Assembly (NCBI GenBank): GCA_944382715.1
Contig: CALWNC010000001.1
Span: 224,104 to 288,103, forward strand
Length of the DNA stretch: 64,000 bases
Direction of reading: 5' to 3'
Source of the DNA: an uncultured Clostridia bacterium
GTDB lineage: Bacteria; Bacillota; Clostridia; Christensenellales; UBA1242
Part shown: positions 1-64,000 of the stretch, one piece after another
Position numbering within the stretch: position 1 is the stretch's first letter
Layout: every line of letters begins with the position of its first letter
Notes under the pieces: model-generated
Database searches by the model: none
What the model was told of the DNA's origin: nothing
Seen by the model: the letters and a program-made list of their open reading frames with translations, nothing else
Position numbers and translations under genes: made by a program

Positions 1-154
1 TTCTATTTTGTTTTCATATACTTCATTCATATAATCCCAACTCTTTTGACAATTTTAACATAACTAAATATTGAAATAATCTTTACTAATTAATAAAACA
101 AAATTTTTCTTTAAACCAATTAATCTTTTATTATTAATAACATAAACTAAATAG

Positions 155-2950
155 CTATACAGCTTTCTGCATTTCGTCATTTTGAATTTTTTGTTGACCT
201 TTATTTTTAATTTCCTGAACCTTACTACTATTAAACTCTCTTTCAATCTCATTAACAAACTCGTTAAGCTTTGTGTGAAGTTTACTAATTTCTTCCTGAC
301 TTAAGCTTGGGTCATTAAGAATTTCTAACAAAGAATCCAAATTTTGTTTTGCATTGACTGCGAATTCCCGAGATGACATATTTAAAAATTCATCTTTTGT
401 TTTTGCAATTTTTACAGAATTTTGCAAAGAATCAGTATTTTTTTCTGTAGAATCATTAACATTTGCAGTTTTTTCAATACTTTCTTCTAATGAGATTTCA
501 GCTCCTAAATTAAGTATGTCTAGTTTCTTTGAAAGTTCAACTGATAGTCTATGCCTTAATGTTACTAGCTTTTCAATTTCAAATTCTGATTTTTTATTTT
601 TATTCTGTTCAATTAAATTATCAAGTTTTGAAAATGCCTCATGTATCTTAGTAAATCTTTCATCTCCAGTAAGTTCTGTAGAAAGTGCGTTAAATTGTTT
701 TCTAATATCCTTGTCAAATTCTTCTATGCCATAACTTATTGCATTAATGTATTGGTCTGACTTTGTAGCTTTGTTCCATACCTTTACCTGTGAAAAACTT
801 TGATTTTTCTTTCTTAAAGAAATTTCCATTTCATTAATTTGCTCTTTTGTATAACCAAGTCCCAGCAAATCTTGTGGAGTAAGTAATCTACCATTAGTTC
901 TATCACTTCTATTTGCTTCATTAATATTTTCAATATTTGCAACATCTAGCATTCCTTGTTCTATTAAAGTTTCATAGGTCATTCCACTCACAAGTTCTCT
1001 TGTATAAGTCCTTGAAAACTCATTTGTCATTCCCTCAACCATTTTTGCTATTATCTGAACAGGTGAAAGTGTATCTAAAACGCCAGAGTCTTTATTTATA
1101 TCATTTATATGAAAACCCAATCTTCTAAATACTTCCACATCTTGTTCAACTTCGGAATTTACCTTAAATGAATTTGTCTCTATGCCCAAATATGTTTTTC
1201 CAGAACTTATAGCCTGTTTTAATTTTTTAAACTCTTCAGTTTTTCTAATCTGATTAAAGAAATCTTTAAAAGTACAATTTTCTGTAGCCTTTTGTTCACG
1301 AGTGATGTTACCTTCCCCAAATGTCGACTTCTCATCATAATTTTTAGCAGTTTTTTGCAAATCTTCATTTCCAAATTCGCTTATATAACCTTTATAAAGT
1401 TTTAAAAGCATAAATCTAGTACTTGCACCATCTTTGGTTGTATTATTCCCAAGATTTTTTCCATAAATCAAATTATTTGAAATTACTGCCTGATTAATGC
1501 AATAACAGGCATAATTGATTGGAAATTCTATTTTATAACGGAGCTCTAAAATTGCCTTAATCTTTTCAGCAAAATTATTATTTTCATCTTTTGATTTTTG
1601 TGCTGTTGTATTGCCATAATTTTCAATTACTTTTTTGCAAAGCTTGTTCCACTTGCCGATGTCGGTACTTTCACTGGCAAGATTTTCATCAAAGCCTGCC
1701 CTTTTAAGTAAATCTATTTGTTGCTCTAAAAACTTTTCATTGTTTTCACTTTTAATTTTTCCAGCATACCACATCAAATCATCAAGATGTTTTCCATTTA
1801 AGATTGGAACATTCTCATCACCTGATTTTTCCTTTCTTTTTGAATAGTTTGTAGCAATTTCTTGCGTTACTGAATTTTTCCTAAACTCAGAATCTGAAGA
1901 AATAAAACTTGCAAATTCAAGATCTTCTATAGAAAAATATTCATTTTCCCCTTTTGAATTAATTACACTTCCTAACTCTTTCAATTCCTTAGCAAGAATA
2001 TTATTAATTTTTGAAAAGTTTTCATTCCTATATCTTTCGCATTCACTTATTGCAAACATTTTGCCTTTTTCGCCTTGCTTAGATATGTTTTTTGAGTTAA
2101 ATCTATTTGCCAAAAATGCTTGGTCTAAGTCATCTTGAATAAATGCGACTGAGTCTGCAATTGCAACTGCTTCTGCAGCTGGATTGCTTTTACTAAAAGC
2201 AGGTCTAGAGTGCATAAGTGCACACTGTACTAGGTCCTTTTGTATTTCACTAAAAATTGCATTTAAATTAACATCTGAATATTTTTTTGTGCACTCTTGC
2301 AGTATGCTATCTTTGTTAGTTTCACAAATATTGACTATTGCCCATGCGCTCTCTTCCCCATGGTCAAAAATAAAAGAATCTTTTTTATATTCCTGCCCAA
2401 TGAGTTCATTTTGCCAATCTTGCTGTTCTTCGTATCCATTATTACGATTGCCAGTAGAAAAATATTCATTTCGAGTTGCTTGAATTCTCTTCTTTTGATT
2501 TTCAGATAGCACAGATGAAAAACTTTGAACAAAACTGTCAATCGTTGCCTCTCCATCATGACCGTAAGTGCAGTGACCAATATCATGAGTTAATCCAGCA
2601 ATATTTGCCAGACTTTCATAATATCTATTTTGCCCATTGTCTAAACCTAAACCTATTCCCTTACCACTATCTGCACTTTCACTTTCAGCTTCTTTCTTAG
2701 CATTAATCGCACTGTTTACTTTTTTTACAATTGAAGTTGCTTGCTCAGCAACTTGTTCCTGATGAATGTATCTTGTAGTTCTTTTTACCGTTTCATTCCC
2801 ATCTTTAAATTCAGCTGAAAGAATGTTTGTCGTTGTTTGTGTTGTACCTTTTGTATGCCTTAAATTTTGGCTTATTTTTAAAATTTGTGCAAGTCTAGAG
2901 AGTATGAATAATTTTGCATTTTCATTATTATTTGTCACTATTATTTTCAC
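155..2950 (-). CDS. HD-domain dNTP triphosphohydrolase (dGTPase)-like protein with ~600-aa helical C-terminal extension
   Basis: 931-aa ORF. LTHDIGHCTYGHDGE and downstream IADSVAFIQDDLDQAF resemble the Dgt-type HD family. The remainder is Glu/Lys-rich with no motif I recognise. Start is GTG at 2950 or 2938, after GGGAGG. Confidence 0.6.
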   Translation of the reverse strand: MKIIVTNNNENAKLFILSRLAQILKISQNLRHTKGTTQTTTNILSAEFKDGNETVKRTTRYIHQEQVAEQATSIVKKVNSAINAKKEAESESADSGKGIGLGLDNGQNRYYESLANIAGLTHDIGHCTYGHDGEATIDSFVQSFSSVLSENQKKRIQATRNEYFSTGNRNNGYEEQQDWQNELIGQEYKKDSFIFDHGEESAWAIVNICETNKDSILQECTKKYSDVNLNAIFSEIQKDLVQCALMHSRPAFSKSNPAAEAVAIADSVAFIQDDLDQAFLANRFNSKNISKQGEKGKMFAISECERYRNENFSKINNILAKELKELGSVINSKGENEYFSIEDLEFASFISSDSEFRKNSVTQEIATNYSKRKEKSGDENVPILNGKHLDDLMWYAGKIKSENNEKFLEQQIDLLKRAGFDENLASESTDIGKWNKLCKKVIENYGNTTAQKSKDENNNFAEKIKAILELRYKIEFPINYACYCINQAVISNNLIYGKNLGNNTTKDGASTRFMLLKLYKGYISEFGNEDLQKTAKNYDEKSTFGEGNITREQKATENCTFKDFFNQIRKTEEFKKLKQAISSGKTYLGIETNSFKVNSEVEQDVEVFRRLGFHINDINKDSGVLDTLSPVQIIAKMVEGMTNEFSRTYTRELVSGMTYETLIEQGMLDVANIENINEANRSDRTNGRLLTPQDLLGLGYTKEQINEMEISLRKKNQSFSQVKVWNKATKSDQYINAISYGIEEFDKDIRKQFNALSTELTGDERFTKIHEAFSKLDNLIEQNKNKKSEFEIEKLVTLRHRLSVELSKKLDILNLGAEISLEESIEKTANVNDSTEKNTDSLQNSVKIAKTKDEFLNMSSREFAVNAKQNLDSLLEILNDPSLSQEEISKLHTKLNEFVNEIEREFNSSKVQEIKNKGQQKIQNDEMQKAV

Positions 2951-2955
2951 CTCCC

Positions 2956-3639
2956 TTAAGGCTGTTTCTCATTTGGATTTGATTCAAGTCCTGTAAAATT
3001 TTTTAAAAAATCAACCTCAATATCCTTTAATGATTCAACCTTTGGAATTTCATTTAAAATTTCACTTGCATTAATTGTTTCCTTGCTGTCATAAAGCCCA
3101 GCAAAGTAATCAGAAAAATTATTCGTTCTCTCATCAATCTCCGATAAACTTGTATAGCCTGGCTTTTTAAAGTTTGCCTCACATTCATGATGAACTCTTC
3201 CAATTAATGAAACTACTTCAGGTACACTTTTTAAATTAACCTCTTCTTTATAATAGTTATCAAAGAAACTTTTTATATAGTTTTTCTGATTTTCTGGTAA
3301 GCTAGTTAAATCTTTTCCCATTATCTCTTGCAACATATTGTATCTATATTCTGAAACTGTTTTTCCATTACCTTTTTTCTGAAGCAATTCTTGAAGTTTT
3401 TTGTATCCAGTTGTGCCATAAGGTACATAAGTCATATAGTCGGCAAGATTTAAAAATCTAGCCTCCTCCAAATCCTCAGTTGGCAAGATATTTGAATCAT
3501 AAAAATAATCAACTGTTGCCTTGCTACTTCCCCACATAAGATCAAGCTCTCCACCTTTTGTGGTAGCAAACGAATTAAGTTTGCCAATATTTTTGTTGTG
3601 TAAAAGTTTTCCATAAAGATTTTCATTTAAAACTGCCAT
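2956..3639 (-). CDS. hypothetical protein, stop 5 nt upstream of the HD-protein start (likely co-translated)
   Basis: ORF 2956..3654. The ATG at 3639 (MAVLNENL) follows GAGAGGAA. No recognisable motif. Confidence 0.4.
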   Translation of the reverse strand: MAVLNENLYGKLLHNKNIGKLNSFATTKGGELDLMWGSSKATVDYFYDSNILPTEDLEEARFLNLADYMTYVPYGTTGYKKLQELLQKKGNGKTVSEYRYNMLQEIMGKDLTSLPENQKNYIKSFFDNYYKEEVNLKSVPEVVSLIGRVHHECEANFKKPGYTSLSEIDERTNNFSDYFAGLYDSKETINASEILNEIPKVESLKDIEVDFLKNFTGLESNPNEKQP

Positions 3640-3859
3640 AGTTATTCCTCTCAAAATTAATTTTATTTAAGATTATTATAATATTATTATAAAACTTTGT
3701 CAATGCTAAATTTTTTTTTATAAAAAAAATATATCTCTCTAATAATATAATAATCATCAAAGAAAAAAATATAAAAAAAAAGTTAAAAAATAACGAAAAT
3801 ATCTTTATTATTTTTCATTTTGTGATATAATTTTTAATAATAAAAAAAAGAGGTGTTGT

Positions 3860-4471
3860 ATGGCAAATGAAAATAAAAAAAATGTAGGTGTCTTTTTAGC
3901 AAGATTTCAACCACTTCATAATGCACATTTATATGTGATTGAAAAGGCACTTCAAGAATGTGATAAACTAGTTATTATGCTCGGAAGTAGTAATAAAAGA
4001 GATATGCTTAGAAATCCATTTAGTTTTGAGCTTAGAAAAGAAATGTTGAAAGCCTCCCTTAAAAATAAAGAGGATTTAGACAGAATAGAAATTTATGAGC
4101 TTCCAGATTGGTCACAAGAATCTATTAAGGAAGACGATGCAATTTGGGGGCACTATTTTTACTATAATGTAGTTTCAAGAATTGGTCAAAAAAGATTTTC
4201 TCTTTATTACTCTGACTCTCCTGATGTTATTAAACCATGGTTTGATAATGAAGTTAAAGATTATATAAATTTGCGACTTCTTGAAAGAAGTAAGATTATG
4301 AATGGGCTTTCATCTACAAAAATTCGTAATGCTCTTTTAAATCTTACACCAGAAGACAAACAGTATCTCAAACAATATTTACCACCAGCAGTTTATAATA
4401 ATGTTGGTGAACTTAGAAAACTATGGATTAAAACTATTGAAAATCCACAATCTGATTTTTCAATGGAATAA
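3860..4471 (+). CDS. nicotinamide/nicotinate mononucleotide adenylyltransferase-like (cytidylyltransferase fold)
   Basis: 203 aa. GVFLARFQPLHNAH is an N-terminal nucleotidyltransferase (H/T)xxH motif of NadM/archaeal NMNAT type. C-terminal SSTKIRNAL. RBS AGAGGTG. Confidence 0.6.
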   Translation: MANENKKNVGVFLARFQPLHNAHLYVIEKALQECDKLVIMLGSSNKRDMLRNPFSFELRKEMLKASLKNKEDLDRIEIYELPDWSQESIKEDDAIWGHYFYYNVVSRIGQKRFSLYYSDSPDVIKPWFDNEVKDYINLRLLERSKIMNGLSSTKIRNALLNLTPEDKQYLKQYLPPAVYNNVGELRKLWIKTIENPQSDFSME

Positions 4472-4490
4472 TAATAAAAATATAAAATTA

Positions 4491-4520
4491 TCAGTAAGAA
4501 TTTTCTTACTGATTTTAGTT
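4491..4520 (+). terminator. intrinsic terminator after NMNAT-like gene
   Basis: TCAGTAAGA / TCTTACTGA 9-bp stem followed by TTTTAGTTT. Confidence 0.6.
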
Positions 4521-4657
4521 TATAAAATATTATTAATTTAAATTTTTTTGTAATAATGTTATTTATAAGATTATTTTAAATAATTAAATTGTAGTTTTTT
4601 ATGCTAAAATTATAACAAATTACATTTTTAGTTAATTTTATCGTATAAGAGGTTAAA

Positions 4658-5914
4658 ATGGAGAATATATTTTTAACAAATGAAAAGTTACTTTTGGACA
4701 TAAAAGAAGCTGAAGATAAATTAAAACCAACATTTGAAAAGTTTGAAAGAATTGAAGAAATTTGTAGCAAAAAAGTGCTTAATGCATTTCACAATAACAA
4801 CTTATCAAGTGAAGATTTTGTTGAGGTTTCTGGATATGGATACTATGATGGTGGAAGAGATAAACTTGAAAAGATTTATGCTGAAATTTTTGGCGCAGAA
4901 GATGCACTTGTTAGACCACAAATTATGTCGGGAAGTCACGCTTTGGCTCTTGCTTTTTCTGGACTATTAAAATATGGAGATACATTTATTTCAATTACTG
5001 GCGAACCTTATGACTCGCTTAAAAGCATAATTGGGCTTACGGGAAATAGTAGAAATTCTCTTATTACAAATGGCATTAAATATGAACAAATTGAGCTTGA
5101 TGGCGATGACTTTGACACAAAAGCAATTATTAGTAGATTAAAGCAAAGCAAGGTTAAGATGCTTGAAATTCAACGCTCGCGTGGATATTCCCAAAGAAAG
5201 AGCCTAACTATTGAAAAAATTGAAAAAGTTATAAAGGCAATTAGAGAAGTTGACGGTGAAGTTATTATTCTTGTAGACAACTGCTATGGCGATTTTGTTG
5301 AAGAAAAAGAACCTACTGAAGTTGGGGCTGACATTGTGGTTAGCTCTATGCTTAAAAACCTTGGTGGTGGAATTGCTGGTACAGGTGGCTATATTGTTGG
5401 AAAAAAAGAACTTGTTTGGGACATTAGTGAAAGATACTCTGCACCCTGCGTTGGAAAAGACCTTGGAGCGAATATGAATCAACTTAAACCATTTTATCTT
5501 GGACTTTTTCACGCACCAAGTGCAGTTTGTTCAAGTTTAAAAACTGCCTCACTTGCAAGTTTTCTGCTTGAAAAATATGGCTATAATGTTGACCCAAAAT
5601 ACGATGAAAAACGCACAGATATTATTCAAGTTGTTGACCTAGACTCACCTGAGTCAATGCAAAAATTTTGTGCAGGTGTTCAAAGGGCATCGGCAGTGGA
5701 CAGTGGCTATACCCCAGAAATTTCTGCAATGCCGGGATATCCTCATGACGAAGTCAGTGCAAGTGGGAGCTTTAATCCCGGCTCGACTATTGAACTTTCT
5801 TGTGACGGCCCAGTCACTCCACCTTATTCAATCTATATGCAAGGTGGCTTAACATATGCTTATGGTAAGCTTGGTATAATTTCGCTAATAAATAAACTTA
5901 TCTATGAAAAATAA
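4658..5914 (+). CDS. methionine gamma-lyase-family PLP protein (YnbB / aluminium-resistance family)
   Basis: 418 aa. SGYGYYDGGRDKLEKIYAEIFGAEDALVRPQIMSGSHALA and overall length match my recollection of the YnbB-type family. Confidence 0.65.
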   Translation: MENIFLTNEKLLLDIKEAEDKLKPTFEKFERIEEICSKKVLNAFHNNNLSSEDFVEVSGYGYYDGGRDKLEKIYAEIFGAEDALVRPQIMSGSHALALAFSGLLKYGDTFISITGEPYDSLKSIIGLTGNSRNSLITNGIKYEQIELDGDDFDTKAIISRLKQSKVKMLEIQRSRGYSQRKSLTIEKIEKVIKAIREVDGEVIILVDNCYGDFVEEKEPTEVGADIVVSSMLKNLGGGIAGTGGYIVGKKELVWDISERYSAPCVGKDLGANMNQLKPFYLGLFHAPSAVCSSLKTASLASFLLEKYGYNVDPKYDEKRTDIIQVVDLDSPESMQKFCAGVQRASAVDSGYTPEISAMPGYPHDEVSASGSFNPGSTIELSCDGPVTPPYSIYMQGGLTYAYGKLGIISLINKLIYEK

Positions 5915-6084
5915 AATGATTTTTTATTTAAGATAATAATTTCGATTATTTTTAGCTATTAGAGCCAATTAATTAAATCTCATAGTTTGAAACAAATATA
6001 TTTTAAGGTTATTTTTAAACATCACTCATTATAAAAAATTGTTTTTAATTTACATAAATTGTCTTTTTAATTTACTAATTGGTA

Positions 6085-6112
6085 TTGACATGTGCCTATA
6101 ATCATTTATAAT
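6085..6112 (+). promoter_or_regulatory. sigma-70-type promoter for lipoprotein pair
   Basis: TTGACA (6085-6090), 16-nt spacer, TATAAT (6107-6112), 20 nt upstream of the RBS GGAGAA. Confidence 0.5.
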
Positions 6113-6131
6113 TTTTGTTAGGAGAAAAACA

Positions 6132-7031
6132 ATGAAAAATAATAAAATTAAAAGAACTTTTGTTGTACTTGGAGCCGTAGCAACACTTGCAGGGCTTGCT
6201 GGGTGTGCAAATGATACTAGTTTGGAAAGAGCAGGTTATTTGTCAGACAATCTTACACAGATTTGTAACGAACAGCTGTCAGACTCTAGAGCCGACTACT
6301 CAGTGAATAACTTTGAAATTATAGGTGCAGATGTCGACAAATCTTCTTTTGACTTTGATGTTAATTTTAATGGTGTTGCATCGCTTTCAAATGATAGTGT
6401 TGCCTACACTTCTATTGTTTATGAAGTTCCTTCCACCTATTTTGATGGACTTTCAAAAAGAAGCAAATCTGATAGTGTGTACGATGTTTTTGACAGAGTT
6501 ATTAGTGAACTTGATCCAATTTCAGTTAACATTTCCCCAGTGTCAAGTTTATCTACAATTAACAATGCATTTATTAAAAATGAACCTTCTGCTTTTGAAA
6601 AGTACAATATTGTTGATGGATTGCTTTATAATTTGGGAATTCCTGAATTTAATGACGAAGAAAAATCAGTGAATTTTGATACTAAAACACTCGTTGAACT
6701 TAAAAGTAGCAAACTTGAGCCAGGATTTGGTCTTGGCATTGGCTTTAATGGAGGAGTTGGTCTTGGTGTTGGAATTTTTAAAGTTTCAAAACAGGGAACT
6801 TTCACAATTGGTGACAATTATAGTTTTGTTGTTGATGAAAATACATATAATGCAATGAAAAATGACATTTCACTGGTCTATGATTACTGTGCAAGTGCAA
6901 TAAATGAAAAGGATAATGGCAAAATCTCTGCTGAGAGAAAGTCTGTTACAAGCGTGACTTATGATAACGCCGACCTTTTAAATAATCTTGACATTAATGG
7001 ATTGGAAAATAGTGTTTTAAATAAAGAATAG
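6132..7031 (+). CDS. lipoprotein (paralog 1)
   Basis: Signal peptide with lipobox LAGLAG-C. Shares F.I.GADV.KSS.D...NGV...YT...YEV.S.YF with the next gene. Confidence 0.7.
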   Translation: MKNNKIKRTFVVLGAVATLAGLAGCANDTSLERAGYLSDNLTQICNEQLSDSRADYSVNNFEIIGADVDKSSFDFDVNFNGVASLSNDSVAYTSIVYEVPSTYFDGLSKRSKSDSVYDVFDRVISELDPISVNISPVSSLSTINNAFIKNEPSAFEKYNIVDGLLYNLGIPEFNDEEKSVNFDTKTLVELKSSKLEPGFGLGIGFNGGVGLGVGIFKVSKQGTFTIGDNYSFVVDENTYNAMKNDISLVYDYCASAINEKDNGKISAERKSVTSVTYDNADLLNNLDINGLENSVLNKE

Positions 7032-7040
7032 GAGCAAATT

Positions 7041-7934
7041 ATGATAAAATCAAAAAAAGTTAAAAGAGCAATTCAAGTACTTGGTCTTTCTGCAACCATT
7101 TTTGCAGGTGCACTTACTCTTGCTGGTTGCGCACCATCAGAACTTGAACTCGCACAACAAAATATTGACACAACTGTTACGGAAGTTTTGAATGATGAAA
7201 ACATTCAAAGTGAAATTAATAATCCTATTGAAAACTTTACTTTTCTATGTGCAGATGTTGAAAAGAGTTCAAACGACAATTATAACATTGACATTAATGG
7301 TGTTTCTAATTACACAAATAATGATAAAAAAGGATATACGACACTCTCCTATGAGGTTGATAGTTCTTACTTTAATGCCGATTCAACAAAAAATACTGCC
7401 ACTTTGATTAACACAATGTCTGACATTGTTACTAATGAAAAATACAACGCTTATTCAATCATTGATGTAAACGACTTGTCTAGTTTAAATACGGCAATAG
7501 GAACAAATACCAATATTCCCCTTGATGGATTTAAATATAAAAATAATTTTGTCTACAAGGTTGGAAATGTCCAGCTTTCTGAAAATGATAATGTTGCATC
7601 ATTTTCAGCAAGTGAACTTACTAAATTTTATAAAACTACCAAACAGGTTACTTATGGTATTGTTGGTTATTATGATGGCAAACCAAGATATGGACTTGTA
7701 ACAAGAACCCACACAGACTATGAATCATTCTTCTTTGACCACAATATTTATGTTCAACTTTCACCAGAAGAATTTGAGCAAGCAAAAACTGACGAATCAA
7801 TAATTTTTGACAAATTTGTTGAATATGTTAATAGTAATCAAACTGACAAGTATGTTGTTCAAGAAACAAATATTGCAAAAGATAAGGAGTTTAATGCCAA
7901 TATGAAAGGTAATGTTCAACTCGGCGATATTTAA
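7041..7934 (+). CDS. lipoprotein (paralog 2)
   Basis: Signal peptide with lipobox TLAG-C. Similar length and conserved N-terminal region to 6132..7031. Confidence 0.7.
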   Translation: MIKSKKVKRAIQVLGLSATIFAGALTLAGCAPSELELAQQNIDTTVTEVLNDENIQSEINNPIENFTFLCADVEKSSNDNYNIDINGVSNYTNNDKKGYTTLSYEVDSSYFNADSTKNTATLINTMSDIVTNEKYNAYSIIDVNDLSSLNTAIGTNTNIPLDGFKYKNNFVYKVGNVQLSENDNVASFSASELTKFYKTTKQVTYGIVGYYDGKPRYGLVTRTHTDYESFFFDHNIYVQLSPEEFEQAKTDESIIFDKFVEYVNSNQTDKYVVQETNIAKDKEFNANMKGNVQLGDI

Positions 7935-7979
7935 AATTTAATTATAATTTTACTTTAAATTAATTTATCTTTTTAGTTA

Positions 7980-8011
7980 AAATCTAATAATTTGTTATTA
8001 GATTTTTTTAT
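7980..8011 (+). terminator. intrinsic terminator
   Basis: AAATCTAATAA tttg TTATTAGATTT followed by a T-run. Confidence 0.7.
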
Positions 8012-8195
8012 GTCAAAAAAATATCAAGCTGTATTTTAATGTTAATCTTATAGCAAATTATTAAAATTTTTATTACTGCAGAATATTTAATTTATTTATT
8101 TTTAGTTAAAAAGTTTATTTGTTAATTTTTTAAACTCACCATAACTTAGACTTTTAACATTATAAAAAAATAAATAAAATTTCTAAAAAAAAATA

Positions 8196-8223
8196 TTGAC
8201 ACAAATAAAATTGGTGATATGAT
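8196..8223 (+). promoter_or_regulatory. promoter of tyrS leader
   Basis: TTGACA (8196-8201), 16-nt spacer, extended -10 TGaTATGAT (8215-8223). Confidence 0.55.
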
Positions 8224-8264
8224 TATTATTATAAGGTAAATAAACATTTTTTTGGAGAAATACT

Positions 8265-8315
8265 ATGATAGCTAATTTAATAGTAAGTGAATACTATTAC
8301 GACTACATATTTTAA
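8265..8315 (+). CDS. 16-aa Tyr-rich leader peptide MIANLIVSEYYYDYIF
   Basis: GGAGA RBS 6 nt upstream of the ATG. Four Tyr codons lie at 8292-8300 and 8304-8306. The stop at 8313-8315 sits inside the first attenuator hairpin. Confidence 0.6.
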   Translation: MIANLIVSEYYYDYIF

Positions 8316-8391
8316 TGGCTATATGTAGTGTTTTTGTTTGGGAAAAGAAAGATACAAAGTCATATAGCAAATATCTATATGACTTTTTTTA
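8302..8391 (+). promoter_or_regulatory. four-segment transcription attenuator (1:2, 2:3, 3:4 + U-tract) upstream of tyrS
   Basis: Segment 1 ACTACATAT (8302-8310) pairs with segment 2 ATATGTAGT (8321-8329). Segment 2' GCTATATG (8318-8325) pairs with CATATAGC (8361-8368). Terminator stem is AGTCATATAG (8358-8367) / CTATATGACT (8375-8384), followed by TTTTTTT. Confidence 0.6.
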
Positions 8392-8475
8392 TTTTTATGT
8401 TAAATATGCTTTATTTACCATTAAAATTTTGGTAAAATCAAAAAATGTAATGAATTACCTTTAAAGGAGAAATTT

Positions 8476-9720
8476 ATGGCGACTAACACAAATTTATACA
8501 ACATATTAAAAGAGAGAGGTTTATTATATCAATGCACAGACGAAGACGCACTTAAGGCAATGCTTGAAAGTGGCAAGCCTATAACTGTCTATGAAGGAAG
8601 CGACCCTACTGCAGACAGTTTACACATTGGTCACTGCGTTCCATACTGCATTCTCAGAAGATTTCAAAAGGCAGGTCATAAAGTTATTGTTCTCATGGGT
8701 GGTGCAACTGCCTGCATTGGCGACCCATCTGGAAAAACTGAAATGCGAAAAATGCTCTCTAAGGCTGAAATTGAAAACAACATTGAAAAAATAAAAAATA
8801 CTCTAAAAGTATTTTTGGACTTTGATGGCGACAATCCTGCAATTATTGTAAATAATGCAGACTGGTTCAAAGACATTAACTACATTGACTTTATGCGTGA
8901 TATTGGGGTTCACTTTAATGTAAACAAAATGCTCTCTGCGGAAATTTACAAAAATCGTATAAACAATGGTGGCTTAACATTCTTTGAAATGGGATATCAA
9001 CTAATGCAGGCTTATGACTTTGTTCACTTAAACCGAGAATATGGTTGCACACTTCAATATGGTGGAGCTGACCAATGGGGTAACATTGCTGCAGGAAGTG
9101 AGCTTCAAAGAAAATTAAATTTTGTGAATGGCACAGACATAAATTTGGTTGGAGCAACAAACCCACTTTTACTAACCCCTGAAGGTAAGAAAATGGGTAA
9201 AACGGAAAAAGGTGCTATTTGGATTGACAAGGATAAAATTTCAGCATATGACTTTTATCAGGGAATTTATCAAACTCCAGATGCCTGTGTGAAAATGATG
9301 TTTTCACTTTTTACCGATATTGAAATGTGTGAAATTGATAAAATGATTGAAGAAGACATTGTCAAAGCCAAAAAGCGACTTTGCTATGAAATCACAAAGT
9401 TTGTACGCGGAGAAGAAGATGCTAAACTGGCATATCAAATGAGTGAAAATTTATTTACTGATGGTGGCAACGATGCCCCTACTTTTGAAATTGAAAAAAG
9501 TGAAATTGAAAATGGTAAAAGTATTTTAGAGCTTTTGGTAGAAACCAAACTTTGCCAAAGCAAAGGTGAAGCAAGAAAAATAATTGATGGTGGTGGAATT
9601 TCTGTTAACGGTGAAAAAATTAGTGATGTTAACTTAAAACTCACCGTTTCAGACTTTAAGGACAACAGCATATTACTTAAAAAAGGCAAAAAATCATTCA
9701 TTAAGGTTGTTTTATCTTAA
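8476..9720 (+). CDS. tyrS: tyrosine--tRNA ligase
   Basis: 414 aa. HIGH motif (SLHIGHCV), KMSKS variant (KMGKT), and C-terminal S4-like domain (GEARKIIDGGGISVNGEK). Confidence 0.93.
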   Translation: MATNTNLYNILKERGLLYQCTDEDALKAMLESGKPITVYEGSDPTADSLHIGHCVPYCILRRFQKAGHKVIVLMGGATACIGDPSGKTEMRKMLSKAEIENNIEKIKNTLKVFLDFDGDNPAIIVNNADWFKDINYIDFMRDIGVHFNVNKMLSAEIYKNRINNGGLTFFEMGYQLMQAYDFVHLNREYGCTLQYGGADQWGNIAAGSELQRKLNFVNGTDINLVGATNPLLLTPEGKKMGKTEKGAIWIDKDKISAYDFYQGIYQTPDACVKMMFSLFTDIEMCEIDKMIEEDIVKAKKRLCYEITKFVRGEEDAKLAYQMSENLFTDGGNDAPTFEIEKSEIENGKSILELLVETKLCQSKGEARKIIDGGGISVNGEKISDVNLKLTVSDFKDNSILLKKGKKSFIKVVLS

Positions 9721-9733
9721 ACAACCTTTTTTA
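9703..9733 (+). terminator. intrinsic terminator overlapping tyrS stop
   Basis: AAGGTTGTTT ... AAACAACCTT followed by TTTTT. Confidence 0.7.
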
Positions 9734-9850
9734 GTGCACTATTTTAAAAAAAATTTATCTTTTTACTTTTATAAAAAACTATTTATTTACTTTTAACAAT
9801 TTATTAAAAGACAATAATAAACAATATTCATATAATAACTGTGAGGTCAT

Positions 9851-10363
9851 ATGAAAATTAATCTGTACTTACTTGGAATAATTTCCATTATTGTTTTAAT
9901 AATTTTACCAATCTTAATTTTTGAAGCGACAAATCGAAATCAACTTCTTAGGAAAAAGCTTATGTTTATTTTTGCCGTTTTTTATTTTGTCCTACTTATT
10001 GCTGGCACAATTTGCAAGATTGATAATGATTATCCCTACTTAATATTCTCATTTGACTTTACTCAGCCTTGGTTTAAAATAAAATTTATGTTATTTAACT
10101 TTGGAATTTCAAATATATTAATAAATCTTGGAATGTTTATTCCACTTGGATACATTGTTGTTACTTTTTCACCTAAAAAATATTTTTTTAAAACTATTAT
10201 TTTGAGTTTTTTGCTCAGTATTATTATTGAACTTTATCAGTGGATTTTGCCTATAACAAGAGACAGTGAAATTGGTGACATTATTTTGAACAGCCTTAGT
10301 GGAGTAATGTCTGCCTGCTGGTGTAAAATTTTGGAGAAACTAAATGTTAAATTTATTTCTTAA
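9851..10363 (+). CDS. VanZ-like membrane protein
   Basis: 170 aa with 4-5 TM segments. The C-terminal RDSEIGDIILNSLSGV resembles the VanZ-family signature. Confidence 0.45.
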   Translation: MKINLYLLGIISIIVLIILPILIFEATNRNQLLRKKLMFIFAVFYFVLLIAGTICKIDNDYPYLIFSFDFTQPWFKIKFMLFNFGISNILINLGMFIPLGYIVVTFSPKKYFFKTIILSFLLSIIIELYQWILPITRDSEIGDIILNSLSGVMSACWCKILEKLNVKFIS

Positions 10364-10619
10364 AATGTATCATTTTATCTATATTCTCAATTTGGGCTAT
10401 GATTAATTCAATAAAAATTAAATTGTCAAAAATAAAAACAATAATAATTATGAATAATATTTAAATTTGAGTTTAATTGTAAAAAAGTCATTAATTTAAA
10501 AAAATTATACAAAAAAAAGACATTTATAAAGCAAATATTAATTGTTTTATTAATGTCTTTTTTAAGTTTGTATCAATAAATTCTATCCAATCAAATTTTT
10601 TCACTTTCAAAAAAATTTA

Positions 10620-11969
10620 TTAATCTTCTGCTTCGCTTTCTTCTCTACTAACTGTCAAATTAAGTTTTTGAATTCTATCATCGTCAAAATTTACTACTTC
10701 AAATGTTAAATATGTCGTAATTGTTATATAATTACTATTTTCATCAAGAATATCGTCCTTTGCAGTAATCTTTACAACTGTGCCCTTTTTTGGCATCGTT
10801 TCAGAAAGCTCATAAATCATACCACCAACTGATGAATACTTTGTTTCTGGAAGGTGTTCAATTCCAAGATAATCAAACAAATCTTCAATTGAAATATCTG
10901 GGTCAACACTATATTTATTCTCTTCAAGTTTTTGGATAGGTGCATCTTCTGCTTCATCATGCTCGTCATATATCTCGCCAAGCATAAGTTCAAGTGCATC
11001 TTCAAGGGTAACAATTCCACTAGTTCCACCATATTCATCAACCACTATTGCCATATGCTTTTTTTCTTTCTGCATAATTTTTATTAGATCGTCGACTTTC
11101 ATAGTTTCAGTAACCTTGAGAGGTTCAGACAAGAGATTTTCAAGTTTAAAATCATTACCATTATAATTTAAAGCAAAGAAATCTTTATAGTTTAGTATGC
11201 CAATAATATTATCTTTGTCGCCATCATAAATAGGTATTCTTGAATAATGATACGAAGTGAACGCCTGTTTGATTTCATCTAAACTAGAATCAAGTGCTAG
11301 TGCAAGCATATCAACCCTTGGAACTAAAATATCATAAACCGTCTTTTCACTTAAATCTAATGCCCCATGAATTATGTCTGCATTCTCACTATCTATTGTA
11401 CCTTGATTTTCCATAGTGTCTACAATAGTTTCAAATTCATTTTCAGTTATTCTAGCTTCTTCCTTATTTTTCACAAATAGCCCTTGGAATTTATAGAAAG
11501 GCCAAGCTATAATATAGAGAATTTTCATACAAACATAGAGTCCCCCACCAAATTTTAAGACAAATTTTTCAGGATTACTCTTCGCATAACTTTTTGGTAA
11601 AATTTCACCAAAAATGAGAATTACAATTGTCATTACTACTGTGTTAACTAGGTTTGAAATAGTTGGATTTATTATAAATTTTGAGAAAAAATAAGCACAA
11701 ATTGTTGTATTTGCTATGTTTACTAAGTTGTTGCCAACTAAAACGCAAACGAGTGCAAAATCGTAGTGATCACAAATGTATTGGGCTTTTCTTGCACCTT
11801 TTGCATTTTCATCGGCAAGAGATTTAATCCTCATTGTGTTAACTGATGAAAATGCCATTTCATTTGCTGATAAAAATGCTGAAACAACTAGCAAAAGAAC
11901 AATTCCTAGTATTGAAAGACCATCAGCCATTGTAAATTTTGTAGATAATAAAAACCGCTCGAGATACAT
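10620..11969 (-). CDS. CNNM/HlyC/CorC-family transporter (DUF21 + CBS pair + CorC_HlyC)
   Basis: 449 aa. N-terminal 4-TM domain, central CBS-like region, and C-terminal transporter-associated domain (YSSVGGMIYELSETMPKKG). Confidence 0.75.
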   Translation of the reverse strand: MYLERFLLSTKFTMADGLSILGIVLLLVVSAFLSANEMAFSSVNTMRIKSLADENAKGARKAQYICDHYDFALVCVLVGNNLVNIANTTICAYFFSKFIINPTISNLVNTVVMTIVILIFGEILPKSYAKSNPEKFVLKFGGGLYVCMKILYIIAWPFYKFQGLFVKNKEEARITENEFETIVDTMENQGTIDSENADIIHGALDLSEKTVYDILVPRVDMLALALDSSLDEIKQAFTSYHYSRIPIYDGDKDNIIGILNYKDFFALNYNGNDFKLENLLSEPLKVTETMKVDDLIKIMQKEKKHMAIVVDEYGGTSGIVTLEDALELMLGEIYDEHDEAEDAPIQKLEENKYSVDPDISIEDLFDYLGIEHLPETKYSSVGGMIYELSETMPKKGTVVKITAKDDILDENSNYITITTYLTFEVVNFDDDRIQKLNLTVSREESEAED

Positions 11970-12305
11970 AAAAAATAAACTCCTAAAAAATTTTAACTAA
12001 CTTTTCATTTGAGTTAATATGCAATTATTGATATTATAATTTTTCTTTTCGTAAAAAATTTATTTTCACTTGCATTATTTTTAGTGCAAATTTATTCGTC
12101 ATTACAATTTATTATTAATTCAATTAAAATATTAATGTTTAGCCAAATAATTGTTACTAAAAAATTTTTAACTCAGTATAATTGTTAATAAATTAATTAT
12201 ATAGTATAATTTGTATCTTGTAAACAAAATTTAAAGCAATGATTTACATTTGTGATACAATTATTTTGACAAAATTAAAATTGCAGTATAAACTATAGAT
12301 AGATT

Positions 12306-13178
12306 ATGGAGAATTTTAATAATAGAGAAGAAATTATAACAAACATAAAAAACCTATCTAAACTAAAAAGCATTTCATCGGAAGAAGTTTCTCTTGCAAA
12401 AAATCTTGTTGACAACAAATGTAAAATTCAAGATCTGTTTATTTGTGAAGGACTTTGGGCAGTAGACAAACTTATCTTAAAAAATTTTGAAGTTATGTAT
12501 TTTTTTTACAATCAAGATGGTCTTGAGAATGTAACTGACGATAAGCTTGCAAAAATTATCAAAATGGCAAAATATGCTAAAAATACCTTTGCGATTTCTG
12601 AAAAGGCATGCAAAAAAATTAGTGACAGAGACGGTTTTGATGAATATTTTATAGTTGCCAAATTCCCTAAAATTTCTCTTGAAACACTTGAAAGGCTAAT
12701 TGACAGGAAAGATAATGTTATGGCTATTGTCTTAGATGGCTTGGAACAACCGGGAAACATCGGAGCAATACTTCGCTCTTTTGACTGTGCTGGTGGTGAT
12801 TTTGCAATAATAACCAACAGACAAGCAAAACTTACAAATAGTAGACTTATACGCGCAAGTCTAGGGGCAAGTTTTATGATTCCTTCCATTGAACTTGAAA
12901 TTAGTCAAGCTCAAAACTGGTTAGTTAATAATAATTTTAAATGTTTTGTTACGGACTTAAAGGCAAAAAAGAGTTTTAAAGAAGCCGATTATTCTGGAAG
13001 AGTTGCAATTGTTGCAGGAAATGAACATACGGGAATTTCTCCGTCTTGGAGAAGTGTTCAAAATGCAGAAAGCATTATTATCCCAATGCTCGGCTCATGC
13101 GAATCTCTCAATGTTGGCTTTGCCTCTACCCTAGTTGCCTATGAAGCTGGACTTCAAAAATTTGGAAATAAAAAATAG
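12306..13178 (+). CDS. TrmH/SpoU-family RNA 2'-O-methyltransferase
   Basis: LDGLEQPGNIGAILRS, GNEHTGIS and IPMLGSCESLNVGFA are the three SpoU motifs. Confidence 0.8.
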   Translation: MENFNNREEIITNIKNLSKLKSISSEEVSLAKNLVDNKCKIQDLFICEGLWAVDKLILKNFEVMYFFYNQDGLENVTDDKLAKIIKMAKYAKNTFAISEKACKKISDRDGFDEYFIVAKFPKISLETLERLIDRKDNVMAIVLDGLEQPGNIGAILRSFDCAGGDFAIITNRQAKLTNSRLIRASLGASFMIPSIELEISQAQNWLVNNNFKCFVTDLKAKKSFKEADYSGRVAIVAGNEHTGISPSWRSVQNAESIIIPMLGSCESLNVGFASTLVAYEAGLQKFGNKK

Positions 13179-13188
13179 GAGACAATTT

Positions 13189-15126
13189 ATGGATATTGTT
13201 ACAAAATCATTAAACTATTTAAAATCCCTCACGGCTGAAACCATTTCTTTTGCTAGATCTGGTCACACTGGTTCTGCACTTGGTGCAAGTTCAATTTTAT
13301 TTGCACTATTTCACAACCACCTACAGTTTGACTGCACTGGAAACAATTGGCCTAACCGTGATAGATTTGTTCTTTCAGCAGGACATTCAAGTGCACTTTT
13401 ATACTCCCTTTTTTATATGTTTGGATATCCAATAACCATTAATGACCTTAAAAATTTTAGACGATATGGTTCAAAAACTCCTGGACACCCAGAATATGGT
13501 GTGACGGAAGGTGTAGAAACAACAACTGGACCACTTGGTCAGGGCGTTGCGACTGCCGTGGGTCTTGCTCTTGCAGCAGAGAAAATGAATGCAATTTCGC
13601 CTAACCTTTTTAACAATTACACTTATGTTTATGCTGGTGACGGCTGTTTAATGGAGGGTGTGGCACAGGAAGCTTGTTCTCTCGCTGGCAAACTATGCCT
13701 AAAAAATCTCATACTTCTCTATGACGACAATGATGTTACACTTGACGGCGACAAGTCAATTTCTAATAACGAAAACACTGTTAAAAAATTTGAAGCAATG
13801 GGCTGGGACACAATTGTCGTTGAAAAGGGAAATGATTATAACGAATGTTCAAAGGCAATTGCCCGTGCAAAAACAAATCACCGACCAACTCTAATTTTGT
13901 TTAGAACTATTATTGGAATTGGCACAACAAAACAAGGAACCTGTGGTGTACATGGATATCCTCTTCCAGAGACAGAACTTAAAACTTTTAAGCAAAATAT
14001 GGAAATCACAGATGACTTTTTTGTTCCAGATGATGTTTTAGCATTTTGCCGTGAAGCAACTGAAAAAAATAACAAGCTAATTTCAAAGTGGAATGAGTTT
14101 TACGAAAAAGACAAGGCAAATATTGATAAGGCACTAAAACAAAATAGCAGATATAACCTAACTGACCTTTGTAAAAAAATTAGCACTGCAAATCCTGAAA
14201 TTACTGGAAGAGATGTGTCAAATATAATTTTAAATGAGCTTTATAATTTATTCCCATTTTTTGGGGGTTCGGCAGACCTTGCTTCTTCAACAAAGGCATT
14301 TATAAAAAATGTGCCAGAGTATGAGGAAGATGCACTTAGTGGCAACAACATAAGGTTTGGAGTTAGAGAGCACGCAATGGGTGCTGTCGCAAATGGTATT
14401 GCCCTTTACTACAAATTTTTAGCTTTTGACAGCACATTTGTTTCTTTTTCAAATTATATGATTCCAGCATTAAGGCTCCGTGCAATGATGGGTATTCCAG
14501 TGCTTTCAATTATGACTCATGACTCTATAAATATTGGCGAAGATGGTCCAACTCATCAGCCAATAGAACAAATTCCTCAAATGAGAAGTATTGTTGGACT
14601 TACCGTATTTAGACCTGCAACCATAGCTGAAGTTATGGCGGGATATAAGTATTTCGTTACTAAACAAAAGCCAACTGTACTTGCTCTTACTAAAACAAAA
14701 ATCTCTAATCCTAAGTACTCAACGGTTGATAAGGCTGATAAGGGTGGATATATCATTTATGAAACTGAAAAAGCCCCTACTATTGAAATTATCGCAACTG
14801 GAACAGAGGTTTATCTTGCAATTGAAGTTGCTACTAAACTTGAAAAGTATGGTGCAAGAGTTATTTCAATGCCTTGCGAATCAATATTTGATAAACAGAC
14901 TGAAAATTATAAGTCAAAAATTTTATTAGAAAATCCAAAACTAAAAGTTGCAATAGAAGCCACAAATGACAATGTTTGGTATAAATATATTGGAGAAAAT
15001 GGCTTGCTAATAAATATAAATAGTTATCAACATAGTGGAAATGGCAAAGAGGTTTATGAAAAGGCAGGCTTTGAAAGTGAAAGAATTGTAAAAGAAATTC
15101 GTGAAAAACTAAAAAAGGTTAATTAA
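13189..15126 (+). CDS. tkt: transketolase
   Basis: SGHTGSALGAS and GDGCLMEG are ThDP motifs. Full-length at ~645 aa. The ATG at 13189 follows AGGAGA; the longer ORF from 13135 overlaps the trmH-like gene. Confidence 0.9.
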   Translation: MDIVTKSLNYLKSLTAETISFARSGHTGSALGASSILFALFHNHLQFDCTGNNWPNRDRFVLSAGHSSALLYSLFYMFGYPITINDLKNFRRYGSKTPGHPEYGVTEGVETTTGPLGQGVATAVGLALAAEKMNAISPNLFNNYTYVYAGDGCLMEGVAQEACSLAGKLCLKNLILLYDDNDVTLDGDKSISNNENTVKKFEAMGWDTIVVEKGNDYNECSKAIARAKTNHRPTLILFRTIIGIGTTKQGTCGVHGYPLPETELKTFKQNMEITDDFFVPDDVLAFCREATEKNNKLISKWNEFYEKDKANIDKALKQNSRYNLTDLCKKISTANPEITGRDVSNIILNELYNLFPFFGGSADLASSTKAFIKNVPEYEEDALSGNNIRFGVREHAMGAVANGIALYYKFLAFDSTFVSFSNYMIPALRLRAMMGIPVLSIMTHDSINIGEDGPTHQPIEQIPQMRSIVGLTVFRPATIAEVMAGYKYFVTKQKPTVLALTKTKISNPKYSTVDKADKGGYIIYETEKAPTIEIIATGTEVYLAIEVATKLEKYGARVISMPCESIFDKQTENYKSKILLENPKLKVAIEATNDNVWYKYIGENGLLININSYQHSGNGKEVYEKAGFESERIVKEIREKLKKVN

Positions 15127-15172
15127 AAAAGCTTACACCAAATTTATTTTTAAATAATGGCTTTTATATTAA

Positions 15173-15206
15173 AAAACTCTATCAGCTTTGATAGAGTTTT
15201 TTTAAT
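15173..15206 (+). terminator. intrinsic terminator after tkt
   Basis: AAAACTCTATCA gctt TGATAGAGTTTT followed by a T-run. Confidence 0.8.
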
Positions 15207-15569
15207 TATAAAAAATATCAAAAAATTAAAAAATATATTTGAAATGAACAATCCAAAGTTGGCTTACTAATATATTATGCATTTAATGAGTATACCTTGT
15301 CTATCCCCACTCTTTCATCTCTTAATTTGTCAATAAAATATAATTGCTTTTAAAGCGAAGAAAATAAAACAAGTTATTTTTCGTAAAACCAAGTAATTTT
15401 TGTTAAGTTATTTGAATATTTTTTTATTAGTTTTAGCCTACAATAATGGTAGTAACTTATTTTTTGCAAAAAATGCAACCTTTTGGCATAAAATCTTAAT
15501 TTTGGTTTACAATTTTAGTAAAATTATTTACTATTTAAGTATATAGAAATTCTTGTTGGGGTGGTCACT

Positions 15570-18500
15570 ATGAAAAAAAAGTTTATTTTTACATTACTTT
15601 TATCACTACTTTGTGTTAGTAGCATTTTTTCATTTAAAGCAACTACAACCACAAATGCAATTTCTGAGCAGGCTGAAATTAATGTGGTAATAACAAATAG
15701 TGGCTCTAATTTCTCTGCAACTTCAAGTGAAATTGAAATCTCAGGAGTTTTTTCTTCTTTTGAGCAGATTTTAAACGAAGTGAAATTGCACGCAAATGAA
15801 GAGACATTGGTGTCTATTGAGTTTGCAAATTTTAATTTGAGTAACACAACAAATAACACGCTTGTCATTAACTCCACCTTCCCGGTTGTAATCTCTGGAA
15901 ACATAGTATCAAGTGAAAGCGAACCTATCTTTACGCTTTATTCAAGTGCCAGCGTTTGCTTTGAAAACATAACTTTTGAAAGCAGTCTAGCAAACAATAT
16001 TATTAGCATTTCCTCAAATTCAATCGTTACATTTGGCGAAAATATAAACTATACAAATTCAAATTCTTCTTCACTGCCTAATCTCATAAACTTTATCTCT
16101 GGTGCATCAATTACTCTTACAGAAAACTGTAACTCAAATATTAAAATTTTACTTTCTGACTTTGCAACAAATGAAAAGATAATTTCTTGCACGAGATCCC
16201 AATCAGAGTTAATTTCTCTTTACTCTCCGTCATCAAGTGCCTACACAATTGAAAGTAGTTATATGTCTAATCAAGGTGGGGTATGTGCAAGCACTTACAT
16301 AAATTTTAGATTTATGACTAATGGTGGAAGTTACACGAACATAAATGCTTCTAATTACTACGAAGAAAGCACAACGGGTGACTACATCATAACCTACCCT
16401 TATAATCAAATTAACTTTGGGTATAAAGACTTTAACACACAAGGTACAATTAGTAAAGATTATTCTATCTTTAATGGTTGGTTTGGCATATGTGAACTTA
16501 ATAATATTACCTATTATTTTGACTGCCAAATGCTATCTGACTTTTTAAATTCAAACTCAAATTTTTCTCAAATTGGCAGATTTTTCACCACTGACATAAA
16601 TAATCTTTCAAATGACTATAGCATTCTAGGCTATTCAAATGAAGACACTACAAGTTTAAATCTATACAAACATTTTGAGTTTTTCTATCAAAATAATTTA
16701 GAGCCAACATATATAGCAAAATGGACATATGAAACCTTTAAAATAGATTTTGTAACAAACAGTGATGATGCTATAGATTCTTTATCAGTCCAATATCTTG
16801 ATAACATACCTCAACTGCCCGTACTAGAAAAAACTGGTTATGACTTTGACGGCTGGTTCACTGACAGAGATTTTAATACTGCATTTAACTATGTGACGAT
16901 GCCTGCAACAAATATTACACTTTACGCAAAGTGGACACTTAAAACACATGAAATTAAATTTAACCTAGGTTATTCTGAATCAATACCATCACTTGAATTA
17001 CATTTTGGCGAAGAAATAACTCTTCCTGAAAACCCACAAAGAGAAGGTTACGACTTTGACGGGTGGTTTATAGATGAAAATTTTGAAACAGAATTTAATT
17101 TGACTACAATGCCAGATGATAGCTTAACACTTTATGCCAAATGGAACATTAAATATTTTTCAATTTTTGTCTTTAACAATATTTCACAATCAGGCATTTC
17201 AATTGACGGACTTGCCTACGGCTCTAGTTTCCCAGAACTTTCTCCATACACTCTAACCGGCTATGAGTTTATTGGCTGGTATAATGAGAAAAATCTTGAA
17301 ACTGAATTTATCGTTCCTGCCACCGTTACTTCAGATGTATTTATTTATGCTGGGCTATCCCCTATTATATATACAATTAATTTTGTTACTAATTCAGAAA
17401 TTGTAATTGACAAAATAAGTGGGCACTATCAAGATTCAATTACTTTACCAACCAATCTTCAAAAATCTAATTATAAATTTATGGGTTGGTACCAAAACGC
17501 AGACTTTACTATAGAGTTTAACTCACAAACAATGCCAGCAGAAAACATTACACTTTATGCTAAATGGGAAGAGAAGCAAACTCTTGACATTTCACTTTCT
17601 AAGCAATCTTATGTATATGAAGAAACACATGCCGTTTATCAAAATACAACGGGGCTGTCTGGTTGCAAAATTTACTATTTAGTAAATGGTGAGTGGAGCT
17701 TAGATGTACCAACTGAAATTGGAGAGTATGACATTAGGTTGACTAGAGATGAAGATGCAAACTATAAAGCAGTTGACTTGATACTTGAAAAGGGCTTTTC
17801 TATTGTTACCCCTACAACAAGTGTTACTTGGATTATTGCATTTTTCTACATTGCCCTTGTTGCTGAAATTGTCGTTTCAATTTTCGTTAGAATTCTTAGA
17901 AAAAGGAAAATGTCTGCAACATTTGTATTTATTGGAACTATTTTCATTACCAACTCTCAATTCGCTCATCTAATTATTAGTGGTGGACTTTGTCTTGCAG
18001 GATTTATTTATATGGTTTATCAAATTGTAGAACTTACTAGAACTGTCAACAATGAAAACTTTGCTCCATCAAAGGAAGACAACAGAGAAAGATTTAAAAA
18101 TGAACTTGTGTTCCAAAATGACAAGAAAAATTCAGATCTTGAATTTACCACTCAGACAAAAACTGATGAGTCATTTGGGGATAAATACTCAAATAGCGAC
18201 ATTCTTTCAATGCTTGAAAAGGACACATTTGCAGAAAAGTATAACTATACAAGAAAAGAAGATGATGAAAGCTCAATTTATGATAGTTATTATGATGACG
18301 ACACGCCGTTAAATGAAGATGATAGTAATAGTGAAAATATTATGCCACAATCGCACTACGATATAATCAATAAGGCAAATGGCGAAAATCAGCAAAATGA
18401 AGAAAGTGATTACAATCATACTGAAAATAATGAAAATGAAAGCACTGAAAATGAAAATAGTGCAAATTCTACAATTGAAAGTGAAGATAACCTTGAAAAC

Positions 18501-18629
18501 TCTCTTAATTCAAACCTAGAAAATAAAAATTCAAAACATTCGTCATTTATTGGTAGTGATAATCAAACTGAAAGTGACAAAAAAGATTATTCAAACAACA
18601 ACCTAACCGATGACGGAGAAGAGAAATAA
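15570..18629 (+). CDS. surface protein with ~5 Listeria-Bacteroides (Flg_new) repeats, C-terminal TM anchor and acidic low-complexity tail
   Basis: Signal peptide MKKKFIFTLLLSLL. Repeated GYDFDGWF...TMP...ITLYAKW units. TM segments at ~aa 750-830. Asn/Glu/Ser-rich tail. Confidence 0.75.
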   Translation: MKKKFIFTLLLSLLCVSSIFSFKATTTTNAISEQAEINVVITNSGSNFSATSSEIEISGVFSSFEQILNEVKLHANEETLVSIEFANFNLSNTTNNTLVINSTFPVVISGNIVSSESEPIFTLYSSASVCFENITFESSLANNIISISSNSIVTFGENINYTNSNSSSLPNLINFISGASITLTENCNSNIKILLSDFATNEKIISCTRSQSELISLYSPSSSAYTIESSYMSNQGGVCASTYINFRFMTNGGSYTNINASNYYEESTTGDYIITYPYNQINFGYKDFNTQGTISKDYSIFNGWFGICELNNITYYFDCQMLSDFLNSNSNFSQIGRFFTTDINNLSNDYSILGYSNEDTTSLNLYKHFEFFYQNNLEPTYIAKWTYETFKIDFVTNSDDAIDSLSVQYLDNIPQLPVLEKTGYDFDGWFTDRDFNTAFNYVTMPATNITLYAKWTLKTHEIKFNLGYSESIPSLELHFGEEITLPENPQREGYDFDGWFIDENFETEFNLTTMPDDSLTLYAKWNIKYFSIFVFNNISQSGISIDGLAYGSSFPELSPYTLTGYEFIGWYNEKNLETEFIVPATVTSDVFIYAGLSPIIYTINFVTNSEIVIDKISGHYQDSITLPTNLQKSNYKFMGWYQNADFTIEFNSQTMPAENITLYAKWEEKQTLDISLSKQSYVYEETHAVYQNTTGLSGCKIYYLVNGEWSLDVPTEIGEYDIRLTRDEDANYKAVDLILEKGFSIVTPTTSVTWIIAFFYIALVAEIVVSIFVRILRKRKMSATFVFIGTIFITNSQFAHLIISGGLCLAGFIYMVYQIVELTRTVNNENFAPSKEDNRERFKNELVFQNDKKNSDLEFTTQTKTDESFGDKYSNSDILSMLEKDTFAEKYNYTRKEDDESSIYDSYYDDDTPLNEDDSNSENIMPQSHYDIINKANGENQQNEESDYNHTENNENESTENENSANSTIESEDNLENSLNSNLENKNSKHSSFIGSDNQTESDKKDYSNNNLTDDGEEK

Positions 18630-18915
18630 ACTTTTGTATAAGCAAAATAGATTGTAAAAACAAAAAATTGTTCCTACCCTTGTGGCTTGGAGCAATTTTT
18701 TACTTTTTTGTTTTTATTAAAAATTTTAAAATTCCTTTTCCTATTTTTGTTTAATATTTTTCTTTATTGTTTTTAGTTTTTCTAACCTTAATTTACTTTT
18801 TATATTTATATTTATGTTTTAGATATTTTTTGTGGATTTTAATTTGCAGTTAAATATAGTAATTTAAATTAAAAAAACCACTTGACTTATTCATTTTGCA
18901 ATTAAATTTTTTATC

Positions 18916-18944
18916 TTTACATTTTCAAAAAAATATATTAGAAT
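18916..18944 (+). promoter_or_regulatory. candidate promoter
   Basis: TTTACA (18916-18921), 17-nt spacer, TAGAAT (18939-18944), upstream of 18980. Confidence 0.4.
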
Positions 18945-18979
18945 TTACCTTATAGACTTTTAATAATAAGGACAAATTT

Positions 18980-19756
18980 ATGGAAAAGAAAAAAAACATT
19001 TTCGCTAGGATATTTTGCAAGATTGGTAGATTTTTCAAGTTTATAATTTTAAGTGTAATTTTTGGAATTTTAATAGTGTTCGTTTATCCCTTTTTTAAAT
19101 GCAAAGTTTCAGGCAAAGAAAATGTTAACGAAGATGATGAGGCAAGAGTTTTTATATATAACCACTATGAAATGTTTGGTCCAGCAGCAACGGTCTTTAA
19201 TTTTCCTTATAAATTCAGACCTTGGATAATAGACAAAATGATTAATGAAAAGACTGTCGAAGAGCAAATGGGTCTTTTGATTTATAGCCAGTATAAAGGC
19301 GTGCCAAAATGGATAAAAAAAATTATTCTCAAATGCGTAAAAAGTATTATGGTCTATGCAATGAAGGCATTTAAAGGTATTCCCGTTTCTAGAGATAATC
19401 TAAGAGCAAATCTTGAAACTATGAAAATTTCTAGTGAAACACTCTCACAGGGTAAAGCCGTTTTAATTGGACCAGAAAAATACTATGTTAAAGAAGGTGT
19501 TGGACCCTTTATGATGGGCTTTGAACACATTGGCAAATATCACTATCAAAAAACTGGCAAAAGAATTTCTTTTTATCCAATGTTTATCTCTTACAAACAG
19601 CGCACAATTTACATAGGTAAACCCATAAAATATGACCCAGAAAAAGAAACTAACCTACAAAAGCTAGAAATTGTGAAATATCTTAGAAATGAAGTTGTAA
19701 ATCTTTACTTTGACAATGAAATCGTTAAACCTTTAAGGAAAAATAAAAAATTGTAA
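18980..19756 (+). CDS. membrane protein, weakly acyltransferase (PlsC)-like
   Basis: 258 aa with an N-terminal TM. NHYEMFGP resembles a degenerate NHxxxxD acyltransferase motif. Weak call. Confidence 0.3.
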   Translation: MEKKKNIFARIFCKIGRFFKFIILSVIFGILIVFVYPFFKCKVSGKENVNEDDEARVFIYNHYEMFGPAATVFNFPYKFRPWIIDKMINEKTVEEQMGLLIYSQYKGVPKWIKKIILKCVKSIMVYAMKAFKGIPVSRDNLRANLETMKISSETLSQGKAVLIGPEKYYVKEGVGPFMMGFEHIGKYHYQKTGKRISFYPMFISYKQRTIYIGKPIKYDPEKETNLQKLEIVKYLRNEVVNLYFDNEIVKPLRKNKKL

Positions 19757-19815
19757 TTTGGCATTTTCTTGAATACTTATTTTAAAGTTTCCCATAATTA
19801 ATATGGAGGAACATT

Positions 19816-20286
19816 ATGGATAATAAAGATTGTAACAAAAGTAATTGTGGTAGACAACTTTCTAAAAGAAACAGAAATGAATCCAGTTTTTTTGACCCAT
19901 TTTTTGATGGATTTTTTAGATTTCCAAGTTTAAATAGTCAAATGAAAGAACTAGAATCTGTTATGAGAGCTGACATTCACGAAACTGAAAACGAATACAA
20001 GATTGAAATTGAGCTTCCGGGTTTTAACAGAAAAGATATCGACATTGAACTTAAAAATGGATATCTAACAGTTGAGGCAAGCCGAGAAATCGACTCAAAT
20101 GACAGTGAAAACTCAAACAAAAACTATATTCGAAGAGAAAGATTTTATGGTTCACAGGCAAGGTCCTTTTATGTTGGGGACATTAAAAGAGAAGACATTT
20201 CTGCCCATTTAGATAGTGGAATTTTACACATCTGTTTCCCAAAAGAAAAAGATAATGAAAACTCAAAAAAGATTGAAATTAAATAA
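19816..20286 (+). CDS. Hsp20/alpha-crystallin small heat-shock protein
   Basis: DIHETENEYKIEIELPGFNRKDIDIELKNGYLTVEA ... RRERFYGSQARSFYV is a typical ACD core. Confidence 0.85.
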   Translation: MDNKDCNKSNCGRQLSKRNRNESSFFDPFFDGFFRFPSLNSQMKELESVMRADIHETENEYKIEIELPGFNRKDIDIELKNGYLTVEASREIDSNDSENSNKNYIRRERFYGSQARSFYVGDIKREDISAHLDSGILHICFPKEKDNENSKKIEIK

Positions 20287-20346
20287 TATTAAAATCTATG
20301 CAGTAAATTAGTTTGCGTTAGTTTTTGAATTTAATTTCCTTTACTT

Positions 20347-20376
20347 GAACTTGAATTTAAATTCAAGTTCTTTTTA
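20347..20376 (+). terminator. intrinsic terminator
   Basis: Perfect palindrome GAACTTGAATTT/AAATTCAAGTTC followed by TTTTT. Confidence 0.8.
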
Positions 20377-20477
20377 TTTGTTTTCTTTTTTAGTCAGCAA
20401 AATTTTTTATCAATCAAAAATTATTGACAATTACAAAAAAACTCTTTATAATTAGTCACATTTATTGGAGAAAAATT

Positions 20478-21545
20478 ATGAACGAATTTTTAGATGTTTT
20501 ACTTGACTCTTTTCTTGACACGGTAAAACTCATTCCCTTTCTATTTTTTGTATACTTTTTAATAGAATTATTAGAATATAAAAATGTATTTCGCTTTGAA
20601 AAGTCTAAACTTTTAACTGGAGGTGCAAGTCCTGCCGTTGGTACTTGTTTTGGTATTGTTCCACAGTGTGGTTTTTCTGTTATTTCTGCTGAACTTTATT
20701 CAGAAAGAAAAATGTCAATTTCTGCACTAATTGCCGTGTTTTTGGCAACAAGCGATGAGGCATTTCCCATTTTAATATCTAACTACAAATCCATTCCCGT
20801 TCTCATTGCACTTTTACTGGTAAAGCTTATAATTGCCTTAGTTGTTGGATATTTAATCTACTTTATCTACGAGAAATTAATGAAAAAGGCAAGTACACCA
20901 AAAGCTAATAAAAATGACACTGCTAACAAAGATGCTCAAAAAGATGCCACCATAACAAAAAGTGAAGGTATTGAAATTCACAGCTCACAATCTACTTATA
21001 GTCATAGTGAAGAATTGCATACACACGCTGACAATCACTTCGACGAACATGAGCACAATGACACTGGTGAAACTGAAGATAATCATGTTCATTCAAGACA
21101 TCTTCACGCTTGCTGTCACCACGACATTGAGGACCAACAAAAATTTAACTGGAAACACCCACTAATTCACTGCTTTAAAATAGCACTTTACATCTTTATT
21201 GTTAATTTCATTTTATCTGGACTTATAGCTTTAATTGGAGAAGAAAATATTTCAGCATTTTTAACTACAAGTTCTGCCTTTCAGCCACTATTTGCACTTA
21301 TTATTGGATTTATTCCAAACTGTGCATCTTCGGTAATTTTAACTGAGCTTTTTATGGAAGGTATGATTAGTTTTGGTTCAATTGTAACTGGTCTTTGTGC
21401 AAATGCTGGCATTGGTCTATTTGTGCTTTTTAAAGAAAATAAAAATATAAAGGAAAACTTATTCATTGTTGCTGTTTTGATTGTAACTAGTTTAGTCTTT
21501 GGATATGCTTTGCACTTTATTCCACTTGATTTTTTAAACATTTGA
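20478..21545 (+). CDS. ArsP_2-like ~10-TM putative metal permease with His-rich central loop
   Basis: N-terminal LLDSFLDTVKLIPFLFF and GFIPNCASSV motifs. The central loop carries many His/Cys (HTHADNHFDEHEHND...HLHACCHHD). The ATG at 20478 follows GGAGAA. Confidence 0.5.
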   Translation: MNEFLDVLLDSFLDTVKLIPFLFFVYFLIELLEYKNVFRFEKSKLLTGGASPAVGTCFGIVPQCGFSVISAELYSERKMSISALIAVFLATSDEAFPILISNYKSIPVLIALLLVKLIIALVVGYLIYFIYEKLMKKASTPKANKNDTANKDAQKDATITKSEGIEIHSSQSTYSHSEELHTHADNHFDEHEHNDTGETEDNHVHSRHLHACCHHDIEDQQKFNWKHPLIHCFKIALYIFIVNFILSGLIALIGEENISAFLTTSSAFQPLFALIIGFIPNCASSVILTELFMEGMISFGSIVTGLCANAGIGLFVLFKENKNIKENLFIVAVLIVTSLVFGYALHFIPLDFLNI

Positions 21546-21617
21546 TTGTAACTATTTTATTAATGTAAAAATGTAGTTTAAAGATAGATTTTTAATCTTA
21601 CTAAAATAAAACAAAAA

Positions 21618-21648
21618 AACATCTAGCAACGACTAGATGTTTTTTATT
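21618..21648 (+). terminator. intrinsic terminator
   Basis: AAACATCTAG caacga CTAGATGTTT followed by TTTT. Confidence 0.75.
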
Positions 21649-21710
21649 AATTATAGTAATTTTATTGACAAATCTATAAAATTTTGCATAATTGATTTGG
21701 TGAGGTTTTT

Positions 21711-22583
21711 ATGAATAAATTTAAAGAAAAATTAAATAATTTGTGGAATTATTTTACAACATACGAAATTTGTTGGCTTATTTCAATTCTTGGTCTATCA
21801 ATTATTGTTACTATTTTATTCCCATCAGTAGTTGATGACCTAGGCATTCACCCATTTGCCATTATGGGACTATATCTTTTAGACGTGGTGCTAAATGTAA
21901 TCTGTGAGCTTCTAATTTCAAAACAAAGTCGATGGAATTTTATAGTTTCTCTATTTGTAGAAATTACTGAAATTGTTACTCTTATTCTAATAGCAGAAAG
22001 ATTTGCCACAATGGCAGTTACAATCTTTTTCTGGATTCCTTGCGACATAATAAGTTTTGTTAACTGGAATAAAAATAAAGATAAAGACGAAGACGAACTT
22101 ACCATTGTTAGAACACTAAAAGGCTGGCAAGAAGCACTTATTATTCTTGGTATTGCCATCTGGACTGTTGGAGTTGGATACCTTTTAACTGTAATTTCTC
22201 CAGAGGGTATATTAGAATCAAATTCAACTGCAGAAATTGCCCTTTGCTATATTGATGCCTGTGCATCAGCAGTTGGCATATGCAATGGATTATTTATTCT
22301 TTTTAGATTTAGAGAACAATGGATTGCTTGGTATATTTGTACAATACTTGAAACTATAATGAATATCATTTTAGGTCAATGGGTTTTATTAGTTCTTAAA
22401 GCTGGATATTTAACCAACACAACCTATGGCTACATTAAGTGGACAAAGTATATCAAATCTCATGAAAACAAAACTGTAAATTTGCCTAATGAAGGTGGCA
22501 ACGGGAATTCAAATGAAAACTGCAATGATTGTAACCTTGCCCTAGCAGAAAGTTCTAACGAACTAAGTCACCAAAACAGTTAA
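21711..22583 (+). CDS. pnuC: nicotinamide riboside transporter PnuC family
   Basis: 7-TM protein with IFFWIPCDIISFVNW and YGYIKW motifs typical of PnuC. Confidence 0.65.
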   Translation: MNKFKEKLNNLWNYFTTYEICWLISILGLSIIVTILFPSVVDDLGIHPFAIMGLYLLDVVLNVICELLISKQSRWNFIVSLFVEITEIVTLILIAERFATMAVTIFFWIPCDIISFVNWNKNKDKDEDELTIVRTLKGWQEALIILGIAIWTVGVGYLLTVISPEGILESNSTAEIALCYIDACASAVGICNGLFILFRFREQWIAWYICTILETIMNIILGQWVLLVLKAGYLTNTTYGYIKWTKYIKSHENKTVNLPNEGGNGNSNENCNDCNLALAESSNELSHQNS

Positions 22584-22810
22584 AGTTTTACAAAAATTGT
22601 CAACTTAATAACATACATTTTTTAAAAATGTTTTAATTGTACAAACTTTAATCTTTTATTAAAAATAAAATTATGTTAATTTTTTTAGCATAATTTTATT
22701 TTTTTACATTTTAAATATTTATTAAAAAAATTACAAAATAATTTAAAAAATTTTTATGCAAAACACATAAAAAAAATATTTATGCAATTTGTATAAATAT
22801 TGTATAAAAA

Positions 22811-22858
22811 ACACAATATATTGTGTGTCCCTATTGACTTTAATCACAAAATATGATT
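22811..22858 (+). promoter_or_regulatory. tandem NrdR boxes overlapping nrdD promoter
   Basis: ACACAATATATTGTGT (22811-22826) is a perfect palindrome matching the NrdR-box consensus. A second degenerate box ATCACAAAATATGATT (22843-22858) lies 32 bp centre-to-centre. TTGACT lies at 22834-22839. Confidence 0.65.
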
Positions 22859-22889
22859 AAATTAATATTGTACGTTTTAGGAGGATATT

Positions 22890-25067
22890 ATGAAAATCAT
22901 CAAAAGAAGTGGTATGGAACAATCCTTTAATATTGAAAAAATTAAAAGGGCAATTAACAAGGCAAACATAACTGTTCCAGAAACACTCAGACTTACAGAA
23001 GACCAAATCGAAACCATTTCTCAAAACATTGAGGACATTTGCAGAAACTCAACTCACATTGAAAATGTTGAAGAGATTCAAGATATGGTTGAAAGACAAA
23101 TTATGATATTTGGAGCATTTGAGGTTGCTAAAAACTACATTACTTACAGATATCAAAGAGAGCTTGCCCGAAAAAATAACACTACCGACAAGCAAATTAT
23201 GAGTCTTATTGACTGCAACAATGAAGAAGTTAAGCAGGAAAACTCTAACAAAAACCCAACAATAAATAGTGTTCAAAGAGATTATATGGCTGGGGAAGTT
23301 TCAAAAGATTTATGTAGGAGATTTTTAGTCCCAAGAGCCGTAATGGAAGCTCACGATGAAGGTATTATTCACTTCCACGATGCAGATTATTTTGCACAAA
23401 GAATGCACAACTGTGACCTCGTAAACCTTGAAGATATGCTTCAAAATGGAACTGTTATTTCTGGAACAATGATTGAAAAGCCACATTCTTTTTCTACTGC
23501 ATGCAACATTGCCACACAAATTATTGCTCAAGTTGCAAGTAATCAGTATGGTGGTCAAAGTATTTCTCTTACTCATCTTGCACCTTTTGTTGATATTTCA
23601 AGACAAAAAATTCGCAAAAATACTATTGACGAATTTAAAAAGCTTCAAATTGAAGTATCTGAGGAGCAATTAAACGAAATTGTTGAAAATAAAGTTAAAG
23701 ACGAAATTAACAAGGGAATTCAAACAATTCAATATCAAGTTGTTACTCTTATGACAACCAATGGTCAAGCACCTTTCATTACTATTTTTATGTATCTTGG
23801 AGAGGCTAGAAATGAACAGGAAAAACATGACCTTGCAATGATGATTGAAGAAACTTTAAAACAAAGAACAATTGGCGTTAAAAACCAAAAGGGCGTATAT
23901 ATTACCCCTGCATTTCCAAAACTAATATATGTTCTTGAAGAACAAAATATTCACGAAGACAGCCCATATTTTTACTTGACCAAGCTTGCTGCAAAATGTA
24001 CGGCTAAAAGACTTGTTCCTGACTATATTTCTGAAAAGAAAATGAAGGAACTTAAAATTGATAAAAATGGCAATGGTCAATGCTACACCTGCATGGGTTG
24101 TAGAAGTTTTTTAACACCTTATGTTGATCCAAAAACCAATCAGCCAAAATACTATGGCAGATTTAATCAAGGTGTCGTTACAGTCAATCTAGTTGACATT
24201 GCACTTTCATCTAAAAAAGACTTAAATAAATTCTGGGAAATATTTGATGAAAGAATGGAGCTTTGTCATAAAGGGCTTAGATGCAGGCACGAAAGGCTTA
24301 AAGGTACAACTTCTGATGTTGCTCCAATACTTTGGCAATACGGTGCACTTGCAAGACTTAAGCCGGGTGAAAAAATTGATAGTTTGCTTTATGGTGGATA
24401 CTCTACCCTTTCACTTGGTTATGCAGGACTTTGGGAAACAGTTTACTATTTAACTGGTAAAAAACTTACTGAAGATGAAGGTAAGGAAATGGGACTTCAA
24501 ATTATGCGTAAGCTTAACGAATATACTCAAAAATGGAAAGAAAGTGAAGGAATTGACTACTCTCTTTACGGCACACCACTTGAGTCTACCACATATAAAT
24601 TTGCAAAAGCACTTCAAAGAAGATTTGGAATCATTAAGGGATTAACTGACAAAAACTACATAACAAATAGTTATCACGTTCATGTAACAGAGCCAATTTC
24701 AGCATTTGCTAAACTTAAGTTAGAGAGTGAATTCCAGGAGCTTAGTCCTGGTGGTGCCATTTCATATGTCGAAGTACCTAACATGCAAGACAATATTCCT
24801 GCAGTTATTGAAGTTATTAAATTTATTTATGACAACATAATGTACGCAGAACTCAATACTAAGTCAGACTACTGTATGGTATGTGGATATGACGGGGAAA
24901 TTAAAATTGAAGAGGCAGATGGGAAACTTTATTGGAGATGCCCAAACTGTGGCAACACAGACCAAGACAAGATGAATGTTTCAAGGCGTACTTGTGGATA
25001 TATCGGTTCACAATTCTGGAACCAAGGCAGAACTCAAGAAATTCGTGACAGGGTGCTTCACTTATAA
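22890..25067 (+). CDS. nrdD: anaerobic ribonucleoside-triphosphate reductase
   Basis: N-terminal ATP-cone, C-terminal Zn ribbon CMVCGY...CPNCG, and glycyl-radical motif RRTCGYIG. Confidence 0.95.
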   Translation: MKIIKRSGMEQSFNIEKIKRAINKANITVPETLRLTEDQIETISQNIEDICRNSTHIENVEEIQDMVERQIMIFGAFEVAKNYITYRYQRELARKNNTTDKQIMSLIDCNNEEVKQENSNKNPTINSVQRDYMAGEVSKDLCRRFLVPRAVMEAHDEGIIHFHDADYFAQRMHNCDLVNLEDMLQNGTVISGTMIEKPHSFSTACNIATQIIAQVASNQYGGQSISLTHLAPFVDISRQKIRKNTIDEFKKLQIEVSEEQLNEIVENKVKDEINKGIQTIQYQVVTLMTTNGQAPFITIFMYLGEARNEQEKHDLAMMIEETLKQRTIGVKNQKGVYITPAFPKLIYVLEEQNIHEDSPYFYLTKLAAKCTAKRLVPDYISEKKMKELKIDKNGNGQCYTCMGCRSFLTPYVDPKTNQPKYYGRFNQGVVTVNLVDIALSSKKDLNKFWEIFDERMELCHKGLRCRHERLKGTTSDVAPILWQYGALARLKPGEKIDSLLYGGYSTLSLGYAGLWETVYYLTGKKLTEDEGKEMGLQIMRKLNEYTQKWKESEGIDYSLYGTPLESTTYKFAKALQRRFGIIKGLTDKNYITNSYHVHVTEPISAFAKLKLESEFQELSPGGAISYVEVPNMQDNIPAVIEVIKFIYDNIMYAELNTKSDYCMVCGYDGEIKIEEADGKLYWRCPNCGNTDQDKMNVSRRTCGYIGSQFWNQGRTQEIRDRVLHL

Positions 25068-25591
25068 TGTACTACGGTAATATTAAAGAAACTGACATTG
25101 CAAACGGAATCGGCATTCGTGTTTCCCTATTCGTTTCTGGTTGCACTCATCACTGCAAAAATTGTTTTAATCAAATGACTTGGGACTTTAAGTATGGTGA
25201 ACCCTTTACAGAAGAGACCGAAGAAAAAATTTTAAAATTGTTAGAACCATCTTACATAAGTGGACTCACACTACTTGGTGGAGAACCAATGGAACCTGCC
25301 AACCAAATTGCACTTTTGCCTTTACTTAAAAAATTTAGAGCAAAATTTGGAAATGGCAAGAATATTTGGTGCTACACAGGATATTTGTTTGACGAAGAAT
25401 TACTTCGTCCAAGCAGAGCGAGATGCGAAGTTACCGATGAACTGTTAAGTTATATTGATGTGCTGGTAGACGGCGAATTTGTGGAAGAACTTAAAAGTTT
25501 ATCTTTAAAATTTAGAGGTTCATCTAATCAAAGGATTATTGATGTCCCAAAATCACTTGAAAAAGGTCAAGTAATTATTTACACAATATAA
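25067..25591 (+). CDS. nrdG: anaerobic RNR activating radical-SAM protein
   Basis: CTHHCKNCFN (CX3CX2C). Overlaps the nrdD stop. 174 aa. Confidence 0.9.
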   Translation: MYYGNIKETDIANGIGIRVSLFVSGCTHHCKNCFNQMTWDFKYGEPFTEETEEKILKLLEPSYISGLTLLGGEPMEPANQIALLPLLKKFRAKFGNGKNIWCYTGYLFDEELLRPSRARCEVTDELLSYIDVLVDGEFVEELKSLSLKFRGSSNQRIIDVPKSLEKGQVIIYTI

Positions 25592-25682
25592 TTAATAAAA
25601 TTTAATTTAAACTATTATTTTCTAACTTAATAAGTAATTAAAATTATTAAATCTAAGTTAATCATTTCATAAACACATTCTA

Positions 25683-25721
25683 AAAAAGGACATTAAAATT
25701 TAATTTTTGATGTCCTTTTTT
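25683..25721 (+). terminator. intrinsic terminator after nrdG
   Basis: AAAAGGACAT ... ATGTCCTTTT followed by a T-run. Confidence 0.75.
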
Positions 25722-25846
25722 ATTAATATACAGATTAATCTATTATTTTTAATTATCAATCACTTGACAATATTAATGGTTTTAATTAATATATAACTAC
25801 CCTTCATCAAATAAATTTTATATTAATTAATAAATAAATTAAACAA

Positions 25847-27280
25847 ATGATACACAAAAACTTTTTTATAGAATTTTTAAAAGGTAATAATAAGTCAATG
25901 AGCTTTATGCTTTTAATAACAGCTCTAATTTTTTGTTTATTCGACATTTCGTTTTTCAGACCTATTTTTATAATAGTTCTTCTATTAATCTCACTTTTTA
26001 ACATTGATATAAATCAAATTATTGCTTTCTTTATAATATACATATTGCACTTTATATTATTTGATTCAAGTTTACTTTTAAATATCTTATTATTATATTT
26101 CCCTTTTTTAATTATAAAATTATTTTTTATAAAAATTTTTATTTCAGGTACAATAATTCATAAAAAACTTACTAACTTTTTTTCATATTTGATTATTATA
26201 GCTTTGCTTTTAATTTATTCAATTTATAATTGTTTATGTATGGGATATAAAAGTAACTCCGATTATATATCTCTTTATCAAATTCTTACAATGATATCAT
26301 TAATTTGTATTTTTTATATGAAAGATGATATAAAATTCACTGAAATTGCTTTAACTTTTTGTTATTCACTTATATTTAGCAATTTAATATATTTCATTGC
26401 AAAAGATTCCCTTCATATTACTACCTATTTTATTGATGGCTATAAGCAATTTAATGGATTAAGTGCACACCCTAATACAATGGTTGAAAAAGTGTGCTTT
26501 GCCATTTCTTGTCTATTGGTTTGTAAATGTTATAACAAAGTTGACAACTATCAATTTTTCACAATTTTTATAATTTTATTTACAATTGGGATATTAACAC
26601 TTTCAAGAATGTTTTTACTTGCAGTATCATTAGAACTTATTTTATTTTTTATTTTTATTGTAATAAAAGAAAAGAAAAAATCTTTTTTATTTCTTAGTTC
26701 TTTTTCACTATGCATAGTTTGTTTATTATTAATTTTTAATAATCAAGTTTTAATAACTATTGAGAAGTCTAAAAATTTCATTATAGATATCCCTGACAAT
26801 ATAAACAATCCAGTCATAAATTTAAACAATCCAGTCATAAATATAAACAATCCAGTCATATTTTACAAGATTATGAATGGAGAAATACAATTTGACCCTG
26901 GCAGGCTCTATCTTTGGTACTTATACTTTATTAAAATTTTTTTCTCTTATAAAACTGCATTATTCGGATATGGATATTCTTCGGCTAGTATTGGTCAAAT
27001 GGGAACCCACAATAGTTTTATAAACTATATATATAAATTTGGATTAATTGGATTTTTGATTATTTCACTAATTACAATATATATATTATATCAAAGCATA
27101 TTTAAAAATATAAATTTCCCAAAGAAACCAAAAGATAAAATTCTGTATATATTATGCTTTTTTATTCTCATAATAGGCTATTATATAGTAACACTTTTAA
27201 ATAATAATCTAGCACTTTTTACTATTCCATTTATATTTTTTATAGTTTACTTTAATGGAAATTTACAAAATGAAAATTGA
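25847..27280 (+). CDS. O-antigen ligase/Wzy-like polytopic membrane protein
   Basis: More than 10 TM segments. GYGYSSASIGQMGTHNSFINYIYKFGLIGF resembles the Wzy_C signature. Start codon uncertain. Confidence 0.55.
   Translation: MIHKNFFIEFLKGNNKSMSFMLLITALIFCLFDISFFRPIFIIVLLLISLFNIDINQIIAFFIIYILHFILFDSSLLLNILLLYFPFLIIKLFFIKIFISGTIIHKKLTNFFSYLIIIALLLIYSIYNCLCMGYKSNSDYISLYQILTMISLICIFYMKDDIKFTEIALTFCYSLIFSNLIYFIAKDSLHITTYFIDGYKQFNGLSAHPNTMVEKVCFAISCLLVCKCYNKVDNYQFFTIFIILFTIGILTLSRMFLLAVSLELILFFIFIVIKEKKKSFLFLSSFSLCIVCLLLIFNNQVLITIEKSKNFIIDIPDNINNPVINLNNPVININNPVIFYKIMNGEIQFDPGRLYLWYLYFIKIFFSYKTALFGYGYSSASIGQMGTHNSFINYIYKFGLIGFLIISLITIYILYQSIFKNINFPKKPKDKILYILCFFILIIGYYIVTLLNNNLALFTIPFIFFIVYFNGNLQNEN
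26804..26862 (+). repeat. 2.8 x 21-nt in-frame tandem repeat (NNPVINL)
   Basis: AACAATCCAGTCATAAAT(T/A)TA occurs at 26804 and 26825, with a partial copy at 26846. Confidence 0.9.
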
Positions 27281-27310
27281 CAATATGTCTTTTTTGCTTA
27301 TAATAGACTT

Positions 27311-28207
27311 ATGATTAGTAAATGTAATATTTGTCCCAGAAATTGTAACTTAAATAGAGATGAAACTGTGGGCTACTGCAAAGCTTCAAGCACTTTGGTT
27401 GTTTCAAAGGTTATGCTTCACCACTTTGAAGAGCCACCAATTAGTGGTACGAATTGCAATTGTGGCAGTGGAGCAATCTTTTTTTCTGGTTGTAATCTTG
27501 GCTGTGTATACTGCCAAAACTTTGAAATCTCTTCAAAACTTATGGGAAAAGAAATTACTATTAATGGTTTGGTAGATATATTTAAACAACTTGAAAATGC
27601 AGGTGCCTACAACATCAATCTTGTAACTCCTACGCACTTTACGCTTCAAATTCTAAGGGCATTAAAAATATACAAGCCAAAAATACCTGTAATTTGGAAT
27701 ACATCTGGATATGAAAAGCCCGAAACAATAAAACTTCTTGATGGGTATGTTGACATATTTCTCACCGACTTTAAATATTTTGATGGTGAAATTGCAAGAA
27801 AATATTCATATGCAGAAAACTATCCAGAAATGTGTAAACAGTCTATTCTTGAAATGAGAAAAATAGTTCCAAATGACATTTTTGAAAATGGGCTTATGAA
27901 AAAAGGAATAATAATTCGTCACCTGTGCCTTCCTAGTTTTACCAAAGATAGTTTAAATGTTTTAGATTGGATATATAACAATCTTGGAAACCAAACTTAT
28001 TTATCACTTATGTCACAGTACACACCTGTGCACAAAGCTCATGAGTTTAGTGAAATTAATCGAAAGCTCAAACCAATTGAATATAAAGTTTTAATTGCCC
28101 ATTTAAAAAAATATGGATTTACTAATGTATTTTTGCAGGAACTTTCAAGTGCAAGTTCTGCGTACACCCCCGATTTTCAAGAGCAACAATTTGGGTTTAA
28201 ATTTTAA
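27311..28207 (+). CDS. radical SAM protein, PflX-type (pyruvate formate-lyase activase-like)
   Basis: CNLGCVYCQN cluster motif plus an N-terminal Cys-rich CNICPRNC. 298 aa. Confidence 0.7.
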   Translation: MISKCNICPRNCNLNRDETVGYCKASSTLVVSKVMLHHFEEPPISGTNCNCGSGAIFFSGCNLGCVYCQNFEISSKLMGKEITINGLVDIFKQLENAGAYNINLVTPTHFTLQILRALKIYKPKIPVIWNTSGYEKPETIKLLDGYVDIFLTDFKYFDGEIARKYSYAENYPEMCKQSILEMRKIVPNDIFENGLMKKGIIIRHLCLPSFTKDSLNVLDWIYNNLGNQTYLSLMSQYTPVHKAHEFSEINRKLKPIEYKVLIAHLKKYGFTNVFLQELSSASSAYTPDFQEQQFGFKF

Positions 28208-28443
28208 CAAATTAATCTTTATAATTAATAATTAATGCAACATAATTCATTTTTTTGATTTATTTAATTTTAGACAGTTTATTTTGTTGTATCTTTTTTG
28301 TTTACAAAAGAAATTAAACTAAAAATAATAGAAACTTACTATCTATAAAAAAATAATTTTGCATTTTTTCTTTAAAATAAAAATTAAATACACAAAATAG
28401 ATTAAATAAATATACTTTATAAACTTTACCCCCCCCCTCCAGC

Positions 28444-28473
28444 AGGTCAACCCAATAGAACGGATTATTTTTA
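28444..28473. repeat. left terminal inverted repeat / candidate attL
   Basis: AGGTCAACCCAATAGAACGGATTATTTTTA matches 24 of 30 positions of the reverse complement of 58631-58660. The identical core is CCCAATAGAAC. Confidence 0.55.
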
Positions 28474-28547
28474 ATATTTAATAATGTTATTATATATAAT
28501 ATAATTATTTAATATTAGTATATATCCTTATATAATACACTAAAATT

Positions 28548-28803
28548 TATCTTTTCGTCTCTGTCTTATATCACATTTTTCGTAAATGTAAATGCTCAAA
28601 AAATTTTGTTAGTATTTTAATATTTAATAGTTTTAAGTCAGGCAGAAGTGCTTGGCTTTTTTGTTGTGTAAAATTTTATTGGAGTTAATTTGTAAGACAA
28701 ATTTTTTTGAGTCGTTTCACTTTTTCATTTACATTTACACTAGAACCTATATACCTACTCTATTCACACCAAAACGTGATATTGCGCCCGTGTCGAAAAG
28801 ATA
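28548..28803. repeat. 256-bp imperfect multi-block inverted repeat upstream of first island operon
   Basis: Collinear pairing blocks: TATCTTTTCG/CGAAAAGATA, ATATCAC/GTGATAT, GTAAATGTAAATG/CATTTACATTTAC, CTCAAAAAA/TTTTTTGAG. Confidence 0.8.
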
Positions 28804-28833
28804 AAAAATAATAAATTTAAGGAGATATGACAA

Positions 28834-29052
28834 ATGAATGAAGAAAAAATATTTAATTTTCTTGGTATCGAAATTAATAAGTCAGAAGAAACACATAAGT
28901 TATTTGAAAAAGTTATAATTCTAGCTTATAAAGCTCGTGAAGAACTTGGTGAAGAAAACTATGATAAACTTGCAGACTTAATAATTACATTACAAGAATA
29001 TGCAGAACATTATGCACTTGATGGTTACTATCAAGGATATCTTAAAAAATAA
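28834..29052 (+). CDS. hypothetical small acidic protein
   Basis: 72 aa. RBS AAGGAGA. Confidence 0.5.
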   Translation: MNEEKIFNFLGIEINKSEETHKLFEKVIILAYKAREELGEENYDKLADLIITLQEYAEHYALDGYYQGYLKK

Positions 29053-29071
29053 AATAAGGAGTAAAAAGGAA

Positions 29072-29305
29072 ATGAATAAAAACTTAATTAATTATGAATA
29101 TGATTATTTTGATGGAGAAAATTATATAAACTTCATTATAACAAACCAAAAAGAAAACAGTATTGAATTAGCCATTACAGACTCAGGAAGAATAAGTGTA
29201 AAAGACTTAGACATCTTTGAAGACTGTAATGGTTTTTATTTTGAATACAGAAATGCTTACGAAAAAATTTATTTAGAAAATTTTGAAACAATAGGAGAAT
29301 TTTAG
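29072..29305 (+). CDS. hypothetical small acidic protein
   Basis: The ATG at 29072 follows AAGGAG(TAAAAAGGAA). 77 aa. Confidence 0.5.
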   Translation: MNKNLINYEYDYFDGENYINFIITNQKENSIELAITDSGRISVKDLDIFEDCNGFYFEYRNAYEKIYLENFETIGEF

Positions 29306-29306
29306 T

Positions 29307-29849
29307 ATGGAAAATATTAATGTAGTAATTGGAAGTTGGGGTTCTTATAACGAATGTAACGAAAGAGCCTTAGGAAGTGATTGGTTAGATTTAAGTGATT
29401 ATGACACTTATGAAGAAATTGAAGAAGAACTCAAAAAACAAGGTTTTGAGCTAGATGGAATTGATGAAGAATTGTTTATTCAAGACATTGAAGGAATTGA
29501 TGATAATAACACAAATTGGGATTATGTTCACCCGAAAAATTTATTTGAAACTTTAAAAGAAAGTGGAATTTTAAATGATGATTACAAATACAAGACCTTT
29601 GAAGCGTTCCTTGAAGTTGAATCCTTTAGCGAATTTGAAAGAAGAGTTGAAGATTCAGGAGATAGATGGGACGATGACATCTATCTCTATGAAGATTATA
29701 GTTGGTATGATTTAGGTTACTACTATTTACACGATTGTCATCAAATACCAGATTTTTTAGATAATTATATTGACTATGAAAGATATGGCGAAGAATTTAG
29801 TTATAGTGGATACCGTGAATATAGCAATGGAATTATTTGTATTAAATAA
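29307..29849 (+). CDS. ardA: ArdA-family antirestriction protein
   Basis: 180 aa and very acidic. N-terminal VVIGSWGSYNECNERALGSDWLDL and C-terminal LDNYIDYERYGEEFSYSGYREYSNGIICI parallel Tn916 Orf18/ArdA (LQNYIDYQAYGRDL...GIFEIVY). Confidence 0.75.
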   Translation: MENINVVIGSWGSYNECNERALGSDWLDLSDYDTYEEIEEELKKQGFELDGIDEELFIQDIEGIDDNNTNWDYVHPKNLFETLKESGILNDDYKYKTFEAFLEVESFSEFERRVEDSGDRWDDDIYLYEDYSWYDLGYYYLHDCHQIPDFLDNYIDYERYGEEFSYSGYREYSNGIICIK

Positions 29850-29870
29850 TAAAATTTAGGAGTAAAGATT

Positions 29871-30296
29871 ATGGAAAAAACAATGAACACAACAAGAGAA
29901 CAAAAGAAAGAAATAGCAATTAACTATTTAAAGAAATTAGATATTTATAAACCTTATATTAACGGTTTTAAAGAAGCAGACAATGTATGCTTCTTTGAAA
30001 ATTATGGTGGATTTTGGGCTTGGCAAGAACCAGAACTAATGGAAAAGATAAAAGAAATTGAAGAAAATTATAATTGCGTTGTATATGCAATAACACACGA
30101 ATATACAGAGTTTGGTGAGCTTTATGATTTTTTAATAATTACAGATTATAAAGAAGAGTGGAATAATTTGCTTGAAAAAAGTGGAAATCACTACTTTGCA
30201 TTTGCTTATGTATGGAATAAAGATGATGATTATTGCTCTGAATTTGGAACAATAACATTATCTAGTTTTGGTGGTGGAATAAGGAGAATTGGATAA
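29871..30296 (+). CDS. hypothetical protein
   Basis: 141 aa. RBS AGGAG. Confidence 0.5.
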   Translation: MEKTMNTTREQKKEIAINYLKKLDIYKPYINGFKEADNVCFFENYGGFWAWQEPELMEKIKEIEENYNCVVYAITHEYTEFGELYDFLIITDYKEEWNNLLEKSGNHYFAFAYVWNKDDDYCSEFGTITLSSFGGGIRRIG

Positions 30297-30591
30297 GATG
30301 TTAAAACAGAATGAAATTTATGTAATTCAATTTGATTATTCAACAGAAGAAACAGATGGTGTTGATTTATATTTGTTTAGAAATTTTGATACAGCATTTG
30401 CTAAATTCAAAAACATTATAAAAATTGAAGAAAAATTTTATAAAGATAATTATTCTAGTTATGAAGAAGATTTTGAGTTAGATACAAATATAGATGACGA
30501 TAAAGCACTTGAATATTATTGGAATTATAAAGACAAACAAAACTATTATGTTCACACATTTTTAGATTTAAAAATTAAGGAGATAAACTAA
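30289..30591 (+). CDS. hypothetical acidic protein
   Basis: 100 aa. Overlaps the upstream stop. Confidence 0.45.
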   Translation: MDKMLKQNEIYVIQFDYSTEETDGVDLYLFRNFDTAFAKFKNIIKIEEKFYKDNYSSYEEDFELDTNIDDDKALEYYWNYKDKQNYYVHTFLDLKIKEIN

Positions 30592-30818
30592 TGAAAAATA
30601 TAAAAGAGATTAGACCTTTACTTAGTGCTATTTATTGCATTAATAGATTAGGAAGTAAAGATGAAGATATTGAAAAAATTTGTAACTATGCTTTTAAAAG
30701 ATTAATGGATTGTAATACAAACTTATTAGCATTGGGTTGTATTGGAAGAATAAAAGAAGATGCAATGAAAGAAATAATGCAACTATTAAAGGAAGAAACA
30801 AAATATATAGGAGAATAA
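30591..30818 (+). CDS. hypothetical protein
   Basis: 75 aa. The ATG overlaps the upstream stop (TAATG). Confidence 0.45.
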   Translation: MKNIKEIRPLLSAIYCINRLGSKDEDIEKICNYAFKRLMDCNTNLLALGCIGRIKEDAMKEIMQLLKEETKYIGE

Positions 30819-31055
30819 ATGAAGATAAATTTAAACAATCCGTATGGATATAAAGTGTGTTATTCGTTGCCAAAACGAAAAAGAAAATTAATAGAATGTA
30901 TACATACAAATACTTATGGTTTAGCTCAGTTTGAAAAACGAAGATATGAAAAATATTCAGAGAATAATAACAATCCATTGTATCGAGCAACCTGGTATAT
31001 AGTACCTATTAAGAAAAGAGAGTATAACAAAATATGGGGAAATTGTCCGTTTTAA
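30819..31055 (+). CDS. hypothetical basic protein
   Basis: 78 aa. RBS GGAGAA. Confidence 0.45.
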   Translation: MKINLNNPYGYKVCYSLPKRKRKLIECIHTNTYGLAQFEKRRYEKYSENNNNPLYRATWYIVPIKKREYNKIWGNCPF

Positions 31056-31068
31056 TAACGGACTTTTT
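31045..31068 (+). terminator. intrinsic terminator
   Basis: GTCCGTT ttaat AACGGAC followed by TTTTT. Confidence 0.6.
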
Positions 31069-31102
31069 CTTTATTAAAAAAATAAAAATTAGGAGGTAAA
31101 AA

Positions 31103-32044
31103 GTGATTAAGTTAAATCTTGAAACAAAGAATAACGAAGAAGAAAAAGTTAAAAATTATTTAGAAGAAAATGTAAGTGAAGTGCTTGTAGAAAAAATAAT
31201 TAATGGTGTGAAAATAATTAAAGAAAATAAGACTTTAATTAGTAAAAAAGACCTAAATAATTTTATGAAATATGCAGCCAATGAAGCTAGAAAAAGTGCT
31301 GTTAATAACTGTGCAATTATAGAAGATGAAGTTGTTTTTGGTTGGGCAGTCCACTACTTTCAAGAAGACGAAATTGAAGGTATTTTATATAACGAAGATG
31401 GGTCTAAATTTGAACCTAAAAATGAGATAAAAAAGCAGGTAAAAAATGAAAATAAAATAGAAGAAATTAAACCTAAAAAAGAAGAGAAAAATAATTATTC
31501 TTTATTTGATTATATTACAAAAGAAGAACCAGAAAAAGTGCAAACCATAGAAAATAAAGAAATTAATAAAATAGAAATATTAGAAGAAAAAGAGTGTAAA
31601 AAAGTGCAATATAGTGAAAATAAAGCTGAAATTAATGCAAATATAAGCGATTTTGCACTAAATAATGCAGTTTTACCACAAACACAAGAAGAATTAATTG
31701 AAATGAAAAATTTAATAAATGAGATAAATTCTTTTGAAGACTATAAAGATGAGCTTTTTGATGATGATAATTATATTCCAAAAAATAACACATTAAATTA
31801 CACAATTAATACAGATACAGGCGAAGTAATTAGAGTTAAAAAAGAGCTTACAAGAGAAGAAAAATTAGAGCAAGAAATTAACAGGAATTTAGGTGATTTT
31901 GAAGAAGAAAATAATAATAATTTAGAAAATAATTTTAATGAAAATTCAGAAGAAAATTGTGAGATTATTTATAAAAATATTGATGAAGATTTTAATAAAT
32001 TAAATGCACTTTTGGAAAATAAATTATTGCTTGCAGGAGGTTAA
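31103..32044 (+). CDS. PcfK-like protein (N-terminal domain) with Glu/Lys/Asn-rich tail
   Basis: GTG start after AGGAGG. The N-terminal ...FMKYAANEARKSAVNNCAIIEDEVVFGWAVHYFQEDEIEG matches my recollection of PcfK-like (AcrIIA9-related) proteins. It lies adjacent to PcfJ. Confidence 0.45.
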   Translation: MIKLNLETKNNEEEKVKNYLEENVSEVLVEKIINGVKIIKENKTLISKKDLNNFMKYAANEARKSAVNNCAIIEDEVVFGWAVHYFQEDEIEGILYNEDGSKFEPKNEIKKQVKNENKIEEIKPKKEEKNNYSLFDYITKEEPEKVQTIENKEINKIEILEEKECKKVQYSENKAEINANISDFALNNAVLPQTQEELIEMKNLINEINSFEDYKDELFDDDNYIPKNNTLNYTINTDTGEVIRVKKELTREEKLEQEINRNLGDFEEENNNNLENNFNENSEENCEIIYKNIDEDFNKLNALLENKLLLAGG

Positions 32045-32045
32045 A

Positions 32046-33362
32046 ATGTTAGATAGAAATTTTAATAAACCTATTCCAAAATATATGTTAAATTTAATAA
32101 AAAAGACAGATAAAAAATGTTATAAATACCCAAGCAGTGTAAGAAGATTTTATTCATATTTTACTAAGTATAAAGGTGAACTTATTAAAGTTACTGTTGC
32201 AGTAAAACATAAGAATAATAATTGGTATTGTAAACAAGTTGCAGTTCACGGAATAGATTCAGAAAACTGTTTACTTAAAGATTTAGAATATTCATATATA
32301 TTTGGCTATTGCGTTGGTTGGTATAGTGAAGGAATTGCAGATAGAAAAAAGAACTATGAAACAGATTATTGGTGCTATGCAGAAGATAAATATTATGACC
32401 CATTTGCTCCTGTTTTAAATAAAGAATATATATTAAAACAAGAAGAGTTCAAATACTCTGCAATAGACAAATATTACTTTGAAGATGTAATGAAATATTT
32501 AAAATTATATAGAAAATATCCACTTGCAGAAATGTTAGTTAAGCTAGGATTATCTAAACTTGCAACAAGTAAATCTATATTAACTAGGCTCGAAAAAGAC
32601 AAGAAATTTAGAAAATGGATTGTTAAAAATAATACTATTTTAATGAATCATTATTTCTATATTAATGCAATAATTAGTGCTTATAAAGGAAATAAAGATT
32701 TACTAACAACACAAAGAATAGAAGAGATAAAGAAAAGATATATAACTGATAAAAACTGCAAAATTATTAAAAATTATATAAAAACAAGCGAATATTTGGC
32801 ACTTTGTGAGTATTTAAGCAAACAAAATGCAGATTTATACATTTATGAAGATTACCTTTCAGCGTGTGAAAAATTAGGTTTAGATTTAAGTTTAAATAAA
32901 AATAAATACCCTAAAGAATTTATGAGATGGCACGATATAAGAATAGATGAATACCATACAAAAAGGGCTTTTGAAGAAGAGCAAGCAAAGAAAGAATTAT
33001 ATACACAATTCTCTAATATTGCTAATAAATATTTAACACTTCAAAGGAACTTAAAAGATGATTTTGTAGTAATAATTGCCAAGAGTCCAACAGATTTAAT
33101 ATTTGAGGGGGAAAGATTAAATCACTGTGTAGGTAGAATGAATTATGATAAAAGATTTATAAGAGAAGAGTCTCTTATATTTTTTATTAGAAACAAAAAT
33201 AGTATTGATACACCATTTGTAACAATGGAGTATTCACTCAAAAATAAAAAGATATTACAATGCTATGGCGACCACGATTCTAAACCAGATGAAAAGGTTT
33301 TAGATTTTGCTTATAAGGTTTGGTTACCTTATGCCAACAGAAAAATAAAGAAAATAGCTTAA
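32046..33362 (+). CDS. PcfJ-like protein
   Basis: ~438 aa. The C-terminal EGERLNHCVGRMNYDKRF...FFIR signature is typical of the PcfJ domain. The ATG at 32046 follows GGAGG. Confidence 0.6.
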   Translation: MLDRNFNKPIPKYMLNLIKKTDKKCYKYPSSVRRFYSYFTKYKGELIKVTVAVKHKNNNWYCKQVAVHGIDSENCLLKDLEYSYIFGYCVGWYSEGIADRKKNYETDYWCYAEDKYYDPFAPVLNKEYILKQEEFKYSAIDKYYFEDVMKYLKLYRKYPLAEMLVKLGLSKLATSKSILTRLEKDKKFRKWIVKNNTILMNHYFYINAIISAYKGNKDLLTTQRIEEIKKRYITDKNCKIIKNYIKTSEYLALCEYLSKQNADLYIYEDYLSACEKLGLDLSLNKNKYPKEFMRWHDIRIDEYHTKRAFEEEQAKKELYTQFSNIANKYLTLQRNLKDDFVVIIAKSPTDLIFEGERLNHCVGRMNYDKRFIREESLIFFIRNKNSIDTPFVTMEYSLKNKKILQCYGDHDSKPDEKVLDFAYKVWLPYANRKIKKIA

Positions 33363-33373
33363 AGGAGAAAGAT

Positions 33374-33616
33374 ATGGTTTATTTAACAAAAGATTATGTT
33401 ATGAAAGAATTTGAAAGTAGAGAAAAAGCACTTGAGCATATTAAGAAAGATTTAGACCAACATAATTTAAGTTATAAGCTCGTATATAGAGATGTGCAAG
33501 AAGATGTTGAAATTTTAATATTTCAATATTGGACATTATATATGGAGTTTTATATTATTCACAAAGAAATAGATTTAAGAGAAACAAGGAGTAAATTTTA
33601 TGAAAAATTATTTTAG
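33374..33616 (+). CDS. hypothetical protein
   Basis: 80 aa. RBS AAGGAGA. Confidence 0.45.
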   Translation: MVYLTKDYVMKEFESREKALEHIKKDLDQHNLSYKLVYRDVQEDVEILIFQYWTLYMEFYIIHKEIDLRETRSKFYEKLF

Positions 33617-33908
33617 AATTACAGGTTACTGGAAAGATGAAAATTTAGGATTTATAGTAGATTCAAATGGTATGTTTGAAAAGTTATGGCAGTTTAGTAG
33701 CTTTTTAGTATGCAAAGGAATTGAAATTTTAGAAGTGTCTAAAGAAGATAAATTTATAGATGTAACAACAGAAAAATTTGAAGAAAATAAAGATAAAATA
33801 TATTTGCAAGCAATATGCAAAGGTAGACCAGAACGCATAGAAAAAATAGATAAAGGAGTTCTTTATAGAGCTATTAAAGTAGATGATAAGAGTTATATAC
33901 TTAAATAA
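33600..33908 (+). CDS. hypothetical protein
   Basis: 102 aa. RBS AGGAG. Confidence 0.45.
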   Translation: MKNYFRITGYWKDENLGFIVDSNGMFEKLWQFSSFLVCKGIEILEVSKEDKFIDVTTEKFEENKDKIYLQAICKGRPERIEKIDKGVLYRAIKVDDKSYILK

Positions 33909-33956
33909 AATGATAAAAATAAATTTTATTATAATTCAAATTTTAATGGATATTAA

Positions 33957-33990
33957 AAAGCATATTAGAGTACTCTAATATGCTTTTTTA
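33957..33990 (+). terminator. intrinsic terminator ending first island operon
   Basis: AAAGCATATTAGAG / CTCTAATATGCTTT followed by TTTT. Confidence 0.8.
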
Positions 33991-34036
33991 CTTTGTTTTA
34001 GATTCTCATTATTTGTTCGTTTTTATTGTTTAAATA

Positions 34037-34069
34037 AAGATTAGAGTAAATTAGAGTAAATTTGAATTA
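34037..34069 (+). promoter_or_regulatory. 33-bp conserved promoter-like element, copy 1
   Basis: AAGATTAGAGTAAATTAGAGTAAATTTGAATTA is identical to 41707-41739. It contains the tandem TTAGAGTAAA x2. Confidence 0.6.
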
Positions 34070-34150
34070 AACTTAAAGATAGGTAATGTAACTATCAAAA
34101 ATCAAAGGAGGGAGTCTTATGATATTTTATTTAAAAGGAGAAAAAAAAGT

Positions 34151-34747
34151 ATGGAGGGTGAAATTTTAACATATTTTAAGGGATACTCACCAGAAGTCTT
34201 ACTCATTGCTTTAGGTTCATTTATTCTTACTTACATAGTTAAGAAACCAATTAAAATGGCAACAAACGATTTAAAGGAAAATATAAGAGAAGTTGTAAAT
34301 GTGCTGATAATGTTTATACCATTAATCTTATCATTTCTAGCAACATTATTTTATAATGGGATTGTAACTGGCGAGTGGTTATCTTTAAGAGTGATAGATG
34401 ATGCCTTAACATCATGGCTTTTATCTTTAACTTTATATGCAATAATATCAAAAACTTTAATACTTCTAATAGGGTTAAAAAGTGGAAAAATAACTATTAA
34501 TTCCACTGAAACAAAAGAGATATTAACTGATATAAATAAAACGGTAAAAATAGCAAAAAAAATATCTTCAAAGGATAAACGAGAACTAAAAAATATAGCA
34601 AAAAAAATAAAAACATTAATATCATCAAGAGATCTTTTATTAAAAGATTCAAATAACATAGATTTAACAAAAGTATCAGTATTGAATCAGGAAATAAAAG
34701 AACTCCAAAATCAAGAAAAAGAAATAAAAAATAATTTAAATATTTAG
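34151..34747 (+). CDS. holin-like membrane protein (3 TM + charged coiled-coil tail)
   Basis: 198 aa. Three hydrophobic segments lie in the first ~110 aa, followed by a Lys/Glu-rich C-terminus. It is immediately upstream of the Rhs gene. Confidence 0.4.
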   Translation: MEGEILTYFKGYSPEVLLIALGSFILTYIVKKPIKMATNDLKENIREVVNVLIMFIPLILSFLATLFYNGIVTGEWLSLRVIDDALTSWLLSLTLYAIISKTLILLIGLKSGKITINSTETKEILTDINKTVKIAKKISSKDKRELKNIAKKIKTLISSRDLLLKDSNNIDLTKVSVLNQEIKELQNQEKEIKNNLNI

Positions 34748-34756
34748 GAGGAATTT

Positions 34757-37700
34757 ATGTATAAAATTACTGATAAAGAAAGTTGTTTTACAGTAACAAC
34801 TCAAAATGGTTCTACATATATTAATTATACGCCGAGCTTTTATGGTAAACATCTAAAAATTATTCAATCTGTATTAGTTTTTGATGTTAGCAAACTTGGA
34901 AGTAAAAAAACATTTGATGTGTATGTGAATAACCAAATCATTGATAAAATTAACATTACAAATAATGATAACGTACAAAAAGTATGTATTAATATCACAG
35001 ATGAAGTAAATGATGCATTACTAAATAATACACAAACAGTAAATGTTGAGTTAAGAAATGTTAGCAATTCAATAACAAAAACAGGAATGGAATGCTTAAA
35101 TGAATATATTTTATCTAATCAATGGCTGCCAAATAATGCATATCAAGAAGTTTCTGTTAGAAGAGCTGGTAATTTAAAAATTAATTTAGCAACTCGTGAA
35201 TACAATCTTGCTCATAATGACGTTACTACAAAAAGTAAAGTTCTACCAGCAACAATTACACATATATTTAATTCATTTAATATTGATAGCGATTGTGATA
35301 AAGTTGAAGTTAATGGTGAAGATATTCAACTTCCAAGAAGTAAATGTGGAAATGGTTGGAAATTAAATTGTCAACAATATCTCGTGAAAGAAAGACTTAA
35401 TAATTCATTTGTTGAAAATGATATTTCAGCTAATTACACTTATATAAAAGACGATGGAAGTCATGTATTATTTCAAGAAAAATATTTTTATAAAAATGCA
35501 AATAATGAAAAAGTCTATTTGTACCCTACTCAAATAGACATTCATTTAGATAAAACATTACATTATACTATTAATAATAAAACTTATGATGTTGAATCTG
35601 AAATTATAACAGATTCAGATTATAATTTAGTTAGTAAACTTGAGGGATTCAGTGGATTAGATTTAATTGACAATGATGTTGAAGAAATTCAAAATTTAAA
35701 AAATCAAATTCAAGAATTAAAAGATGCTTTAAATTCTAATGAATTAACACCAACTCAAGATGAAACATACCAAAATTTATTGACAAAACGAATTTTTGAA
35801 TTAAATGAATACGAAAAACAAATTCCAGAAATCTTTATTGAAAATAAAGATGGTTCAATCTTTATGGGTTTTGCAAGATTTAAAAATGATTCCCTTTCTT
35901 CAGCAGATAACTTAAATAAAAGTAATGATATTTATCGACTTATTGTAATTGCTGATAAATATGATAATGTAATCTACATTAAATATAATGACAATGCCGA
36001 TAATTATTTAGATTACAAAATTGATAGTGTAATTGATACTGATAATAATATAGTATCTTTTAAATATGATGAAAAAGATATGTTAAAAGAAATTATTGAT
36101 GATAAAGGTAATGCTTTAACATTTAATTATTTGAATACTAATTCAAATTTCTATTTATCAAATATTACTTATCCTAATGGATTAAAATCTGAGTATAGTT
36201 ATAAAGATTTATTAACTATTTTAAAAATTACTGATTATTCTGGATATTGTATAGAAGTAATAGATTATAGTGCTTCTAACAATTTTACCGTAAAAGAAAA
36301 ATCTAAATATGAAGAATATAATGAAATTGCAAAATTAAATGTAAATTCAGATGGTGTTGTAGAAGAATTGTCTAGAACTAAGTCAAGTATTAATTTTTAC
36401 GATTATAAATCAACAACAGTAAGCGATAGATTTGGAAACTCAAAAACCTATATTTTTGATGTGTATGGTAAACCAGCAATAATATATAATGGAAATTTTA
36501 ATAAAGAAACACCTGACCAAACAAAATTAAACTCCTTATCATATACCTACTCTGATAATAAAATTTCAAAAGCAATAAAAAAATTCAACAATGCTAAAAA
36601 TTTATTAAATGTTTCAACAGAATCTTATGTTGGAGATGATGTATATATGGGAGATGATATATATGCATCTCTTACAGAAACTATAGATTCAACAATTTAT
36701 GAAATGCAAGATACTAATAAAATATATAGTAAACAATTAGATAGTAGTATTATCCAATTAATGACAGAAAGAAGTGGTTGTTTTGTTTTTTCTGCTTGGG
36801 CAAAAGCAGATTCAGCTTATATTAATAAATATGATGATTTAGATTCATACAATGAAATTGAAAATGTAATTTTATCTAATTTAGATTCAAACAAAAAATC
36901 AAGAAAATTTGAATTAAGAGCAGAGATTAAATATACAGGCGAAAACGAAATATATTCGTCATCTAGTTCATTTGATTGGATGCAAACAGAATGGCAATAT
37001 TGTGAAGTACCTATCACAATAGATAAAACAAAAACAGTTGAAAATATTACATTATATCTTGATTATAGTGAAAATACAGGTAATTTAAGTTACTTTGGTT
37101 TATCTTTAAAAGAATGTATGATTGAAACAAATAAATATGATAATAACAAATTATTAATTGAATCACATAACTCATATTATGATATTAAAACAACATATGA
37201 ATATAAAGATAAAAAACTTATAAAGACAAGTTTTACATATAATGGTAAAGATTATGTAAGTAAAAATTATTATAATACACAAGGTTCTTTAATTAAAAGT
37301 ATAGATTATAATGGAATGGTTGAAGAATATGAATACAATGATAAAGGTATAGCAGTAAAAACATGTTCTTATAATATTTTAGACCCTACAAGCAAATTTA
37401 TTGTTTCAAATAATTATGATGAGAAAGGTGTCGAAGTAGGAACTATTGATGAATTTGGTGAAAAATCTCAAAATTATGAATACTCTGAAAATGGCAATTT
37501 ATTAACAGGTATCATAGATAAAAATGGAGATAAAATGGTTTACGGATACAATCCACAAACTGAAGATTTAATGAGTATTAGCACAAGTGTAAATGATGAA
37601 GAAAATAAAAATACATTTGGATACACATTAGGATTATTGACAAGAATTTCTCATAATGATTTTAATATTGATTACACTTTAAATCCTTATGGTGAATTTG

Positions 37701-39883
37701 AGTCTGTCTCAATTGCTGGTCAAAAAATTCTATCATTTTTAAATGCAGAAATTCAAAACTTTCATCATTATTATTATCAAAATTTTGATATTGTTTATAA
37801 ATATTTTGATGATCAAAAAAGGATTACAAAAATAAGATGCGAGTTAGAAGATATTCTTCAAAACGAATACGACACAAATGATAATATTATTTCTCAAACT
37901 GAAACAATTTATGATGAAAATAATCTTTATAATTATGGTTATGATGAAATGGGTAACAAAACCTATGAATGTAAAACAAGAACTGGAACTGAAAATGAAA
38001 AAGAAATAGAAATTGTTACTAAATACAATAAATTCAATAATGTCTCTCAAGAAACAATAACAATTGAAGATGACGGAATTCTCAATTATAATTATCAGTA
38101 TGATGATACTTTTAATAATAAATTACAATCAATTGAACTTCCAAATGAATTATTACAAAGTGTTGAATATGATAGTTTAAATAGACTTAATTTTATTAAT
38201 TATGGAGATAAATTTAGTAAACAAGTTAACTATGTTAAAAGAGGCGAATATTGCTCAAATTTAGTCTCAACTGTAAGATATGGTAAAAACTCTAATTCAG
38301 ATAGTTATTTAAAATATATTTATGATAACAAAGGTAATATTGTTAAAACTCTCGAAAACGGTAGAGAAATTGTAAGATATTCTTATGATTCCCTATCAAG
38401 ACTTATAAGAGAAGATAATAAAGAACTTAAACAAAGTTATTTCATTGAATATGATAAAGGTGGAAATATCATAAGAAAAAGAAGTTGCACTTATACATTA
38501 AAGTCTTTAGATGAAATAGAAGATAGTGCTTTAAGTGAAAATATGTATATTTATCCTGACAGTGGTTGGAAAGATCAATTAATCAGTTTTAATGGTGAAG
38601 AATGTAAGTATGATGAAATTGGAAATCCTAAAACTTATCGTGGTAAAAATCTTACTTGGGGTAAAGTTAGAAATCTAGAAAAAATTGGAACTACAATTAA
38701 TTATAAATATAATGCAAATGGTATTAGAACCAGCAAAAAAGTAAACAATGTGACAACAAAATTTTATCTAAAAGGTAATAAAATAGTTGCACAAGATGAT
38801 GGAAATAAAGTATACTTTCATTATGGAGTAGATGGATTAGTTGGTTTTACTTATAGAGTGTCTGATACTGATATTAGAGAATACTACTACAAAACAGATA
38901 TTTTAGGCAATATTATTGGCATTTATGATGAAAATATGAACCTAATCGTTAAATATATTTATGATGCTTGGGGAAATCATAAAACATATGTTCTTTGTAG
39001 TAATAATTATATTGAAATAACAACATCTAACACAACAACAGAGTTTAAAAATAATAAAACTATTGCCCTACTCAATCCATTTAGATATCACAGTTATTAT
39101 TACGATGAAGAGTCTAAACTCTATTATCTAAATAGCCGTTACTACGACCCAGAAATTGGAAGATTTATTAATGCTGATGATATTAGTGTTTTCGATACAA
39201 CAAAATCCGTTATTAATGGTTTAAACTTATTTGCATATTGTGGTAATAATCCAGTTATGTATACCGATCCTAGTGGACACGCCTTTATTTCTGCATTATT
39301 AATTAGTATTGGTATTGCTGCATTAATTGGAGGATCTACAGCTGGTGTTAGTGCTTATCAATCTGGCAAACATGGATGGGATTTAGTATCTGATATTGCT
39401 GGTGGAGCTATATTTGGAGCAGCTGTCGGAGCTACTATCTCATTAGGTGGAGCGGCGGGCTTAGCTGCCACTGGAGTTAGTGTAGCTGGATTTGGATTAT
39501 CCACAAGTGTTTCTTTAGGAATATCTATTGGAGCCACTGCAGTTGCCGGTATGGCTAAGTATTCACTTAATTGTATTGCTTCAAATGAGAATGATTGGAA
39601 TTTTGGAGGCTTTATTTTATCAGGTATAGAGGGAGCATTACAAGGGGCTTCAACATTTGGTTTTGCTTTTTTTGGCGGAAAATATGGATTGTTTAATAAA
39701 TTAGGAAACTTTAAAACTGCTGATGCCTTTTATATTAATCACGGTGTAATGAATGTTTTAAGTTCTGTATTTTGGGGATCAAAAGTGTTAATTGGAGAAA
39801 CATTTTCAAAAGCACTTTTTGTAAGTGGTTTTGCTTCTTTAGTAAGATGGTTAATTGATTTAATGATTCCAAATTTATATTAG
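34757..39883 (+). CDS. Rhs/YD-repeat polymorphic toxin with Gly-rich membrane-active C-terminal domain
   Basis: 1708 aa. Many YD repeats (YEYNDKG, YIYDNKGNIV, YDEIGNP...). Rhs core: YYLNSRYYDPEIGRFINADD...NPVMYTDPSGH (39266-39280 encodes DPSGH). The 200-aa CT (39281-39880) is full of GxxxG/A zippers. No signal peptide, LXG or PAAR motif seen. Confidence 0.85.
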   Translation: MYKITDKESCFTVTTQNGSTYINYTPSFYGKHLKIIQSVLVFDVSKLGSKKTFDVYVNNQIIDKINITNNDNVQKVCINITDEVNDALLNNTQTVNVELRNVSNSITKTGMECLNEYILSNQWLPNNAYQEVSVRRAGNLKINLATREYNLAHNDVTTKSKVLPATITHIFNSFNIDSDCDKVEVNGEDIQLPRSKCGNGWKLNCQQYLVKERLNNSFVENDISANYTYIKDDGSHVLFQEKYFYKNANNEKVYLYPTQIDIHLDKTLHYTINNKTYDVESEIITDSDYNLVSKLEGFSGLDLIDNDVEEIQNLKNQIQELKDALNSNELTPTQDETYQNLLTKRIFELNEYEKQIPEIFIENKDGSIFMGFARFKNDSLSSADNLNKSNDIYRLIVIADKYDNVIYIKYNDNADNYLDYKIDSVIDTDNNIVSFKYDEKDMLKEIIDDKGNALTFNYLNTNSNFYLSNITYPNGLKSEYSYKDLLTILKITDYSGYCIEVIDYSASNNFTVKEKSKYEEYNEIAKLNVNSDGVVEELSRTKSSINFYDYKSTTVSDRFGNSKTYIFDVYGKPAIIYNGNFNKETPDQTKLNSLSYTYSDNKISKAIKKFNNAKNLLNVSTESYVGDDVYMGDDIYASLTETIDSTIYEMQDTNKIYSKQLDSSIIQLMTERSGCFVFSAWAKADSAYINKYDDLDSYNEIENVILSNLDSNKKSRKFELRAEIKYTGENEIYSSSSSFDWMQTEWQYCEVPITIDKTKTVENITLYLDYSENTGNLSYFGLSLKECMIETNKYDNNKLLIESHNSYYDIKTTYEYKDKKLIKTSFTYNGKDYVSKNYYNTQGSLIKSIDYNGMVEEYEYNDKGIAVKTCSYNILDPTSKFIVSNNYDEKGVEVGTIDEFGEKSQNYEYSENGNLLTGIIDKNGDKMVYGYNPQTEDLMSISTSVNDEENKNTFGYTLGLLTRISHNDFNIDYTLNPYGEFESVSIAGQKILSFLNAEIQNFHHYYYQNFDIVYKYFDDQKRITKIRCELEDILQNEYDTNDNIISQTETIYDENNLYNYGYDEMGNKTYECKTRTGTENEKEIEIVTKYNKFNNVSQETITIEDDGILNYNYQYDDTFNNKLQSIELPNELLQSVEYDSLNRLNFINYGDKFSKQVNYVKRGEYCSNLVSTVRYGKNSNSDSYLKYIYDNKGNIVKTLENGREIVRYSYDSLSRLIREDNKELKQSYFIEYDKGGNIIRKRSCTYTLKSLDEIEDSALSENMYIYPDSGWKDQLISFNGEECKYDEIGNPKTYRGKNLTWGKVRNLEKIGTTINYKYNANGIRTSKKVNNVTTKFYLKGNKIVAQDDGNKVYFHYGVDGLVGFTYRVSDTDIREYYYKTDILGNIIGIYDENMNLIVKYIYDAWGNHKTYVLCSNNYIEITTSNTTTEFKNNKTIALLNPFRYHSYYYDEESKLYYLNSRYYDPEIGRFINADDISVFDTTKSVINGLNLFAYCGNNPVMYTDPSGHAFISALLISIGIAALIGGSTAGVSAYQSGKHGWDLVSDIAGGAIFGAAVGATISLGGAAGLAATGVSVAGFGLSTSVSLGISIGATAVAGMAKYSLNCIASNENDWNFGGFILSGIEGALQGASTFGFAFFGGKYGLFNKLGNFKTADAFYINHGVMNVLSSVFWGSKVLIGETFSKALFVSGFASLVRWLIDLMIPNLY

Positions 39884-39897
39884 AAGGGTTGGTTTAA

Positions 39898-40341
39898 ATG
39901 AAAATAAAAAAAAATTTTTTTCATGTAATATTCTTTAGTTTATTTTTCGAGTTAATAAGTATTATTCTTGTAACTATAGGATTTTTCTTAGGATTTGAGA
40001 TAAATAAAAATAATATTTTAATTTATTTATTAATAATTATATGCATTATTTTTTTGGGATTTATTATATGTTGCGTGTATTTTTTATTTTGCAAAACATA
40101 TTATGAGTTTACAAATAATTCTATAAAAATAACAAGAAAAGATAATCTTGTTAAAGAGATTAATTATAATACAATAATTTATTGTGAATATTATAAGTTT
40201 ATTACTTTATTATGGGGAGATTCTAAAGGTGGTAAATTAATGGTTTATTATTTGGAAAATGATATAGAAAAAAACATAGAGATATCTTTTTCTAAAAAAC
40301 TAACTAAAAAGTTGGTTATTAAAAATATTTATATAAAATAA
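39898..40341 (+). CDS. putative immunity protein (membrane)
   Basis: 147 aa with 2 TM segments. Directly follows the toxin gene. Confidence 0.55.
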   Translation: MKIKKNFFHVIFFSLFFELISIILVTIGFFLGFEINKNNILIYLLIIICIIFLGFIICCVYFLFCKTYYEFTNNSIKITRKDNLVKEINYNTIIYCEYYKFITLLWGDSKGGKLMVYYLENDIEKNIEISFSKKLTKKLVIKNIYIK

Positions 40342-40439
40342 CAACATCTAACACAACAACAGAATTTAAAAATAATAAAACTATTGCCCTACTCAATCCA
40401 TTTAGATATCGCAGTTACTATTATGATGAAGAATCTAAA

Positions 40440-41141
40440 TTGTATTACTTAAACAGCAGATACTATGACCCTGAAACTGGTAGATTTATTAATGCTGATG
40501 ATATTAGTATTTTAAATACAACTAAGTCTGTTATTAATGGACTAAATTTATATGCATATTGTAAAAACAATCCAATTATGAACATTGACACTAATGGAAA
40601 TTGGAGTTGGAAAAATTTTTTTGGTTGGGTTTTTGTTGGTGTTGAAATTGCAGTTGCTTCAATTGCTATTGCATATGGCGTAGTAGCATCAATTTCAGGA
40701 AATGACTTACTTAGTTCATCATTAATTGGATTTGGAACAGGTGTTATATCTGAAATAATAACATCTACAACTCAAAATTTAGATAATTCGATACAAATTG
40801 CTATTAATGGTTTTAAAGGTGGAGTGATTGGAGGTACAGCGGGATTTGTTGCTGGTGGAATTGGTTTAATGGGAGAATATTATGGAAATATATTAGGTAA
40901 CACTTTAAGCAACATGACTATATTATCTAGTGGAATAAAACTATCTAAAATTATTAATCCATCAATAATCATTAGTTTAATTTCTACAATGTCTTCAATA
41001 GTCGCTGGAATTGGAAGTGGAATTCTAATTCAAAATTTATTTTATAATGAGAATGATATGTATGAAAATGCAACAAATTCATTAAAAGATGAAATTAAAT
41101 CAATTATATATGAAATTTTTAGATATTTTGCACTTCAATAA
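40440..41141 (+). CDS. orphan Rhs C-terminal toxin cassette (core remnant + alternative Gly-rich CT)
   Basis: The ORF retains YYLNSRYYDPETGRFINADD...NPIMNIDTNGN. Nucleotide homology to the main rhs (39016-39262) starts at 40337, upstream of any start codon. The CT differs from the main toxin. Confidence 0.7.
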   Translation: MYYLNSRYYDPETGRFINADDISILNTTKSVINGLNLYAYCKNNPIMNIDTNGNWSWKNFFGWVFVGVEIAVASIAIAYGVVASISGNDLLSSSLIGFGTGVISEIITSTTQNLDNSIQIAINGFKGGVIGGTAGFVAGGIGLMGEYYGNILGNTLSNMTILSSGIKLSKIINPSIIISLISTMSSIVAGIGSGILIQNLFYNENDMYENATNSLKDEIKSIIYEIFRYFALQ

Positions 41142-41152
41142 AGGAGAAGTTT

Positions 41153-41650
41153 ATGTATAAAAGGAAAGATATCGTATTTGGAGCAAAAAAGGGTTATTAT
41201 TTTAATGATAATCTTATTGACTATACATATGGGCTATATGGGATTTTTTTATTTCTTCTTATTTTTGCTTTTACATTATATGTTATATATAAAGATTTTG
41301 AATGTTTTGAATTATTAATATTAACTCTAATTGTTAATGTAATTGTTTTCTTAGTTACTTTTCCATTGGTTTTAAAAGAAATAAAAATGAAAAAATATTT
41401 AAAATTATGTTTAAAAGATTATGTCAAATTAAAAGCAAATGTAAAATGTTATGATGCATTCTATAAACATAAAGTATATGTAATAAAATTTATTTATAAT
41501 GGTAAAAATATTGAATATAAAAGCAATATTGTAAAAGTAACCTACTTTAATAAAGCCATTTTTAATAAATTTATTGGTAAAAAAATAAATATTTTATATT
41601 CACCAAGTATGAATGATATCTTATTCTTAAAAAAGCAAGATAAAAATTAG
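41153..41650 (+). CDS. putative immunity protein for orphan toxin (membrane)
   Basis: 165 aa with 2 TM segments. RBS AAGGAGAA. Confidence 0.5.
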   Translation: MYKRKDIVFGAKKGYYFNDNLIDYTYGLYGIFLFLLIFAFTLYVIYKDFECFELLILTLIVNVIVFLVTFPLVLKEIKMKKYLKLCLKDYVKLKANVKCYDAFYKHKVYVIKFIYNGKNIEYKSNIVKVTYFNKAIFNKFIGKKINILYSPSMNDILFLKKQDKN

Positions 41651-41661
41651 TATATAAAAAT

Positions 41662-41698
41662 GAAGTAAACCCAACAAGGTTTACTTCATTTTTTTTAT
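41662..41698 (+). terminator. intrinsic terminator
   Basis: GAAGTAAAC ccaacaag GTTTACTTC followed by TTTTTTTT. Confidence 0.8.
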
Positions 41699-41706
41699 TA
41701 AATAAA

Positions 41707-41739
41707 AAGATTAGAGTAAATTAGAGTAAATTTGAATTA
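41707..41739 (+). promoter_or_regulatory. 33-bp conserved promoter-like element, copy 2
   Basis: Identical to 34037-34069. Lies 54 nt upstream of the tail-fibre-like gene. Confidence 0.6.
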
Positions 41740-41792
41740 TAATAGAAGTAGATAGATTACATTACCCTAAAAATTTATAAAGGAGAAAAAAT

Positions 41793-42842
41793 ATGGAATT
41801 TAAAAATCGAGTACCAAATAACAAAAACAGAGTTTTAATAACTCCAGAAAATGGAACAAGTGCATTTCATGCAGTAATAACAAGACAAGATAATCCTCAA
41901 GCAGGAAACGAAGGAACAATGTTAGAAGCTGGAATATTTAATAACTTAAGCGAAGAAATAAAAAATAATAAAATTAAATCAGAAAAAGCAATTGAAGACT
42001 CAGAGAAGGCTTTAGATGTTGTAGATAATTTATCAGTTACAACAACGGAAATAGCTTCAACTGCTACCCCATTTGTTGAAATTAATACAACTGAAGAAAC
42101 TGGCAGAAAAACACTAAATTTTAATATCCCTGCATCAAAACAAGGAAAATCGTATAGACACAGAGGAATTTGGGCTAGTAGTCTTACCTACTATAATAAT
42201 GACCTATATATCGATACAGTAACATTTAATGGTTGTACATATTATGCAAAGTTGACTAATTCGGCTAAAGAGCCACTTGATCTTGCAGATAATACATATT
42301 GGGGACTACTAGCGCAAAGAGGAGGAAGTTCAAATGTTGTCATAAATGATGTGATTAATGCTATTTATCCAATAGGTTCAATTTATATGTCAGTAAATGT
42401 TACATCTCCAGAAACCCTTTTTGGTGGAAATTGGGAACAGTTAAAAGATAGATTTTTACTTTCTGCTGGAGATTATTATAGTGCAGGACAAACTGGTGGA
42501 GAATCAAGCCATGTTTTACAAATTTCAGAATTACCAGGTCATAATCATAATATTAGTATTTCAGACAGGTCAATCACAGGAAGTTTCCAATTTACAGATA
42601 ATGATGGTGGAGATAATTATTATGTTAAAGCTAAAGCAGCAGATGGAGTTTTTTCAATTCAAAATGCAAGTGGTCATTATTTTGTAAATTCAAATGGTTC
42701 TAAATCTGGAACATATTCAACTGGTATTAATATGAATGCAACTCACAATCACACAGGCTCATCAACAAATACAGGAAACAATTCAGCTCACAATAATATG
42801 CCACCTTATTTAGTAGTATATATGTGGAAAAGAACATCATAA
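41793..42842 (+). CDS. phage tail-fibre / tail-collar-domain protein
   Basis: N-terminal NRVLITPENGT...EGTMLEAGIFNNL, CBM5/12-like YYAKL...YWGLLAQRG, and C-terminal GGESSHVLQISELPGHNH ... NNMPPYLVVYMWKRT (collar-type motif). Confidence 0.65.
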   Translation: MEFKNRVPNNKNRVLITPENGTSAFHAVITRQDNPQAGNEGTMLEAGIFNNLSEEIKNNKIKSEKAIEDSEKALDVVDNLSVTTTEIASTATPFVEINTTEETGRKTLNFNIPASKQGKSYRHRGIWASSLTYYNNDLYIDTVTFNGCTYYAKLTNSAKEPLDLADNTYWGLLAQRGGSSNVVINDVINAIYPIGSIYMSVNVTSPETLFGGNWEQLKDRFLLSAGDYYSAGQTGGESSHVLQISELPGHNHNISISDRSITGSFQFTDNDGGDNYYVKAKAADGVFSIQNASGHYFVNSNGSKSGTYSTGINMNATHNHTGSSTNTGNNSAHNNMPPYLVVYMWKRTS

Positions 42843-43023
42843 TTTATTTAAAATAGTAATAAATAAAAATAAATTTATTTTTTTAAATAAAAAATTTATA
42901 TATAACTTAACTTGTCTATTCTTAAATTTAAGAGTAGGCATTTTTATTTGAAAAATATTGACAAAAAAGATTAAGAAAAAACAAAGAATGACAAAAAAAG
43001 ACATATATAAAACTTGACTTTTT

Positions 43024-43052
43024 AAAAATATATCATTGTAAGATATATTTTT
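43024..43052. promoter_or_regulatory. 11-bp perfect inverted repeat, candidate operator upstream of XRE gene
   Basis: AAAAATATATC attgtaa GATATATTTTT. Direct repeats TGACAAAAAAGA lie at ~42959 and ~42988. Confidence 0.35.
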
Positions 43053-43132
43053 AATTTATTATTAAATATTTACATCTTAAAACACACAACCTTTTTCTAT
43101 AAGATATTATAAAATATATATAAGAGGATTTT

Positions 43133-43459
43133 ATGAAAAAAGATTTTACTTATGATGATATAATTTATAGAATAGGTTATTTTAGAAATATAAATAATAT
43201 TTCTGCTAGAGATTTGAGTCTTCAATTAGGTTATAGTGAATCAGAGATAAATAGAATTGAAAGAAAAACTATAAAACTTAAAGTTTCAACCTTATTAAAT
43301 ATTTTAGAAATATTTGATATAACACCTATTGAATTTTTCTATCCAAATCTAGAAGACTACAAAATAGATATGGAATTATTAAACTTATTTTCACAATTGA
43401 AAAGTGAGGATAAAAAATCATTAATTCAATTAATCTCAAAAATAATTAAAGCGAAATAA
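43133..43459 (+). CDS. XRE-family HTH regulator
   Basis: 108 aa. ISARDLSLQLGYSESEINRIERK is a typical HTH_3. Confidence 0.7.
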   Translation: MKKDFTYDDIIYRIGYFRNINNISARDLSLQLGYSESEINRIERKTIKLKVSTLLNILEIFDITPIEFFYPNLEDYKIDMELLNLFSQLKSEDKKSLIQLISKIIKAK

Positions 43460-43463
43460 ACTG

Positions 43464-43997
43464 ATGACTACTACTGAAGAAAAAGAATACATTAATACAC
43501 TTGTTAAAAAGTTAAAATTTAATGATGAAATAACATTTGAATCTTTGTATAAAATAATGTACAAAAAGTTATATATTTATTTAAAATTCTTAGGTGCTGA
43601 TGACTTTACTATTGAAGATGTAATTTCCAGCACTTTTATTATTGTTTATCAAAAAGCAAAACACAAAATTTTTTATAAGAATTGTTATTATTGGATATTA
43701 AAAATCTCTAAATATACATTTTATAATTACAATAGAAAATATAAAAAAGATGTTAGCTATGAACTAATTCAATATGAAAAAATTGATATTAGCCAAAACG
43801 GAATTGCAGAACATTTATCATTAATTGATATTTTAAATAATCTGCCGAATATTGAAAAACAAATCTTACAGCTAAAAATATATCAAGGATTAACAAATAA
43901 ACAAATCTCGAAAATTTTAAATATATCCGAATCAACAATTATTCGAAAATTTAATCATATAAAAGAATATATAGAAAGGAATAATTTTTATGAATAA
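43464..43997 (+). CDS. sigma-70-family (ECF/TcdR-like size) RNA polymerase sigma factor
   Basis: 177 aa. Region-4 HTH: LTNKQISKILNISESTIIRKFNHIKEYI. Region-2-like N-terminal half. Confidence 0.65.
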   Translation: MTTTEEKEYINTLVKKLKFNDEITFESLYKIMYKKLYIYLKFLGADDFTIEDVISSTFIIVYQKAKHKIFYKNCYYWILKISKYTFYNYNRKYKKDVSYELIQYEKIDISQNGIAEHLSLIDILNNLPNIEKQILQLKIYQGLTNKQISKILNISESTIIRKFNHIKEYIERNNFYE

Positions 43998-44649
43998 AAA
44001 AATGCAAAAAGATATTAATGAATATTTTGATAAAGAATCCCCTGAACCAAATATGGAAACCTTTAGAAAAATAAAAGAACATATTTATAATAATCAAAAT
44101 CAAAAAAAACAGACGCTTAAATATGTACTACCTATGGCATCTATTGTAATAATAACAGTTATCTCTATTATATTCACATTAATACTTACAAATAAAACAC
44201 CACCAAGTAACCCAACCACTCCCCCTAATTACTATATGGATAGCACATTAACAAAAACTGATACAAATATAGAGTTTTTACAAGATTATATATCAAATTA
44301 TTATAAAAAATATGATTTTATTTTTTCAGAAGATTATGAAATATATGAGTGTTCAAAATTTTCTCATGAAGGAAATATTAAAATGTTAAATATAAAATTG
44401 TATAATAATTTACCACCCTTTACAGAGATAGAGATGATTTTAATTATAGATAATCTATTAATTTATAGTGATGATGATAATTTTAAAACTTCTGCAATAA
44501 TTACAACTACAAATAATTACAAAATGTATTATAAAGAAATTGAAGGATTGTATATGAATAAAATTAATGTTCTTTTTGAATATGAAAATTATAGATTATA
44601 TTTATCTTTTAATATGCAAGATACAGAGTTACTAGAAAAATTTAAATAA
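43990..44649 (+). CDS. single-pass membrane protein, putative anti-sigma factor
   Basis: Overlaps the sigma gene by 8 nt. 44-aa cytoplasmic N-terminus, one TM segment (aa ~45-66), and a ~150-aa external domain. Confidence 0.4.
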   Translation: MNKKMQKDINEYFDKESPEPNMETFRKIKEHIYNNQNQKKQTLKYVLPMASIVIITVISIIFTLILTNKTPPSNPTTPPNYYMDSTLTKTDTNIEFLQDYISNYYKKYDFIFSEDYEIYECSKFSHEGNIKMLNIKLYNNLPPFTEIEMILIIDNLLIYSDDDNFKTSAIITTTNNYKMYYKEIEGLYMNKINVLFEYENYRLYLSFNMQDTELLEKFK

Positions 44650-44672
44650 TTTTAAAATTTTTTGACAGTTTT

Positions 44673-44707
44673 ATACCTCCTTATGACATTTATTAGTAAG
44701 GAGGTAT
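44673..44707 (+). promoter_or_regulatory. 11-bp perfect hairpin sequestering the RBS of the peptidase gene (or weak terminator)
   Basis: ATACCTCCTTA (44673-44683) pairs with TAAGGAGGTAT (44697-44707). The 3' arm contains the SD AAGGAGG for the ATG at 44713. Confidence 0.55.
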
Positions 44708-44712
44708 TTTAT

Positions 44713-45543
44713 ATGATAAAAAAATTATTAGCAGTGTTAGGGGTGTTTATTTTAATTTTTAGTAATAATGTAATTAATGTTACAAATTCTTCAAATGCTA
44801 TTTATAGAGAAAAATATTATTGTGGCACAAATTATTTTGACACAGGATTAAATTTTACACATATTGAAAATGAAGTATATTATGATGATTATGAAATAAT
44901 AGATAATCATTTAGAAAGATTTTGTCCAAATTATGATAATATAAATCATACAAATTCTTGTGCACCATTGGCAGGAACAATATTAATTGGTTACTATGAT
45001 TATGAATATGAAAATCTTATTCCTAATTTTGTTTCAGGTTCATATTACAATAATATTTTTACTTATAGACCTAGAACAAGTAAAGTTCAAGCAGTAAAAG
45101 ATAGCCTTTATAATCTCATGGGAACAAATTCAATTGAACCAGGAACTTCCGTTAATCAATTTAAAACAGGTCTTCAATCTTATGTAAATAATAGTGGATA
45201 CAATATATCCTATAACTCTTGTGGTAGTAATTTTAATCTACAAACAGCTTTAGGTTATTTTAATAGCGAAATGCCTATAGCTTTATTTTTAACAGGCTAT
45301 GAATATTATCCTGAAAATGGATTATTTAGAGAAGAAGGTCACTATTCAATGGGAGGACGATTAAGTTCAGGCACACATGTTTGCATAGCATATGGTTACA
45401 GACAACTAAATTATTATAATGATGGAGAGCTGTTTAGAAGTGATAATTATTTAATTGTTGTTTATGGAGACGGCACTCAAGGACTTTTAGCACTTAATAC
45501 AAATACTGGTATAGATGAAGCATATGGCATAGATATTTATTAA
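44713..45543 (+). CDS. secreted papain-fold cysteine peptidase-like protein
   Basis: Signal peptide MIKKLLAVLGVFILIF. Candidate Cys (NSCAPLAGTILIGYY) and His (GTHVCIAYGY) motifs resemble C10/C39-like peptidases. Weak call. Confidence 0.4.
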   Translation: MIKKLLAVLGVFILIFSNNVINVTNSSNAIYREKYYCGTNYFDTGLNFTHIENEVYYDDYEIIDNHLERFCPNYDNINHTNSCAPLAGTILIGYYDYEYENLIPNFVSGSYYNNIFTYRPRTSKVQAVKDSLYNLMGTNSIEPGTSVNQFKTGLQSYVNNSGYNISYNSCGSNFNLQTALGYFNSEMPIALFLTGYEYYPENGLFREEGHYSMGGRLSSGTHVCIAYGYRQLNYYNDGELFRSDNYLIVVYGDGTQGLLALNTNTGIDEAYGIDIY

Positions 45544-45569
45544 ATCAATATAAAATTAAAATAAAACAC

Positions 45570-45603
45570 AAAGGCTATGTAATTTTTACATAGCCTTTTT
45601 TTA
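45570..45603 (+). terminator. intrinsic terminator
   Basis: AAGGCTATGTAA ttt TTACATAGCCTT followed by TTTTT. Confidence 0.8.
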
Positions 45604-45615
45604 TGGAGAATATAG

Positions 45616-45945
45616 ATGAATAATGCCAAAGAAAAATTAGAGTCATATAAAATTAATAAAATACTAAAAAAGGACTTAGAAAACGAATTAAAACATAATA
45701 GCACAAATGAATTTATAAAAAATGAATATATAAAATTAGACAATGAGTTAAAATTAATTGAAACGATAATTACAAATTTGTCTCAACCATATAAGAGCAT
45801 CTTATATTATAAATTTATAAAGGAAGATTCCTATCAAAATATAGCTATAAAATTAAACTATTCTATTCAAAGGATTTATCAGTTACTAAATGAATCTTTT
45901 AAAAAATTTGAAGAAACTTATCAAAATGCTTTAAAACAAAAATAA
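45616..45945 (+). CDS. sigma-70 region-4-like small transcription regulator (phage late-activator type)
   Basis: 109 aa. SYQNIAIKLNYSIQRIYQLLNESFKKF is an HTH. Resembles 54900..55208. Confidence 0.45.
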   Translation: MNNAKEKLESYKINKILKKDLENELKHNSTNEFIKNEYIKLDNELKLIETIITNLSQPYKSILYYKFIKEDSYQNIAIKLNYSIQRIYQLLNESFKKFEETYQNALKQK

Positions 45946-46207
45946 AAATATATTTGATAATTAATTAACAAAAATAATGTAATAATTATTTCAATAACTA
46001 CAATATAGATAAACTATCTATGTTATATAATTTATTTATGAAAACTAAAAAAATAAAATATCTCCTTTATATGTTTTTATCTTCGACTTAATTATATTAA
46101 AAATCAAAATTTTATTATTTTAAAACATATGAAATATATAATAAAATTTGTTTCTAAAAAACATAAAGAATTAATATAAAAAACATTCAAAAAACTCAAT
46201 TTGAGAT

Positions 46208-46275
46208 CCTGGCGTGTGCTTGTCTTGATATGATACGAGTGGTGTCGCTTCGCTCCACCAGACAAGCACACGCCA
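46208..46275. repeat. GC-rich 17-bp perfect-stem hairpin
   Basis: CTGGCGTGTGCTTGTCT (46208-46224) pairs with AGACAAGCACACGCCAG (46259-46275). 34-nt loop. Confidence 0.85.
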
Positions 46276-46496
46276 GAATCAAACTAAACTGAAAAAATAA
46301 GACTAATTTTTTAACGAAAATAAATAATAATTTTTTAAAAACAAAATTAAAAATTAAGGCAATTTTAGTAGATAAAACAGACTTAATTTTATTAGATAAT
46401 AAAGTAAGCATAAATTAAATTTATTCGTTAAATAAATAGAATTTTAACCCTTGAAAAATTTATCTAAAAAATCATAAATTTAATCTTGGGTAATAA

Positions 46497-46578
46497 CAAA
46501 ATCACGGCAACAATGCATGGGTTCGTGCGCAGGCTTTCCACGAGACCCATTGCATTTTTTTATTGCCGTGATTTTGTT
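46497..46578. repeat. GC-rich 82-nt long imperfect hairpin
   Basis: ACAAAATCACGGCAA (46497-46511) pairs with TTGCCGTGATTTTGT (46564-46578). Inner arms CAATGCATGGGTTCGTG / CACGAGACCCATTGCATT carry two bulges. Confidence 0.8.
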
Positions 46579-46672
46579 TTGTTGTTTATTTTTTTATTTT
46601 AATTTCCTGCTTTTTTATTAAATATATAATTTATTTTCTTTTTTATGAATTATTGTTATTTTTTATAAAATC

Positions 46673-46715
46673 GCACTATATTTACTTAAAATTAATATTT
46701 TTAGCACTATATTTA
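46673..46715. repeat. 12-nt direct repeat pair downstream of the rep 3' end (stop at 46753)
   Basis: GCACTATATTTA at 46673-46684 and 46704-46715 (31-bp spacing). Confidence 0.6.
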
Positions 46716-46752
46716 AGTATTTTTATATATAATTTGCGTTTTTTATTTTATG

Positions 46753-47442
46753 TTAAGAATATGCTTTAGGCATTTTCTCAATTACTTCTTCGCAAACTTC
46801 TCCCATATATTCACCTTCTACTAAACACTTAAATTTATCGGATAAAAGTATTTTCTTATCTTCCATACCTATCGGACAAATTATATCATCTTCTAAAATA
46901 TCTGACACAAAATACATTGGTAAATTTTTAGAATAAACAATTTTTTCATTAGTTTTTTCTAGGTATTTTACAAGATATGCAATAGCACTTCCAAGTCGTT
47001 TTTCATAAGGATTTATTTCTTTAAAATCACTTCTTCCAAACCTTTCATTAAAGTATGTATTTTGAAATGTTGTCTGCATTTTATTATACTGCGTGCTATA
47101 ATCTCTTACTTCTATTATTTCACCTGGCATTGTGCCATCTGGTATATTAAATAGTCCGTGAAAATGTAATCTATTTGTCTTTGGTGCTCGTTCCCAAACA
47201 CCCATATATTTTCAATTTTTTCTTTCGGTTAAATGTCTAAAACAAGTTCTAAGTTTTTTCTTAAATGTGTCTTCCGTATGCTTTTTATCATCATAAGTAA
47301 AGGTGCAAAAATAATTAAAATTTGCTAGATTTGCTTTTCTTACCATACGCACTTTTTTGCAAATTAAATTTCTTTTTACCCTTTCAAAATTTGCATTTAC
47401 AAAATCTTCGCATCTTTTTTCAGTTGTAAAATACGGTAGCAT
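46753..47442 (-). CDS. HUH rolling-circle replication initiator (Rep), interrupted by one in-frame TGA
   Basis: Motif 1 FCTFTYDD lies in ORF 47212..47442. HUH motif RLHFHGLF and Tyr motif AIAYLVKYLEK lie in ORF 46753..47205. The ORFs share a frame and are separated only by TGA (47212-47214) AAA TAT ATG. Confidence 0.65.
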
Positions 47443-47477
47443 TTCTTTATAAATTATCTGCCATCTTTCTTTTTTCT

Positions 47478-47825
47478 TTACATAAGAATATTTGCGATAT
47501 AATTCGTTAAATAACTCCTTTTTAGTTGTTTTTCTAGTATTTTTAGGCTTTTTGCATTATTTTTGGTATCATTTGCACTTTTTTCATCTTCTTCAAAAGG
47601 CAATTCATAAGGTCCTTCGAGTTCTTTAAATGGTATAATATAAGGTTCTTCTTCAACTTCTTCCACCGTATTATCTGTTTCATTAGCAAAATCATTAACT
47701 GTTTCTTCTTTAACTTCAATAAGTTCTTCAGGTGGTTTTGGTCTATGTTTTACCTTTCTAGTGGTGTGAGGAATACCTATATAATGACTTCCATCAAAGT
47801 ATACTTTTGTTCCTGGATACAGCAT
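47478..47825 (-). CDS. hypothetical acidic protein
   Basis: 115 aa. The start overlaps the upstream stop. Confidence 0.45.
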   Translation of the reverse strand: MLYPGTKVYFDGSHYIGIPHTTRKVKHRPKPPEELIEVKEETVNDFANETDNTVEEVEEEPYIIPFKELEGPYELPFEEDEKSANDTKNNAKSLKILEKQLKRSYLTNYIANILM

Positions 47826-48127
47826 TATTTAATGCTTAAATTCGCATCTTTGTTAGCCTGTTCCTTTTTTAGTTTTTGTTCTTGTTTATTAAGTTTCTTT
47901 TTTTGCTTCTTTAATTTTTTATTTTCCTTTATTAACTCCTTTTGAAATCTTTTATCTTCTTTATCTATTTTTCTAAACATCTTTTTTAAGTTCTTAAAAA
48001 TATACTTACTTATTTTACTGTTATATTTTTCAGGCACAAAGTCAGCAGTATCTAGTGTTAAACTAAATGTTTTGTAATACTCTGAAAGAACATCATTAAT
48101 AAGGTCATTTTTATTAAAATTAAGCAC
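47825..48127 (-). CDS. hypothetical Lys-rich protein
   Basis: 100 aa with a C-terminal KKLKKQKKKLNKQEQKLKK. Confidence 0.4.
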   Translation of the reverse strand: MLNFNKNDLINDVLSEYYKTFSLTLDTADFVPEKYNSKISKYIFKNLKKMFRKIDKEDKRFQKELIKENKKLKKQKKKLNKQEQKLKKEQANKDANLSIK

Positions 48128-48947
48128 AGTCTTTTCTCCTTGTAGAGTTTGTTAGATAGTATTTCTCTGGAAGTTCATCATCATTTTCTTGCAAGTATTT
48201 TATGTATCCTTCAAGAGTATTTTCTATTTCCGTACTTTCTTTTAAATCAAAGTCTTCATCAAAGTGTCCTGCATAGAACTTTGGTTTACAGCTTCTGCTA
48301 TCATAACAAGCAAAGACATTGTATTTTGCTACAACAACTTTTTCTTCATAGCAACCTGTATCCTTTTTACCACTAGACATATACCTTTCAAACAAAGCTG
48401 AATTTTCTATTATCCTTATAGTCCATCTAAGTTTGCAAGGTTTACCATATTCATCATAAGAAATTTTAAGTTTTATTATTTCAATAAACTGCGAAAGCTC
48501 TCTAATGTTTACATCAATAAGCATAGGGCGTTGAGTATCAAGAAATATATCAAGATTATTATGCCCGTGTTGTTCATACCATCTGCTTTGCCACTCTGGA
48601 AAATATTTACTCATACGAGAGTTTAAGTATTTTTGTGCTTCCGTTATACCAATAACTTCATACGGAAAATTGAAATGCGTCTTTACATAAGGATTATCAA
48701 AACCCAGTCTAAAAGGGTTTATTATCCTGCTTTTTCTTGGGTTATATCCATACTTTTTAAAGGTTATTGCATAGTTAGAACTAACTACATGCTTTGGTAT
48801 AGATAAATTAAAACCATTGTTATTCTTGTTTTTTATCTCGCTACGCATCATATAACTTCTTTGCTTATCAAACGCATACTCATATAGCAAATGTGTCATA
48901 AAACAAGTTTTTCCAGTTCTTGGTGGTGCAAAAATTATAGTAATCAT
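48120..48947 (-). CDS. Zot / inovirus pI-like P-loop morphogenesis ATPase
   Basis: MITIIFAPPRTGKT (Walker A at the extreme N-terminus). VIGITEAQKYL (Walker B, hhhhxEAQ). HGHNNLDIFLDTQRPMLIDVNIRELSQ matches the Zot-family HRHxGxDiixxTQ block. Confidence 0.65.
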   Translation of the reverse strand: MITIIFAPPRTGKTCFMTHLLYEYAFDKQRSYMMRSEIKNKNNNGFNLSIPKHVVSSNYAITFKKYGYNPRKSRIINPFRLGFDNPYVKTHFNFPYEVIGITEAQKYLNSRMSKYFPEWQSRWYEQHGHNNLDIFLDTQRPMLIDVNIRELSQFIEIIKLKISYDEYGKPCKLRWTIRIIENSALFERYMSSGKKDTGCYEEKVVVAKYNVFACYDSRSCKPKFYAGHFDEDFDLKESTEIENTLEGYIKYLQENDDELPEKYYLTNSTRRKDCA

Positions 48948-49834
48948 AATTCCACCTCACTTTTGGAAAAATCATCTTCTATAACTTCATCATCAATTAC
49001 TTCAAACTTTGCATATAAAGATAAATCACTATTAAGAGTAAATCTATTGTTATACTCATTGCCATTTTTATCTACAAAACAAATAAAGTTTTCATCACTG
49101 AGAATTGGGAGCGTAATTTCTGTTCCTGCTTTAACCTTTATTGTCTTATAAACTCTATTTTCTATGTAAAGAGTGAGTGAGTTATAGTCGCTATCATTTG
49201 TGTATAAACTATCTATTTTAGACACCTTAACAGTAAAATCATTTCTGCTAAAATATGTATTCCATAAACTATTAGTTTCTTCTCCGTTATAGATAAACAC
49301 TTTAAGCCTGCACGAGTTTTTATAGAAATCTAACTCTAACTGCATTGTATCTTCTGCTTTGAGTATCAAGTTTCCATCTAAATCCCTGTCATAAAACGAG
49401 TAGTTATATCTAGCAATTATATATGAGTTATTTTCGCTTATATCTTCACTTAAAATCTCGCAAGGGAAATCATTTACATAGATTATATACTTCTCATTTT
49501 CTTCAAGAGAAATGCTTTCATTTTTGTTAAAAGTAAGCGAAAAATAACCATCTTTATTAGTCAAAACAACATTGTTAAATGAAAATGTTATATCTTCGTT
49601 TAACTCTTCTTCCGTTACTTCGTTTTTAGAAATTAAACTAGATAATTCTCCGTAAATTCCACCACTTGCTGAGTAATAATTGTTAATATGACCATAGCTT
49701 ATTATTGCAGTAAAAACTAAAGCAAATAATAAACAAAGTCCCGTAACAATTCTAACGGGTTTATATTTCCCAAATATTCCAATTAGCAAGATTATAATTA
49801 TTAAAATTAAAACATACTTTAAGTTTCCAAACAT
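48944..49834 (-). CDS. N-terminally membrane-anchored beta-rich protein (virion/assembly candidate)
   Basis: 296 aa with 2 N-terminal TM segments. ATGA overlap with the Zot-like gene. Confidence 0.45.
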   Translation of the reverse strand: MFGNLKYVLILIIIILLIGIFGKYKPVRIVTGLCLLFALVFTAIISYGHINNYYSASGGIYGELSSLISKNEVTEEELNEDITFSFNNVVLTNKDGYFSLTFNKNESISLEENEKYIIYVNDFPCEILSEDISENNSYIIARYNYSFYDRDLDGNLILKAEDTMQLELDFYKNSCRLKVFIYNGEETNSLWNTYFSRNDFTVKVSKIDSLYTNDSDYNSLTLYIENRVYKTIKVKAGTEITLPILSDENFICFVDKNGNEYNNRFTLNSDLSLYAKFEVIDDEVIEDDFSKSEVEL

Positions 49835-51168
49835 AATTCCACCTCACTTAATCGGTAAATTTGTTTGCTACTATCTGTTATTTCATAAATCGTAAAATCT
49901 TTATCTTCTATTATTTTTCTGAGTGTTATTCCAAGTTCGCTTAAATCAAGATTAATTTTCACATAGCATTTATTTTTGTAGTTATTCCAATATGTTTTAA
50001 AGTTATCACTTAACTTTAAGTCATAAACACCAAACGCATCTGTTGAAATAAAATCTAAATCATCTATACCTGCGTTTATAAAGACTTTTCCAACTTGGTA
50101 TTCTGTCATTGTGTTATCTTCTGGCTCTGCGTTATAGTCCATACTCCCTGCATAAGCGTTAAATAAACTTTGAGTAGAACTTGTCATCTTTCCACTATTA
50201 ATCTTAACTTTTATCTTAAAGTAATTTGCAAAGTCGCTATAAAGTTTTACACTTTCATCTTCGGTTATATTTAATTTACCCATTGAACCATCACTATTAA
50301 TTGTATAAAAGTTAAATATGTCTGGCATCTTAACATAGGTTTCAATCGAGTTAGAACTTTCACTTAAACTAGAAAGTGAGTTAGCCATAGACTCAATAAA
50401 ATAGTATAAATCCAACGCCCTGTAATAAGTTGTGTAATCGTAATAGTGGGTAACTTTATTAAAGTTTGTATGCTCCCAGCAATATGTATTATCTCCAACT
50501 TTTGTTAGGTCATCTGTTTGTATCATTTCTTTTCCACTGCTATTAAAATATGTGTCATAGTCTTTAAATTTCATACCATAAACTTTGTTACCTAATGTTA
50601 TTTTAAAACTTTCATTTCCTGTTTTAAGTTCTTCTCCAACTAAAACTGTATCATCATAATTTTGGTATTCGTAAAGGTCAAAATTATCATAGATTTTTTC
50701 GGTTAAAATTACATTGTAGTAACTCTCATAAATTTTAGTTTTAACAATAAAATACAAAGTTTCGTTGTAAGAAAGTTTATCTTTTTCAACGCATTCAGTT
50801 GTAAGTTCTGTGTTGTAAGAACCAGTGTAAGCATCTATATTTTTTACTTTAAAAGGGCTACCTTCTTTCAAAATTAGTTGCACACCTTGACTATAAAAAT
50901 CCGTTGCCGTGCTACTCATAAAATAATTAAATTTAATTTCAAGAACATTATCGAATAAATTAAATTCTGCAAATACTCTTTTATCTTCAATTGTTTCACC
51001 TGTAACTTCATCTAGTTTAGTTGTCTTTAAATCTGACACAATTACTGTTTGGTCTATTGTTTTTTCTTCTCCAAAAAAGTGCAAATAAATATACCAGCCA
51101 TCTAAACCAATACTTACAAATATTATCACTGCAATTATAAAAAACTGCATTTTTTTAAATAAATTCAT
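49819..51168 (-). CDS. N-terminally membrane-anchored beta-rich protein (virion/adsorption candidate)
   Basis: 449 aa with one N-terminal TM segment. Confidence 0.45.
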   Translation of the reverse strand: MNLFKKMQFFIIAVIIFVSIGLDGWYIYLHFFGEEKTIDQTVIVSDLKTTKLDEVTGETIEDKRVFAEFNLFDNVLEIKFNYFMSSTATDFYSQGVQLILKEGSPFKVKNIDAYTGSYNTELTTECVEKDKLSYNETLYFIVKTKIYESYYNVILTEKIYDNFDLYEYQNYDDTVLVGEELKTGNESFKITLGNKVYGMKFKDYDTYFNSSGKEMIQTDDLTKVGDNTYCWEHTNFNKVTHYYDYTTYYRALDLYYFIESMANSLSSLSESSNSIETYVKMPDIFNFYTINSDGSMGKLNITEDESVKLYSDFANYFKIKVKINSGKMTSSTQSLFNAYAGSMDYNAEPEDNTMTEYQVGKVFINAGIDDLDFISTDAFGVYDLKLSDNFKTYWNNYKNKCYVKINLDLSELGITLRKIIEDKDFTIYEITDSSKQIYRLSEVELCLET

Positions 51169-51189
51169 AAAAAACTCCTATTTTTTTAT

Positions 51190-51226
51190 TAAAAAGGCAC
51201 TAAACAGCTATTTTTGCTTAGTGCTT
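51190..51226 (-). terminator. intrinsic terminator after small coat-like gene
   Basis: Minus strand GCACTAAGC ... GCTGTTTAGTGC followed by CTTTTT. Confidence 0.6.
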
Positions 51227-51237
51227 TTCGACTTTTA

Positions 51238-51399
51238 TTATTTTAAAATTCCATTCCAACCAAAGATATTTAATATACTAGATAACCATTTAAAAAAGGT
51301 TTCAAGATAACCAAATACTTTAGCTAAAATAGATAATGGGAATGTCCCAAACAAAACTACTAAACCTACAATAAGGATTATAAAAAATAATGTTTTCAT
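51238..51399 (-). CDS. 53-aa hydrophobic protein, major-coat-protein candidate
   Basis: MKTLFFIILIVGLVVLFGTFPLSILAKVFGYLETFFKWLSSILNIFGWNGILK. GGAG lies 8 nt upstream. Below the ORF-track length cutoff. Followed by a terminator. Confidence 0.5.
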   Translation of the reverse strand: MKTLFFIILIVGLVVLFGTFPLSILAKVFGYLETFFKWLSSILNIFGWNGILK

Positions 51400-51418
51400 A
51401 TTTTTATCTCCTTACATT

Positions 51419-53824
51419 TTAGGTTCGTTCATATCTACTTTCATCTGCATAGTAGGTAAATGTAGAAGTGATTGTTTTAAATACATAGATATTATTTTCA
51501 CAGCTTACAAGTTCTGCAGAAAAACCTGAATACCAGATAAGATAAATTTCATTTCTACTTTCACTGTAAGCCCAGAAACCAATGCTTGAATTATCATTAA
51601 TTTGATAAATAATTTTTTCTTTATTTGAATTTTCAAAATATTGTGTTTCATCTAAATTATCTATTATATATTTAGCAGTTGATGTTTCTTTATAAGTTCT
51701 AAAATATATATTTTCATAGTCATAAATTTCTACATCGTTATATATGTATTCTATATTTAACCTACAATTAGACTTTTCAACTGAAACACTAAATCCCGAT
51801 TCTGTTTCAAAATAATAATATATTTCATCTTCCAAAATTAAATTAAATTTAGTTGTTTCAACATTCATTACACTTTCTGCAATAGGATATAGAATATTAT
51901 CTCTAAATAACCATAATCCACTTATGTCATTATTTTCATTATTAAAATAAAGTGTTCCAATATTAAAACTAATACCTGAAAGTGATTCTAATTTATTTAT
52001 AACATTTTCAGCTTCAACTCTTACATTATCTCTTAAATAATTGTATTGATAAATATAAGTTCCGTTGTAAAGTGTTGCTGGTTTATTATATTGTTTTTCA
52101 AGAACTTCAAGTTCATTAGTTTGTAAATGCAATTTGTAACTACCATTTAAAGATGCAAAAATTACATAGTTAGGAAAACTAGATTCTTCACAATTAAAAA
52201 TAGTGTAATCATCATATCCAAAATAATCATCTCCAAGATGCAATGTATTTGTATTTCTATCATAAATCCAAAAACCTGTTATATAACTCGCACCACCGTT
52301 ATAAATATAGTAATAATTATCGGTCATAAAATAACCATTTAAGTTGTCTGAAACATATTTACTCATTTCTTGCTTATCTTCACTCATATTGTTATAGTTT
52401 GAAATGGTAATTTTATTGAGTGCATTTGAATTGTAATAAATGTCATTTTCATTAGCCGGTTTATCTTCTTTAGTTATTGTTCTTCTTTCAAATTCATATT
52501 TACAAACTGTACAATAAATTACTTCATCATAGGTTGTTTCTGTTTTATTTTCTATTACTTTTTCACCCATAGTATGACTTGGTTCAAGAACGATTTTACT
52601 ACTAGATAAAATCTCTTTACAATTCAAACAATATGTTTCTTGAAGAATATAACCTTCAACATAACAAGTAGGTTCTATGCGTTCAACAACTTCTGTTTTA
52701 CCTTTCTTATGTCCACTTGGTTTTACTATTACATTAGTCTGTGAAATAAGTTCTCCATCTACTGTGCAGTAAACACAAATAGAGTAACTTCCTTCAGTAG
52801 TGCAGGTTGCTTTAATTAAGTTTTCTATAATTTCTTCGCCTGGAATATGTTCATGCACATTTGGATTTTTATCAAGATAATTTCTAAATTTATTAAGTTC
52901 ATTTATAGTGTCATTTATCTTATTTTCAATTTCTTGCATTTCATTTTCAAGCATAGAAACTTCTTCTTCTAAAACCACAATACGTTTTTCAATAGCATCT
53001 AACTGTGTCATATAATTTTGCATTCTTTCTGAAAAAACTGCATTTTCTGCTTCTTTTTCTTGAATTTTGCTATCATTTTCGTCAATTTGCGATTTTATTT
53101 GCTCATATTGCGATTTTTCTTCATCAGTTGCTGTGTTTTTTTCTATCTTAATAATAAGATTATAATAGGTTACATAATACTCTTTATTAATCTCATAAAG
53201 GTTATTAATTATAGTCCTATTATCTTCAATATCTCTTTGAATATTAATGATTAAATCTCCAGTATTTTTCTTTTCTTCATTTAAGTTTTTAAGCTCATCA
53301 TTAATATCTTTGATTCTATCTGTGTTGTCTTTTTTGGTTTCTTCATATTCTTTTTGTAAGTCTTCAAGGTCATTTTCTAAGCCTATAACTTTGTCTTGAA
53401 TTATAGCATCTATCTCAGATTCATCTTGATTTTCTACATAGTCAAATAGAAGTTCCCAAACTTCTTCCACTTCTAAAACTAGGGCATCTATTTGAGCATT
53501 AAGTTCTTCTTTTTGCTTTTCAAGTACAGCCACTTTTTGCTCTAAAATTGTAACTCTATTTTCAAGTTCTTGTATTCTAGCATTTAAGATTTTATCTTCT
53601 TGCTTATACTTTTCGATTTCACCTTTTAAGGTTTCAATCTCTGTTTTTAATGACTTAACATACTCGTCATTTTCATAGTCTATTTCATTGGATTTTTGTA
53701 TGTGAAAAAGTTGGTTAACGAAGTTTTGAAAACCACTGTTACTATGATACAAAACTTCGCCACCAACTCCTATAAGAAGTACACAAACTAAAATCCAAAA
53801 TATAATTTTTTGAATTTTATCCAT
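51419..53824 (-). CDS. membrane-anchored coiled-coil protein with CxxC-repeat region and C-terminal beta-repeat domain
   Basis: 801 aa. N-terminal TM, ~300-aa heptad-rich region, three TC..EG......C..C units, and three G(F/L)W(I/L/A)(Y/F) repeats. Confidence 0.5.
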   Translation of the reverse strand: MDKIQKIIFWILVCVLLIGVGGEVLYHSNSGFQNFVNQLFHIQKSNEIDYENDEYVKSLKTEIETLKGEIEKYKQEDKILNARIQELENRVTILEQKVAVLEKQKEELNAQIDALVLEVEEVWELLFDYVENQDESEIDAIIQDKVIGLENDLEDLQKEYEETKKDNTDRIKDINDELKNLNEEKKNTGDLIINIQRDIEDNRTIINNLYEINKEYYVTYYNLIIKIEKNTATDEEKSQYEQIKSQIDENDSKIQEKEAENAVFSERMQNYMTQLDAIEKRIVVLEEEVSMLENEMQEIENKINDTINELNKFRNYLDKNPNVHEHIPGEEIIENLIKATCTTEGSYSICVYCTVDGELISQTNVIVKPSGHKKGKTEVVERIEPTCYVEGYILQETYCLNCKEILSSSKIVLEPSHTMGEKVIENKTETTYDEVIYCTVCKYEFERRTITKEDKPANENDIYYNSNALNKITISNYNNMSEDKQEMSKYVSDNLNGYFMTDNYYYIYNGGASYITGFWIYDRNTNTLHLGDDYFGYDDYTIFNCEESSFPNYVIFASLNGSYKLHLQTNELEVLEKQYNKPATLYNGTYIYQYNYLRDNVRVEAENVINKLESLSGISFNIGTLYFNNENNDISGLWLFRDNILYPIAESVMNVETTKFNLILEDEIYYYFETESGFSVSVEKSNCRLNIEYIYNDVEIYDYENIYFRTYKETSTAKYIIDNLDETQYFENSNKEKIIYQINDNSSIGFWAYSESRNEIYLIWYSGFSAELVSCENNIYVFKTITSTFTYYADESRYERT

Positions 53825-53837
53825 TATCTACTTCTCC

Positions 53838-54191
53838 TTAAATATTTCTTACTAACATATTAAGCAACGACTTATCTGATGCTCTAGATGGTTTAACCTT
53901 GCACTCATAAGCTGTTCCATCTTCATCATAAGAGCGAACCATATATGAAAAGCCTTTAATAGCATTTCCACCAGCATCTTTAAACTCAAATGGTGTTGCG
54001 ATAAAGTCTGCTTCCTTTTGTCCTGCAAACACAATATCGAGTACAGTATATCCACCAAGATCTGGTGGGGTCATTAAGATTTTTACATCTATACCCCTAA
54101 TATTTCCTTTTACAAAGTATGAAAAGTATGATTTACCATTCTTTTCAAATGTTTCTCTTTCAACTTTAATTGTTCCTAAATTTTGTTCCAT
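53838..54191 (-). CDS. hypothetical beta-rich protein (ssDNA-binding candidate by position only)
   Basis: 117 aa. RBS AAGGAG. Confidence 0.4.
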   Translation of the reverse strand: MEQNLGTIKVERETFEKNGKSYFSYFVKGNIRGIDVKILMTPPDLGGYTVLDIVFAGQKEADFIATPFEFKDAGGNAIKGFSYMVRSYDEDGTAYECKVKPSRASDKSLLNMLVRNI

Positions 54192-54212
54192 AAATTACAC
54201 TCCTTAATTTTT

Positions 54213-54500
54213 TTATTTTCCAATTCTTCTCGAAATGGCTTTTGCTTCATCTTTCGACTTTCCTTGATTTAAAGCGTTTTTATATTTGTAAGCCCCAGCA
54301 TGGTCGCTTTGGCATTGAAGATAACCTGAGCGAAGACCTGCTTCGTAATCTGTAAGCTCTAAACCTTCCTTAGGTCCATGTTGGTGGACTTTAGTTTTAC
54401 GCTCATTTGCATAATCCTTTGCTCTTTTATTAGGAACTCTCCAACGGCGTTCCCTTACTTGAGTAACTTCTGTTACTTCTACTTCTTTATTTTTAGACAT
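54213..54500 (-). CDS. hypothetical basic protein
   Basis: 95 aa. RBS AAGGAGAA. Confidence 0.45.
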   Translation of the reverse strand: MSKNKEVEVTEVTQVRERRWRVPNKRAKDYANERKTKVHQHGPKEGLELTDYEAGLRSGYLQCQSDHAGAYKYKNALNQGKSKDEAKAISRRIGK

Positions 54501-54743
54501 TTTTTTCTCCTTAAATTTAAAATTTTATTTGTTTAACCTAAATTAGGTTTAATTGTTTGTTACATTTGTAACTATTAAGTTGTAGTTGTAATCTCATCAA
54601 GAACTTCAAAACAGATTGTCTTTTGCGATAACTCGTAGGTGGCCACCATTACTGAATTCAACGCTGTAACATCGTTTATTGTTTTGTCCTTGCCTTATTG
54701 ATTACACCTGCAGTATAAAACAAATTTCACAGACACACCATAG

Positions 54744-54816
54744 ACTTTATGCTTAGTTTATGAGTACTTTATATGCACTTTATACGGATTTTATATGTAC
54801 TTTGTACGGACTTTAT
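54744..54816 (+). repeat. iteron array A: 7 x 11-bp phased ACTTTAT heptamers
   Basis: Heptamers at 54744 ACTTTAT, 54755 AGTTTAT, 54766 ACTTTAT, 54777 ACTTTAT, 54788 ATTTTAT, 54799 ACTTTGT, 54810 ACTTTAT. Confidence 0.85.
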
Positions 54817-54834
54817 ATTGCTTACTAATTTTAA

Positions 54835-54876
54835 AAAAACACAAAAAAATACCATTACTTAACTGCAATGGTATTT
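54835..54876 (-). terminator. intrinsic terminator after sigma-like gene
   Basis: AAATACCATT (54847-54856) / AATGGTATTT (54867-54876) with a U-run on the minus strand. Confidence 0.7.
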
Positions 54877-54899
54877 CATCTATTTATAGTAAATTAAAC

Positions 54900-55208
54900 T
54901 TACGCTTCCTTTTTTTCTATAAATTTATCTTTAAAGAATAAAACTAATTTACGATTTAATTTTTGTATATAATCATAAGAAAAACCTAACTTATCTGCTA
55001 ATGTTTCAAATGTGTTGTTATTGATATATAGCGAATAATAAATTTCATATAATCTTGCTGGAGCAAATCTAATCGCATCATTATATTTAATTATTTTACT
55101 TGCAATAGATGCTGTCCCTAATTCTTTTGATGCTGTATCAAACATATTTTTTCTTGAATAATAAAATCTTATTTCTTTTAATTCTTCTCTAATTTCATTG
55201 GTTGTCAT
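54900..55208 (-). CDS. sigma-70 region-4-like small regulator (late-activator candidate)
   Basis: 102 aa. NNTFETLADKLGFSYDYIQKLNRKLVLFF is an HTH. RBS AAAGGAGAA. Confidence 0.45.
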   Translation of the reverse strand: MTTNEIREELKEIRFYYSRKNMFDTASKELGTASIASKIIKYNDAIRFAPARLYEIYYSLYINNNTFETLADKLGFSYDYIQKLNRKLVLFFKDKFIEKKEA

Positions 55209-55394
55209 AACTATAATTCTCCTTTCGCTTTAATTAGGGCATAAAAAAACACCCTTTCGATTGGTAATTTCTTTCGAGAATTACATTCGTCAAGGATTTA
55301 TAACCTTTTACACGAATCTTACTTATTTCGTAGTGATCTATGGTCTTACTAAGTTTACTCTGCCATAAGTTTGCAAAATAAGCGAAAAAACATT

Positions 55395-55583
55395 TTAGTT
55401 TTCAACAAATAATTTGCGTATTCTAATTTTTATTTTTCTATTAGATACTTGTTTTAATGAGATAATTGCTTTACAAACTGGACATTGACCCATCTCTTTT
55501 CCATTATGTTTCGTACACATTACATAATTAGAACATTCAGGACATCTAATGTTTCGTTTTGTATTACTGCTTAACTCACGCAT
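55395..55583 (-). CDS. Com-like zinc-ribbon protein
   Basis: 62 aa counted from the ATG at 55583, which follows AAGGAG. IRCPECSNYV...GQCPVCKAII are two CxxC pairs. Confidence 0.45.
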   Translation of the reverse strand: MRELSSNTKRNIRCPECSNYVMCTKHNGKEMGQCPVCKAIISLKQVSNRKIKIRIRKLFVEN

Positions 55584-55725
55584 AATATCAACTCCTTTTT
55601 TTCTTCTCATAGCATAAAAACTTGTATTTGAAAAACTTACTATGTGGTTGAGAAATCCATCATCTAAATTTTCCAATCTTTATGCCCTTATAAAAACATA
55701 CTTTCGGGGCTTCGTATGTAATTAC

Positions 55726-56334
55726 TTACTTTAATTCTTTTATAACTCTAACAGCGACACCTTGAATAACTATATTTTCAAAATACATATCTTCCATTTC
55801 GTTATTTTCTGGGTGTAATCTTATCATTTGTTTATCTTTATCTATATAGTATCTTTTAAGTGTTACTTCATTATCTACAAGTGCTACTATGATTTGTCCT
55901 TCCTGTGCTGATTCTTCTTTTCGTATTATTACATAATCTCCATCTTCAACACCTGCATTAATCATACTATTACCACTAGCTCTTAATATAAAAAACTCTC
56001 CTTTCCCTAAAAGTTCTTTTGGCATTGCTAAATAGTCTTCTATATTTTCTTCTGCTAATATTGGAGTTCCACAAGCGATAGTTCCAACAACTGGTATAGA
56101 TATTGTATCGTAATTTATTCTACTCATTGCTTTGGTTACAACACCATACTTTTTATCTTGTTTATCTATCATACCCATTTTCTTCATTTCACATAAATAG
56201 GAACTCACTCTGCTTTTAGATGTTTGAAGTGCATTTGCAGTTTCTCTAACTGTTGGCACTCTGTTATTCTTTATAAAAAAATCATCAATATATGATTCTA
56301 TTTTTTTCATTAGTTCTATGCTTTTTGTACGCAT
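55726..56334 (-). CDS. LexA-family S24 repressor
   Basis: 202 aa. N-terminal wHTH, VVGTIACGTPILAEENIEDY linker/cleavage region, ASGNSMINAGVEDGDYVIIRK (Ser), VTLKRYY (Lys), LHPENNEM. Confidence 0.8.
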   Translation of the reverse strand: MRTKSIELMKKIESYIDDFFIKNNRVPTVRETANALQTSKSRVSSYLCEMKKMGMIDKQDKKYGVVTKAMSRINYDTISIPVVGTIACGTPILAEENIEDYLAMPKELLGKGEFFILRASGNSMINAGVEDGDYVIIRKEESAQEGQIIVALVDNEVTLKRYYIDKDKQMIRLHPENNEMEDMYFENIVIQGVAVRVIKELK

Positions 56335-56347
56335 ACTTTTTCTCCTA

Positions 56348-56401
56348 TATAGGACATTTGTCCTATAATGGTATTATATATTCTTTATCTTTGTTTGTCA
56401 A
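56348..56401 (-). promoter_or_regulatory. consensus promoter plus SOS-box-like operator of the LexA-like gene
   Basis: Minus strand: TTGACA (56401-56396), 17-nt spacer, TATAAT (56378-56373), then the palindrome TATAGGACAaaTGTCCTATA (56367-56348). Confidence 0.65.
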
Positions 56402-56466
56402 CATTAAAATAAAGAAATTATAAAATTTAAGGTGGAATTTTTGATTTATTTTCTTTATTAAAGAAA

Positions 56467-56574
56467 TTATAAATCAATTCTTCTAGTCCTTCTGCAATAC
56501 AGTTTATATCTCCATCTTTCATATTAGATAAATCTGGTATTACATTTTCAGGTTTTAATTTTATTTTTTCCATT
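56467..56574 (-). CDS. possible 35-aa basic peptide
   Basis: MEKIKLKPENVIPDLSNMERWRYKLYCRRTRRIDL, preceded by AAGGAGG 6 nt upstream. No other support. Confidence 0.25.
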
Positions 56575-56629
56575 ACCGTCCTCCTTTTGTAGTTTTAATC
56601 TAACACAAGGCTATACGGAATGTATGAGT

Positions 56630-56680
56630 ACTTTGGTTGCATTTTATATGCAATTTATACTTACATTACACTTACTTTAT
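56630..56680 (+). repeat. iteron array B: ~5 x 11-bp phased ACTTTAT-like heptamers
   Basis: Heptamers at 56630 ACTTTGG, 56641 ATTTTAT, 56652 AATTTAT, 56663 degenerate, 56674 ACTTTAT. Shares TATGAGTACTTT and ACTTTATACGGA with array A. Confidence 0.7.
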
Positions 56681-56930
56681 ACGGACAAAAGGTGGACTAA
56701 ATACTGACACCTTATTTTTTTCATTGGTTATTGTATCAGAGAATGCTCGGCTGTCAAAGGAAAATAAATATCGCTTAAAACACTATACTTTATTATTTAA
56801 AAGTCAATATTTATTTTCTTTTTCTTTGACATCCTACACATTCCCTGATGAAAGTTTTCTTGTTGAAAAAATTTTCAACAAAGGTTTATATTAGTTTTTT
56901 TGTTGTAATTGAAGTGTATCTATACTGCAT

Positions 56931-57003
56931 ATAAAATCCGTAAAAATCTATATTCTTTCCTATATAAAGTACACATAAAGTACTTATAAAGTGCATATAG
57001 AGT
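56931..57003 (-). repeat. iteron array C (inverted): 4-5 x 11-bp phased ATAAAGT
   Basis: Heptamers at 56964, 56975 and 56986 (ATAAAGT), 56997 (ATAGAGT) and 56931 (ATAAAAT). Ends 70 nt upstream of the recombinase start. Confidence 0.8.
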
Positions 57004-57072
57004 CCATTACAATTTTTTAAAATTTAATATAACCTTAAAAAATAGAAAATAAAATAAGGAGATTTAAACAAA

Positions 57073-58578
57073 ATGAAAACAGCTGTTATTTATGCAAGAT
57101 ATTCATGCGATAGGCAAAATGAACAATCTATTGACGGACAACTTCGTGTATGTAAAGATTATGCTGAAAAAAATGGAATATTTATTATTGATGAATATAT
57201 CGACAAAGCTGTAACTGGAACTAATGATGATAGAAAAGCATTTCAAAAAATGTTATCTGATAGCGACAAAAAAGTTTGGGATTATGTTTTAGTTTACAAG
57301 TTAGATAGATTTTCAAGAAATAAATATGAAATGGCAATGCATAGAATGCATTTAAAAGAAAATAATATCACTATTTTATCAGCAATGGAAAATATACCAG
57401 AAGGTCCTGAAGGAATTTTACTTGAAAGTTTACTTGAAGGTATGAACCAATACTACTCTGAAGAATTATCTCAAAAGACAAAGCGTGGTTTAAATGAAAC
57501 AAGACTTAAAGGTAATTTTATCGGTGGAAATGTAAATTATGGCTATGTAAGAGATGGTGCTAAACTTAAAATTAATCCAGATGAAGCTGAAGTTGTTAGA
57601 AAAATTTTTAGTGATTATGCAAATGGTAAAAGAATAACAGAAATCGCTAATGAACTTAATAATTTAGGCATTAAAAATAAAGGAAATAAATTTTTAGTAT
57701 CAACAATAAACCATTTACTTAATCACGAAAAATACACTGGTATATACAGAATTAATGGTGAAGTTTTTGATAAAATCTATCCACAAATTATAGATAAAGA
57801 AGTTTACGAAATAGTATTAAAACGAAAAAATGCTAATAGATATGGAAAACACAAGGACAATGTAAACTACTCTTTAAAAGGTAAAACTTTTTGTGGGTAT
57901 TGTGGAAAACCACTTGTTTCTTATACTGGAACATCTTGTAATGGTGATATTATTCGCTACTATAAATGCAGAAGCATTAAAGAAAAAACTAATTGTAAAA
58001 ATAAAGCAATACAAAAAGAAATTCTTGAAAATATTGTAGATAAGGCAATAAAGAAGACTTTTAATCATAATAACAATCTTAACATTTTAGTTAATAAGAT
58101 TTTAAAAATTAATGAAAAAAGAAATGCTGAAAACACTTCTTTAAATATCTTACAAGCCAACCTAGCAAAAATAAACAAAAGTTTAGCAAATATAATTTCT
58201 GCTATTGAACAAGGCATTACTACTGAATCTACAAAAGCAAGACTTCTTGAACTTGAAAAAGAAAAACGAGAAACAGAAGAAAAATTAATTATAGAACAAT
58301 CTAAACAAGTTACTATTTTAACGAAAGAGCAAATTATAAAATTCTTTAAGTATACATTAAAACAATGTCCACAAAACTTAATAGAATTACTTGTAAATAG
58401 AGTTGATGTATTTAAAGATAAAATTGAAATAACATTTAACTATACAAAGAAAACAGATAATAATTTAGTTAATGAAGAATTTTCATTTTTTAAGGAAAAA
58501 ATAAGCCAAAAAAGGAATTATAGAAACAAAACACAACATACTAAGACAATAATATTTGATATAGTTTTAAAGATATAA
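57073..58578 (+). CDS. large serine recombinase (integrase)
   Basis: 501 aa. N-terminal resolvase domain (AVIYARYSCDRQ...DGQ), recombinase domain, Zn ribbon (CGYCGKPL...YYKC), and C-terminal coiled coil. Confidence 0.85.
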   Translation: MKTAVIYARYSCDRQNEQSIDGQLRVCKDYAEKNGIFIIDEYIDKAVTGTNDDRKAFQKMLSDSDKKVWDYVLVYKLDRFSRNKYEMAMHRMHLKENNITILSAMENIPEGPEGILLESLLEGMNQYYSEELSQKTKRGLNETRLKGNFIGGNVNYGYVRDGAKLKINPDEAEVVRKIFSDYANGKRITEIANELNNLGIKNKGNKFLVSTINHLLNHEKYTGIYRINGEVFDKIYPQIIDKEVYEIVLKRKNANRYGKHKDNVNYSLKGKTFCGYCGKPLVSYTGTSCNGDIIRYYKCRSIKEKTNCKNKAIQKEILENIVDKAIKKTFNHNNNLNILVNKILKINEKRNAENTSLNILQANLAKINKSLANIISAIEQGITTESTKARLLELEKEKRETEEKLIIEQSKQVTILTKEQIIKFFKYTLKQCPQNLIELLVNRVDVFKDKIEITFNYTKKTDNNLVNEEFSFFKEKISQKRNYRNKTQHTKTIIFDIVLKI

Positions 58579-58580
58579 AA

Positions 58581-58626
58581 ACACCCGTAAAATAAGAAAT
58601 TATCTTACTTTATGGGCGTTTTTATT
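58581..58626 (+). terminator. intrinsic terminator after recombinase
   Basis: 17-position stem ACACCCGTAAAATAAGA / TCTTACTTTATGGGCGT (14 Watson-Crick pairs, 1 G-U, 2 mismatches) followed by TTTTT. Confidence 0.6.
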
Positions 58627-58630
58627 TTCT

Positions 58631-58660
58631 TAATAATAATTTGTTCTATTGGGACTACCT
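58631..58660. repeat. right terminal inverted repeat / candidate attR
   Basis: TAATAATAATTTGTTCTATTGGGACTACCT is an imperfect reverse complement of 28444-28473. Confidence 0.55.
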
Positions 58661-58749
58661 AATCCCTCCCTTATCATAATTCGGGCAGAAAATAAAAACA
58701 TTTGCATTCATATATTTTTTATGTTATCATATAATGCAAAGGAGGCAAA

Positions 58750-59307
58750 ATGAAAGTTTTTATATGTGGATCTGTTGACCCTAGAATTAAACCTATGTAC
58801 TTAGAAGGTATTGACAAGATTGCTGATAACCTACTCTCTCACAATGACGGAGTTATGATGGTAGGTTCAAAGACAGGTTCTATTGGCGCAATGTACAATC
58901 GTATGATTGAAGGTGATGGCTTTGTTGATATTATTGTCCCAACTCCTTATGCTCATGAAGCAGAAGGTATGATTGCCAATTCTATTACAAAAGTAGACAC
59001 ACTCTTTATGCTCCAACAAGTTGCACTTAGAAACACTAGTGCTACTATTGTTCTTCCGGGTGGTAATGGTACCTTAGCCGAACTTTATATGATAACTGAT
59101 TCAATAAAAAGTAAATTTGATACAGATGTTGTGATTATTTATAATATAAATGGCTTTTATGACAATATTCGTAAAATGAACGACTTTATGCTTGAAGCTG
59201 GAACGCTAAATGACACTCAATACAAATACTTTACTTGGTGCAATACTTACGAAGAAGTTATTGATGAACTTGATAAAGTGAGAAGAAATTTGCTTAAACA
59301 ACAATAA
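58750..59307 (+). CDS. LOG-family (TIGR00730) Rossmann-fold nucleotide-binding protein
   Basis: PGGNGTLAEL motif. 185 aa. Confidence 0.7.
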   Translation: MKVFICGSVDPRIKPMYLEGIDKIADNLLSHNDGVMMVGSKTGSIGAMYNRMIEGDGFVDIIVPTPYAHEAEGMIANSITKVDTLFMLQQVALRNTSATIVLPGGNGTLAELYMITDSIKSKFDTDVVIIYNINGFYDNIRKMNDFMLEAGTLNDTQYKYFTWCNTYEEVIDELDKVRRNLLKQQ

Positions 59308-59436
59308 TATAAAATTATCTTACTTATATTTCAAGTACTAATTTTATTATTTAGAATTTTTAAAATTACTTTATCAATTAATATTTTTAATTCTAACTAT
59401 ACAATTACATTAAGCAAAAATCTCACAATATAAGTT

Positions 59437-59470
59437 AAAAAGATGAACAATCTATTGTTCATCTTTTTAT
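59437..59470 (+). terminator. intrinsic terminator
   Basis: AAAAGATGAACAA tcta TTGTTCATCTTTT followed by T. Confidence 0.7.
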
Positions 59471-59548
59471 ATTTGATTTTTATTTTTAACTATAATATAA
59501 TTTTATTAATCTATAAATTAAATTTATAAAGAAACAAGGAAAACAAAA

Positions 59549-60472
59549 ATGAAAAATTCACTTATTGTTTATTTACTTCTATCACTTGTTATTACAATTT
59601 CTTGTACAGTTGTATGTTATATTTTTTGGCGACAAATCAAGCCCTTTATTAAAGCATGTCTAATACTTTTAACTTCTTTAATGCTAATAGTAATTGTAAG
59701 CCTATCATTTTACTTATCAAAAATTATATCATTTAAAATAAATCCTGAAAGTACTATTATGGTTTTACATGCCAGTGGATTGGTCAAAAATGAAACGGGA
59801 GAATACTATTATACTAATACAATAAATAATTTTGATGAATGTTATGAAAAAGGTTTTAGATATTTTGAATATGATTTTATTTTATCTAGTGATAAAAAAA
59901 TTATTGGCGCACATGATTATAGATACTTAAATGGATATGATGAAACAAATCCAATAAGTTATGAGGAATATATTAATACAAAAATCTTAGGTAATCTTAC
60001 TGGTGTCACTATTTCAAATTTGGTCGAAAAATTAAAACAATATGAAGATGCTTATATTATTTTTGATAGTAAAACTACATTAGAAAGTGATTATTCCAAC
60101 TTTTTTAAAGAATTTGTTAAAGAACTTACAGAAATAAATGCGTTAGATCTTTTAAATAGGTTTATTCCTCAACTTTATAGCTATGAAATGTATTTATATA
60201 TGTGTGAAAATTTTAATTTTAATTCTTATATTTATACAAATTATATGTCAAATTATTCTGCAAATGAGATTGTAGAATTGTTTTTTGGAAAAGATAAAAT
60301 AAAATTTATTACAATTTGGAGCAGTTATAGTAAAGAGTTTTGTAAAGTTTTAACAGATAATAATTTTAAAGTGCTAATGCATACGGTTAATGATAAAAAT
60401 GAAATGAAAGAATTATCAATTTTTAAAAAAGCTTTTGGATTTTATACTGACAATATATATATTTTTTGTTAA
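59549..60472 (+). CDS. membrane-anchored GDPD-like (glycerophosphodiester phosphodiesterase fold) protein
   Basis: 2 N-terminal TM segments. VLHASG...ECYEKGFRYFEYDF...IIGAHD parallels the HRG...E.D...HD GDPD motifs. Confidence 0.45.
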   Translation: MKNSLIVYLLLSLVITISCTVVCYIFWRQIKPFIKACLILLTSLMLIVIVSLSFYLSKIISFKINPESTIMVLHASGLVKNETGEYYYTNTINNFDECYEKGFRYFEYDFILSSDKKIIGAHDYRYLNGYDETNPISYEEYINTKILGNLTGVTISNLVEKLKQYEDAYIIFDSKTTLESDYSNFFKEFVKELTEINALDLLNRFIPQLYSYEMYLYMCENFNFNSYIYTNYMSNYSANEIVELFFGKDKIKFITIWSSYSKEFCKVLTDNNFKVLMHTVNDKNEMKELSIFKKAFGFYTDNIYIFC

Positions 60473-60523
60473 TTAATTTCAATCTTGCAATTTTTAAAGA
60501 AAAATTTTAATATTTTTACAATA

Positions 60524-61630
60524 TTACAATTTTTCTTTTAATTTTGTTTTTACTTGACCATTATTTACCATTATTGAAAGATATTTTTCTTCGGGTTTAA
60601 ATTTAAAAAGTGTTCCCGTCATCAAAACCTGCAATCCAGATAATTTTTTATACAAACTTTTCTGTCTTGCAGTATCAAGTTCACTAAAAACATCATCAAG
60701 TACTAAAACGGGACTCTCTCCCAGTTCGTTTTTAAACACTTCAAGCTCGGCAAGTTTTATTGCAAGAACTATACTTCTCTGTTGTCCTTGGCTTGCAAAG
60801 ATTTTCGAATCTTTTCCGTTGAGCTCAAACTTTATGTCATCTCTGTGTGGACCAATTGTCGTATAACCCAGTTCCATATCTTTTGCTAGATTGTATTTAA
60901 GTGCACCTAAAATCTCGTTTTTTATTTCTGCGCTAGTTTCTCCCTTAGAACCTACATAAGAAATTTTTATGTCGTCAGCATCTTTTGTTATGTTTCTCAT
61001 AATTTCACTCGCTGGAACAGTAAGTTTTTTTATAAATGATTTTCTCGTTTTTACAATGTAACCTGCAAGAGTTGATAGTTGTTCGTCCCAAATGTCAATT
61101 TGCTCTTCAATAAGTTGTCTGCTGTGAACCATTTTTAAAAGCTTATTTCTTTGCTCTAGCACCTTGTTATATCTTTGAGTTAAGTTGTAGTAATATGAAG
61201 AGAGCTGGGAAATGTCTGTATCCATAAAATCTCTACGCTCGCTTGGACCTTCGCTCACAATTTTTAAGTCATTTGGCGAAAAGTAAACTGCTACCAAATT
61301 TCCAAATATGTCGCTTATCTTTTTAACCTCATTTGAATTTAAGTAAAACTTTTTCTTAGTCAAATCGTCTAAAATACATTTAATGGTAAGCGTTCCAAAA
61401 TTCCTTTGAACACAAATTTCAACTTCAAAGTGCGAAGTATTTTCTTTTTTCATATCGTCATCGCGTGAGGTTCTTGGGCTTTTTGAAAGTGCACAGAGCA
61501 TTACAGCTTCGACTAAATTGGTTTTTCCCTGCCCATTTTTGCCCGAAATCAAATTCATTCCCTCAAAAAAATTTAGCTTACACTCGTCATAATTTCTGAA
61601 ATTTTTAAGTTTTAACCACTTTACCTGCAT
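60524..61630 (-). CDS. recF: DNA replication and repair protein RecF
   Basis: LKLKNFRNY...GKNGQGKTNLVEAV (Walker A), SQGQQRS signature, VLVLDDVFSELD (Walker B). Confidence 0.9.
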   Translation of the reverse strand: MQVKWLKLKNFRNYDECKLNFFEGMNLISGKNGQGKTNLVEAVMLCALSKSPRTSRDDDMKKENTSHFEVEICVQRNFGTLTIKCILDDLTKKKFYLNSNEVKKISDIFGNLVAVYFSPNDLKIVSEGPSERRDFMDTDISQLSSYYYNLTQRYNKVLEQRNKLLKMVHSRQLIEEQIDIWDEQLSTLAGYIVKTRKSFIKKLTVPASEIMRNITKDADDIKISYVGSKGETSAEIKNEILGALKYNLAKDMELGYTTIGPHRDDIKFELNGKDSKIFASQGQQRSIVLAIKLAELEVFKNELGESPVLVLDDVFSELDTARQKSLYKKLSGLQVLMTGTLFKFKPEEKYLSIMVNNGQVKTKLKEKL

Positions 61631-61805
61631 GTGTTTCTCCTTTATTTATTATATCAAAAAATTATCTTTTGTCTAACAAATAATTTTACTTAGACTAAAA
61701 GTTTCAATTTTTAAATTTTTAGGCAAAAAAACTATGGCTTAATTACTTGATTTTTATTGTAATTATTAATATAATTTAAGATATAACATTTTTTGGAGGT
61801 CCATT

Positions 61806-63179
61806 TTGGATAATAGCGTTTTAATCTCAACTACAAATATTGACTTAAATGTTCTTTGGCACGATGCACTAGAAGAAATTTCAAAAAATGTTTCTGCTTT
61901 AACATTTGATGTTTGGATAAAAAGTCTTGAAGTTGTTGACCTTAAGGGCAACACGATAGTACTTGCAACTAGCACAAAAGATACACAGGGACGACTTCTT
62001 AAAAGCTATAAAGATATAATAATTTCAGCCTGCAACAAAATTTACAGTGCAATTACTGGCTTGGAAATTATTGTGAGGTCAAGTGAAGAAATTGAAGAAA
62101 TTGAAAATTCAAGTTCTAAATCCAAAGAAAAAGAAAACACTGAAGAATCAAGCAGTAGTTTTAGATTTGACCCAAAGTACACTTTTGACAACTACATTGT
62201 AGGTAGCAACAATCAGCTTGCTACTTCTGCTGCAAAATCAATCGCAGAGCACCCATCTGGCAAAATTAACCCACTGTTTATCTATGGTGGATCGGGACTG
62301 GGTAAAACTCACCTACTTTTTGCAATAGGCAACTATGTCACAGAGCATCACCCAAAACTAAATGTCGTCTATGTTACAACCTACAAGTTTGTCAACGACT
62401 ACACAAGTGCACTTCAAAATAACAGCGTGTCAAGTTTTAAAGAAACATACAATAATGCCGACATTTTAATAATTGACGATATTCAGGGTATAATTAATAA
62501 GCCAGCAACACAAGAACAATTCTTTAATATCTTTAATGAGCTTTACCAAAATGGCAAACAGATAGTAATCACTTCTGATAAACAGCCAAAAGAATTGAAT
62601 CCCCTTGAAGAAAGGCTTCGTTCTCGATTTGAATGGGGTATGATTGCAGATGTTGGGGTTCCCGACATTGAAACGCGTATTGCCATACTAAACAAAAAGG
62701 CACAACTTGAAAGATTTAATGTTCCAAGAGAAGTAATTGAATACATTGCAGAAATTTCAACTAGTAATGTAAGAGAAATGGAAGGATTTTTGCAAAGAGT
62801 TGTCTTTTACTCAAATCTTAAAAATCAAGGTGTGGTCACAAAAGCTTGTGCAATGGAAGCACTTAAAGATATTGCCGTTGACGATAAAGAAACCATTGAC
62901 GCAACAAAAATTATTGAAATTGTTTGCAAGTTTTACGGAATAAAAAAAGAAGAAATTCTTGCAAAAAAGCGTACCAAAACAATTGCTGAAGCAAGACAAG
63001 TTGCAATGTACTTGATTTCTGAGTATATTAACATTCCACTTGAAGCAATTGGCAATATTTTTGGCAAAGACCACTCTACAGTTATTTATGCCAAAAGCAA
63101 AATTATAGAAGATATGAAGGCTTCAAAAAAACTTGAAGTTCAAATTCAAGATATGAAGCAAATGATTGAAGGAAAATAA
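61806..63179 (+). CDS. dnaA: chromosomal replication initiator DnaA
   Basis: TTG start 6 nt after GGAGG. GGSGLGKTHLL, IIDDIQ, the box VII region, and C-terminal DHSTVIYA DNA-binding signature. Confidence 0.93.
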   Translation: MDNSVLISTTNIDLNVLWHDALEEISKNVSALTFDVWIKSLEVVDLKGNTIVLATSTKDTQGRLLKSYKDIIISACNKIYSAITGLEIIVRSSEEIEEIENSSSKSKEKENTEESSSSFRFDPKYTFDNYIVGSNNQLATSAAKSIAEHPSGKINPLFIYGGSGLGKTHLLFAIGNYVTEHHPKLNVVYVTTYKFVNDYTSALQNNSVSSFKETYNNADILIIDDIQGIINKPATQEQFFNIFNELYQNGKQIVITSDKQPKELNPLEERLRSRFEWGMIADVGVPDIETRIAILNKKAQLERFNVPREVIEYIAEISTSNVREMEGFLQRVVFYSNLKNQGVVTKACAMEALKDIAVDDKETIDATKIIEIVCKFYGIKKEEILAKKRTKTIAEARQVAMYLISEYINIPLEAIGNIFGKDHSTVIYAKSKIIEDMKASKKLEVQIQDMKQMIEGK

Positions 63180-63191
63180 AGGAGAATTATT

Positions 63192-64000
63192 ATGAAACTT
63201 ATATGCGAAGGACTTGATTTAAGTGATGCTGTGCTAAAAGTTATTAGAGCCACAGCAACAAGAACCACAAATCCAATCTTAGAAGGTATCAAACTCAGTG
63301 CCAGTGAAGATTATTTAACATTATCTGCAACTGACCTTGAAATTTCAATTGAGAAAACAATCCCTGCAGATGTAAAAATTTCTGGAGAAGTTGTTGTTCC
63401 GGGCAAATTTTTTGCAGACTTTGTAAAAAAACTTTCAAATGAACAAATTGAACTTTCAACTACCGATCACAATACTTTAAAAATTAAATATACCGACAGT
63501 GAGGGATTTTTACAGGGGCTAAGTGCCGATGAATTCCCTATCATTAAAGACATAAGCTCACCCGAAACAATTACTATCAAAAAGAGTGAACTTAAAAAAG
63601 TTATTGATAAAACCATATTTTCCGTTGCAGTTGACGATGCAAGACCAATTTTAAAAGGTTGTCTTTTTGAAATTGAAAATGGAACGCTTACTTCAGTTGC
63701 TCTTGACGGATACAGGCTTGCCATGTATAAAACTAGTGTTACTTCATCATCTAGCAAACTTAGTTCTATTGTTCCTGCAAGAAGTCTTAGTGAAATTTCT
63801 AAACTTTTAAGCTACGACTCAGAGGACGAAACTATTGACATTTTACTTGGTCAAAATCACCTTATGATTGATGATGGCTCAGTGAAAATTTTGACTAGAC
63901 TACTTGACGGAGAATTTATTAACTACAGACAGGTTATTCCTAGCACGACAACAACCACAATCTTAGTTAACAAATCTCAGCTTGAAGATGGTCTTGAAAG
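63192..64000 (+). CDS. dnaN: DNA polymerase III beta sliding clamp (5' part, runs off window)
   Basis: MKLICEGLDLSDAVLKVIRATATRTTNPILEGIKLSA... ARPILKGCLFE ... LDGYRLA is a typical DnaN. No stop before the window end. Confidence 0.9.
   Translation, partial: MKLICEGLDLSDAVLKVIRATATRTTNPILEGIKLSASEDYLTLSATDLEISIEKTIPADVKISGEVVVPGKFFADFVKKLSNEQIELSTTDHNTLKIKYTDSEGFLQGLSADEFPIIKDISSPETITIKKSELKKVIDKTIFSVAVDDARPILKGCLFEIENGTLTSVALDGYRLAMYKTSVTSSSSKLSSIVPARSLSEISKLLSYDSEDETIDILLGQNHLMIDDGSVKILTRLLDGEFINYRQVIPSTTTTTILVNKSQLEDGLE

Follow-up and report, generated by a model that had tools for sequence, protein, structure and literature searches.

A putative tyrosine leader-peptide attenuator at the tyrS gene of an uncultured Clostridia bacterium

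In Gram-positive bacteria tyrS is the textbook T-box gene, and tyrS of Bacillus subtilis was the founding example of that class. The stretch of DNA analysed here (the window) comprises 64,000 nt of contig CALWNC010000001.1, from an uncultured gut Clostridia bacterium represented solely by metagenome-assembled genomes, and the leader region of its tyrS gene lies at 8196-8391. A sequence-only reading had described this leader as a small Tyr-rich ORF followed by a four-segment attenuator, with no T-box, which raises the question of what kind of sensor precedes the gene and how it came to be there. Every feature listed in that reading was located at the position claimed, so that the observation itself is confirmed, and its interpretation as an attenuator is supported by the analyses described below. 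The element is very probably a ribosome-mediated leader-peptide transcription attenuator through which transcription of tyrS would follow the availability of charged tRNA-Tyr.

Organization and folding of the tyrS leader

All of the features described are on the + strand. The gene upstream of the leader (7041-7934) ends before a terminator-like hairpin with a T-run (7979-8010), which, as read from the sequence, would close the upstream transcription unit and thus leave the tyrS leader as a separate unit. The alignment of this hairpin is visible in a weak SpF36 match in the Rfam search, but it is absent from the terminator-scan list because it has too few G-C pairs. A sigma-70-type promoter with an extended -10 follows at 8196-8223 (11/12 matches in the promoter scan). 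Its parts are those previously claimed, TTGACA (8196-8201), a 16-nt spacer, TG (8215-8216) and TATGAT (8218-8223), and both the TTGACA and the -10 region are kept in congeners. A Shine-Dalgarno sequence, GGAGA (8254-8258), lies 6 nt 5' of the ATG (8265) of the leader ORF (8265-8315), which has 16 codons plus a TAA stop (8313-8315), encodes MIANLIVSEYYYDYIF, and is delimited from both the sequence and its relatives. The proposed stall sites are the four Tyr codons in the series TAC TAT TAC (GAC) TAC at 8292-8306, occupying 8292-8300 and 8304-8306. Genome-wide, Tyr makes up 4.7% of codons.

Four segments with overlapping pairing potential were delimited. Segment 1, ACTACATAT (8302-8310), shares bases with the final Tyr codon and with the Ile codon, and its pairing partner is part of segment 2, GCTATATGTAGT (8318-8329). 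The resulting helix 1:2 (8302-8310 with 8321-8329) has 9 bp and a free energy of -8.5 kcal/mol, with a loop of 10 nt in the copy of the window. Immediately 3' of it is a U-tract (8331-8335; consensus GTTTTTGTG) that forms near-invariant columns in two alignments. Segment 3, AAAGTCATATAGC (8356-8368), can pair with segment 2 (helix 2:3, 8318-8325 with 8361-8368), and this helix is mutually exclusive with both 1:2 and 3:4. The coordinates first proposed for helix 2:3 proved correct, with the addition that it encloses an inner hairpin (8328-8355) between segments 2 and 3, inside the antiterminator, the sequence of which is unconserved. Segment 4, CTATATGACTTT, with its T-run (8375-8390), forms an intrinsic terminator with segment 3 (helix 3:4, 8358-8367 with 8375-8384); the pairing can be extended to a 12-bp stem (8356-8367 with 8375-8386) with a 7-nt loop and a T-rich tail. 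Seven U residues had been placed after this helix. The T-run at 8384-8390 does contain seven T, the first of which is the last base of the stem, and segment 4 as first delimited is followed by six T, then an A and five more T. The T-run ends 85 nt 5' of tyrS (8476-9720), which is preceded by a Shine-Dalgarno sequence, AAAGGAG (8463-8469), and encodes a tyrosine--tRNA ligase of 414 aa (TIGR00234, E = 5e-118, 394.7 bits against a cutoff of 113.8). No other tyrS gene was found in the host genome, and this one is the presumed target of regulation.

Masking the footprint of a ribosome switches the minimum-energy fold of the leader, and the logic predicted in the sequence-only reading was reproduced in this way. 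If segment 1 is masked before segment 4 has been transcribed, helix 2:3 is the minimum-energy fold (-17.2 kcal/mol), while a mask at the stop codon makes 2:3 impossible and 3:4 forms. At equilibrium the terminator state is still preferred with segment 1 masked (-20.3 vs -17.2 kcal/mol), so read-through would depend on co-transcriptional kinetics. The whole leader folds with a z-score of -3.96 (0/200 shuffles fold as well), and helix 3:4 is the sole terminator-like site listed by the scan in 7900-8520, where the shuffle expectation is 0.0. When the 1.6-Mb genome was scanned for a Shine-Dalgarno sequence, a short ORF, a run of the same residue and a terminator, the leader of the window was the sole match with 4/5 identical residues. 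The scan otherwise gave Ile/Lys-rich noise and no other leader-peptide attenuator in this genome, and a covariance model of the leader likewise finds a single copy there. Taken as the marks of a leader-peptide attenuator, a short ORF with its own ribosome binding site in the 5' leader, clustered cognate codons (four Tyr in five codons), an intrinsic terminator between ORF and gene, and exclusive helices 1:2 and 2:3 positioned for a ribosome to choose between them are all found at this locus.

Conservation and codon swaps among relatives

Of 19 congeners for which tyrS was available, 14 carry the leader, and the covariance model detects it in 14/21 genomes of the genus. Sampling of the family (58 genera) gave 13/58 with the covariance model and 14/58 with a pattern describing the scaffold; among about 380 order-level genomes beyond the listed family members, the covariance model found none. 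The small ORF, the Tyr codons and the three pairings had been expected to recur in relatives, and they are conserved in close and distant ones alike. In all 23 tyrS-linked leaders examined, a Shine-Dalgarno-like sequence precedes an ORF of 15-17 codons that starts with ATG and holds 3-5 Tyr codons; these begin 5-7 codons 5' of the stop, and segment 2 begins 1-6 nt 3' of it. The frame is always open (the chance of this being about 0.45 for any one sequence and, multiplied over 12 sequences, about 1e-4), although codons 2-9 show only 57% nucleotide identity between species, against 87% for the part that encodes the Tyr run and segment 1. Variation in the Tyr codons is synonymous only (45 TAT, 59 TAC), and at the C terminus the motif SYYYY(C/Y)I shows strong conservation.

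The helices are conserved as pairings and not simply as sequence. In the genus alignment, 97.6% (1:2), 92.8% (2:3) and 94.6% (3:4) of positions are paired, and similar values (94.8%, 93.1% and 96.7%) were obtained from a 28-sequence, 13-genus alignment whose underlying model did not encode helix 2:3, whereas slid-register controls drop to 10-53%. Eight of the 13 pairs of helix 2:3 have changed on both sides in the genus alignment, and 0/500 shuffles reach its covariation score, a count that is not a probability since the sequences are related by descent. One species carries the compensatory swap GCTATATG/CATATAGC to TTGGTGTG/CACACCAA, and compensatory changes are seen across relatives in all three helices. 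The copy in the window is the most diverged of its genus, with an Asp codon breaking the Tyr run and one extra codon, and its model score (75.6 bits) is the second lowest in the genus. Five congeners have neither the leader nor a T-box at tyrS, which makes this control dispensable.

Copies of the same scaffold carrying other codons are found upstream of other genes. Trp copies (...NYWWNI, ...KSWYCI and ...KYWHCI) precede trpS (TIGR00233, 5e-75), an Ile copy, MKTINANIIINIIIA, precedes ileS (TIGR00392, 7e-111), and His copies (...KYHHTHI and ...SYHFSHIV) precede a gene for a radical-SAM/SPASM-type enzyme. One further copy lies 5' of an ABC-F ATPase gene and its leader has no amino-acid run of any kind. 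Tyr runs on the scaffold are seen exclusively 5' of tyrS, where all copies (>35 genomes) retain 3-5 Tyr codons. The Tyr, Trp, Ile and His copies thus form a natural codon-swap series, which comes near to a natural mutagenesis experiment. A duplication that included the upstream gene was considered and rejected, as the gene 5' of the window leader has no relation to the one 5' of the His-type paralogue.

Many relatives have, between the terminator and tyrS, a second small ORF and a GCCC...GGGC hairpin. Both are absent from the corresponding spacer of the window (8392-8462, from the terminator to the tyrS ribosome binding site), in which the sequence TTTTGG/TAAAATC (8427-8439) looks like the remnant of a deletion that spanned the Shine-Dalgarno sequence and ATG of the second ORF. 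A constitutive second promoter in the relatives (TTGGAG...TATGATAAAAT) was also considered, and was rejected because this sequence is the Shine-Dalgarno and ATG of the second small ORF.

Relation to T-boxes and other RNA families

The absence of a T-box, as proposed earlier, was borne out. The T-box model (RF00230) gave no match at E ≤ 10 in 7000-11000, neither a T-box sequence nor a specifier loop was found, and the UGGN bulge, which reads the tRNA 3' end in T-boxes, is absent from helix 2:3. The same genome carries four T-boxes, at glyQS, pheS, ileS and thrS, and the T-box model matches the tyrS leaders of relatives in twelve cases. In sister lineages tyrS is preceded by a Tyr T-box (E = 1e-9 to 5e-18) with a TAC specifier context. 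The T-boxes of the relatives were missed at the Rfam gathering threshold and were recovered by an E-value threshold combined with a motif regular expression; the Rfam cutoff therefore overlooks genuine T-boxes in these AT-rich genomes. On the TyrRS tree, the leader-bearing genus is nested inside a T-box-dominated clade, a placement which argues that the leader replaced a T-box, and from the sequences compared it appears to have taken the place of the Tyr T-box at the base of the genus.

A cmscan search of 7000-11000 (4227 families, E ≤ 10) found no Rfam leader family, the families covered including the Trp, His, Leu, Thr and Phe leaders and the Lactococcus leu/phe leader, and no catalogued leader-peptide family was found at the loci of the relatives. 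Membership of the trpB motif (RF04312) was rejected, the score being 28.2 bits (E = 0.55) against a gathering threshold of 59 bits. Genome-wide, this model gave 18 matches at E ≤ 10, scoring 17-30 bits, with none above the cutoff. The likeness to the trpB motif appears to be architectural only, as the consensus sequences differ.

A broader reading of the family, for which the case falls slightly short of probable, is that the attenuator is a modular, laterally exchangeable cassette of these small-genome gut Clostridia that displaced the ancestral Tyr T-box by transfer in the genus of the window, and that may carry a second sensing tier. It would consist of one expression platform (segments 1-4), sometimes elaborated as a six-segment relay or as tandem terminators, with a mini-ORF reprogrammed by codon swap: Tyr for tyrS, Trp for trpS, Ile for ileS, His for the radical-SAM gene, and another ORF for the ABC-F ATPase. 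The two TyrRS lineages between which this transfer would have taken place are only about 49% identical. The second tier would lie in the second small ORF, in which a single matching codon lies directly against the GC hairpin, and would have been lost in the genome of the window.

Proposed mechanism, alternatives and known systems

From these features we infer a mechanism in which, in vivo, transcription would begin at the promoter (8196-8223) and a ribosome would load at GGAGA and translate the leader ORF behind RNA polymerase. The polymerase would probably pause at the conserved U-tract (8331-8335) 3' of hairpin 1:2, a putative pause site that would synchronise transcription with leader translation; the analogue is the 1:2 pause of the trp leader. 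With plentiful Tyr-tRNA, the ribosome would reach the stop at 8313 and cover segment 2, leaving segment 3 to pair with segment 4, and transcription would end at the T-run (8384-8390). If Tyr-tRNA were scarce, the ribosome would stall on the Tyr codons (8292-8306), covering segment 1 but not segment 2, which would pair with segment 3 on its emergence. No terminator would then form, and the polymerase would enter tyrS.

Other explanations of the locus were weighed against this one. The RNA could sense tRNA-Tyr or a metabolite directly, in the manner of a T-box or riboswitch, with an incidental ORF and with the Tyr triplets acting as an anticodon-pairing 'specifier'. The tyrS genes of sister lineages are under tRNA-binding control, and the weak full-length resemblance (28.2 bits vs 59) is to an orphan motif, trpB, that its discoverers regard as a riboswitch candidate (PMC11109978). 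That score is, however, far under the cutoff and is equalled by weak matches across the genome; there is no T-box match at E ≤ 10 and no conserved core resembling a ligand pocket, and helix 2:3 lacks the UGGN bulge. The conserved features are instead a Shine-Dalgarno sequence, an ATG, an open frame that keeps its length while its N-terminal part drifts, a run of several Tyr codons and not a single one, and a constant spacing between the stop and segment 2. Direct sensing is accordingly judged very unlikely. Much the same low probability is given to a general attenuator responding to translation stress or antibiotics, of the ermC or ABC-F leader type, that is unspecific for tyrosine. ABC-F resistance genes are controlled via ribosome stalling on leader ORFs, and the scaffold copy 5' of the ABC-F ATPase gene, with no amino-acid run in its leader, could be read in this light. 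An unspecific sensor would not be expected to match codons to genes, though, as is seen in the 3-5 Tyr codons of every tyrS-linked copy (>35 genomes) and in their replacement by Trp codons at trpS, Ile codons at ileS and His codons at the radical-SAM gene.

Two further readings seem more improbable still. If the small ORF specified a functional peptide (a toxin, a signal or a RiPP precursor) and the hairpins were ordinary terminators, the strong conservation of SYYYY(C/Y)I would be accounted for, as would the related leader 5' of a radical-SAM/SPASM-type enzyme, a class that often matures peptides. The conserved C-terminal codons are at the same time RNA segment 1, though, so that constraints on the RNA account for their conservation, and the rest of the peptide is unconserved. 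Moreover, a RiPP precursor that includes a recognition leader would hardly be as short as 15 residues, the downstream gene in >35 genomes is tyrS and not a modification enzyme, and the antiterminator covaries with both of its flanks. A comparably slight chance is given to the element of the window being a decaying relic that constitutively terminates or reads through. In favour of this are the divergence of the copy, which with its broken Tyr run and additional codon is the greatest in the genus, the loss of the second small ORF and the hairpin that many relatives have, and the complete loss of the leader in five congeners. Against decay, the promoter, Shine-Dalgarno sequence, frame, four Tyr codons, three helices and T-run are all intact, and, as no second tyrS gene was found in the genome, a constitutive terminator before this one would do harm if there were no way past it.

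Compared with known systems, the proposed attenuator shares with the tyrS T-box (RF00230) its gene, the signal of uncharged tRNA-Tyr and an output decided between terminator and antiterminator, but the T-box binds the tRNA directly and does not need translation. Other synthetases of the lineage still have T-boxes, as does tyrS itself in the nearest relatives, which makes this locus an unusually fine-grained natural case of the replacement of one RNA sensor by another at the same gene and for the same signal. With the classical leaders (trpL, hisL, pheL, leuL, thrL, ilvL) it has in common an ORF that ends over segment 1 with its stop just 5' of segment 2, a 2:3 antiterminator, and a 3:4 terminator with a U-run. 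In these leaders too, thermodynamics favours the terminator, making the choice a kinetic one. They differ in controlling biosynthetic operons, mainly in Proteobacteria and Actinobacteria, and we know of none among them that is tyrosine-specific. E. coli pheM-pheST is likewise an attenuator of an aminoacyl-tRNA synthetase that works through codons for its own amino acid and by the same four-segment logic, but it is specific for Phe rather than Tyr, belongs to Proteobacteria rather than Clostridia, and has no detectable sequence relation to the present leader.

Within Firmicutes, His leader peptides have been predicted 5' of the hisS paralogues hisZ and hisS* in bacilli (Naville & Gautheret 2010, PMC2965389). 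These also represent amino-acid-specific leader peptides in a group where the T-box is usual, but they concern His, Bacilli and paralogues, whereas the present case concerns Tyr, Clostridia and apparently the sole synthetase gene. The trpB motif, which occurs in Firmicutes and Fusobacteria 5' of amino-acid-related genes, resembles the leader in that the 3' shoulder of its hairpin is able to compete with a following intrinsic terminator, and a classical attenuator was left open by the authors who described it (Narunsky et al. 2024, PMC11109978). No Tyr leader peptide at tyrS was found in the literature searched, and Rfam likewise holds no record of a Tyr-specific attenuator at this gene. At about 130 nt, such leaders would be compact amino-acid sensors, re-programmable and potentially reusable, and the present case highlights small ORFs overlooked by genome annotation. 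The proposed mechanism is a known one, of the trpL and pheM-pheST type, and what is new is an uncatalogued attenuator with specificity for tyrosine.

The tyrS leader and its place among catalogued RNAs

The gene for tyrosine--tRNA ligase (tyrS, 8476-9720, + strand; TIGR00234, 5e-118) is preceded by what is, judging from the sequence and its relatives, very probably a leader-peptide attenuator. All of its parts lie on the + strand. The promoter consists of TTGACA (8196-8201), a 16-nt spacer, TG and TATGAT (8218-8223), with a scan score of 11/12 including the extended -10 TG. Reading of the sequence places a Shine-Dalgarno GGAGA at 8254-8258 and a small ORF specifying MIANLIVSEYYYDYIF at 8265-8315, and a terminator scan places a 12-bp hairpin at 8356-8386, with T-rich sequence after it. 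This hairpin is the only terminator-like site in 7900-8520 (shuffles yield 0.0), and the leader as a whole folds far more stably than shuffled sequence (z = -3.96). The elements listed in the sequence-only reading are all present on inspection of 7900-8700, with one qualification: the U7 described after the terminator stem is an uninterrupted T-run (8384-8390), but it reaches seven T only when the last stem base is included. The upstream gene (7041-7934, +) has its own hairpin and T-run after its end (~7979-8010, by sequence reading). It forms a tandem paralogous pair with the gene at 6132-7031 (+; 26% identity, E = 2e-20); the products have lipoprotein-like N-termini (...LAGCA), and neither matches a Pfam or NCBIfam family.

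The lack of a T-box, also claimed from the sequence, was upheld by Infernal with all Rfam families (7000-11000, E <= 10), which returned neither a T-box nor any of the catalogued leader families. The same model detects T-boxes before glyQS, pheS, ileS and thrS elsewhere in the window genome, and twelve full-length ones before the tyrS genes of relatives (E = 1e-9 to 5e-18), so the missing match is not a failure of sensitivity. With the Rfam gathering score for T-boxes (93 bits) as cutoff, Tyr T-boxes upstream of tyrS in these AT-rich genomes are missed although genuine and full-length (loci L053-L079; 56-89 bits, E = 1e-9 to 5e-18), and two of the four in the window genome also fall under it (73 and 69 bits). 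The sole Rfam match in 7000-11000 is a weak, full-length one to the trpB motif (RF04312) at 8302-8394 (28.2 bits, cutoff 59). Since comparably weak matches are dispersed across the window genome, membership was rejected and the likeness is considered merely architectural. Across the window region and the relatives' loci, Rfam 15 has no family matching this leader.

Three mutually exclusive helices

Four RNA segments had been proposed to pair in three mutually exclusive ways, as helices 1:2 (anti-antiterminator), 2:3 (antiterminator) and 3:4 (terminator), and all three are kept in a genus alignment of 14 sequences and a family alignment of 28 distinct sequences from 13 genera. Paired cells amount to 97.6% (genus) and 94.8% (family) for 1:2, 92.8% and 93.1% for 2:3, and 94.6% and 96.7% for 3:4; the model used to fit the family alignment encodes 1:2 and 3:4 only, so that alignment is unbiased towards 2:3. 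Within the genus, both sides of helix 2:3 have changed in 8 of 13 pairs, and its covariation score was matched by 0/500 shuffles, a count that is not a probability because the sequences are related. Shifting the partner by 1-3 columns as a register control left 5-67% of cells paired in the genus alignment and 10-53% in the family alignment. One species is especially telling, more so than any other single case: its segment 2 has changed from GCTATATG to TTGGTGTG alongside a change of segment 3 from CATATAGC to CACACCAA. Such both-sided changes in all three mutually exclusive helices would be hard to explain without a switch.

In the proposed mechanism, a ribosome that stalls on the Tyr codons would mask segment 1 and lead to the 2:3 antiterminator, and one at the stop codon would cover segment 2 and lead to the 3:4 terminator. 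Masked folding of the window copy, the most diverged within its genus, reproduced both outcomes: with segment 1 covered and segment 4 unmade, the MFE structure is the antiterminator around an inner hairpin (-17.2 kcal/mol), and with segment 2 covered by a ribosome at the stop, 2:3 is impossible and 3:4 results. Hairpin 1:2 has an energy of -8.5 kcal/mol and the fully terminated state -24.4 kcal/mol. Once segment 4 is present the terminator is still preferred with segment 1 masked (-20.3 vs -17.2 kcal/mol), so the outcome must be decided kinetically, as in trpL. Directly 3' of helix 1:2 is a nearly invariant GTTTTTGTG. It resembles the hairpin-plus-U pause of the trp leader, by which polymerase is coupled to the leader ribosome, and may likewise act as a pause.

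Leader codons and downstream genes

The host family is a large group of uncultured Clostridia from the gut, with genome sizes of 0.8-1.6 Mb, and is represented by metagenome-assembled genomes only (human, deer, rabbit, mouse and chicken gut). A small ORF with Shine-Dalgarno occurs in the same place in 14/19 congeners with tyrS in hand (for example, MKNFKFAVSYYYYYI, MKTLNFAASYYYCYI and MKIVNFSVSYYYYCI), in agreement with the original ORF call, while five lack the leader. A covariance model built from the congener leaders matches 14/21 genus genomes and 13/58 sampled genera of the family, but none of some 380 further genomes from the order. tyrS of the family's other genera is just ~49% identical, yet the leader there is still more regular, with 15 codons and a SYYYYYI end. 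In 23 leaders linked to tyrS, ORF length is 15-17 codons, the Tyr run starts 5-7 codons ahead of the stop, segment 2 begins 1-6 nt past it, and TAT and TAC codons number 45 and 59. TAC accounts for 57% of the Tyr codons in leaders (3/4 in the window, 8292-8306) vs 21% in the long ORFs of the genome, which has one tRNA-Tyr(GTA) gene; segment 1 pairing explains part of this bias.

Between species, identity is 57% over codons 2-9 and 87% over the Tyr/segment-1 part, and the frame is open in every sequence (~0.45 per sequence by chance when shuffled). Fixed length, fixed sensor codons and a free N-terminus fit the prediction for a translated sensor ORF; the same combination would not be expected of a functional peptide or of an untranslated RNA. 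Sensing by the RNA itself, or of general stress, can be weighed against other copies of the scaffold, that is, segments 2, 3 and 4 searched without the ORF across 401 genomes of the family and found in 34 (reversed-pattern control, 2). Every copy before tyrS has 3-5 Tyr codons. Three before trpS in genus g30 (TIGR00233, 5e-75; loci L163, L164 and L165) have Trp codons, in leaders MTININKNLNYWWNI, MKKGLNKSTKSWYCI and MKNKFNKNAKYWHCI, and one before ileS (TIGR00392, 7e-111; L161 in genome G754) has the Ile-rich MKTINANIIINIIIA, whereas ileS of the window genome has a T-box. His-rich leaders (MKNVIMLTKYHHTHI, MLKNFNSTSYHFSHIV) precede a radical-SAM/SPASM-like gene in three genomes (L141:1420-2650 in G003, L140 in G009, L151/L153 in G047). 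Codon type thus varies with the downstream gene, so Tyr codons are not required by the scaffold, and the match opposes both direct RNA sensing and a general stress sensor. The codon-gene correspondence is the strongest argument that a ribosome would sense a specific amino acid.

The enzyme behind the His-rich leaders (290 aa) has weak matches to PqqE, NirJ and mycofactocin maturase, all far under cutoffs. A further copy, before an ABC-F ATPase gene (L152:1380-1900, reverse strand, G226), has a 19-codon leader, MSYFDKILRHDIPAYRCYM, with no amino-acid run and a stop codon within segment 2; ABC-F genes are often induced via ribosome stalling on leader ORFs.

In 16/22 tyrS-linked leaders a single TAY codon adjoins a GCCC...GGGC hairpin 3' of the terminator(s), and in 14 of those 16 it is in frame within a second small ORF that has a Shine-Dalgarno of its own (L125:1590-1720, L142, L143, L144 and others), with peptides such as MIKSLLVTKTYALLGQVC, MILFIKTYALMGVKTI and ...KTYALLG.... 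The His-type paralogue has CAT in place of TAY (peptide KTHAHQG), and the Trp leaders have TGG close to the end of their second ORF. Both ORF and hairpin are missing in the window genome (8392-8462), apparently lost by a small deletion, so the switch here would be a simple four-segment attenuator. Some relatives (L128, L134 and L139; genomes G002, G019 and G003; L130, L136, L127, L126 and L092) have variant terminator layouts. In the relay layout 3:4 lacks a T-run and a further hairpin has one, its 5' arm complementary to segment 4, giving six segments; in the tandem layout there are two terminators in series, and here too the second is complementary to segment 4.

T-box replacement and known systems

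In a maximum-likelihood phylogeny, 82 TyrRS sequences were labelled by upstream element. The window's genus forms one clade (support 99; 14 with leader, 5 with nothing) inside a 48-member clade (support 100) that is otherwise mostly T-box tyrS, and its nearest sister branches have T-boxes. A second, distant clade of other genera has the leader in 9/9. Well-supported branches require at least two state changes, and either cassette or gene has moved, since the leader RNAs of both clades are clearly homologous. In the window's genus the T-box at tyrS was replaced by the leader, which was subsequently lost in several congeners.

In the literature, no description was found of a Tyr-codon leader, nor of any tyrS leader peptide, and we classify the putative attenuator as a mechanism of known type that is itself uncatalogued. 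What is notable is its tyrosine specificity, tyrS as the target, and the replacement of a T-box by an attenuator at close phylogenetic range. In E. coli pheM-pheST, a leader peptide likewise controls a synthetase gene, and in trpL the choice between terminator and antiterminator is kinetic, as we infer for the tyrS leader. Attenuators have been predicted for Streptomyces trpS and leuS (PMC1262725), and according to later predictions by Naville and Gautheret, hisS paralogues of bacilli have His leader peptides, "replacing T-boxes" (PMC2965389). The trpB motif (RF04312), a hairpin and terminator whose authors regard it as a riboswitch candidate and concede a classical attenuator as possible (PMC11109978), has its layout of hairpin, linker and terminator in common with the tyrS attenuator, and its representatives may conceal small ORFs with regulatory codons.

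Follow-up and report, generated by a model that had tools for sequence, protein, structure and literature searches.

Colicin and pyocin operons combine a toxin, an immunity protein and a lysis gene under SOS control, and the colicin lysis proteins are small lipoproteins. Among Rhs effectors, Tse5 carries a C-terminal domain (CT) of the glycine-zipper type that depolarises membranes. Published accounts of the Clostridioides difficile PaLoc describe the toxins TcdA and TcdB together with the holin-like TcdE, the sigma factor TcdR, TcdC and the endolysin remnant TcdL, and describe the release of TcdA and TcdB as holin-dependent. In the type 10 secretion of Yersinia entomophaga, the Rhs/YD-shell toxin YenTc is cytoplasmic and is freed by phage-derived lysis in a sacrificial subpopulation, which provides a precedent for the release of a large leaderless toxin by a lysis cassette with a holin (PMC10847046).

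The window analyzed here is a 64-kb stretch of a 407-kb contig from an uncultured gut member of the Bacillota with a low GC content; positions are those of the window, and features lie on the forward strand except where the reverse strand is given. All ORFs listed in a preliminary description of this DNA were found at their coordinates, and its observation as a whole was confirmed. Its interpretation stood in so far as an integrated element of mosaic make-up here carries a toxin/immunity locus of the Rhs type, without a recognisable export signal, and its analogy with the PaLoc was upheld in part. Our preferred reading, held tentatively, is that the locus is a phage-late-regulated Rhs bacteriocin module whose toxin may be released by a 198-aa membrane protein. 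The toxin genes form one operon between terminators (approximately 34040-41690), encoding a protein with three transmembrane (TM) helices, the leaderless Rhs protein with its 2-TM immunity protein, and a CT/immunity pair that has been displaced. A terminator-like hairpin with a stem of 15 pairs and a T run after it closes the upstream unit (33955-33988), and a hairpin search located another at the operon end (41656-41693). A large serine recombinase, recognized by a domain match (57073-58578), is probably close to the island's right end, and the element has a LexA/S24-type repressor on the reverse strand (55726-56334; Peptidase_S24, 5.7e-30).

The 1708-aa Rhs protein (34757-39883) is a leaderless polymorphic toxin according to its matches to RHS_repeat (Pfam, 2.8e-12) and TIGR03696 and to known structures, and the profile matches bore out the canonical core previously reported for it. 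The Rhs-associated core (aa 1434-1508, 39056-39280; TIGR03696 Rhs_assc_core, 6.7e-20) has DPSG at its end, the motif reading YYLNSRYYDPEIGRF...DPSG/H. Solved Rhs and Tc structures resembled the protein over the core alone. Residues 1-120 (34757-35116) were modeled as a jelly-roll, CBM-like beta-sandwich (AF2 pLDDT approximately 85), for which Foldseek returned generic jelly-roll and carbohydrate-binding folds (E 2e-4 to 7e-3). The DUF6531-like region that follows (aa ~125-300, 35129-35656) was matched by PF20148 in seven of 15 family members, and a short coiled coil comes after it, at aa ~300-350. This DUF6531-like/coiled-coil segment was kept across 143 representative proteins, and relatives had coiled-coil inserts of varying length at the same position. 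Judged by their sequences, the N-terminal jelly-roll and the coiled-coil insert are specific to one Rhs family of uncultured gut Bacillota.

The C-terminal domain (aa 1509-1708, 39281-39883) had been described as built from glycine zippers, and its composition and motif counts agreed: this putative hydrophobic toxin of 201 aa has a GRAVY of 0.77 and 16% Gly. GxxxG occurs seven times in it, and zipper motifs of the small-xxx-small kind, counted with overlaps, 23 times. It had no relative in Pfam or the PDB. Directly 3' of the toxin is the gene for a putative immunity protein of 147 aa (39898-40341), for which the two TM helices reported earlier were again predicted. A displaced, or orphan, Rhs core with an alternative hydrophobic CT follows (40380-41141, ORF 40440-41141; TIGR03696, 2.8e-14); at the nucleotide level its homology to the main core begins at ~40380, is close as far as the DPxG-equivalent site and is lost beyond it. 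The orphan CT is accompanied by its own putative immunity protein (165 aa, two predicted TM helices, 41153-41650), relatives of which are encoded 3' of Rhs genes in three related loci (L018, L024 and L030). This displaced core-CT/immunity pair (40440-41141 and 41153-41650) was not part of the preliminary description.

No export signal was recognized in the Rhs protein, as the preliminary description had also concluded. LXG, WXG, PAAR, prePAAR and cell-wall-anchor domains were all missing from its profile matches in Pfam, NCBIfam and PHROGs, the protein contains no LPxTG, and a simple hydropathy and motif check found no signal-peptide-like segment at the N-terminus. Likewise, there was no T6SS or T7SS gene among the ~40 window ORFs scanned, which were all but roughly ten smaller ones. 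Sec signal peptides were found in just two Rhs relatives (L023 and L025), both of which were without a gene of the 198-aa type.

The 198-aa protein (34151-34747) is, from its topology and synteny, a candidate release or partner factor for Rhs. Its TM helices span residues of about 14-30, 47-68 and 87-108 and are followed by a net-positive coiled-coil tail of 90 aa (+20/-12 charges); by the positive-inside rule the protein is predicted to be N-out, C-in. Only 9 nt, with the ribosome-binding site AGGAGG, separate its gene from that of Rhs. The family is tiny (14 clusters), and it is placed beside leaderless Rhs genes in seven independent lineages and away from them in three others. Relatives are encoded directly 5' of a large Rhs gene in L008/L009, L017, L024/L026-28, L029 and L030/31, and in L010 the relative is divergent, yet has its own copy of the promoter motif found in the window, which indicates deliberate co-regulation. 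The 198-aa protein is thus genuinely tied to Rhs, by the 9-nt gap, by the single terminator-bounded operon and by the synteny in seven lineages.

The upstream gene had been called holin-like, and of this the class-I-holin topology and the tie to Rhs were upheld. However, the protein had no match to holin families in Pfam (also up to E 5), PHROGs or NCBIfam, including the TcdE family (Phage_holin_4_1), and no fold match. A tblastn search of 50,697 phage genomes turned up nothing similar, and IMG/VR held no match either. No endolysin gene is beside it, and the island contains no recognisable peptidoglycan hydrolase. The term holin-like therefore describes topology alone. In addition, 198 aa is long for a holin, which counts against a lysis reading.

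The same lack of holin homology and of an endolysin would suit a non-lytic adaptor or dock, in which the coiled-coil tail binds Rhs, perhaps through the coiled-coil insert, and takes it to the membrane, where it would be translocated or displayed on the surface, possibly with the fibre-like protein described below, for contact-dependent delivery. The long helical tail on the cytoplasmic side, the variable inserts at a fixed position in the Rhs relatives and the tight synteny are all consistent with such a role. We nevertheless consider it unlikely, as a 3-TM protein of 198 aa offers no obvious channel through which a folded ~190-kDa cocoon could pass, the neighborhoods showed no conserved gene for a partner translocase, and the phage-late and SOS-type regulatory context suits suicidal release better.

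The distribution of the family also bears on whether the 198-aa protein has anything to do with release. Members were found in Rhs-free operons (L034/L035, L032 and L033), the close ones being 44-50% identical to Rhs-linked members, and several leaderless Rhs relatives (L011-L013, L015, L019 and L020) had no gene of this type within 8 kb, so the gene is not obligatory. Every Rhs linked to the family has a hydrophobic CT, and a helper role related to the CT is therefore possible. These observations, and the fact that the genome is visible only in part, would fit an Rhs that exits by a T7SSb or an unknown system whose genes are elsewhere in the genome, by general autolysis or by lysis due to another prophage, with the 198-aa protein, for example, shielding the producer membrane from hydrophobic glycine-zipper toxins or being a general small membrane protein. 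To this we assign a low probability. The 198-aa protein is kept across different CTs, each with a candidate immunity gene of its own after it; the L010 relative has its own copy of the promoter; and the Rhs N-terminus has no T7SS targeting feature.

Our preferred reading, release by the 198-aa protein, draws further on the regulation of the locus. The repeat previously noted at 34037 and 41707 is real: a 32-nt promoter/operator element with TTAG-N6 repeats, AGATTAGAGTAAATTAGAGTAAATTTGAATTA, is present in two identical copies (34037-34068 and 41707-41738). The TTAG-N6 x3 motif had 17 matches (12 distinct sites) where 0.07 were expected, and each match preceded a gene for Rhs, the membrane protein or a fibre-like protein. 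It had been proposed that the sigma factor of the island acts at these sites, but across loci the element tracked ArpU-like regulators and not ECF sigma factors. The window encodes an ArpU/sigma-region-4-like regulator of 109 aa (45616-45945; TIGR01637, 2.5e-5, below cut-off), and an ArpU-like gene was found in every locus with the motif and a visible upstream region (the window, L010, L012, L013, L015 and L017; L008/L009 carry the motif but are too short to judge). In the five related loci it is directly 5' of the Rhs or membrane-protein gene. Since the TTAG promoter, where the upstream region is visible, recurs only in loci with an ArpU-like regulator, this gene (45616-45945) is a more likely candidate than the ECF sigma factor for the activator of these promoters.

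The sigma factor belongs to a set that begins with an HTH_3 regulator identified with Pfam (108 aa, 43133-43459). The earlier claim of a small sigma factor, a single-pass putative anti-sigma and a secreted peptidase held for the first two proteins and for an N-terminal hydrophobic segment in the third, but not for a peptidase family. The ECF-type sigma factor (177 aa, 43464-43997) scored above the TIGR02937 cut-off (46.7 bits against 42.9). The stop of its gene is overlapped by the start of the gene for the putative anti-sigma (219 aa, 43990-44649), which has one TM helix at residues 42-71 and no family match. The third product (44662-45543, probable start ATG 44713) is a putative secreted hydrolase by hydropathy and the conservation of invariant Cys/His, with no match in Pfam, the PDB or any family. 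The HTH/sigma/anti-sigma-like/secreted-protein set flanks Rhs relatives in L020 and L029, with relatives of the sigma factor and of the 44662-45543 protein in both and of the 219-aa protein in L020.

This recurrence beside Rhs, with the leaderless toxin and the three TM helices of the upstream protein, is the part of the PaLoc analogy that survived. In its strict form, the ECF sigma factor would transcribe the toxin operon from the repeat, the single-pass protein would be its anti-sigma and the 198-aa protein a TcdE-type holin. We consider this improbable, because the repeat is missing from the loci that have only the ECF sigma factor (L029 and L020) and from the region upstream of the sigma operon itself, but is present in ArpU-like loci without an ECF sigma factor, and because the TcdE family was not matched. 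In L029 and L020, a CGTC tetramer noticed by eye in the upstream regions is a possible -10 of the ECF type.

The second copy of the element precedes a tail-fibre-like gene (41793-42842), which thus shares its promoter element with the Rhs operon; its 349-aa product has a Gp10_C domain (PF21939, 2.9e-20) and matched PHROG tail families. Relatives of this gene adjoin Rhs in L010, L011 and L017. An inovirus-like module adjoins the Rhs cassette in the window and in one relative, L017. On the reverse strand of the window it comprises an HUH Rep gene broken into three ORFs (46753-47825), all covered by an intact 346-aa homolog in L017, and a Zot-like assembly ATPase (48120-48947), 31% identical to the Zot of an Inoviridae genome and 73% identical to its L017 counterpart. 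ImmR/ImmA-type switches adjoin the ArpU-Rhs genes in L012 and L013. Taken together, the co-regulated fibre-like gene, the inovirus-like surroundings and the ImmR/ImmA switches suggest a logic of the phage-late or colicin-like kind and not a PaLoc homolog.

With Zot/Rep genes abutting the ArpU-membrane-protein-Rhs cassette in two loci, a co-regulated fibre-like gene and a match of the orphan core segment to the phage protein family PHROG 10385, it is conceivable that Rhs and the fibre-like protein belong to a phage-like particle, for example one of the adjacent inovirus-like element, and serve in its structure or host range. This is very improbable. Most Rhs relatives lack Zot/Rep neighbors, the Rep gene is broken in the window, Rhs aa 1-381 had no tblastn match in phage or plasmid collections, and a polymorphic CT, immunity genes and an orphan module are hallmarks of interbacterial toxins.

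In the bacteriocin-module reading, the ArpU-like regulator would activate both TTAG promoters, of the Rhs operon and of the fibre-like gene, and may itself be downstream of the HTH/ECF-sigma/anti-sigma set and the repressor of the element. The Rhs cocoon would fold in the cytoplasm with the glycine-zipper toxin encapsulated, and the 198-aa protein is proposed to permeabilise or lyse the producer, like a holin or colicin lysis protein, so that the cocoon of roughly 190 kDa could get out. Target cells might be bound by the jelly-roll domain, by the fibre-like protein or by the two together, and the hydrophobic CT would insert in the target membrane and depolarise it, while the 2-TM immunity protein would shield sister cells. 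The shared phage-style promoter that ties a leaderless Rhs to a membrane partner and a fibre-like protein points to an undescribed and unproven release route for such toxins in Gram-positives.

Among known systems, CTXphi-type filamentous prophages likewise place an inovirus-like module (Zot-like ATPase, HUH Rep and repressor) beside a toxin cassette, as in the window and L017. However, Rep is broken in the window, the putative cargo of 8-12 kb is very large for an inovirus, and the linkage to Rhs occurs in two of ~20 loci, with packaging of the cassette hypothetical. With the WapA type (Sec-dependent and wall-associated) and T6SS Rhs effectors such as Tse5, the window protein shares the RHS-repeat cocoon, the DPxG autoproteolysis core, a polymorphic CT whose immunity gene lies downstream, and the presence of orphan modules. 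It differs in having no signal peptide, PAAR, VgrG or Eag partner, and its similarity to Tse5 in the PDB is limited to the core. Colicin and pyocin operons resemble the window in that a small gene of membrane-active type is joined to the toxin and immunity genes in one unit with a repressor or phage-type switch (LexA-like here, ImmR/ImmA in related loci), but the toxin architecture and the candidate lysis protein are entirely different, and regulation is apparently through an ArpU-type activator. The likeness to YenTc lies in the Rhs/YD shell, with cytoplasmic production and lytic release proposed here from the genes; YenTc relies on a holin, an endolysin and spanins that can be recognised as such and depends on the TcA injector, whereas the window has one uncharacterised membrane protein and no lysin, in a Gram-positive host, with a fibre-like protein replacing TcA. 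As in the PaLoc, a large toxin without a signal peptide adjoins a 3-TM protein, in an island that also has genes for a small sigma factor and for a putative anti-sigma anchored in the membrane. Unlike the PaLoc, the 198-aa protein has no TcdE homology, there is no endolysin remnant, the sigma factor is of the ECF type, the occurrence of the promoter element goes with ArpU-like regulators, and the toxin is an Rhs cocoon accompanied by an immunity gene, which indicates that it is aimed at bacteria and not at host cells.

The DNA at 34.0-46.0 kb very probably holds an Rhs toxin/immunity locus that includes an orphan module and is regulated together with a small membrane protein and a fibre-like protein, from promoters of the phage-late type. 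The Rhs protein (34757-39883, 1708 aa) contained RHS/YD shell repeats (PF05593, 2.8e-12; TIGR01643, 7.4e-11) and an Rhs-associated core at aa 1434-1508 that scored 71.4 bits against TIGR03696 (cut-off 32.5 bits). The core ended in a DPxG-type autoproteolysis site (YTDPSG, the next residue being H), as the preliminary description had stated, and similarity to solved Rhs and Tc structures was limited to the core. The predicted C-terminal toxin domain (CT) that follows was 201 aa long (aa 1509-1708), hydrophobic and Gly-rich (GRAVY 0.77, 16% Gly, seven GxxxG motifs), which agrees with the glycine-zipper domain previously claimed; this composition held, but the CT profile search that had been proposed alongside it found no meaningful relative in Pfam or the PDB. 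The 2-TM gene expected after the toxin was in place directly 3' of the Rhs gene, and its 147-aa product is the putative immunity protein. From about 40380 the DNA closely resembled that of the main core as far as the site equivalent to DPxG and diverged beyond it, giving a second hydrophobic CT (ORF 40440-41141) followed by its own 2-TM putative immunity gene (41153-41650). A variable CT, a cognate immunity gene and an orphan CT/immunity module make up the standard anatomy of Rhs loci, and on anatomy alone the protein would be classed as a polymorphic toxin. The Rhs shell also carried an insert (36680-37130, aa ~640-790; SAWAKADSA...RKFELRAE...WQYC...YLDYSENTG) that was conserved family-wide and may form an additional domain exposed at the surface.

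The preliminary description had found no export signal in this protein, and database searches gave the same result. No LXG, WXG, PAAR or wall-anchor domain was detected with Pfam, NCBIfam or PHROGs. The LXG/WXG helical domain found at the N-terminus of T7SS substrates had no Pfam or NCBIfam match, the N-terminus being a predicted beta-sandwich, and the features of T6SS effectors were missing as well, with no PAAR/prePAAR domain and no VgrG or Eag neighbours. A simple check of hydropathy and motifs showed no signal peptide, Tat (twin-arginine) motif or LPxTG, and about 40 ORFs scanned in the window included no T6SS or T7SS genes, again as claimed. A known secretion-targeting domain in the N-terminus, which the preliminary description had named as refuting its reading, was looked for and not found: the family searches (Pfam, NCBIfam, PHROGs), the motif checks and the N-terminal model all gave none.

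A word-indexed search with Rhs aa 1-700 returned no match, and an exhaustive HMMER search with the same region returned 143 representative proteins. The best-scoring full-length matches were mostly Rhs-type proteins of ~1800-2000 aa from uncultured Bacillota with the same region at their N-termini, and none of the 19 family representatives examined at full length had a signal peptide. An AlphaFold model built from 15 family members showed a confident beta-sandwich at aa 1-120 (pLDDT ~85), for which Foldseek found only generic jelly-roll and carbohydrate-binding folds (E 2e-4 to 7e-3) and no secretion adaptors. This was followed by a DUF6531-like stretch at aa ~125-300, the usual pre-repeat region, in which PF20148 was matched in 7 of the 15 members, and then by a coiled coil that was short in the Rhs protein of the window and reached several hundred residues in relatives. 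A profile of the N-terminal region gave only coiled-coil noise against PDB sequences; tblastn with the N-terminus had no match in phages or plasmids, and its alignment (A1) gave no confirmed match in IMG/VR. Among the related loci compared with the window (here numbered L008 to L035), about 20 Rhs relatives had visible N-termini, and signal peptides were found only in two distant ones, L023 and L025. A second Rhs subfamily tied to the membrane protein (L024, L026, L029, L030) had a longer N-terminal extension with a conserved MGTLKLN(K/R) start; this peptide might be a recognition tag.

The gene directly 5' of the Rhs gene encodes a 198-aa membrane protein (34151-34747, plus strand), and the 9-nt gap between them contained a ribosome-binding site. 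Terminator-like hairpins at both ends delimited a single unit running from the membrane-protein gene through the orphan immunity gene. Relatives of the protein, down to ~20-30% identity, were encoded directly 5' of large Rhs genes in L008/L009, L017, L024/L026-28, L029 and L030/31, and in L010 a relative was divergent from the Rhs gene. Both loci with signal peptides on their Rhs proteins (L023 and L025) had no membrane-protein gene, in what is a small sample. A metagenome scan also found family members with no Rhs gene nearby (L032, L033, L034/L035), those in L034/L035 being 44-50% identical to Rhs-linked members, and several leaderless Rhs relatives had no membrane-protein gene within 8 kb. 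These last two observations speak for a less likely alternative, that the Rhs protein is exported by an unlinked system and the membrane protein has a different role. The close relatives in L034 (5706-12000) and L035 (5655-12806) were part of a tightly packed Rhs-free operon that, by eye, included a P-loop kinase-like gene, two small carrier-protein-like ORFs and an AMP-ligase-like gene; in L035 the neighbours of the family members had no PDB relatives.

The preliminary description had called this protein holin-like, and that claim stood for its topology. The model (AF2 mean pLDDT 80) contained three TM helices followed by a helical tail of 90 aa, and because of the distribution of charge over loop 1 (+5/-2), loop 2 (+1/-3) and the tail (+20/-12) the protein is predicted to be N-out with a cytoplasmic tail, which is the topology of class-I holins. 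At 198 aa it is above the usual holin length, with the TM helices and charged tail of a holin both present. Family, fold, phage and lysin evidence, however, did not support the claim. Searches with the protein in Pfam, PHROGs and NCBIfam gave no match to a holin family, a Pfam search at E values up to 5 was likewise negative for four of its relatives, and the TcdE family (Phage_holin_4_1) was matched neither by the protein at E <=0.1 nor by these relatives at E <=5. Foldseek with the model found nothing below E 0.1, tblastn found no match in 50,697 phage genomes, and IMG/VR contained none. Among 5.8 billion proteins, a profile of the family recovered only 14 clusters, none of which had a Pfam domain. 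No lysin domain was found in the island ORFs scanned, no endolysin or peptidoglycan hydrolase was recognised beside the gene, and a 293-aa Cys/His protein was assigned to no family by PDB and Pfam searches. A less likely rival reading of the same protein, as a non-lytic dock or adaptor for the Rhs protein, draws on these negative results and on the cytoplasmic tail. Two upstream proteins in other loci were considered and discarded: that of L016, a candidate LL-H-type holin, was not confirmed as such by Pfam, and the L018 membrane protein, considered as an analogue, belonged to the Rhs gene before it as its immunity protein.

The sites noted earlier at 34037 and 41707 proved to be a 32-nt sequence identical in both places (34037-34068 and 41707-41738), with TTAG repeats at 10-bp spacing. 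The pattern TTAG-N6-TTAG-N6-T[TG][AT]GAA occurred 17 times across the window and the related loci (0.07 in shuffles), at 12 distinct sites, and every site was just 5' of an Rhs gene, a membrane-protein relative or a fibre-like gene. In L010 the motif preceded both the Rhs gene and, on the opposite strand, the membrane-protein gene. Where the upstream region was visible (the window, L010, L012, L013, L015 and L017; L008 and L009 were too short to show it), every pattern-bearing locus had an ArpU/sigma-region-4-like gene. This gene was immediately upstream in L010, L012, L013, L015 and L017, and this placement directly ahead of its presumed target promoters, seen in five loci, favours a role as activator. 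The motif was absent from the loci with only an ECF sigma factor (L029, L020) and from the region 5' of the window's own sigma operon. Because the motif tracks ArpU-like genes in this way, both promoters in the window can be assigned to the ArpU-like gene at 45616-45945 as the candidate activator. Its product scored 24.5 bits against TIGR01637, below the 43.1-bit cut-off, in a match confined to its region-4-like C-terminus.

The sigma factor, anti-sigma-like protein and secreted protein of the island had been proposed as possible regulators. The sigma factor does match ECF models (TIGR02937, 46.7 bits, cut-off 42.9), and the set recurs beside Rhs relatives, with all three genes in L020 and HTH, sigma and secreted-protein genes in L029, so the association of the sigma/secreted-protein set with Rhs toxins is real. 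The promoter element, however, co-varies with ArpU-like genes rather than with the ECF sigma. A strict and unlikely reading of the locus as a PaLoc of the C. difficile type, in which the sigma factor would drive the toxin promoter as those of the TcdR family (group 5) do, has the recurrence of this set on its side, and against it the behaviour of the promoter element and the missing match to the TcdE family. A regulatory cascade from the sigma operon to the ArpU-like gene is possible, since the latter lies just downstream, 72 nt 3' of the HTH/ECF-sigma/anti-sigma-like/secreted-protein operon and beyond a hairpin. By eye, L029 (2730-2760) and L020 (7540-7570) had a CGTC tetramer in place of the TTAG repeats 5' of the Rhs or membrane-protein gene, which could be an ECF-type -10 element. 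In L012 (5850-6829) and L013 (6183-7149), HTH_3 and Peptidase_M78 genes (ImmR/ImmA-type) were divergent from the ArpU-like gene preceding Rhs, a minimal repressor, activator, toxin arrangement, and L015 had divergent ORFs of similar size at 6497-7274.

The fibre-like gene (41793-42842) encodes a Gp10_C domain with matches to PHROG tail families and is preceded by the promoter element also found at the Rhs operon. Genes related to its N- or C-terminal part adjoined Rhs genes in L010, L011 and L017, and in L017 a TTAG-repeat site again preceded the fibre-like gene. No other tail genes were present. The shared regulation of the fibre-like gene speaks for a further, improbable alternative, that the Rhs protein is a component of a particle, and the CT and immunity anatomy of the locus speaks against it.

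Convergent to the Rhs cassette was an inovirus-like module (46753-55208, minus strand) with a Zot-like ATPase, an HUH Rep, a coat-like 53-aa TM protein (51238-51399) and an 801-aa coiled-coil Cys-rich protein. The Zot-like ATPase matched PHROG 197 (8e-10) and was 31% identical to its counterpart in a 9.8-kb Inoviridae member; Zot-like queries gave no confirmed match in IMG/VR. The Rep match was weak, and the gene was broken into three ORFs (46753-47205, 47212-47442, 47478-47825). In L017 (940-6210) the Zot-like gene was 73% identical, Rep was unbroken at 346 aa, and the ArpU-like, membrane-protein and Rhs genes followed directly. Two long G+C-rich inverted repeats (46205-46275 and 46497-46580) lay in the 800 bp that separate the ArpU-like gene from Rep, similar hairpins were found between Rep and ArpU in L017, and gut metagenome depth at 46205-46275 was several-fold above its surroundings. 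These repeats may be an ssDNA origin or packaging hairpins.

The window has a G+C content of ~25-30%, and the island (~28.3-58.6 kb) is bordered by housekeeping genes including nrdD/nrdG, tyrosyl-tRNA synthetase, transketolase, recF and dnaA. Four segments make up this mosaic island: ArdA (anti-restriction), PcfK-like and PcfJ-like genes on the left (29307-33362), with no relaxase or type IV secretion genes in view alongside them in the window; the Rhs cassette and its regulators; the inovirus-like module; and an S24/LexA-type repressor with a large serine recombinase. Positions 24151-44747 (20.6 kb compared) were identical to part of a 407-kb metagenome contig, and the Rhs segment was found in chicken, bovine and sheep gut metagenomes. 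A near-identity DNA search of 34000-42000 gave no match in plasmids or phages, Rfam had no matches across the window, and no public RNA runs containing the locus were found. Metagenome contigs mapped onto the AT-rich locus were too noisy to define excision or variants, and the sole point confirmed by this mapping was that the repeated promoter element is a place where assemblies break. In one chicken-gut run, contig depth was ~100 on the Rhs operon but fell far below this, with uneven coverage, between the second promoter copy and the ArpU-like gene (41766-45900), which suggests, in noisy data, strain variation 3' of the repeat. At 25847-28207, Wzy_C-like and radical-SAM ORFs were in frame with one TGA between them, and the public gene call joins them into a single 786-aa product. 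Genetic code 4, raised by this read-through, was rejected because only one such read-through was clean, and nothing elsewhere in the window supported it; the TGA could reflect read-through, selenocysteine, a pseudogene or a gene-caller artefact.

The locus bears on how large Rhs toxins with no signal peptide, LXG or PAAR leave Gram-positive cells. The mechanism we favour, tentatively and at slightly less than even chances, is colicin-like or type-10-like release of the Rhs cocoon by the membrane protein, followed by attack on a target membrane. On induction, the 198-aa protein would permeabilise or lyse the producer and set the cytoplasmic cocoon free; the jelly-roll domain, the fibre, or both would bind the target, and the glycine-zipper CT would then attack its membrane. 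Lysis-type release has a precedent in YenTc (PMC10847046), and TcdE-dependent toxin release is another. It is a bolder and rather unlikely proposal that the 198-aa protein is the first of a new family whose members release or export signal-less Rhs cocoons from Gram-positive gut bacteria. It and the co-regulated fibre-like protein would then belong to a three-part "Rhs bacteriocin" of releaser, cocoon toxin and targeting fibre. A late regulator of the ArpU type would switch this module on at TTAG-repeat promoters, and integrated elements, inovirus-like ones among them, would spread it. No description of this family or arrangement was found in the literature searched.

The locus and its relatives from chicken, ruminant and other gut metagenomes form a compact, testable candidate system, consisting of a small membrane protein, a toxin and its immunity protein, a fibre-like protein, and a defined promoter motif for which there is a candidate activator. 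Should the membrane protein not be the releaser, the locus is still a clean case of an Rhs bacteriocin that is under phage-type regulation and carries a displaced toxin module. If it is the releaser, holin- or lysis-coupled secretion, so far associated with clostridial glucosylating toxins and Gram-negative Tc toxins, would extend to the interbacterial Rhs weapons of gut Bacillota, and the three-part Rhs bacteriocin, if real, would give Gram-positive bacteria a counterpart to Tc-toxin/type-10 release.

Follow-up and report, generated by a model that had tools for sequence, protein, structure and literature searches.

The genes flagged in a preliminary description of this window (the whole 64,000-nucleotide stretch that was analysed) form the arm that serves replication and morphogenesis in a single 30.2-kb integrative element (Table 1). 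This element probably represents a family of oversized, cargo-carrying, inovirus-like integrative elements, of which the window holds a copy with a broken Rep gene. The family is widespread, large and undescribed in gut Christensenellales-like Clostridia; homologues of its ATPase form 856 protein clusters, 149 loci occur in species-representative genomes, and no description of the family was found in the literature. Judging from gene content, it unites genes for replication and export of the filamentous-phage type with a large slot for cargo. The preliminary description, which proposed a filamentous-phage module within a larger island, was partly confirmed in its observations and partly supported in its interpretation.

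Table 1. Features of the element in window coordinates.
Feature	Position	Strand	Details
Whole integrative element	28441-58669	.	~30,229 bp; ends +/- ~6 bp
attL core CCCTCC	28435-28440	.	Terminates poly-C tract
attP-type half-site arm CCCAATAGAACGGATTATT	28451-28469	.	Immediately inside left end
Conserved 'establishment' arm	28834-33908	+	Small ORFs, ArdA, PcfK-like, PcfJ, p102
ArdA	29307-29849	+	Pfam 2e-14
PcfK-like	31103-32044	+	
PcfJ	32004-33362	+	Pfam 1e-27
p102	33600-33908	+	
Cargo, first part	34151-42842	+	p198, Rhs, p147, p233/p165, 349-aa protein
p198 membrane protein	Within 34151-42842	+	
Rhs protein	34757-39883	+	RHS repeat and Rhs_assc_core matches
p147, candidate immunity protein	Within 34151-42842	+	
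p233, orphan Rhs C-terminal module, with p165	Within 34151-42842	+	
349-aa protein, tail-fibre-like C-terminal domain	41793-42842	+	Gp10_C 2.9e-20
Cargo, second part	43133-45945	+	HTH regulator, sigma-70-like, two unknowns, small sigma-r4-like; Pfam/PHROG matches
Sigma-70-like protein	43464-43997	+	
Hairpin HB, candidate replication origin	46209-46276	-	Conserved unpaired CTYGT(A)TCAAG
Hairpin H0	46503-46570	-	Invariant loop AAAGCYTGCG
HUH Rep pseudogene	46753-47825	-	Motifs HFHGLF, YLVKYLEK; aligned to intact relatives
p100, basic protein, 100 aa	47825-48127	-	Adjoins Zot in 87/89 loci
Zot/pI-family P-loop ATPase, 275 aa	48120-48947	-	PHROG_197 8e-10
296-aa (2 TM) and 449-aa (1 TM) membrane-anchored proteins	48944-51168	-	Hydropathy analysis
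53-aa membrane protein, coat candidate	51238-51399	-	Within 51197-51399
Intrinsic terminator after 53-aa gene	51224-51197	-	
801-aa membrane-anchored coiled-coil protein	51419-53824	-	Cys-rich C-terminal part; candidate adsorption protein
p117 (all-beta, candidate ssDNA-binding) and basic p95	53838-54500	-	
Iteron region, ATAAAGTRC	54720-54810	-	~75 nt; upstream of p95 operon
Regulatory block	54846-56401	-	Repressor, Zn-ribbon protein, sigma-r4-like regulator, terminator
Terminator following 102-aa regulator	54877-54846	-	
Sigma-r4-like regulator, 102 aa	54900-55208	-	Homologues in relatives match Sigma70_r4
Zn-ribbon protein, 93 aa	55395-55676	-	Two CxxC motifs
LexA-type repressor	55726-56334	-	Pfam S24 5.7e-30; NCBIfam lexA 146 bits, cut-off 111
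Consensus promoter of LexA-type repressor	56401-56373	-	
Second iteron copy	56930-57010	+	Upstream of integrase; same orientation relative to gene
Large serine recombinase (integrase), 501 aa	57073-58578	+	Resolvase, Recombinase and Zn_ribbon_recom domains
attP-type half-site arm AATAATTTGTTCTATTGGG	58635-58653	.	Immediately inside right end
attR core CCCTCC	58664-58669	.	

The bounds of the element follow from the presence of the empty site in three other metagenomes, in whose contigs (X5, X21 and X22) the flanks up to 28436 and from 58667 are fused without any of the 30.2 kb, thereby bearing out the proposal of a single 30-kb unit. The right end (to 58666/58668) borders different DNA in X5 and X22. 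The CCCTCC core is common to attL, attR and the X5 empty site, and the arms within the two ends form a 19-nt inverted repeat pair with two mismatches. The sole recombinase within the 30 kb is, as had been claimed, a serine integrase, whose domain matches are those of a large serine recombinase and whose location matches in relatives; it inserted the element into an intergenic poly-C/CCCTCC site. The short common core, the inverted half-site arms and the terminal, outward-reading integrase with its Resolvase, Recombinase and Zn-ribbon domains are shared with large-serine-recombinase islands, such as SCCmec (Ccr), Tn4451 (TnpX) and phiC31-type prophages, although here the payload is a filamentous-phage-type module, and no recombination directionality factor was recognised in the element.

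The backbone was defined from synteny and conservation across 89 related loci, mostly from Christensenellales-like gut Clostridia. It runs from the integrase and LexA-type repressor, through small regulators and a sigma-like factor, to the morphogenesis genes (p95, p117, the 53-aa membrane protein and fast-evolving membrane-anchored surface proteins), then the Zot-type ATPase, p100, a two-tyrosine HUH Rep of the G2P/ORF2 family, two conserved hairpins, the variable cargo slot, and finally the inverted ArdA-PcfK-PcfJ arm. Zot and p100 are present in 87-89 of the 89 loci and Rep in 67. In 24 of the 52 relatives with enough flanking sequence, the PcfJ arm follows in inverted orientation, 1.9-7.7 kb beyond Rep. 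The same backbone is found with a tyrosine integrase at one locus, L091. Because the inverted arm recurs across relatives, the ArdA block is backbone rather than part of a 17-kb cargo, as had been suggested, and the variable cargo spans only ~12 kb (34.1-46.0 kb). Within it, the Rhs core terminates in DPSGH, and the C-terminal domain beyond this is hydrophobic and Gly-rich. In the proposed survey of co-occurrence with rhs, two further species (L031 and L075) had the p198/Rhs/p233 set as cargo. The ArdA arm and Rhs region are near-identical in X5 and X6 as well, and the second part of the cargo has no match in these ~97%-identical copies.

Such mosaicism of the cargo, even among close copies, would fit a composite locus, in which an ordinary inovirus prophage of ~10-12 kb lay beside or inside a separate island comprising the ArdA arm, Rhs and sigma module, with only that prophage ever being packaged. 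The two arms being on opposite strands, converging at the hairpins, and the 6.5-16 kb sizes of Clostridia inoviruses on record, also fit this arrangement. However, we consider it quite improbable: the locus has a single recombinase and a single set of ends, all 30.2 kb are missing from the empty sites, and module and PcfJ arm occur together in many species, with serine as well as tyrosine integrases. Furthermore, the integrase and ArdA arm adjoin across attP in the circle, which leaves each arm without separate ends.

The assignment of the ATPase to the Zot/pI family is supported both by sequence and by fold. The expected motifs (Walker A at residue 10, hhhhxEAQ and HGHxxLDIFLDTQ) are present, and the protein matches a Zot-like PHROG profile (8e-10), but it falls 1.1 bits short of the Pfam Zot threshold (19.2 against 20.3 bits); across the family, Zot is the only Pfam match in 16 of 24 members. 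The sole match of the ATPase profile in the PDB is 2r2a (4.7e-5), the N-terminal domain of Neisseria Zot, which is also ranked first by Foldseek (6e-8), with FtsK/RecA structures at 3e-4 or worse. The best named matches in BFVD are Inoviridae Zot proteins, and the nearest deposited phage is a 9.8-kb inovirus (31% identity, 6e-22). Membership of another P-loop family, raised beforehand as a refutation, is disfavoured by these relatives, none of the best being of the FtsK/VirD4 type. Contrary to canonical pI, hydropathy analysis detected no TM segment.

The missing membrane anchor is one of several features that fit a non-viral reading, under which the element would be an integrative mobilisable element or integrated rolling-circle plasmid that forms no filament and depends on a helper for conjugative transfer. 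Rep would then act as a replicase or relaxase, the ArdA-PcfK-PcfJ arm as a leading region, and the Zot-like ATPase and membrane proteins would have another role. ArdA, PcfJ and PcfK are characteristic of Gram-positive plasmids, and their clustering and co-orientation, at one end of DNA that possibly enters cells single-stranded, resembles the leading regions of pCF10-type conjugative plasmids (pcfJ/pcfK, ardA). Of plasmid records, 472 contain a PcfJ relative, and most of these plasmids are mobilisable or conjugative; the candidate coat protein is unusual; L091 retains Rep, HB, p95, p117 and the PcfJ arm with no Zot-like or P-loop protein; and a search of IMG/VR found no relative of the element. 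Yet 72,556 plasmid records likewise contained none, and PcfJ relatives also occur in 171 phage records, with PcfJ-domain genes being found in many tailed phages. Unlike conjugative plasmids, the element has no relaxase, coupling-protein, mating-pore or type IV secretion family. The Rep of relatives matches PF23343 (REP_ORF2-G2P), a family typical of filamentous and Microviridae-type phages, and the nearest kin of the ATPase, in sequence and fold, are the inovirus Zot proteins. The contrast between hypervariable surface proteins and a conserved core also fits a role in receptor binding. Hence the non-viral reading is unlikely, albeit to be taken more seriously than a composite locus.

The inovirus-like reading is therefore preferred with several canonical features missing or putative, and the structural genes illustrate both sides. 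The minus-strand array was as previously described, including the 95- and 117-aa genes, the 53-aa hydrophobic protein followed by its terminator, and the 801-, 449- and 296-aa proteins, each with an N-terminal anchor by hydropathy. Conservation across the 89 loci is uneven, with a stable core and strongly variable structural proteins: p95 and p117 are found in 47-48 loci at 58-67% identity, and the 53-aa protein, with its GTWPLS...FGWNG motifs, in 41; whereas the 296- and 449-aa proteins are present in four loci at ~26% identity, and the 801-aa protein is practically confined to the window copy (one locus). The basic C-terminus usual in major coat proteins is lacking from the 53-aa protein, and the p117 model was poor (pLDDT 59), with no significant fold match. 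Profile matches of the Pfam/PHROG type identified no capsid, portal, terminase or lysis families across the element, as had been noted, but the claimed absence of tail genes needs amending, given the tail-fibre-type domain of the 349-aa cargo protein.

The regulatory genes largely agreed with their earlier annotation. The LexA-like repressor exceeds the NCBIfam lexA cut-off, and the sigma-like regulator and its terminator were recovered; the Zn ribbon has its CxxC motifs, but the label Com-like is weak (phrog 'translational regulator', E 0.03). Five copies of the iteron ATAAAGTRC are present in the window, where 0.62 would be expected.

The principal departure from the preliminary description is that the HUH Rep, which in intact relatives belongs to the G2P/ORF2 family, is a pseudogene in the window, a point it had overlooked. 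Of the two small proteins it placed after the ATPase, p100 is real, and the 115-aa ORF (47478-47825) is the Rep N-terminus. Alignment and tblastn against intact relatives of 339-347 aa revealed that Rep is split into three ORFs (115, 76 and 150 aa) by two lesions: one nucleotide is deleted near 47548, and at 47212-47214, on the upstream side of the HUH motif, TGG has become the nonsense codon TGA. Contigs X1 and X3 share this state, the ~97%-identical X5 and X6 copies are intact at both positions, and Rep is a single unbroken ORF in 60 of 63 relatives. Rep-intact relatives include that of the cultured Pumilibacter muris CLA-AA-M08 (L055). By this comparison, Rep has recently been inactivated. 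Were TGA instead read as tryptophan, through an alternative code or programmed read-through, the window copy would be functional; the codon coincides exactly with a conserved Trp, and the GC content of the host is low. However, TGA is the stop codon of 6 of the 60 long ORFs in the window, one inside the module, the deletion breaks the frame independently, and the close copies carry TGG and the extra base, making recoding extremely improbable.

The GC-rich hairpins reported at the end of the array were confirmed. The HB 3' arm motif lies downstream of Rep in 47 of 54 relatives, its stem being almost unvarying with six covarying pairs; H0 begins directly past the Rep stop codon in relatives, with compensatory changes at 19 of 20 predicted pairs (19 sequences). 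As single-stranded DNA, the region folds with z = -7.9. In the assembled sequence, a putative 5-nt insertion within the unpaired bulge of HB (~46226-46234) suggests that the candidate origin region is also altered in the window copy.

The family's resemblance to inoviruses of Gram-positive and gut bacteria (Tubulavirales; bajarodino virus 12, PQ006185; Enterocloster inoviruses, PMC10061712) extends to the Zot/pI-family ATPase, rolling-circle HUH Rep, small hydrophobic and membrane-anchored structural proteins, recombinase-mediated integration with a repressor module, hairpin-rich non-coding DNA beside Rep, and the absence of capsid, terminase, lysis and secretin genes. The differences lie in the divergent, anchorless ATPase, the ArdA-PcfK-PcfJ arm and large cargo slot, a repressor that is a true LexA homologue, and about half of the element's genes being on the opposite strand (more than half are opposite to Rep, which is uncommon for inoviruses). 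Family members are 18 to >30 kb, against 5-20 kb for published inovirus genomes; the window element exceeds this published range, as had been anticipated.

In intact members, DNA damage would trigger self-cleavage of the LexA-type repressor, upon which the integrase would excise the element as a circle. Rep may then nick the unpaired HB motif, initiating rolling-circle synthesis of single-stranded DNA. Export of this strand through the membrane, as a filament, would fall to the Zot-like ATPase and the membrane proteins that partner it; the 53-aa protein is the putative coat, and the variable large proteins are candidates for adsorption. As filaments are not bound by a capsid of set volume, cargo of 2 to >13 kb could travel along, and the ArdA arm may aid establishment in the next host. 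CTXphi of Vibrio cholerae is similarly an integrated, SOS-responsive filamentous phage carrying a toxin unrelated to phage functions, but at ~7 kb with ~1 kb of cargo it is far smaller, and it depends on host XerCD and host LexA, whereas this element has its own serine integrase and LexA-type repressor. With Rep inactivated, the window copy most likely can neither replicate nor spread unaided. Induction of this strain would therefore probably release nothing, and the copy probably persists instead as a fixed island, with a cassette encoding the Rhs toxin and its candidate immunity protein.

The suspected 30-kb island is a single integrated unit, as metagenomes from other samples contain the same site without it. 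In run X5, a 4-kb contig runs along the left flank to 28436 and then directly into the right flank from 58667, and short contigs in runs X21 and X22 join the flanks in the same way. The sequence CCCTCC, at the end of a poly-C tract, is common to attL, attR and the empty site, and hence the element spans ~28441-58669, or 30,229 bp. A first placement of the junction, at 28450/58654, was rejected: no metagenome matched the sequence pattern of flanks joined there, and the contig-derived junction lies 10-14 bp further out. Inverted arms of 19 nt lie just inside both ends, as would be expected for the halves of a serine-integrase attP, and a search for this arm motif in relatives returned only noise. 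As the preliminary description held, the integrase is of the serine type: the sole recombinase in the element is a 501-aa large serine recombinase at its right end, which combines three domains in one protein (Resolvase, 2.3e-27; Recombinase, 1.3e-16; Zn_ribbon_recom, 1.7e-9). In both X5 and X22, the same right end is joined to unrelated DNA, meaning that close copies occupy other sites. Runs X5 and X6 hold a Rhs region and an ArdA arm (the ArdA-PcfK-PcfJ block at the left end) near-identical to those of the window, with 42.2-46.1 kb unmatched; hence the cargo beside the origin is mosaic even among close copies.

The target poly-C tract itself varies by strain, with 9 C then TCC in the window, 8 C then TCCC in the X5 empty site, and only 4 C and no T in that of X21. 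In run X1, the element and right flank were recovered at 100% of words, with no contig for the left flank (26900-28469), perhaps owing to filtering. A recF-like gene, dnaA and dnaN lie ~3 kb from the element, placing it beside the likely chromosomal replication origin.

Within this unit, ORF reading recovers the minus-strand array much as it was originally described, at 46.7-56.3 kb in a window of low GC content (25-30%). The repressor exceeds the cut-off of the NCBIfam lexA equivalog (TIGR00498; 146.2 bits against 110.95) and contains the Peptidase_S24 self-cleavage domain (5.7e-30), and its gene is preceded by a perfect sigma-70 consensus promoter (56401-56373). Pfam and PHROG scans of all element ORFs agree with the reported absence of capsid, portal, terminase, tail and lysis genes, the one exception being a tail-fibre-like C-terminal domain in a cargo protein. 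NCBIfam provides no name for any core protein, and an Rfam scan of the window found no known RNA family.

Features of the element and its surroundings, with their occurrence among 89 fetched related loci (flank counts include only loci with a long enough flank)
Feature	Position in window	Strand	Description	Related loci
Target poly-C tract	28429-28440
Inverted arms	28451-28469; 58635-58653
Orphan Rhs C-terminal module (p233)	40440-41650	+
349-aa cargo protein	41793-42842	+
HB hairpin	46209-46276, after Rep	-	GC-rich; outer stems nearly invariant, inner stem covarying; conserved unpaired CTYGT(A)TCAAG
H0 hairpin	46503-46570, after Rep	-	GC-rich; invariant loop AAAGCYTGCG
Rep	47825 to 46753	-	motifs HFHGLF and YLVKYLEK	67
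p100	after ATPase	-	100-aa basic protein	87-89 of 89 (Zot and p100)
P-loop ATPase (Zot)	after p296	-	275 aa	87-89 of 89 (Zot and p100)
449-aa and 296-aa (p296) proteins	after p53	-	membrane-anchored
p53	after 801-aa protein	-	hydrophobic; terminator 3' of gene	41-48 (p95, p117 and p53)
801-aa protein	after p117	-	membrane-anchored, coiled-coil
Three large membrane proteins				1-4, at ~26% identity
p95 and p117	after 102-aa regulator	-		41-48 (p95, p117 and p53)
102-aa regulator	after 93-aa protein	-	counterparts in relatives match Sigma70_r4; terminator follows
93-aa protein	after repressor	-	two CxxC motifs
S24 repressor	first in minus-strand array	-	true LexA homologue by NCBIfam
ATAAAGTRC repeat regions	54720-54810; 56930-57010	-; +	~75 nt, spacing ~11 nt
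48-aa ORF	56427-56573	-
Integrase			upstream of module	32 of 62
p102-PcfJ-PcfK(-ArdA) block			inverted, 1.9-7.7 kb past Rep	24 of 52
recF-like gene, dnaA, dnaN	60524-63179 and onward

The 275-aa ATPase is a Zot/pI-family protein, but a distant one, as supported by both sequence and fold. Firstly, it matches PHROG_197 ('Zot-like toxin') at 8e-10, and the window protein's own Pfam Zot score is just below the gathering score (19.2 against 20.3 bits). Secondly, Pfam Zot is the sole Pfam family matched by 16 of 24 members of the ATPase family, and the only PDB chain found by the family profile is 2r2a. Thirdly, a fold search with the AlphaFold model (pLDDT 68) ranks 2r2a, the N-terminal domain of Neisseria Zot, first at 6e-8, with FtsK and RecA below it at 3e-4 or worse, disfavouring the assignment to another P-loop family that had been raised as an alternative. 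Fourthly, the named top matches among BFVD viral structures are Inoviridae Zot, and among deposited phage proteins, the Zot of the circular 9.8-kb inovirus bajarodino virus 12 is nearest (31% identity, 6e-22). In the canonical pI architecture, an N-terminal ATPase is joined to a membrane segment and a C-terminal domain, whereas the window ATPase lacks any hydrophobic segment. The adjoining p296 has two such segments, and its stop codon overlaps the ATPase start.

The HUH Rep reported at the end of the array is of the gene II type in relatives, where it is a single 339-347-aa protein matching PF23343 (REP_ORF2-G2P), and the window gene retains the HFH and YxxKY motifs, but is itself a pseudogene. 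Of the two small proteins described after the ATPase, p100 is a separate protein, whereas the other, a 115-aa ORF, is by alignment the Rep N-terminus. The gene is disrupted twice: the reading frame changes near 47548, and a codon that specifies Trp in all relatives is a TGA here, at 47212-47214, which lies upstream of the HUH motif. Independently assembled contigs from X1 and X3 equal the window exactly at these positions, while the ~97%-identical copies in X5 and X6 have TGG, plus one extra base after 47548; hence the lesions are both real and recent. Recoding of TGA as Trp was rejected as an explanation, since TGA is an ordinary stop in the window, and Rep contains a separate frameshift. Rep is intact in 60 of the 63 relatives in which it is not cut by a contig end. 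The window copy has lost Rep and is probably immobile unless complemented by a relative.

The DNA beyond Rep is constrained in structure. Across 19 sequences, 19 of the 20 pairs of H0 vary in a compensatory manner, and the 3' arm of HB was found in 47 of 54 relatives. In relatives, H0 begins at the Rep stop codon, with HB ~100-180 nt downstream; in the window they lie at +182 and +478 after Rep, with AT-rich DNA between. Judged from sequence, HB is likely the replication origin, with the nick site in its unpaired motif, and Rep would nick it at CTTGTATCAAG, the putative nick site. The HB bulge in the window assembly contains a 5-nt insertion, in a region where assemblies break on a stem common to many elements of that sample. 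Run X1 covers the conserved stem (46239-46273) at a word depth of ~620 and the remainder of the element at ~80, meaning that many related elements co-exist in the same chicken-gut sample, and that trans-complementation of the broken Rep by these co-resident relatives is conceivable.

Candidates can also be put forward for other inovirus functions. The coat protein may be p53, which has an N-terminal TM segment in its 53 aa and is conserved across 41 loci; its C-terminus is not basic, and it matches no family. A Gene-V-type ssDNA-binding role is a candidate for p117, for which a poor, all-beta model (pLDDT 58.9) gave a non-significant best Foldseek E-value of 0.09, SSB folds appeared only at 0.2-0.6, and the profile had no match in the PDB.

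The window contains ATAAAGTRC 5 times, where 0.62 occurrences would be expected. One region of these repeats lies upstream of the p95 structural operon and another upstream of the integrase gene, in the same orientation relative to each, which suggests that the two are co-regulated; a simple k-mer test found no shared repeats equivalent to this iteron in relatives. Between the integrase and the repressor is a 48-aa ORF, at the position of which small genes are called in relatives (72 aa in locus L001, 47 aa in L008); it may encode a Cro-like protein or excision factor.

The element belongs to a broad family. Homologues of the ATPase form 856 protein clusters, of which nearly all are without a name, and 149 family loci were found in species-representative genomes, most of them Christensenellales-like Clostridia from animal and human guts, the hosts including two cultured isolates, Pumilibacter muris and Anaerocaecibacter muris. 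P. muris CLA-AA-M08 (locus L055) carries an intact Rep. Across the 89 fetched loci, the DNA between Rep and the inverted PcfJ block varies from one to the next. Hence ArdA-PcfK-PcfJ, originally counted as cargo, is instead backbone, and the slot running from the origin to this block is the cargo site. Based on Pfam domains only, the slots of loci L001, L003, L017 and L005/L006 contain aminoglycoside-resistance-type (PF10706) and acetyltransferase (GNAT) genes, a metallo-beta-lactamase-fold gene, a tet(M)-like EF-G family gene, and two DNA methylases with GmrSD; cargo in relatives also includes RNase III, and Dnd-like and helicase genes. Rhs cassettes recur too, in the slots of L031 and L075. 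The L017 element is ~18 kb in total, while cargo reaches ~12 kb in the window and 13.8 kb in locus L091.

This last locus is GenBank MT835493, an 'UNVERIFIED: Bacteriophage sp.' scaffold from human faeces. It keeps the LexA-type repressor, sigma-like gene, p95, p117, Rep, HB and PcfJ/PcfK/ArdA arm around its defence-type cargo, and has a tyrosine integrase. No Zot-like or P-loop protein was found in it, and five membrane-protein genes occupy the Zot position.

The cargo of the window itself includes a locus of the Rhs polymorphic toxin type, with repeats, core end, variable C-terminal domain and a downstream immunity candidate. The 1708-aa protein (RHS_repeat, 2.8e-12; Rhs_assc_core, 6.7e-20) has a core ending in TDPSGH, then a glycine-rich and hydrophobic C-terminal domain of ~190 aa, and is followed by a small membrane protein, p147, likely its immunity protein. 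Downstream of this pair lies the orphan module p233, whose start falls inside the conserved end of the core (LYYLNSRYYDPETGRF...) and whose own tail is again Gly-rich and hydrophobic; p165, another small membrane protein, comes next. It is reasonable to regard the island as carrying an interbacterial toxin, as its domain content would predict. The C-terminal domain of the 349-aa cargo protein is of a kind characteristic of tail fibres and baseplate proteins in phages (Gp10_C, 2.9e-20; phrog_6465 'tail protein', 1e-22), which is odd in an element without tail genes. PADLOC returned only weak HTH matches on the cargo.

Inovirus-like is used here for Tubulavirales in the sense of Roux et al. 2019, and the 30.2-kb element lies outside the genome-size range of ~5-20 kb. 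Isolates have genomes of 5-15 kb, and the large 2019 catalogue spans 5-20 kb (PMC6813254), such that the element is, as anticipated, larger than published inoviruses; those of Enterocloster measure 6.5-8.5 kb, apart from a single one of 16 kb (PMC10061712). Both serine and tyrosine recombinases are known in inoviruses (PMC6813254). No paper was found in the literature tying inoviruses to Christensenellales, ArdA or PcfJ/PcfK, and scanning IMG/VR with the ATPase protein and the family alignment brought up no relatives. Plasmid records likewise yielded none for Zot or Rep, and hence no sequenced episomal form. The main rival explanation, less probable but still to be reckoned with, is that the element is non-viral and helper-dependent. 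ArdA, PcfK and PcfJ are its only conjugation-associated genes, and are found in phages too; as plasmids and tailed phages alike carry PcfJ-domain genes, the arm alone is no sign of conjugation. Against this rival, a Pfam search of the element's ORFs found no relaxase, coupling protein or type IV secretion genes, as would characterise an ICE or IME. For an element with these observed ends, synteny, family assignments and conserved hairpins, the best reading is of a temperate inovirus-derived element that responds to SOS and whose cargo is unusually large and can be exchanged. Under this inovirus-derived reading, the whole circle would be exported as a filament, and the ArdA arm would protect the incoming DNA on entry. 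The fullest version, in which intact members are true filamentous phages that package 18 to >30 kb of ssDNA and shuttle interchangeable cargo, with the ArdA-PcfK-PcfJ arm protecting the incoming strand, is put forward tentatively, as we lean somewhat towards its being wrong.

Filamentous phages are currently viewed as having tiny genomes, of 5-20 kb, with little room for cargo. Here, a widespread gut family joins an inovirus replication and export kit to a cargo slot of 2-13+ kb and an anti-restriction arm. With core proteins lacking NCBIfam names, and no relative found in IMG/VR, these elements are probably scored as plain chromosome in current surveys. The two cultured hosts make the question of particles testable. 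If 18 to >30 kb is indeed packaged, these would be the largest inovirus genomes known, and the cargo moved among Christensenellales-like gut bacteria would consist of Rhs toxins, tet(M)-like and aminoglycoside-resistance-type genes, and restriction and defence systems. Hence, were particles made, the size range of the order would grow, and filamentous phages would have to be taken seriously as carriers of toxins, resistance-type genes and defence systems among the abundant, poorly studied gut Clostridia that host this family.
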